Source: an uncultured virus (IMG/VR IMGVR_UViG_3300025015_000723)
Lineage: Duplodnaviria; Heunggongvirae; Uroviricota; Caudoviricetes
Reading direction: 5' to 3' (one strand)
Length of the DNA stretch: 20,000 nt
IMG/VR virus record: IMGVR_UViG_3300025015_000723
Coordinates: 55,125 to 75,124 of that record
In this document: positions 1 through 20,000 of the stretch, in pieces
How the letters are laid out: each line of letters opens with the position of its first letter
Numbering within the stretch: the stretch's first letter is position 1
The notes under the pieces: generated by a model
What the model was told of the DNA's origin: nothing
Database searches by the model: none
The model's input: only the letters and a program-made list of their open reading frames with translations
Made by a program: the position numbers and the translations under genes

Positions 1-106
1 TGGGAAACACAGACGTAATAATTCTAGTAGAATCATCCACATTATCAGTATTAACTACAATTTTATGTCCATAAGCAAAGTCAACACATCTAGCTTGATA
101 TATCAT
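1..106 (-). CDS. Hypothetical protein, N-terminal 35 aa only (runs off the window)
   Basis: Not in the ORF track. ATG at 106-104 overlaps the upstream TGA (ATGA). The frame is open to the edge: MIYQARCVDFAYGHKIVVNTDNVDDSTRIITSVFP. Confidence 0.7.
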   Translation of the reverse strand, partial: MIYQARCVDFAYGHKIVVNTDNVDDSTRIITSVFP

Positions 107-2619
107 CCCACACTCACTATGGTATCTAATTCAGATGTAATCATTTGTGCATCCGTGACAGTTAAACGAACAGTATATGTGCCAGAAAGAGCATAAAAAT
201 GCTCAAATGAAAATATGCCCCCTGATGAGACTGGATATAAAATTTGACCATCTCCCATGTCCACTGTTAATGTATGTGGAGCTAAGCCACGCGAAATAGA
301 AATCTCCATAATTAATTTACGAGGACAAAGTTGTTTATCTTCCGTTATATTACGTAATAAAATTATTGGCGCTCCGTATATTGAGATTGTAGAATTGACA
401 TCCAGTGTCTCCGAACACCCATTTGGATCCGTTAAATGTAAAGAAATGGTGTATTCGGCAGGAGTAGTGTAAGTGTGTGTTTGATCAGCTCCAGAATTCA
501 CTTCTCCATCACCAAAATCCCAAGAATATTCATATTGGTTTGGTAATCCAGTAGAAGTAACACATGGAGCTAAATCAATTGTATATCCCGGGAGTCTATC
601 ATTTCCTATTACATTAGTAACCATATAATTAATATAAGCATCCAATCGTGGATAAATAACAAAATCTATACTTCCACTAATGACAGTTCCCATGGCATCT
701 GTTACCACTATTGATACAGTGTGCTCTCCTTCTTCAAATACTTCGGCCAATAATTCACCAACATCATTAACAGAAACAGCATCCACGGCCCATACATATT
801 CATATGGTTCCAAGCCCCCAGCAACAATAGCTGTAAAGCTTTTAGATACATTTGGACAATTTACTGCATCAGATTCTAAATTAAGGGTAAGTGGTTCCAC
901 TGCAGTTACGTCAAATTCGGTGGGCCCCACGGCGCCGTGTGTGGTGCCAGGTAAAGGTAGTGTAACTTCATAACAGCCGTTTCCGTCTATAGAAATTCCA
1001 AACGGTTCTATAGTTAAATCTTCAACATATCTATATGCGACTGTTATACAAAATGGTTCCTGTGGAATAACGTGTGTGGGCACTGTTACGTTCACATATT
1101 CTGTTAACACTTCCACGTTACATGTTGCCTCTTGGGCTAAACCAGAAATTAAGTCTGTAGCAATAAAAGTTACAACATATACACCAGCAATAATATAAGT
1201 ATGAGTGGGTGAGGGGTCCGTGGAGGTTGTTTCGTCTCCAAAGTCCCATGAATAAGACATTGTATGATAGTTTAAATCTGGAACACCAGCATCTAATACT
1301 AAGTTTCCAGAGCTATCAAATACTGTTGGTCCAAAAGACACAGTTCTATTTTCATATATCGGCTGTAAATTACCACAGCGCATATTTACAATTGGTGAAA
1401 AATAAGTAATGCACGTATTAGTGGGATCTTCTCCGGCCAACACATCGGTATTACAACCCAATGTGGGTGAACCGGGACTGTAAAATTTAGTTTGGACATC
1501 TTCATCAATGGAATTTGCCGTGTCTTCATCATATCTTTTAGCCGCTTTTCGTGCTAATGTTAACGTTGAGGCGGCATAAGCAGAAATTTCCAACTCTGGA
1601 TCCGTGGAGGCCAGAGCATCTGTATATAAATTATTTAACGTTCGCGTAACGGTTGTTGGCTTAACATATTTACGAGCAGCTAATTCTATTAAAGCATCCG
1701 CTATTATTGCTTTGGTTAGGGCTTTATGAAATAATGAATTATCTGCGTCAATGACTGGGGCTTCCGCGATGTAACTTTCATATTTTAATATCCCCAAGGA
1801 ATCATATATAGCATAATCAAATGCGTCTAAACGAATAGCCGCAAAATATACTACATAATCATCAGGGGTGCCACTTACTTGAAAAAAAGACCCAGGAACA
1901 TCTACATATGCTCCACCATATAAATCAGTAACTTTAAAGGGCTGGATAGTTGGATTTCTCTCCACGGTAACAAAATATCCATCTGTAGAGACTTCTGATA
2001 TTATCCAATTATAAGCCTTCATAGTAGTTATAATAGAGTTTCTAGTAGCTACATCAATACCTGATGAAGTATTTAATGATAATTTATCTAAAACCAAATT
2101 TCCATCTACAAATGAACTATCTATCCAAGCTCCATCAATTGGAGATTCTGTTAAATATATATCTCTAATTACAATTTTATCTCCAGCTACAACACCTAAA
2201 GAAATAAAATCATAATTTGAAGTTTCCATCAACATTAATTCACTATCTATTTCATAAGCGTTTCCAACTACTGAGCCCTCATATTGATAACGCGTTGGTT
2301 CCGCGTTTCTAGATTGATTAATAATGGGAGGATCATCAATAAGATCTGCTAAATAATCCTCTTCCGTTGTTGACACATAATCGGCGTCACCCAATCGTCC
2401 CAAAGCATAAACACAAGAATTAATAATTGCTTGACCTATAGAGCCCGATACCAACACAAATTCTGAACTTGGACCATTAATACGACCCTTGAAAGCATCT
2501 ATAATAGCTGGCGTATTAGCTTGCACTCTAATAGCCTCTTGCACGCCGCCCAGGCGAATTGTGGCAACTGGATCGTTAATGCGACTTAATAGATCGGCTT
2601 CGTCAAATGCACAATACAT
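103..2619 (-). CDS. PKD (Ig-like) repeat protein with HEAT-like N-terminal helices; probable virion structural/adhesion protein (838 aa)
   Basis: PKD signatures SYSWDFGDETTSTDPSPTHTY (W458) and EYSWDFGDGEVNSGADQTHTYTTPAEYTISLHLTD (W700), plus degenerate copies YEYVWAV..GEHTVSIVVTDA (W610) and TVDMGDGQ..HFYALSGTYTVRLTVTDA. GGAGG lies 6 nt before the ATG; TAATG overlap with the upstream gene. Confidence 0.85.
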   Translation of the reverse strand: MYCAFDEADLLSRINDPVATIRLGGVQEAIRVQANTPAIIDAFKGRINGPSSEFVLVSGSIGQAIINSCVYALGRLGDADYVSTTEEDYLADLIDDPPIINQSRNAEPTRYQYEGSVVGNAYEIDSELMLMETSNYDFISLGVVAGDKIVIRDIYLTESPIDGAWIDSSFVDGNLVLDKLSLNTSSGIDVATRNSIITTMKAYNWIISEVSTDGYFVTVERNPTIQPFKVTDLYGGAYVDVPGSFFQVSGTPDDYVVYFAAIRLDAFDYAIYDSLGILKYESYIAEAPVIDADNSLFHKALTKAIIADALIELAARKYVKPTTVTRTLNNLYTDALASTDPELEISAYAASTLTLARKAAKRYDEDTANSIDEDVQTKFYSPGSPTLGCNTDVLAGEDPTNTCITYFSPIVNMRCGNLQPIYENRTVSFGPTVFDSSGNLVLDAGVPDLNYHTMSYSWDFGDETTSTDPSPTHTYIIAGVYVVTFIATDLISGLAQEATCNVEVLTEYVNVTVPTHVIPQEPFCITVAYRYVEDLTIEPFGISIDGNGCYEVTLPLPGTTHGAVGPTEFDVTAVEPLTLNLESDAVNCPNVSKSFTAIVAGGLEPYEYVWAVDAVSVNDVGELLAEVFEEGEHTVSIVVTDAMGTVISGSIDFVIYPRLDAYINYMVTNVIGNDRLPGYTIDLAPCVTSTGLPNQYEYSWDFGDGEVNSGADQTHTYTTPAEYTISLHLTDPNGCSETLDVNSTISIYGAPIILLRNITEDKQLCPRKLIMEISISRGLAPHTLTVDMGDGQILYPVSSGGIFSFEHFYALSGTYTVRLTVTDAQMITSELDTIVSVG

Positions 2620-3626
2620 TATCCGCCTCCGGGGCCACCAAATGCGGCGTATTTAAGTTCTCTGAATTTTTCTTTTACCAATGAAAGAGTATGATCAAAC
2701 ATTTTAAGAGAAATTCCTTCAGATTCCGTAATTAACACACTTAAAAAATTAAGCATATCTTGTAATGCAGCAAAAAAGGCCGCTAAAGCAGAGAGAATAG
2801 CCTGCAACACCTGAACCACTTCCGCTACTATTGTCCCCTGAATACCGATAGCGATGCCTGCCGCTTGCAATGCTGATAAAAATGCTCTTAATAATCCAAA
2901 AATTGAACAAATCATAGACTTAAGCATATTGGCTATTTTAAAAATATCATTAACTTTATCCATCGCCTTTTTTTCTTGGGTGTCCATATCATCAATTAAT
3001 TTTCTAATTTTACCAACACCCTTTTTCATAAGGTCTTTAGTATTTTTAATAGCCACTACCGCTTGCTGTGAATCCCACCAATTTTTAGCTGTTTCCTTCA
3101 TTATTTTAGAAAATTCACTTTTATTATCTTTCATTTGTTTAAGATTCATTTGTCTTCCGGCTATAGTAACATTCAAGTCGCTTAAAGTTTTAATATTCAT
3201 AAGCCCTTGGCCCTTAATACCAGCAGCACTTACAGCAATGTCTGTATGGATTTTAATAATACCCATGTTAATATCGCCAAGAGATTGAATGGATCCAGAT
3301 AACATCGAGATAGCAGAAGCGATTGGACCTAAATCTATAGCCCCAAGCGAAGCTCCCACAACTTGCGATAAAGCCTTTACTATAGATAAATAAATTCTTA
3401 ACGGGCCCATAACACAGAAGTCCATTTTATCTACAGCCTCTAGAGCACGTTGAATGTGCTCTTTATTAGAACATTCTGCAGCAGAAAGAGCCTCTGTAAT
3501 TGTTGTCACTCCTCCGGGTCCGCCTTGACCAGAACCACCAGACCCAAAGTCTCCAAATAAAGAACCTAGAAATTCATCTAACTTACCGCCAAATTCAATA
3601 TCATATTGGGTAGTACTGACTTGCAT
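2619..3626 (-). CDS. Hypothetical alpha-helical protein with long hydrophobic segments (335 aa)
   Basis: Long ORF with GAGGAG 6 nt before the ATG. Gly-rich linker near the N-terminus, Lys/Met-rich coiled-coil-like middle, hydrophobic stretch at residues ~238-300. Confidence 0.8.
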   Translation of the reverse strand: MQVSTTQYDIEFGGKLDEFLGSLFGDFGSGGSGQGGPGGVTTITEALSAAECSNKEHIQRALEAVDKMDFCVMGPLRIYLSIVKALSQVVGASLGAIDLGPIASAISMLSGSIQSLGDINMGIIKIHTDIAVSAAGIKGQGLMNIKTLSDLNVTIAGRQMNLKQMKDNKSEFSKIMKETAKNWWDSQQAVVAIKNTKDLMKKGVGKIRKLIDDMDTQEKKAMDKVNDIFKIANMLKSMICSIFGLLRAFLSALQAAGIAIGIQGTIVAEVVQVLQAILSALAAFFAALQDMLNFLSVLITESEGISLKMFDHTLSLVKEKFRELKYAAFGGPGGG

Positions 3627-6600
3627 TTACTTCTCCTCTGTGACCCCTAACTCTTTTCCACTATAGATCTTAACTCCATTAACTATATTTGTGAGATTGC
3701 CATTATATGTTTGTCTAATTTCTGGTGCATCATATACAAAATCAATTGCATCTGTAGCATGAATTTGCTCATGATATTTTTTAGTCGTAATGTCCACTTG
3801 AACAGAATCAGATTCCAATACCACAATTTTTACATTACCACTAACAGCTAAAATTAAGCCGTCTCCGGTATTAGAATCGCCAAAGTCATTTGTTTTAGTA
3901 TTACCAGGTTTAATTGATATATGTGCCCCACCAGCCATTTGGACATTAAGACTACGACCACCATCACCGCCTGGTCTATTGTCTTTTCCAAAATAAGCAC
4001 TCATAGAACCATCACAATGTATAATGGCACTACGATTCTTTTTATCTACACCAATTTGAGCTATCACCGACCCCGCCGTATCTAAAACAAGTGATTCTTT
4101 ATCTTTATTCATTCCCAACGTTAACCAGTTGGAGCCAAGTGTTTTTAAGTTTAAAGAGGTACCTTCATAATTAACTTGTTGTATTGCAGCTTGCCAGGTA
4201 GCATAATCATCTTTATGTGGGCGCGGTTCTTCGGCTCCCGCTGCCTGTCGAGTCGCCTGGTCAATGTGAGGGTGATACCCTACCTTCTCGTATTTCTTTC
4301 CACCGTTCGCTGGTCCTGTGCCATCTGGGTTAGCCTCAGACGAGTATTGATAGTCTGAATTTGAAGATGGATAACCCTGAAGCCCCTCATCTGTATTATG
4401 TTCTACATCTTCATTATCTTTACCTACAATTAATTTAATTCCACCCTTTAATAAACCATATAAAGATTTACCTTCATATTTGGTTTTTCCAACCGTTGTT
4501 TGAATGGCTCCATCACATTCTAATGATAAACTGCGATAATCGTCTATGTCTGCTCCCAACCAAGCTATAACCTGACCAGAAGTATCTAGACGTAAAGAAG
4601 TTCTATTTCCCTTACGATAAGTATAATCTAAATCGTCTCTGATGGTAAGTAACACATCGGCCTCAGTATTAATATTGATGCTACCGGCTTCTGTATCTCT
4701 TGCATCTGCCTTGAGAGTGAGTCTTTCATCATTATTTCTAGTTTCACTATCATATGAGCCCAAACCCTGCGAACGATGTCTATTATTAACAACATGGGCC
4801 ACTTCTTCAAATAGACCATGTTTAATTCTAGCTTTTCGAACCTCATCAGTAAGTTTTTTATTAATAACATTATTGGGTTCATGGTGATTTTTGGGATCAG
4901 CGGCCTCAAGAGATCTATCAGCTATTTTATTAGTTGACTCTGGCGTTTGTTTTCCCTTACCGTCGGGAAATGGTTGAGGTTCAGCTCCCTTAAAGGTGCC
5001 GTCTATTAAACGGGGATTGTAAGCAATTTTATCATGTCTCTCTTCATCAAATTCATCCCAAGTCTCAGTAGACTGAGAAGAATCAAAAAATCTATAACCA
5101 ACATTAATTTTACTATCTATATCAAAAGTCGTGTTTGGATTATAATCTCTAAAATAATGAATAAGTTTTCTACGTAACGATATACCATAATTAGCTTTAC
5201 CTATATGTAATTTCAATCCAGCCTTCATGTTTAAATCAAGGCTCAACTCCCTTTCAATGGACCTGCCTATAGTGCCAGTAATTGAACCATCTGTTTCAAA
5301 TACTAAAGATCGTCTATCATTAAATATTTTTTCTTGAGAAGATTTACCGCTTCGGGCAGCTACTTTAGTGTCTCCCCACGGAGCCTCAGCTTGGCATTCG
5401 CAAGGTTGTACATCGTACATTCTACCTAAACGTAAAATTGCTCCGCCACGTAAATCCGCTACAAGAGATTTCCAATCTGCATGATCGCGCCCGATTGACA
5501 GATCCATACGACCATCTAAACTAATTTTTGCAGATTGACCTATAGGACAATAAGCTTTAGTGTGACTATCTCCAGACGCATTATCAAATAAATCAGTTTT
5601 TTCTTGACTAGACGCTGTGCCAGTTTCAGCATTAGCTCCAACAGGAGAAAGCATAGCATAGTGTTTTACGCCTACATTATCTGTTAAAACTCGAAGTTCA
5701 CCACCAATCGTATTTAAAGAAGTTTGATGAACAGGATGATAAAGCTCACCACCATAACGTTTAATGCGTTGAAAAAGCTCTAAGTTTTTAGTTTTAGAGC
5801 GCACATGATTTTCTTCTGGACTGCTTTGTATTGAAACTTCAGCGGTCTCATCAAGGTCATATTTAGTCCATTCTGCAATTGAATGAGTTAATGAAGAGGC
5901 TGGAACATGTAATTTAAAAGTTCCATTTTTATCAACAGAAAAATCGAATATTGGCGGTAAAAATGCACCCTTGTTAGACTTGAGTTCATTTAGGTCATCT
6001 GGATTAATATTACTCCAAATATCACTGTCCAACGCCGTATCATAGGCCCAGTTTTTAGATATTTGACCCTTAGCTAAGCCCTCAAATCGTCTTGCACCAT
6101 CTTTACCATCACTATGATGCATTTCTCTTTTATAGTCGGTTCCAAGTGTGTTAATCCTAATATTAAGTACAGTGGCATTATTAAGTAAAGTTGGGTAAGC
6201 TTTAGAAAGCTTATCTTCTTGAGTGCCCGAAACGCTCACGCCCTCAAGCAACACAGTATTAATTTCAGCATGAGAGGCAGAGTCGTCTGCGTGAATTGGC
6301 ATATGATTAATATCCAATACTAAGCCATTAATATCTACAAGTGGGCCATATACTATCTCAGCCAAATCATTGTCTGCTAATTCCAAAGTGTTAGATCGCA
6401 AATACACTTTTCTATAAAAATTTCTATTCTCGTCTTCTGCTTTAATTTGATCATCTAATGGATCTAAATATGAAGCAGCAAATTCACGATATACGATTCT
6501 ACATTCAGCTAAACCTTCATTTTTAGATTTATTGATGGGCGCCTGATTCATGTCTTTACTATTTTTACCAGCAAACTCTACCGTTGTTCTAAGGGCCAAG

Positions 6601-7232
6601 TGTTTAGCTTTAGCCCCTACTGTTAAAGCTATTCTATCTGCATCATCGCCCTTTTCTAAATCCAATCTCAAATCTTCATCTTTATTGGTAATACGATACA
6701 TATCTCGCTTAGTAGAACCCGCTCTTAAATTAAAGGCATCTGTAGCGTGGTAGTGTTTTCGTGAGACTAGAGTTGTAGAGCGTGTATCTGGAGAGAGTTT
6801 AAAATAATCCTCTCCCGTGGGACCGTCTATAACAACTGAACCGTTTGCAAGCACAGCAACGGCGGCATCGCCACCACTACCACTACTTAAAATATGATCA
6901 CCAGGTTTCCCTGTTCTATATGTAGAATGAAAGACTGAACGTTGACCAGTATTTTGATCAACCCCATCTTTATAAGATGCAAGTGGCAAACCCCCTATAA
7001 TATAAGGTATGCCATAAGTTGCATGTATAACTCCCACAACTTCGCCTGGGGCGTAAGCAGTGTGTAGACCACCACCAAATCCTGCACCAGGAAGTAAAGA
7101 GGTTACTCCCTTACGAATCTGATATGGAGAATTATCTCCATATGAAATATCATAAGTACCATCTCCGTTGGCAGTAACAATAGTTGCGAATCTTAAATCA
7201 GAAAAAGAATATTGCCTTTGTCCAGTTGCCAT
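3627..7232 (-). CDS. Putative baseplate central spike protein (T4 gp5 / P2 gpV-like), enlarged (1201 aa)
   Basis: N-terminus resembles the spike OB-fold (FATIVTANGDGTYDISY...YAPGEVVGVIHATYGIPYIIGGLP), followed by short beta-strand segments. The C-terminal half has ~22-aa beta repeats and ends in QTYNGNLTNIVNG. It lies downstream of the hub-like gene. Confidence 0.7.
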   Translation of the reverse strand: MATGQRQYSFSDLRFATIVTANGDGTYDISYGDNSPYQIRKGVTSLLPGAGFGGGLHTAYAPGEVVGVIHATYGIPYIIGGLPLASYKDGVDQNTGQRSVFHSTYRTGKPGDHILSSGSGGDAAVAVLANGSVVIDGPTGEDYFKLSPDTRSTTLVSRKHYHATDAFNLRAGSTKRDMYRITNKDEDLRLDLEKGDDADRIALTVGAKAKHLALRTTVEFAGKNSKDMNQAPINKSKNEGLAECRIVYREFAASYLDPLDDQIKAEDENRNFYRKVYLRSNTLELADNDLAEIVYGPLVDINGLVLDINHMPIHADDSASHAEINTVLLEGVSVSGTQEDKLSKAYPTLLNNATVLNIRINTLGTDYKREMHHSDGKDGARRFEGLAKGQISKNWAYDTALDSDIWSNINPDDLNELKSNKGAFLPPIFDFSVDKNGTFKLHVPASSLTHSIAEWTKYDLDETAEVSIQSSPEENHVRSKTKNLELFQRIKRYGGELYHPVHQTSLNTIGGELRVLTDNVGVKHYAMLSPVGANAETGTASSQEKTDLFDNASGDSHTKAYCPIGQSAKISLDGRMDLSIGRDHADWKSLVADLRGGAILRLGRMYDVQPCECQAEAPWGDTKVAARSGKSSQEKIFNDRRSLVFETDGSITGTIGRSIERELSLDLNMKAGLKLHIGKANYGISLRRKLIHYFRDYNPNTTFDIDSKINVGYRFFDSSQSTETWDEFDEERHDKIAYNPRLIDGTFKGAEPQPFPDGKGKQTPESTNKIADRSLEAADPKNHHEPNNVINKKLTDEVRKARIKHGLFEEVAHVVNNRHRSQGLGSYDSETRNNDERLTLKADARDTEAGSININTEADVLLTIRDDLDYTYRKGNRTSLRLDTSGQVIAWLGADIDDYRSLSLECDGAIQTTVGKTKYEGKSLYGLLKGGIKLIVGKDNEDVEHNTDEGLQGYPSSNSDYQYSSEANPDGTGPANGGKKYEKVGYHPHIDQATRQAAGAEEPRPHKDDYATWQAAIQQVNYEGTSLNLKTLGSNWLTLGMNKDKESLVLDTAGSVIAQIGVDKKNRSAIIHCDGSMSAYFGKDNRPGGDGGRSLNVQMAGGAHISIKPGNTKTNDFGDSNTGDGLILAVSGNVKIVVLESDSVQVDITTKKYHEQIHATDAIDFVYDAPEIRQTYNGNLTNIVNGVKIYSGKELGVTEEK
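3850..5537 (-). repeat. Protein-level repeat: ~12-13 copies of a 21-22 aa unit S-L-x-L-x-x-x-G-x-[IV]-x-x-x-[ILV]-G-[KR]
   Basis: Examples: SAKISLDGRMDLSIGR, SLVADLRGGAILRLGR, SLVFETDGSITGTIGR, SLDLNMKAGLKLHIGK, SLRLDTSGQVIAWLGA, SLSLECDGAIQTTVGK, SLYGLLKGGIKLIVGK, SLNLKTLGSNWLTLGM, SLVLDTAGSVIAQIGV, SAIIHCDGSMSAYFGK. Not evident at DNA level. Confidence 0.85.
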
Positions 7233-7244
7233 ATTTTCCTTGCC

Positions 7245-7559
7245 TTAAGCGAAATAGTCGATAAATATGAAAAGTTGAGAACCGTTACCACTCACGCTAT
7301 CAATACGTGTTTCAGTATGAAAATTAAATATGTCTGCTGCGTTACCCAATTCGGTTTTTAATTCAGCTATTACCACATTACAATTTTTAATTGTTAGGGT
7401 GTCTAATTCGGCCATAGATTTAATGATGCCCGACTGTTGAAGTTCAACTACTTTCTGTGGATCATATAACACCACCAAATAAGTGTCGATGGAACCGTGT
7501 CCAGAAAAAGCATCTGCCACTTGACGTAATTTGATTAATAGTGTATCTATATCTGTCAT
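7245..7559 (-). CDS. Hypothetical protein (104 aa)
   Basis: Fills the gap between hub and spike genes (1 nt after the upstream TAA, 12 nt before the next ATG). GAGGGA upstream. No recognisable motif. Confidence 0.75.
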   Translation of the reverse strand: MTDIDTLLIKLRQVADAFSGHGSIDTYLVVLYDPQKVVELQQSGIIKSMAELDTLTIKNCNVVIAELKTELGNAADIFNFHTETRIDSVSGNGSQLFIFIDYFA

Positions 7560-7560
7560 A

Positions 7561-10500
7561 TTATCCCTCTGTAAGTCCTGGAGATTGAGTAGCGGATCTT
7601 AATTCTGATACCAATTTTAATTCATGTTCAGCCCTATCATAATAGAGGGAGGCCCTTAATCTATCAACTATGCTCGGATCCCAAGTAGCCTTAATAATAT
7701 TCTCTTTATCGCAATTTAAACCGCATATTTCATTCCATTCTACAGAGTGAGTATTGCTAGACGGATCGCTCGTGGCATTTTTTATTTTATCTCTTTTGAA
7801 CTCAAGTAATTTAGTGAAATTAGATACATCATAACTCGTTAAAAATCTAGTATCATGAGATAGCAATGCTGCAGTTTGATCATATGGATTAGGAATCCAA
7901 ACTCCAGGATAGTGTCCATACCCCAAAGAAAGAGTAGTGGTAAATTGACCACTATAAGAAAAATTATGAGCCACTTTTGTTACATAAAATAACATATTAC
8001 GGCTTTCCACATATATAACTTCCCCTGTCTGATAAAACGGATTACCAATTATTTGTATTGAACCACTCAGCAGCGCAGAATACTGCCTGGTTAAATAAGC
8101 AGAAACGTATGGCATACCCTGGCTTTGAGCATTGGTTATAAATGCTTTTTGTACTTTTTCTTCTCTAAATCCATAATGATACCACAAATCAAAATCCACT
8201 CCAGCTGCAGTTAAATAAACTGGAATTCCAGGAGTATCAGTAAGTCCATCATATTTGCCCAGTACATTTAAGCGGCAAAATTTAGGTTCACTCTCATCGA
8301 AAGACCAACTTAATATATTTTTATCTTTAATATAATAATGTGACCTGGCGGACGAAGATGGAAGAATAGAATCCCCAAATATTTCCTTAGCCACACCTTC
8401 TTCTGAAATTGGATAATCCACCTCTACTAAATGTGCTAATAAATATTTATATTGATATGCCCTTACCCAAGATTTATCTATACCTGGTAAATATTTTAAT
8501 AATCTCTGGCTAGCTGCGTCAGTGCCGATTTGTCTTTCCCAATCTGCCCAACTACCAGCTTCCGCAAAATCTGGTGAGTTTTTCAAAAATGATAAAACAT
8601 ATGGTAGAATTTTTTCTTTAAACACACTCAATGGAACTCGATTATATTGTGGCTTTCTATACCAAAGATTACCCTGTGCGTCTGGAAAAAATTCCCAATC
8701 TAATTGCTCTACGACGTCTTCACATATTTGTTTAGGATTTAATCTATCCGTATCCCAGAGTTCCATGTTTTGATTGACTTGAAAATTAAACGCCCTTACA
8801 GCTATACTAGCCATATAAGTCATATCTATAATCACAAAATTCTGATCTATGTTCATAACTACATCGCTACGTTTATTTTGCAATACAGCTAACTGGGCAT
8901 CTCTATAATTGATACATTTTAATAACGCATCATCATCGGGGGCATCTACACTTGGATAACCACCAATTACACTATCAACTCTAAATTCAGTTATATCGTC
9001 CTTGTGAATATTACTTAACTCTAATATTTTAAGTTGATCTAATTCTTCGTCTATCTGGGCCCCGGTAATTTTCATATCAGCCCAAGCAAGCGAGGTGCTT
9101 CTTTTGCCCGTTGCTACAATATTTCTGTACTTTCCGACTTGACCATAGGTTGATAACACAATTTGTTCTGACAGGGTTTGACCTGGAAATATAGCACCAT
9201 TAATAAGTGCTCTAAATTTTTCATTTTCTTTAAGTGCTTCTGTTCTTGGGACCCCCTGAGGAGATGGAAGTGGAGTGGAATCTTCCGCGCTATCAAACAT
9301 AATTACTTGATGTATATATTGCTCATCTTTAAATGTTTTAGGGTCATATAGAGAAATATCTGCTGGTATCCATCCAAATGGTGTGAAATCTCCAAAAGCT
9401 TTATTTTGAGCATTGGCGGCAATTTGCAATAAATTAATCCATTTATCTGGAATTGGAGACTGTGCAATTTTTGTATCCAAATATCTTCTAAAAGAATGAT
9501 TAGAATCTGGAATAGAGGCTTTCATGGATAATTGTGGATTAAAGGCCAACCCAGTAGTAATCACAGATATAATGTTTGCAGAATCCAATGATTGAAGAGG
9601 TGCCTTCTCAAAGGCTAACCCAACTCGTTTAACGTAATCAGAGGTCATAGATTCCAAAGCAGTAGCTCTGTCGTATGCGCTTGTAAAAATAGCCATAGAG
9701 TTAGCATTACCCGCCACAAAATATTGACCATGTCTCCAACTAAAATGTCCCGTTGGAGTAACGGTCTCGTCAGTTTCTACTTTTACCTCTACGTCAATCG
9801 GGTCATACAAATAACCACCAAAGTTAGTAACTGATGGTGAATTAATAAATCTTGTCATTTCTAAAAATCTCATTACCGAAGAAGCATTAATATTTACAGT
9901 ATGAACTCCGTCATTATAGGCTTCTGATACCCGAGTGACAACGCCACTAAAAACTTGCATTCCCCCAGAAAGAGCAAACACCATAAACTGACTTAAATCT
10001 TTAGGGATAGTTGTAGGACTTAAACCAAAAGCCTTAAATCTGGTTTCAATATCTGCCATTTCTGTTTTATAATCATTAAGTTGATTTAATTGTTCCGTAT
10101 ATGCTGTAATTTGATTATCATATTCCTGTGTAGCTTGATTTGCCGCTAAATATTCAGACATTTGTTTATTTGAATTAGCTTCGGCGGAGACATCCGCTTC
10201 AACCTGACCAGCAATTGCGGGGTCAGAAGTTTGAACAGAAGTTGTTTCTTCTTTGGCTGTAGCGTCTTGAGAAGACATAAAATTATCACTAGAAGATTGA
10301 TTTAAACTAGATAAATAATCCTTCAACAGCCAAAGAGCCTCTGACACCACTGCACTAGTGTCCGCATCATAGGTCACACTATTGTTTTCCGCGCATTGAG
10401 CATTGCTTTGATTGTAATTAAATAAACCTAAAGTATCCCAAAAATTATCTTTATACCAACAGGATCCCCTATTGTTACCAACAAACCTTAAAGTATCTGT

Positions 10501-13434
10501 TGGAAGATAGAGGGGTTGTTGGTGACCATCATGTATTGGAGGTAAAACGATTTGCATAATAGAAATAATACCATTTAAAATACTTTTAATATTAATAACA
10601 CTATGTATTTTAGATTTTCCAGTTTGAGCTATAATAATTTGAGAACGCCAATTTAAATATGCAGTAGTGTATGTTGCTAACTCAGCAAGCTGTGAAGTAG
10701 ATAAGTTTGGACTATCAAAAGATACACCAACAAATGGTGATGTGCTGTTTTCTGCATAAACCATCCATCTTTGAGAGCTGCCCTTCGTTAAATTATATAA
10801 AAAATATCCACTATATTTAAACATAAGAGTGTCCCAATTGGCAGGAAATGGAATAAAAACATCCATATCAGAATTCATAGTTAATATAGTTTCGGGAGCT
10901 AAATTTCTATTACCAATGGTATAGTTTTTTAAAAAAGCATCCACATGCCCCATAGCAACATCGTATGTACATAATGATTTAAGTTGAGCAATAGATTCCG
11001 TTGAAAATAATTGTGCAGGATCTAAGTCTGTGGCAGAAGGATTCCACATAGGTGAACTTAAAGGTCTAAGACTTTGAATAACAGCAATACCTTGAGCCAC
11101 CAATTCTTTTATCAAAGACTGGCAATCTTGAACTTGTGCTTGGGTTTCAACTGGCTTTGGTTCTTCTGTTTTTTTAAGTTCGTCTGCTTTAGCTTGTTTA
11201 AGTGCATCTATGTCCTCTTGAAGCTTTTCTTGTACACCATCTTTAATTTTAGATTGAAGTAATTTATATCTATCGTATAATTCCTGAAGTAAATTGAAAT
11301 CCATTAAATTTTCTTTTTCTGGAGACATCCAAACATAAATTTCGTCCATTACCGTAAACACACTTCTTCCTACTAAAAATTTATACAAATTATCTATTTC
11401 GGATTTACGGGTAAAAGTAGCCCCACTTTTAAGTTTTGCTATAGGGCGCTGCTCAATTTGTCCACTATCAAAATTATCTAAAGCCTTTTGAGCATCGACA
11501 ACGGATATTTCAGCATTTGCCACTTCATCATTAATTATATCTAATGGATTTTTTTCTTTTTCTGGCGGTGATGGCTCGGTTGAGTCTCCTGGTGGAGCAG
11601 CATCTAAAACATCTAAGGCCATAGAATATACTAAAGACATAGCTGTGGCTAAAGCCATAAATCTATCTATTGCTTTAATAGCCGCGCCGCAAGTAGATGT
11701 ACAATCATTTGTACTCACCCCTAAATCTAAAAAATATGCTGAAGAACCGGCATCTTGCATTACCTTATTACCCCAAGAATGCCACATATCTTGCATTAAT
11801 GGAACCGAAGTTATTTGTTCACATTGATTAGTAGATAAAGCTGTGGAGAAAACGTCTGATTGTAAAGAATAATATAATGCCACCAAATTGGACCACGTGG
11901 GCTCAACATTATTTAATAAATAAGATAAACGATGATCACCAACAATTGTACTTACTCTAACTTTGGAAATATTAGATCTCCACTCCTGATGATTAACAAC
12001 CTGGTCGTCATAAATAGTACTAAGCTGCTGTCTCCACCAATTATCTAATTTATCTTTAGGCATAATAGCGTTTTCATCTTCTGAAATTAAAGCCTTGGAA
12101 ATAGCAATCATGTCTTCTTCTGTTAATGAAATATCTGTATTAAAAGGAATTGATTCATTAGGCCAAACTGATTGTATACCGCCCCCACGGCGGGAATCAT
12201 TAATTTTAACTTGAATTGATTTAACTAATTGAGTAAGCACTTGGTCACTATCTGGTGCGGCAGCTGTAACACTTCCAGATGGTTCTGTGGTTGGCGATAC
12301 AGCTGCGAGATCATGAACTGCTTTATCTCTTTTTTGATTAGCAATAGTCAACGCCGCTTGAGCATCTGTAAGTTTTTTTTCTAAATCAACTCTATCCTGA
12401 CGTGTTTTACTGTCTTGCCTATTTAAATCTTTAGTATAATCAAATAGATTATCTATATCTTTTTTACTCACATATAATAAATTATATGGATCCTCTAAGG
12501 TGATAGAACAACTACCAGCATCGCCAGTGTCTATGGAAAGATTTGTAGTTAATGAAGAAAAATTAGTTACTTCTAAAACCCCACCGACATCAATACCAGT
12601 AACTTGTTTACCATACCAATATGCACGATAATGATTATATTCTTTACTTTGTGGTGCTTCAGTACCATGGTTTTTAGCTATTTTAGTAAGTGTCCCCTCT
12701 GCATCTGTTTCAGACACACCATACATATATCTGTATTTAGTGAGAGCTTCAATAGTAGAAATATCAACTGTTTTTTGAATCATCAAGTCAGTTACAGCAG
12801 ATTGAAAGGCAGGGCTCCAAGCAGCAGCGGAGGTTAATAATCTAAAGTATTTTTTCCTAAAATATACAGATGCGGAGGGTGTTTGAACAACAACTAATGA
12901 TTTATTAGCATCTATTTCTGGAATACGTTGTAAATCCTTAGCTATAGTTCCTGGTTCTGAAAAATATGTACCATCTGCTTCTTCCCAGCTTTTATATCTT
13001 CCCTCCTGTACTCTCAAAATATCATCTCGCCACTCTCTGGTATATGTTAATTCAGAAGCTAACATTTGTTTACGATATGTTTGGGCCACGCCAGAAATCT
13101 CATCCCAAGAGATAGTTTCTGGACCACCTGAGGCGGACGACGGAGTGGTTAAGGGTGCTGCGTTTGAAGGTTGTGTTTTTTCTGGTGTAGCCGTGGGGGA
13201 TGGATTAACAGCTGGGGTTGAAGAGGTTCCAGTCGAAGAACCAGGAGACTCGTCCTTCCTCCACTCATTAGGCTCAACAAATGAGCCCACTTGATCTTTT
13301 TCTTGATAATAATAAGGAAATCTAGTGTTAGGGGCTTCGCCATTTATCAGAGAATATTCCCAATTAACCCGTAAAGATGGTTGCGTTTTAGGTGGTTTAT
13401 GTAACACAATAGAATAATTATTGGGATTAGACAT
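7561..13434 (-). CDS. Putative baseplate hub protein (T4 gp27 / P2 gpD / Mu gp44 / VgrG N-terminal-like) with very large insertions (1957 aa)
   Basis: Hub-like segments in the expected order: GSCSITLEDP, VFTVMDEIYVWM, QVFSGVVTRVSEAYNDGVHTVNINASSVMRFLE, KQICEDVVEQLDWEFFPDAQGNLWYRKP, YYIKDKNILSWSFDESE, and C-terminal GSIQIIGNPFYQTGEVIYVESRNMLFYVTKVAHNFSYSGQFTTTLSL. Lies between tube-initiator-like and spike-like genes. Confidence 0.75.
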   Translation of the reverse strand: MSNPNNYSIVLHKPPKTQPSLRVNWEYSLINGEAPNTRFPYYYQEKDQVGSFVEPNEWRKDESPGSSTGTSSTPAVNPSPTATPEKTQPSNAAPLTTPSSASGGPETISWDEISGVAQTYRKQMLASELTYTREWRDDILRVQEGRYKSWEEADGTYFSEPGTIAKDLQRIPEIDANKSLVVVQTPSASVYFRKKYFRLLTSAAAWSPAFQSAVTDLMIQKTVDISTIEALTKYRYMYGVSETDAEGTLTKIAKNHGTEAPQSKEYNHYRAYWYGKQVTGIDVGGVLEVTNFSSLTTNLSIDTGDAGSCSITLEDPYNLLYVSKKDIDNLFDYTKDLNRQDSKTRQDRVDLEKKLTDAQAALTIANQKRDKAVHDLAAVSPTTEPSGSVTAAAPDSDQVLTQLVKSIQVKINDSRRGGGIQSVWPNESIPFNTDISLTEEDMIAISKALISEDENAIMPKDKLDNWWRQQLSTIYDDQVVNHQEWRSNISKVRVSTIVGDHRLSYLLNNVEPTWSNLVALYYSLQSDVFSTALSTNQCEQITSVPLMQDMWHSWGNKVMQDAGSSAYFLDLGVSTNDCTSTCGAAIKAIDRFMALATAMSLVYSMALDVLDAAPPGDSTEPSPPEKEKNPLDIINDEVANAEISVVDAQKALDNFDSGQIEQRPIAKLKSGATFTRKSEIDNLYKFLVGRSVFTVMDEIYVWMSPEKENLMDFNLLQELYDRYKLLQSKIKDGVQEKLQEDIDALKQAKADELKKTEEPKPVETQAQVQDCQSLIKELVAQGIAVIQSLRPLSSPMWNPSATDLDPAQLFSTESIAQLKSLCTYDVAMGHVDAFLKNYTIGNRNLAPETILTMNSDMDVFIPFPANWDTLMFKYSGYFLYNLTKGSSQRWMVYAENSTSPFVGVSFDSPNLSTSQLAELATYTTAYLNWRSQIIIAQTGKSKIHSVINIKSILNGIISIMQIVLPPIHDGHQQPLYLPTDTLRFVGNNRGSCWYKDNFWDTLGLFNYNQSNAQCAENNSVTYDADTSAVVSEALWLLKDYLSSLNQSSSDNFMSSQDATAKEETTSVQTSDPAIAGQVEADVSAEANSNKQMSEYLAANQATQEYDNQITAYTEQLNQLNDYKTEMADIETRFKAFGLSPTTIPKDLSQFMVFALSGGMQVFSGVVTRVSEAYNDGVHTVNINASSVMRFLEMTRFINSPSVTNFGGYLYDPIDVEVKVETDETVTPTGHFSWRHGQYFVAGNANSMAIFTSAYDRATALESMTSDYVKRVGLAFEKAPLQSLDSANIISVITTGLAFNPQLSMKASIPDSNHSFRRYLDTKIAQSPIPDKWINLLQIAANAQNKAFGDFTPFGWIPADISLYDPKTFKDEQYIHQVIMFDSAEDSTPLPSPQGVPRTEALKENEKFRALINGAIFPGQTLSEQIVLSTYGQVGKYRNIVATGKRSTSLAWADMKITGAQIDEELDQLKILELSNIHKDDITEFRVDSVIGGYPSVDAPDDDALLKCINYRDAQLAVLQNKRSDVVMNIDQNFVIIDMTYMASIAVRAFNFQVNQNMELWDTDRLNPKQICEDVVEQLDWEFFPDAQGNLWYRKPQYNRVPLSVFKEKILPYVLSFLKNSPDFAEAGSWADWERQIGTDAASQRLLKYLPGIDKSWVRAYQYKYLLAHLVEVDYPISEEGVAKEIFGDSILPSSSARSHYYIKDKNILSWSFDESEPKFCRLNVLGKYDGLTDTPGIPVYLTAAGVDFDLWYHYGFREEKVQKAFITNAQSQGMPYVSAYLTRQYSALLSGSIQIIGNPFYQTGEVIYVESRNMLFYVTKVAHNFSYSGQFTTTLSLGYGHYPGVWIPNPYDQTAALLSHDTRFLTSYDVSNFTKLLEFKRDKIKNATSDPSSNTHSVEWNEICGLNCDKENIIKATWDPSIVDRLRASLYYDRAEHELKLVSELRSATQSPGLTEG

Positions 13435-13461
13435 CTATTCTTTCCTTTTTAAAATTAAATT

Positions 13462-14121
13462 TTAATCTTCACTAATTTGTGATTTAGAAGCAGATTGTTT
13501 ATCTGCTGCCTGCTGAGTTGAAACATTTTGAGCTGCTTTTTCGTTTTCCCTTGAAGAGGGAAAGGTAAGCTCACCTTGAACGGTCCTATGCCAAGGCATA
13601 TAATTGGCATCCCTACCCTTCGTCTTCCATACAGTAAAATTAATAGTATATGTATATTCTCCTGGGGAAGAGGCCGATTCAGTAATACTAAAATTTGTGA
13701 AAAAACCATAATATCTTTTATTGCCATACCATAGTGTCACCTGTGTGGCTCGTGACACTAAATCTGAACTATGATATGCTGTTTGAGAATTATCATCTTG
13801 TTTTTTGTCTGTGGTTAAAGATTTGTTATATCTTTTTTCTATTTGGCCTAAAACGGAAAGACCAGATTCACTTAATTGTTCAGATCGATAAATATCATAC
13901 AATACCTCAATCGCTTCTATTCCTGCGGAGCCGGTAGTGCCCGTAAGTTGTAAAGTATCAAGGTCGTCTCCCCAATATTGCACAACAAACCCGCCCTTTG
14001 TGCGAGTGGATGTAATTTTTTTAGTATGATTGAATACTACTTGTTGTGGATTAATATACATTTCAACCATAGTTCCATCATATAGTTCCCACACCATTAA
14101 GTGTCTTTTCCACTCAGCCAT
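13462..14121 (-). CDS. Putative tail tube initiator / tube-like baseplate protein (P2 gpU / T4 gp48-gp54-like) (219 aa)
   Basis: Pattern MYINPQQVVFNHTKKIT..RTKGGFVVQYWGDDLDTLQLTGTTG ... LWYGNKRYYGFFTNFSITESASSPGEYTYTINFTV resembles tube-fold proteins encoded right after tape-measure genes. GGGAG 6 nt before the ATG. Confidence 0.7.
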   Translation of the reverse strand: MAEWKRHLMVWELYDGTMVEMYINPQQVVFNHTKKITSTRTKGGFVVQYWGDDLDTLQLTGTTGSAGIEAIEVLYDIYRSEQLSESGLSVLGQIEKRYNKSLTTDKKQDDNSQTAYHSSDLVSRATQVTLWYGNKRYYGFFTNFSITESASSPGEYTYTINFTVWKTKGRDANYMPWHRTVQGELTFPSSRENEKAAQNVSTQQAADKQSASKSQISED

Positions 14122-14133
14122 AATTATCTCCCA

Positions 14134-16953
14134 TTAAAACCTAATAGTTGCCTGAAGACGATATTCTTCACCAGTGCGAGCACCCGATGTGTTTACTGCT
14201 GCAATCAATTTATCTATCTTAATCTCTTGAGGACCCGCGTCTACATCAAACCAATTATCCATTCCACCAACAGTTAGCTGAGAGGCAACCGCCGATGCCA
14301 TTGCTCCAGAACGTCTACCTAATCCTAAATATTGACCAACTGTAGCATTTTTGACACCACCAGCTGTTGGATTATAATCTAATGATGCCCCTTCTTTAAT
14401 CCATTTTTTAAAACCACCAAGACCCATAAAATGTACTAATTTTAAAGTTTCCGCTGTTACTGGTATGTTTATATTACGTAGCCCTTTAGCGTAATCCTGA
14501 ACCGCTAAACCCATCATTGTTTCTTGAATTTTAGCACCTTCAGGACCAAACATCATTTGGCGCATAGACTCTTTAGACGAAAAATCTTGAGTGGAAACAC
14601 CCATATTTGAAAATGCCGACGTATGTTTTTCATAAAGCTCTTTTGCTGTGCTTTGTACAAATTGATATTTTCCTGTGGCACTTGTTTGCTTATTAGCGGC
14701 ATAATATCCATCTGGTCCAGATTCTACTCCCGCTACTTCAGCTTTTAATTCATCTAATGCTGCACCAGAAAGGTTAGCTTCAGAAAGCATTTTTGCTTTA
14801 CTAAGAATATATTGTAAGCCACCCATGTTCTGAATACGTAACATATCTGAAGCCCCTATCGTAGCCTCTCCTTCTTGGTGTCTAAGAATTTGGCCCTGGC
14901 CGTGCATCGTAACTCCCTCGGTGTCTCCAGATGGAATACCTTGTTGTTTTATATCTTTTAAAGATGTAGAACTACCTTGAGTTGTTTCTTTAAAGGCGGC
15001 GGCGAGAGAGCCACCTGAACCACCCATAGGTGTCAAGGCTTCTCCCTGTAATCTAGCTCGTTTTTCATTAGCCTCTGCTTCAACGCTCCAGGGATTTAAT
15101 GCAGTGATTGCTTCGCGGGTGTATGCTTCGTCTTTAATTCCTGATGCCGACAAATCTTGAGCAACTACTATTCCCAGTGCCTTACCATATATTGACATTT
15201 TAGCTTCTGCTGAAGAAGCTGGGTCATTTAAAATTGCCTCTTCCGCAGCAGTTAGTTTCACACGTAATGCATATTTCTTAGAAATTTCTTTAAGTGTGTC
15301 GGCTATATATTCTGAACCATGTATGGGATCAGAAGAAGCCATAACATCTGCGCGCTTCATATTTTCCCATTGCTTACCAAGCGCTGTTGCAGCCACTACT
15401 TTATCTGTTTTATTTTCCTTTTGAAAGGTTTCCAATCTAGTATCTATATAGTGTTGTTTAGATCCAGAAGTAAGAGAAAATAATATATCGGATTTACGTT
15501 TAGTGGATTCTACATTATTACCAGCCATTCCAATCGCTTTCATATACATACCAGAAACATGGTCCCAAATTTGCTGTAATGTGGTTCTTTTCATACTTTC
15601 TATTGCTTCAGCTTCACTTAAACCATTTCCCATTGTTTGTTGCATTTTTTTATAATTAGCTTCTGTAACTTTATTAGTTTTTTTATAATCAATTAAAATT
15701 CCACGCATTAACATTGCTTGGTTTTTATCTTTAACTCCAAAGACACTAGACAGTAATTGATCAAACAACAAAGATTGATTGGCCGCTGTGTTAGCTTGTG
15801 AATGAGTTAAGCCCTTAGTAAATTCTGGGCCCCAAACAAAGAGGGGCGTTTTAGCAGAACCCTCAAGAGTGTTTATAATCATATCCATAACATCATTTGT
15901 GGAAACATTTTTTCCAGTTCTTAAATCCTTTCCAGCTCGAACTGCAGCACGCAACATCATACCGCCAACTAATGGATCTTGAACATCACCAATAATATTT
16001 TTAGCGAAACCACCAGACACCATAAGACCAGATATAACTGGAGATAAATTTCGCATTCCATCATCCATAATGCGCGTAAATTCATCAGTCAAAGCTTCTT
16101 GTCCCTTATTTCTTAAAATAGTAAAAACACTAGTATATAAAGATGTAATATTCGCAATGCGCCTAGTTCCATCTACAATACTACCTTCTGTCCCAGCCAC
16201 AATTGAAGCTAAATCTCCAAGGCCCTTAGTGGTAGACATTCCAACTATACGTAACATTTTAGTTGCATCTACCCAAGCTTCCATCATTCTATATGCTGCA
16301 ATTTTTGGATCATCGGAGGCGCCCATTCTACCAGCGGCGCCATATACCATCTTAGTGAGGGGAATAATATCATATTGAAAGGCGTTGCTAAATTTAAATA
16401 AAGTGCTTTGTAAATTATCAACAACATTACCGCTAGAATCAATAATTTGAGCATTAAGCATGGCATAAGAACCTGCCATCATTTTTACAGTATTAAGATA
16501 TTGATCTATTCTGTCTTGCTGAACATGTAGTGTTGATTTTAATTCACCAATATGAGAAAGTGTGGCATTAGCAAATCGACTAACTTCTTCCGTGGTTTGC
16601 CCAAAAGAGGCTCCTAATTGAATTGCACTAGTTTTGGTTTTAATCATAGCTTGTTCAAATGTTGTTACTGTGTCTATAAGATTAGCTCCAGATTCTAATA
16701 AATTGCCAGCTGTTTTAATTTTTAAATTTTCACTTTTCTTCATCATGGAAGTAAGATTTCTTATTACACCAGAATCTGATAAAGTTTTAATTTGATCATT
16801 TAAAATACTATTCATATCATCAGCAGTATTTTCCATTAACTTAAAGGACCGCGTTAATCGCTGAAGAACGCGTAAATATGACTCATATGCAACATTAGAA
16901 GATTCTATAGCTGCTTTAGTCGCACGTTGAATATTTTTATCTTGTTCGTTCAT
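14134..16953 (-). CDS. Tape-measure-like protein 2 with C-terminal lysozyme-like (lytic transglycosylase-type) domain (939 aa)
   Basis: Helical A/M/K/T-rich N-terminal ~640 aa. Catalytic-type motifs VAGVESG (E744), SATGKYQFVQST, LVHFMGLGG and TVGQY at ~14320-14760. ATGA overlap with the upstream gene. Confidence 0.8.
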   Translation of the reverse strand: MNEQDKNIQRATKAAIESSNVAYESYLRVLQRLTRSFKLMENTADDMNSILNDQIKTLSDSGVIRNLTSMMKKSENLKIKTAGNLLESGANLIDTVTTFEQAMIKTKTSAIQLGASFGQTTEEVSRFANATLSHIGELKSTLHVQQDRIDQYLNTVKMMAGSYAMLNAQIIDSSGNVVDNLQSTLFKFSNAFQYDIIPLTKMVYGAAGRMGASDDPKIAAYRMMEAWVDATKMLRIVGMSTTKGLGDLASIVAGTEGSIVDGTRRIANITSLYTSVFTILRNKGQEALTDEFTRIMDDGMRNLSPVISGLMVSGGFAKNIIGDVQDPLVGGMMLRAAVRAGKDLRTGKNVSTNDVMDMIINTLEGSAKTPLFVWGPEFTKGLTHSQANTAANQSLLFDQLLSSVFGVKDKNQAMLMRGILIDYKKTNKVTEANYKKMQQTMGNGLSEAEAIESMKRTTLQQIWDHVSGMYMKAIGMAGNNVESTKRKSDILFSLTSGSKQHYIDTRLETFQKENKTDKVVAATALGKQWENMKRADVMASSDPIHGSEYIADTLKEISKKYALRVKLTAAEEAILNDPASSAEAKMSIYGKALGIVVAQDLSASGIKDEAYTREAITALNPWSVEAEANEKRARLQGEALTPMGGSGGSLAAAFKETTQGSSTSLKDIKQQGIPSGDTEGVTMHGQGQILRHQEGEATIGASDMLRIQNMGGLQYILSKAKMLSEANLSGAALDELKAEVAGVESGPDGYYAANKQTSATGKYQFVQSTAKELYEKHTSAFSNMGVSTQDFSSKESMRQMMFGPEGAKIQETMMGLAVQDYAKGLRNINIPVTAETLKLVHFMGLGGFKKWIKEGASLDYNPTAGGVKNATVGQYLGLGRRSGAMASAVASQLTVGGMDNWFDVDAGPQEIKIDKLIAAVNTSGARTGEEYRLQATIRF

Positions 16954-19349
16954 TTGCTTCCTGGGGTTCCGCCAGTAGATTCATTTTCAAGAGGAGCATT
17001 TTTGGTTTGAATGAGAGCGGCATTAACAGTTGTAGTTTTATTAACGGGCCCCTTTGATTTGGGTTCATTTTGATTTGAATCCATCTGCGAAGAAGGGGCT
17101 TTAGTGTTGGTTGCCATTTCATTGCTAGCGATTAACTTGGACGATGAAGTGACGTCACTAGTTGGCAATGAAGAGGGTAACTTAGGCACAGTGGGCGAAA
17201 TACGAGGTGGAAGATTACTTACCGCTGCGCGTAATGATAAAACATTATTTTGAGGTGGTTCGATAGTAACTATTCTGCCACCAGCCGTGCGTGAACGATT
17301 AGAAGAGTCTAAACTCCTCACTTCGTAATGAATATGCGGGCCCGTAGAGCGGCCCGTACTTCCAACTAGACCAATTGGTTCACCAATGTTTACTGGACCG
17401 TTTTTAAACCCATCGGGAATACCAGATAAATGACCAAACACATGCTCCTCGTTACCAGTAATTACGCTAACCGTATTTCCCATATTTTTATATCCAGGAA
17501 AACCCTCTGGGTGATAGGTGGCTATCCCCGTCACAGGAGAAGGAAATACTGTTCCTTCTTTACCGGAAATATCAATTCCACTATGTAAATATCTACGACC
17601 TCTACTGTCTATTCTCGTTTCCCCATATTGACCTCTAATAGTGCCTGGAGGTGAGCCACCAGAACCAACCCGAGCTGCGCCTCTAGCGCCAGTTACAGTA
17701 GAAGAAACAGTTCCCTTCCCCATTAATTCCGCCAATGCATCTTCAATGGAACCCCTATCTGGCTCTATGGCTCCCACCGCAACCATTTCTCTGAGGGAAA
17801 CCCAAAGGCTGCGGGCTTCTGATAATGCATTTTGTTTTTCAACTGCAGATAGAGGCCTTTTAAGTTTCGCTTCTTTATCTGCTAAATGTTGTTTTTCAAA
17901 TGTCTCTGCAGTAGTTTTTAAATTTTTCTCTAATAAATCTTCAGCGTTTTTACCATATACCCAATGTAAAAACAGACCCTTAACATTAATCGCTATATTT
18001 TGTAAAGTGGTAAGTTGTTGCTGAGCTATTCCCTGTCCTTGATCAAAAACATTTTTTATTTTTTCTTCTGCACTTAATTTTTCTTCAGCCGTTAATTTAC
18101 CAGATAAAACTGAATTCACTAATTGAATAAGATTTTGGGCCTCTCCTTCGTTAACATGAAACATTTCTTGAATTTTAGATTGAACTACAAATGATGCGTT
18201 CCACCGTGGGTCGTTTTTAGCTACGCCCTGAGCTATTAACTCTGGGACAGACTCGAAACTACCAAAATACTTTTGCATACTAGTTTTGATTTTTAATAAA
18301 GCTGGGGCCATTTTACCTTGACCAGAAGCTTCTCTGATTTGAGCAAAGAAAGTTTGAACGTCGGCCATTGTGCCGCCACCGGATGCTCCCAATAACCACG
18401 CAGCGTTTCCAGAGCTAAGGCCAGTCAAGCCGGTTTGCACTTTTGCTAAAAAGTCTCCAGCTAATCCTTCTTGACCTCGTTGCTGTAGGCCCATATAAAA
18501 TTTTTCATAATTCAATCTTAAATCCATAGCTCTATTTTCAATATTAGTAATAGAAGCCCAATGACCGGACACAGATTTCATAATTTCTTCACGAAGATAT
18601 GGAACGGTTATTCCTAATCTATTAGCTGAATAAGAAAATCCTCTATAAATTTGAGCGGTTGTTGTGGCATTTTTTGCAAAATCTCCTGTTGCATGACCAG
18701 CTCGTAACGTTAGATCTTCAAAATCCTTTAGAACAGTAGAAAATTCCATACCCAAACCTTTGCTCATTGCAAACATATGGTCAACTATTGCTTTCTTTGG
18801 TCCCCAAGCTTGAATCATAGTATCCATATCTCTATAAGAAAAAGCTGTTTTACGTAATACTTCTTGATATTTATTAAATTCTTCAGTGTGAACTGATAAC
18901 GTTTGACTTAATCTTCCCAGCGTAGCCATTTGGCTCTTGGCATATCTTTCCACTTCCATGGATGATTGACCAAATGCAGCGCCAGTTATAACACTACTAC
19001 GTTTAAGATCCACAAAAGCACTATCTATTTTATTCATAGTTTCAGCTGCTATTAAAAGAGCTTTTACTGCTACGCCAATACGTTTATCTACTGACATAGC
19101 AATATCTTCAATAGTGCCTATTAACGGGATGTCGTTAACAGAATTAATATCACCAAATAATTTAGTAAAAGTACCGCCCAACTCTGAAACAGCTTTATTG
19201 GTTTTTTGAAAAACTTCGGTAACTTGTTCAAAAGATTGAGCAATATTTTCAGCTACCTGACCGGAAGCTTCTGCTAGTTTACGTTGGGCGGTAACTGCAG
19301 ATATTATATCTGCGCCAGTTTTACTATCTACAGTAACTTCATCTGCCAT
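16950..19349 (-). CDS. Tape-measure-like protein 1 with M23 metallo-endopeptidase domain (799 aa)
   Basis: Directly follows the frameshifted chaperone pair. Helical N-terminal ~550 aa. M23 zinc motifs HSGID (H589/D593) and STGPHIHYEV (H672/H674), plus FGHL and GEPIGLVGSTG, at ~17315-17640. S/T/P-rich C-terminal tail. Confidence 0.85.
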   Translation of the reverse strand: MADEVTVDSKTGADIISAVTAQRKLAEASGQVAENIAQSFEQVTEVFQKTNKAVSELGGTFTKLFGDINSVNDIPLIGTIEDIAMSVDKRIGVAVKALLIAAETMNKIDSAFVDLKRSSVITGAAFGQSSMEVERYAKSQMATLGRLSQTLSVHTEEFNKYQEVLRKTAFSYRDMDTMIQAWGPKKAIVDHMFAMSKGLGMEFSTVLKDFEDLTLRAGHATGDFAKNATTTAQIYRGFSYSANRLGITVPYLREEIMKSVSGHWASITNIENRAMDLRLNYEKFYMGLQQRGQEGLAGDFLAKVQTGLTGLSSGNAAWLLGASGGGTMADVQTFFAQIREASGQGKMAPALLKIKTSMQKYFGSFESVPELIAQGVAKNDPRWNASFVVQSKIQEMFHVNEGEAQNLIQLVNSVLSGKLTAEEKLSAEEKIKNVFDQGQGIAQQQLTTLQNIAINVKGLFLHWVYGKNAEDLLEKNLKTTAETFEKQHLADKEAKLKRPLSAVEKQNALSEARSLWVSLREMVAVGAIEPDRGSIEDALAELMGKGTVSSTVTGARGAARVGSGGSPPGTIRGQYGETRIDSRGRRYLHSGIDISGKEGTVFPSPVTGIATYHPEGFPGYKNMGNTVSVITGNEEHVFGHLSGIPDGFKNGPVNIGEPIGLVGSTGRSTGPHIHYEVRSLDSSNRSRTAGGRIVTIEPPQNNVLSLRAAVSNLPPRISPTVPKLPSSLPTSDVTSSSKLIASNEMATNTKAPSSQMDSNQNEPKSKGPVNKTTTVNAALIQTKNAPLENESTGGTPGSK

Positions 19350-19355
19350 GAGATT

Positions 19356-19361
19356 TCACCT
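19356..19361 (-). promoter_or_regulatory. Shine-Dalgarno site (AGGTGA) of the 799-aa gene
   Basis: AGGTGA-6 nt-ATG. The same 6-nt spacing is seen for GGGAG (14128-14132), GAGGAG (3633-3638) and GGAGG (2626-2630). Confidence 0.65.
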
Positions 19362-19391
19362 AGAGAAGAATCTAAAACATTAATAAATATT

Positions 19392-19430
19392 AATACCAAA
19401 AGGGCTCCCTTATTTGTGGGAGCCCTTTTT
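19392..19430 (-). terminator. Intrinsic-terminator-like hairpin overlapping the chaperone-extension stop codon
   Basis: Perfect 12-bp inverted repeat AAAAGGGCTCCC (19398-19409) / GGGAGCCCTTTT (19418-19429) with an 8-nt loop containing the TAA. On the minus strand the GC stem is followed by TTTTGGTATT; on the plus strand by TTTTT. Confidence 0.7.
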
Positions 19431-19835
19431 AATAATTCGTATGTCATCTAGGTCCTTAGGAGATAAGCCCCGAGGATTTTTTGAAATAACTGGGGGGCTT
19501 GCTCCATCTGGTCCGGCGGACCTACCAAAAAGGCCCTGCACCGTATCATCAAAACTATTATCTTGGGCTGAACTATGTTCTCCTATCTTATTTTCTCTGG
19601 AATCTTGAGTGCTTTTAACTCTCTCAGCTCCCTCATTGCTAGACAAAGCAGCTAAATATTCTGTTATATTGCGATCATATTCCAGTGTATCTTCGTCATC
19701 TGCGTTAACGTTGGCAGCATACCAAAAAAATTGCAAACGGGTCATGTTTTTAATAACTGGATCGTCGATTGTTTTACCGAGAGATTTACAAATCTTCCAA
19801 AGGAGTCGCTGCCCCGACTCCTTTAGGAGTTTTTT
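19410..19835 (-). CDS. Tail assembly chaperone C-terminal extension (lambda gpGT-like), probably reached by -1 frameshift rather than from ATG 19745
   Basis: The 111-aa ORF frame stays open 31 codons upstream of its ATG (RKKLLKESGQRLLWKICKSLGKTIDDPVIKN-MTRLQFFWY) and is closed by TGA TGA at 19839-19844, just before the slippery site. No SD in front of ATG 19745. Confidence 0.85.
   Translation of the reverse strand, partial: KKLLKESGQRLLWKICKSLGKTIDDPVIKNMTRLQFFWYAANVNADDEDTLEYDRNITEYLAALSSNEGAERVKSTQDSRENKIGEHSSAQDNSFDDTVQGLFGRSAGPDGASPPVISKNPRGLSPKDLDDIRIIKKGSHK
19797..19835 (-). promoter_or_regulatory. Programmed -1 ribosomal frameshift signal: A_AAA_AAC plus 3' stem-loop
   Basis: GTA AAA AAC TCC TAA (heptamer 19835-19829, correctly phased X XXY YYZ), followed by AAAGGAGTCG-GGGCAG-CGACTCCTTT (19824-19799, 10 perfect bp, extendable by U-G and C-G pairs). 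Confidence 0.85.
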
Positions 19836-20000
19836 ACGTCATCAAATTTTACATTTTCAACGACTTTCGCGGCCTCATCCTCAAGGCTGGAATACAAAGA
19901 AAAAAGCTTATCTAAAACTGGTGTAGAGAGCTTATTAATAACCTCTAAACGCTGATCATGAACAGCAAGATTCGTAACGGTGCCCGCATAATAATATTCC
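19823..20000 (-). CDS. Tail assembly chaperone (lambda gpG-like), C-terminal 58 aa only; 5' end outside the window
   Basis: Not in the ORF track. Open frame from 19999: EYYYAGTVTNLAVHDQRLEVINKLSTPVLDKLFSLYSSLEDEAAKVVENVKFDDVKNS*. Helical, ends on the slippery K-N codons, and lies upstream of the tape-measure-like genes. Confidence 0.8.
   Translation of the reverse strand, partial: EYYYAGTVTNLAVHDQRLEVINKLSTPVLDKLFSLYSSLEDEAAKVVENVKFDDVKNS

Follow-up and report, generated by a model that had tools for sequence, protein, structure and literature searches.

Adjacent paralogous tape-measure-like genes with different predicted wall hydrolases in an uncultured contractile-tailed phage

Two linked genes in the tail module

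The window, a 20,000 nt stretch of DNA, comes from an uncultured phage represented by a contig of roughly 333 kb. Two adjacent genes on its minus strand encode proteins of 799 and 939 aa, hereafter A and B, with A lying upstream of B. Their sizes and coordinates agree with the preliminary description, as does the ATGA overlap between them (16953-16950). The features of the locus are listed below in window coordinates.

19823..20000, minus strand: tail assembly chaperone gene G, 3′ part (170 aa when complete; truncated here by the contig end)
19829..19835, minus strand: slippery heptamer A AAA AAC for the predicted -1 frameshift from G to T, in phase in 4/4 loci
19797..19826, minus strand: hairpin directly 3′ of the slippery site (MFE -21.4 kcal/mol, z -3.75)
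19410..19838, minus strand: T frame of the GT chaperone, which includes the listed ORF of 111 aa (19410-19745)
16950..19349, minus strand: gene A, 799 aa, with a tape-measure-like N module, an M23 peptidase domain and a P/S/T-rich tail
17715..19226, minus strand: shared N-terminal module of A (about residues 42-545; hhalign 42-467, BLASTP 103-558)
17313..17588, minus strand: predicted M23 peptidase domain of A (residues 588-679; PF01551; H589/D593 and H672/H674)
16950..16953, minus strand: ATGA, overlap of the A stop and B start, with AGGA 8-11 nt upstream of the ATG
14134..16953, minus strand: gene B, 939 aa, with an N module, a linker motif, a lytic transglycosylase-like domain and a conserved strand-like C-terminal tail
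15235..16869, minus strand: shared N-terminal module of B (about residues 29-573; hhalign 29-479, BLASTP 94-573)
14818..14922, minus strand: degenerate motif G..N.TEGE.R.LHEGEM.IP..GG of B (residues 678-712; alignment A5)
14368..14751, minus strand: putative phiKZ gp144-like lytic transglycosylase domain of B (residues 735-862; E744-S745)
13462..14121, minus strand: 219-aa tube-initiator-like baseplate protein (PF23980, E 1.9e-8, 34.7 bits against a cut-off of 27)
7561..13434, minus strand: 1957-aa protein, probable central hub/spike component, from its position and a weak phrog_1015 match

Genomic context was compared in 4 lineages. The tail module runs sheath, tube, tube, G/GT, A, B, tube initiator and hub in all four loci; it is of the contractile-tail type, and A and B occupy its tape-measure slot. 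A precedes B in 4/4 loci at spacings of -4, 2, 9 and 6 nt, so that the tight linkage is common to all four and the ATGA overlap is confined to this phage. No terminator was found between A and B in a promoter and terminator scan of positions 13300-20000, where the signals were not above chance. Exactly two ORFs bearing the N module are present in each of 5 DNA sets (a 75-kb contig and the 4 loci), rather than the usual one tape-measure gene per genome, and a search for a third paralog of the module found none. Downstream of B, the 219-aa protein also matches PDB chain 9euf_M, a 'putative baseplate component' (E 0.001). The 1957-aa protein beyond it matches phrog_1015, 'tail protein with lysin activity', weakly (E 2.9e-5) and has no match in Pfam and PDB searches.

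The complete G gene is found at L004:6619-7131. Its product matches the tail assembly chaperone family phrog_2792 (E 9.5e-4) and the gp181 chaperone of Bacillus phage G (BLASTP, E 2e-6). In 4/4 loci the T (-1) frame is open starting 16-19 nt ahead of the G stop, and the 8-bp core of the hairpin is preserved in the 4 loci, with both sides changed at 2 pairs. The 77-nt 'gap' encodes a peptide that is likewise conserved in 4/4 loci. Judged from these features, G/GT is a predicted chaperone pair with a programmed -1 frameshift.

Paralogy of A and B and their predicted enzyme domains

The preliminary description had reported 22/73 identities in an ungapped block (residues 107-179 of A and 98-170 of B), and the same count was obtained here; in a shuffle control (n=100), the best-scoring window of 73 residues had 15.7 identities on average and never more than 20. 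The motif pairs quoted there are colinear (123/114, 144/135, 288/280, 447/457 and 528/541). BLASTP aligned residues 103-558 of A with 94-573 of B (E 5e-14, 22% identity, 492 columns). The hhalign comparison of the N-terminal regions was significant: 10- versus 10-sequence profiles gave 100% (E 1.2e-41, 429 columns), and smaller profiles (3 versus 2 sequences) gave 97.7% (E 2e-12). Alignment at both levels confirms A and B as paralogs over about 450-490 N-terminal residues. In a tree of 11 versus 10 rows, the A-type and B-type proteins form two clades with 100/100 support, in keeping with the old duplication proposed earlier.

A search of 1.84e9 proteins returned 16 matches, with 7 A and 7 B representatives; P0019 (393 aa) was handled as a fragment. 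Anchors are separated by 325-333 aa in the A type and by 338-349 aa in the B type, with identities of about 22-28%. Another protein, P0020 (915 aa), was rejected as a repeat-driven false match, with 8 short stretches and many spurious Pfam matches. No more loci were found in viral contigs with P0018, P0016 and P0012 as queries, and a scan of metagenomes with alignment A6 recovered only this phage, the 4.1-kb fragment L010, too short for both A and B, and a copy of L007. Among 50,697 phage records, the sole tblastn match to B was to its C-terminal domain, in Leptolyngbya phage Lbo-JY46, and the sheath had no match among cultured phage records. As prokaryote genome contigs contained no related locus, they provided no clue to the host.

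The different C-terminal wall hydrolases previously assigned to A and B were both recovered, firmly for A and with moderate support for B. The M23 domain of A scored 47.2 bits on PF01551, above the cut-off of 28.7 (E 2.6e-12), and matched PDB M23 chains with E down to 1.5e-10. Its zinc ligand motifs HxxxD and HxH (H589, D593, H672 and H674) are present and are invariant in 3/3 close homologs; the domain is thus a predicted PF01551 member with an intact motif. No family of Pfam, PHROG or NCBIfam matches the B domain itself, and the PDB profile match of this domain (E 0.18) covers the catalytic motif only. When its A5 profile was aligned with phiKZ gp144 by hhalign, a match of 83.9% was obtained (E 7.8e-6, 117 columns); within alignment A5, hardly any variation is seen at E744 and S745, and phrog_4067 matches the orthologous region in P0011 and P0015. 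The 'lysozyme-like' label of B is kept because of this match and the E744-S745 motif, and the assignment as a gp144-like lytic transglycosylase is moderately supported. In the degenerate motif that precedes the domain, G680, G687, E696, G711 and G712 are nearly invariant (alignment A5), and clear copies of the motif occur in P0011, P0013, P0015, P0017 and the A-type P0007.

The preliminary description had asked whether relatives keep both genes and exchange the C-terminal domains. Both genes are kept in 4/4 loci, and the exchange is found in A, where M23 is replaced by VanY or by a weak NlpC/P60 match, but not in B, which retains its domain.

Probable tape-measure character and possible arrangement of the two proteins

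The tape-measure character of A and B is supported by gene position and, weakly, by a proline-poor N module with helix-type periodicity, and not by a family match. The slot directly after G/GT and before the baseplate and hub genes is filled by A and B in 4/4 loci, and phage G has the corresponding gene order. The earlier description of both proteins as tape-measure-like holds up in that a G/GT frameshift chaperone precedes them and a tube-initiator-like gene follows. The periodicity is a weak signal: for the two N modules, the hydrophobic moment at 100 degrees had z values of 5.1 and 5.8, yet the M23 control also reached z 3.0. Residues 1-500 of A contain 7 prolines. Pfam tape-measure families matched the N module in 0/17 members even at E<=5, NCBIfam tape-measure models had no match in it, and PHROG tape-measure matches were confined to the M23 part. 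A strong hydrophobic segment, as in many tape measures, was not found in A or B. Atlas models of the two proteins have a pLDDT of 0.48, and their language-model neighbours, to be taken as a lead only, include the PF10145, PF06791 and PF20155 tape-measure clusters (0.88-0.91). The near-constant length of the module is also compatible with a folded globular domain.

We favour, with a probability of roughly 60%, the reading that A and B are ancient tandem tape-measure duplicates of a contractile-tailed jumbo phage, both residing in the tail lumen and each delivering its own enzyme. This reading starts from the paralogy, age, conservation, gene position and enzyme motifs of the pair. A and B would be transcribed jointly and translated in tight succession, and the upstream G/GT chaperones, which bind the tape measure according to PMC5009743, probably serve both. 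Both proteins would be incorporated in the lumen of each tail tube. Each has a proline-poor, colinear N module of roughly 550 residues, whose length is nearly constant in both lineages, and a distinct conserved C-terminal tail, which would dock at the tube-initiator/hub end. Tail contraction would expel the two proteins; A would cut peptide cross-links via M23, for which relatives use VanY or possibly NlpC/P60, and B would cut glycan strands via its putative gp144-like lytic transglycosylase. A side-by-side (parallel) mixed bundle of A and B appears the preferable arrangement.

Tape measures are usually treated as homo-oligomers of a single protein, with 3-6 copies per tail (PMC8570332). We suggest only tentatively that the tail core here is an obligate A/B hetero-oligomer, of three each for example, whose chains have been colinear and of near-equal length since before the group diverged and have their own docking tails and half of the enzyme kit each. 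The preliminary description likewise proposed a heteromeric ruler or channel, whose subunits might be balanced by translational coupling. If so, together with the equally old tube pair, the inner tail would consist of paired paralogs rather than single proteins.

It is unlikely that one of the two proteins is the length ruler and the other an ejected, tape-measure-derived 'tail lysin' that is carried in the lumen or hub in its own copy number and has no part in setting length. The conserved C-terminal tails of A and B do differ, the enzyme domain is freely swapped in relatives of A and kept in those of B, and the comparable MarsHill/DC4 pair of Staphylococcus jumbo phages is annotated in print as a tape measure plus a tail lysin or lysozyme. 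However, mere cargo would not need N modules that stay near-constant in length and colinear at 22-28% identity, and the module has been lost by neither copy in 7 + 7 lineages.

An end-to-end placement of A and B in the tube, in which tail length is the sum of the two and the ruler was doubled by duplication without fusion, is improbable. Ruler scales are 4500 Å for 2893 aa in phage G and 925 Å for 590 aa in T4 (PMC8570332). At ~1.56 Å per residue, one protein would span about 125-146 nm and the two in series about 270 nm. The longer (~270 nm) tail would be more usual for a phage of ~333 kb, and phage G has one very long protein at the same slot. Nevertheless, A and B each have their own enzyme domain and their own conserved C-terminal tail, known tape measures dock their C-terminal end at the hub end, and we know of no ruler made of two serial chains, nor did our literature searches find one.

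That A and B are not tape measures at all, being baseplate-hub or internal ejection proteins seated after the chaperone genes, is very improbable: the absence of a tape-measure family match and the far larger 1957-aa protein two genes downstream would fit this, but the tape measure comes directly after G/GT both in long-tailed phages, as stated in PMC5009743, and in the homologous module of phage G, the 1957-aa protein lies on the baseplate side past the tube-initiator gene, and the 4 loci contain no other tape-measure candidate between the tube and baseplate genes.

Comparison with known systems

The nearest cultured tail module is that of Bacillus phage G (NC_023719; PMC8570332), which has the same order of sheath, two tube paralogs, G/GT frameshift chaperones, tape-measure slot, PF23980 initiator and gp6-like wedge. 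The genes concerned are gp179/gp180, gp181/gp182, the tape measure gp183 and, after it, gp184 of the PF23980 family; homology to the present module reaches E 1e-19 for the tube, 2e-6 for the chaperone and 4e-23 for the wedge. Phage G gp183 is a single 2893-aa protein with a glucosaminidase (PF01832) and M23 at its C-terminal end (PMC8570332), whereas two paralogs carry one enzyme each here and the putative glycosidase is a gp144-like transglycosylase. No homology was found between the A and B profiles and gp183 (hhalign probability below 4%). The same slot and the same two activities belong to one chain there and to two here, a natural contrast that can help in studying the separation of the enzymes and the possibility of heteromeric rulers.

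The tape measures of mycobacteriophage TM4 and of phiIPLA35 reportedly have one embedded muralytic domain. They resemble A and B in carrying a wall hydrolase on a tail-lumen ruler for delivery at infection, but involve one gene and one chain type. The catalytic profile of phiKZ gp144 (PDB 3bkh, 9xps) fits residues 735-862 of B, and the E-S and SATGxxQF motifs are part of this match. As an endolysin of 260 aa, gp144 acts as a free protein and also has a peptidoglycan-binding domain; in B the catalytic domain follows a tape-measure-like module in the same chain. The diffocin is likewise a contractile, tail-like machine whose tube lumen contains a helical ruler, but differs in that its tape measure is a homotrimer and its tandem hydrolases, 'a pair of scissors', reside on the hub protein and not on the ruler, as described in PMC10996793.

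The preliminary description had taken a single tape-measure gene to be normal in long-tailed phages. The MarsHill/DC4-type Staphylococcus jumbo phages are published exceptions: 'Two potential tape measure proteins' are named in their report (bioRxiv 10.1101/2020.12.14.422802). Two tape-measure-like genes whose products carry M23 and lysozyme domains had been published before, and A and B are a new example and not a new principle. In the other texts returned by a phrase search for two or paralogous tape measures (PMC3271669, PMC3447690, PMC7302621), the portions available contained only irrelevant uses. Like A and B, UFVDC4_00260 (1990 aa, M23) and UFVDC4_00259 (1962 aa, Phage_lysozyme2 and NlpC/P60) are adjacent paralogs with the peptidase copy first and the glycosidase copy second. 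Unlike A and B, which share the N module only, they also share the C-terminal module (46% identity), and they are >2x as long. The DC4 pair is of independent origin, as it is not detectably homologous to A and B (hhalign probability 0.4% and 0.2%). The exchange of peptidases (M23, VanY and possibly NlpC/P60) on a fixed scaffold is relevant to the engineering of tail-delivered lysins, within the practical limit of a family without a cultured member. A long-kept ruler pair unrelated to the Staphylococcus case would mean that twin tape measures have evolved more than once and are maintained by stable selection.

Paralogy and retention of genes A and B

The tape-measure-like pair, hereafter A and B, is encoded by two tandem genes:

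16950-19349, minus strand: gene A, ORF of 799 aa
14134-16953, minus strand: gene B, ORF of 939 aa, with an ATGA overlap with A

A preliminary description had proposed their paralogy from an ungapped block with 22 identities in 73 positions. This hand count is exact, and the best windows of 100 shuffled controls contained 15.7 identities on average and 20 at most. BLASTP aligned A with B across 492 columns (E 5e-14), and profile-profile comparison yielded 97.7% (E 2e-12) with three versus two sequences and 100% (E 1.2e-41, 429 columns) with ten versus ten. The common region comprises the N-terminal 550-570 residues (N module), and the C-terminal parts are unrelated, as described. Judged by sequence, the earlier observation that A and B are paralogous over their N-terminal part holds.

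An exhaustive HMMER search of 1.84e9 representatives with the shared module (E<=0.001) found 16 proteins. P0020 was set aside as a repeat-driven false hit, and P0019 is a 393-aa fragment; BLAST assigned the remaining 14 equally to A-type (7) and B-type (7). In a maximum-likelihood tree of the first 620 residues (21 rows, 19 different), from which P0019, P0020 and any locus copy identical to P0009 or P0013 were omitted, a single branch (100/100 support) splits 11 A rows from 10 B rows. The known pairs are congruent, namely P0009 and P0011 (as L007_B) of locus L007, and P0007 (as L008_A) and P0013 of locus L008. Relatives keep both genes: in all four loci with gene context (L004, which is this phage including DNA upstream of the window, L005, L007 and L008), A precedes B with gaps of -4, 2, 9 and 6 nt, respectively, and exactly two ORFs per locus bear the module. 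P0004 and P0005, each reported from a 172,952-bp contig, probably share one contig. Taken as sequence data, there is clear evidence for the great age and stable retention of the A/B pair.

Measured from conserved anchor A124 to conserved anchor L449 (numbering of A), the module spans 325-333 residues in A proteins and 338-349 in B proteins despite sequence identity of only about 22-28%; therefore, its length is nearly fixed within each class, the two classes lying ~6% apart. This constancy, seen in two independent clades, fits a ruler and is consistent with two side-by-side chains, as it would be with a folded domain. The N modules may be helical, given their low proline content and a hydrophobic periodicity of z 5.1 and 5.8, but a z of 3.0 was obtained for the M23 control as well.

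Tail module and chaperone frameshift

The window forms the terminal 20 kb of a contig of 75,124 bp, all of whose genes are on the minus strand. Identical DNA (100% identity) was found inside a 332,730-bp viral contig, which makes the source an uncultured jumbo phage. The remaining contig codes for GroEL, ribonucleotide reductase, helicases, glycosyltransferases, and gp25-like and gp6-like baseplate wedge proteins. The GroEL-like chaperonin (phrog_5725, E 9e-135) and the reductase lie at G000:C1:2763-4424 and 10199-13168 of this contig (L001); GroEL-like genes are recorded in MarsHill-like and AR9 jumbo phages (bioRxiv 10.1101/2020.12.14.422802). Amid the baseplate genes, an 838-aa protein (window 103-2619, minus strand) carries three PKD domains (PF18911, E 1.3e-35) and is likely a surface-binding or decoration protein.

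With the ten kb upstream included, the order in L004 is sheath, GIY-YIG endonuclease, tube, tube, chaperone-like gene, 111-aa ORF, A and B:

L004, upstream of A: sheath, 1334 aa, weak PF17482 match
L004:4533-5030: GIY-YIG/NUMOD3 homing endonuclease, between sheath and tube genes
L004:5040-5759 and 5826-6545: two tube-like paralogs, 239 aa each, 47% identical (E 2e-52)
L004, before the 111-aa ORF: chaperone-like protein, 170 aa
window 19410-20000, minus strand, and L004:6619-7544: G/GT region, the G gene cut by the end of the window's contig
19835-19829, minus strand: slippery heptamer A AAA AAC, in the correct phase in 4/4 loci
19826-19797, minus strand: hairpin after the slippery site, z -3.75, 8-bp core kept in four loci
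downstream of B: tube-initiator-family protein, 219 aa, PF23980 'tail tube initiator' (E 1.9e-8, above cut-off)
window 7561-13434, minus strand: 1957-aa protein after the tube-initiator gene, with wedge genes farther downstream

The 1957-aa protein matches phrog_1015 weakly (residues 1789-1836) and nothing in Pfam or PDB; though unusually large, it is presumably a hub or spike. Only this phage has the endonuclease at that position; L007 and L008 lack it there, as apparently does L005, in which the contig end truncates the preceding ORF. All four loci carry the tandem tube paralogs, which fall into two clades; between phages with ~28% identity in their tape measures, the second copy is 81-92% identical and the first only 45-79%.

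In family searches, the N module of none of 17 members matched a Pfam tape-measure family even at E<=5, NCBIfam yielded no tape-measure match either, and PHROG tape-measure matches are confined to the M23 part of A. Among language-model neighbours, tape-measure clusters occur at 0.88-0.91, a lead only. Together, the 170-aa and 111-aa ORFs constitute a G/GT tail chaperone pair, with the latter as the T part, reached by a -1 frameshift at A AAA AAC. In each of the four loci, the 111-aa ORF is read in the -1 frame relative to the 170-aa gene; this frame is open from 16-19 nt before the stop of that gene, and the seeming 77-nt spacer encodes a conserved peptide. As the tape measure is bound by both G and GT and the frameshift is widely conserved among long-tailed phages (PMC5009743), its presence here is the strongest argument for the tape-measure identity of the next gene or genes.

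C-terminal enzymes

The M23 domain of A scores above the Pfam cut-off with its zinc ligands H589, D593, H672 and H674 present, and M23 is limited among A-type proteins to the window's clade. P0007 has VanY instead (E 1.1e-5), P0010 a weak NlpC/P60 match below cut-off, and P0008, P0009, P0012 and P0016 no recognised domain; the peptidase is exchanged among A-type relatives. For the enzyme region of B, described earlier as lysozyme-like, searches gave no family match. The B-type profile aligns at 83.9% (E 7.8e-6, 117 columns) with the solved lytic transglycosylase phiKZ gp144, catalytic E-S and SATGxxQF motif included, and in P0011 and P0015 the orthologous region matches phrog_4067 'transglycosylase'. 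The label gp144-like lytic transglycosylase is therefore preferable and moderately supported. The domain is common to seven of the eight other B sequences compared. The exception, P0018 (841 aa), is the sole B-type protein without it and sits on a long branch; its residues 787-822 resemble 619-654 of A-type P0007, just upstream of the VanY match (47% over 36 aa).

A strand-like conserved tail, distinct for each class, follows the enzyme domain. Most B proteins, and outside the window's clade some A proteins too, carry a short motif after the enzyme or module, G..N.TEGE.R.LHEGEM.IP..GG or, in its longer form, G..N.TEGE.R.LHEGEM.IP.NQ.D.IR..GG (window 14818-14922, minus strand; P0011 705-745; P0013 723-765 and 852-895; P0007 839-880), which we take to be reminiscent of the GE..PE..IP motif in many tape measures.

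Possible arrangement in the tail and known counterparts

Equal length and colinearity favour a parallel mixed bundle as the candidate arrangement of A and B, and both trimers and hexamers have been reported for tape measures (PMC10996793). At about 1.56 Å per residue, one chain would extend ~125-146 nm; A and B may otherwise lie end to end in the tube, their sum being ~270 nm, or may represent one ruler and one ruler-derived lysin.

The tube protein is matched by Bacillus phage G alone among 50,697 phage records, and the wedge protein by eight records (six phages), phage G best and the rest short and weaker. The phage G order is sheath gp178, tube candidates gp179/gp180, whose roles were termed unclear, G-T chaperones gp181/gp182 with a frameshift, and a single tape measure of 2893 aa, gp183, in a tail of 450 nm, followed by the baseplate (PMC8570332). 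The two tube paralogs here have gp179 and gp180 as homologues (E down to 1e-19), the 170-aa protein is homologous to gp181 (E 2e-6), and gp184 belongs to PF23980, as does the 219-aa protein. The C-terminal end of gp183 contains glucosaminidase (residues 2470-2582) and M23 (2621-2716) domains; its ruler parts have no detectable similarity to A or B. Thus, the slot filled in phage G by one chain with glycosidase and peptidase is filled here by two paralogous chains with one enzyme each.

A literature phrase search for two or paralogous tape measures returned nothing relevant. MarsHill-like Staphylococcus jumbo phages are nevertheless described with 'Two potential tape measure proteins', one annotated as tail lysin (bioRxiv 10.1101/2020.12.14.422802), and in phage DC4 a 1990-aa tape measure with M23 adjoins a 1962-aa tail lysozyme (PMC10638138). 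Paralogy of the DC4 proteins was confirmed (E 2e-39 and 1e-9), as were their domains. This DC4 pair resembles A and B in kind but is unrelated in sequence as far as detectable; thus, the twin arrangement is known in kind and arose independently here. This case adds the evidence for age and stable retention, the exchange of peptidases on a fixed scaffold, and the one-chain counterpart in the homologous module of phage G.
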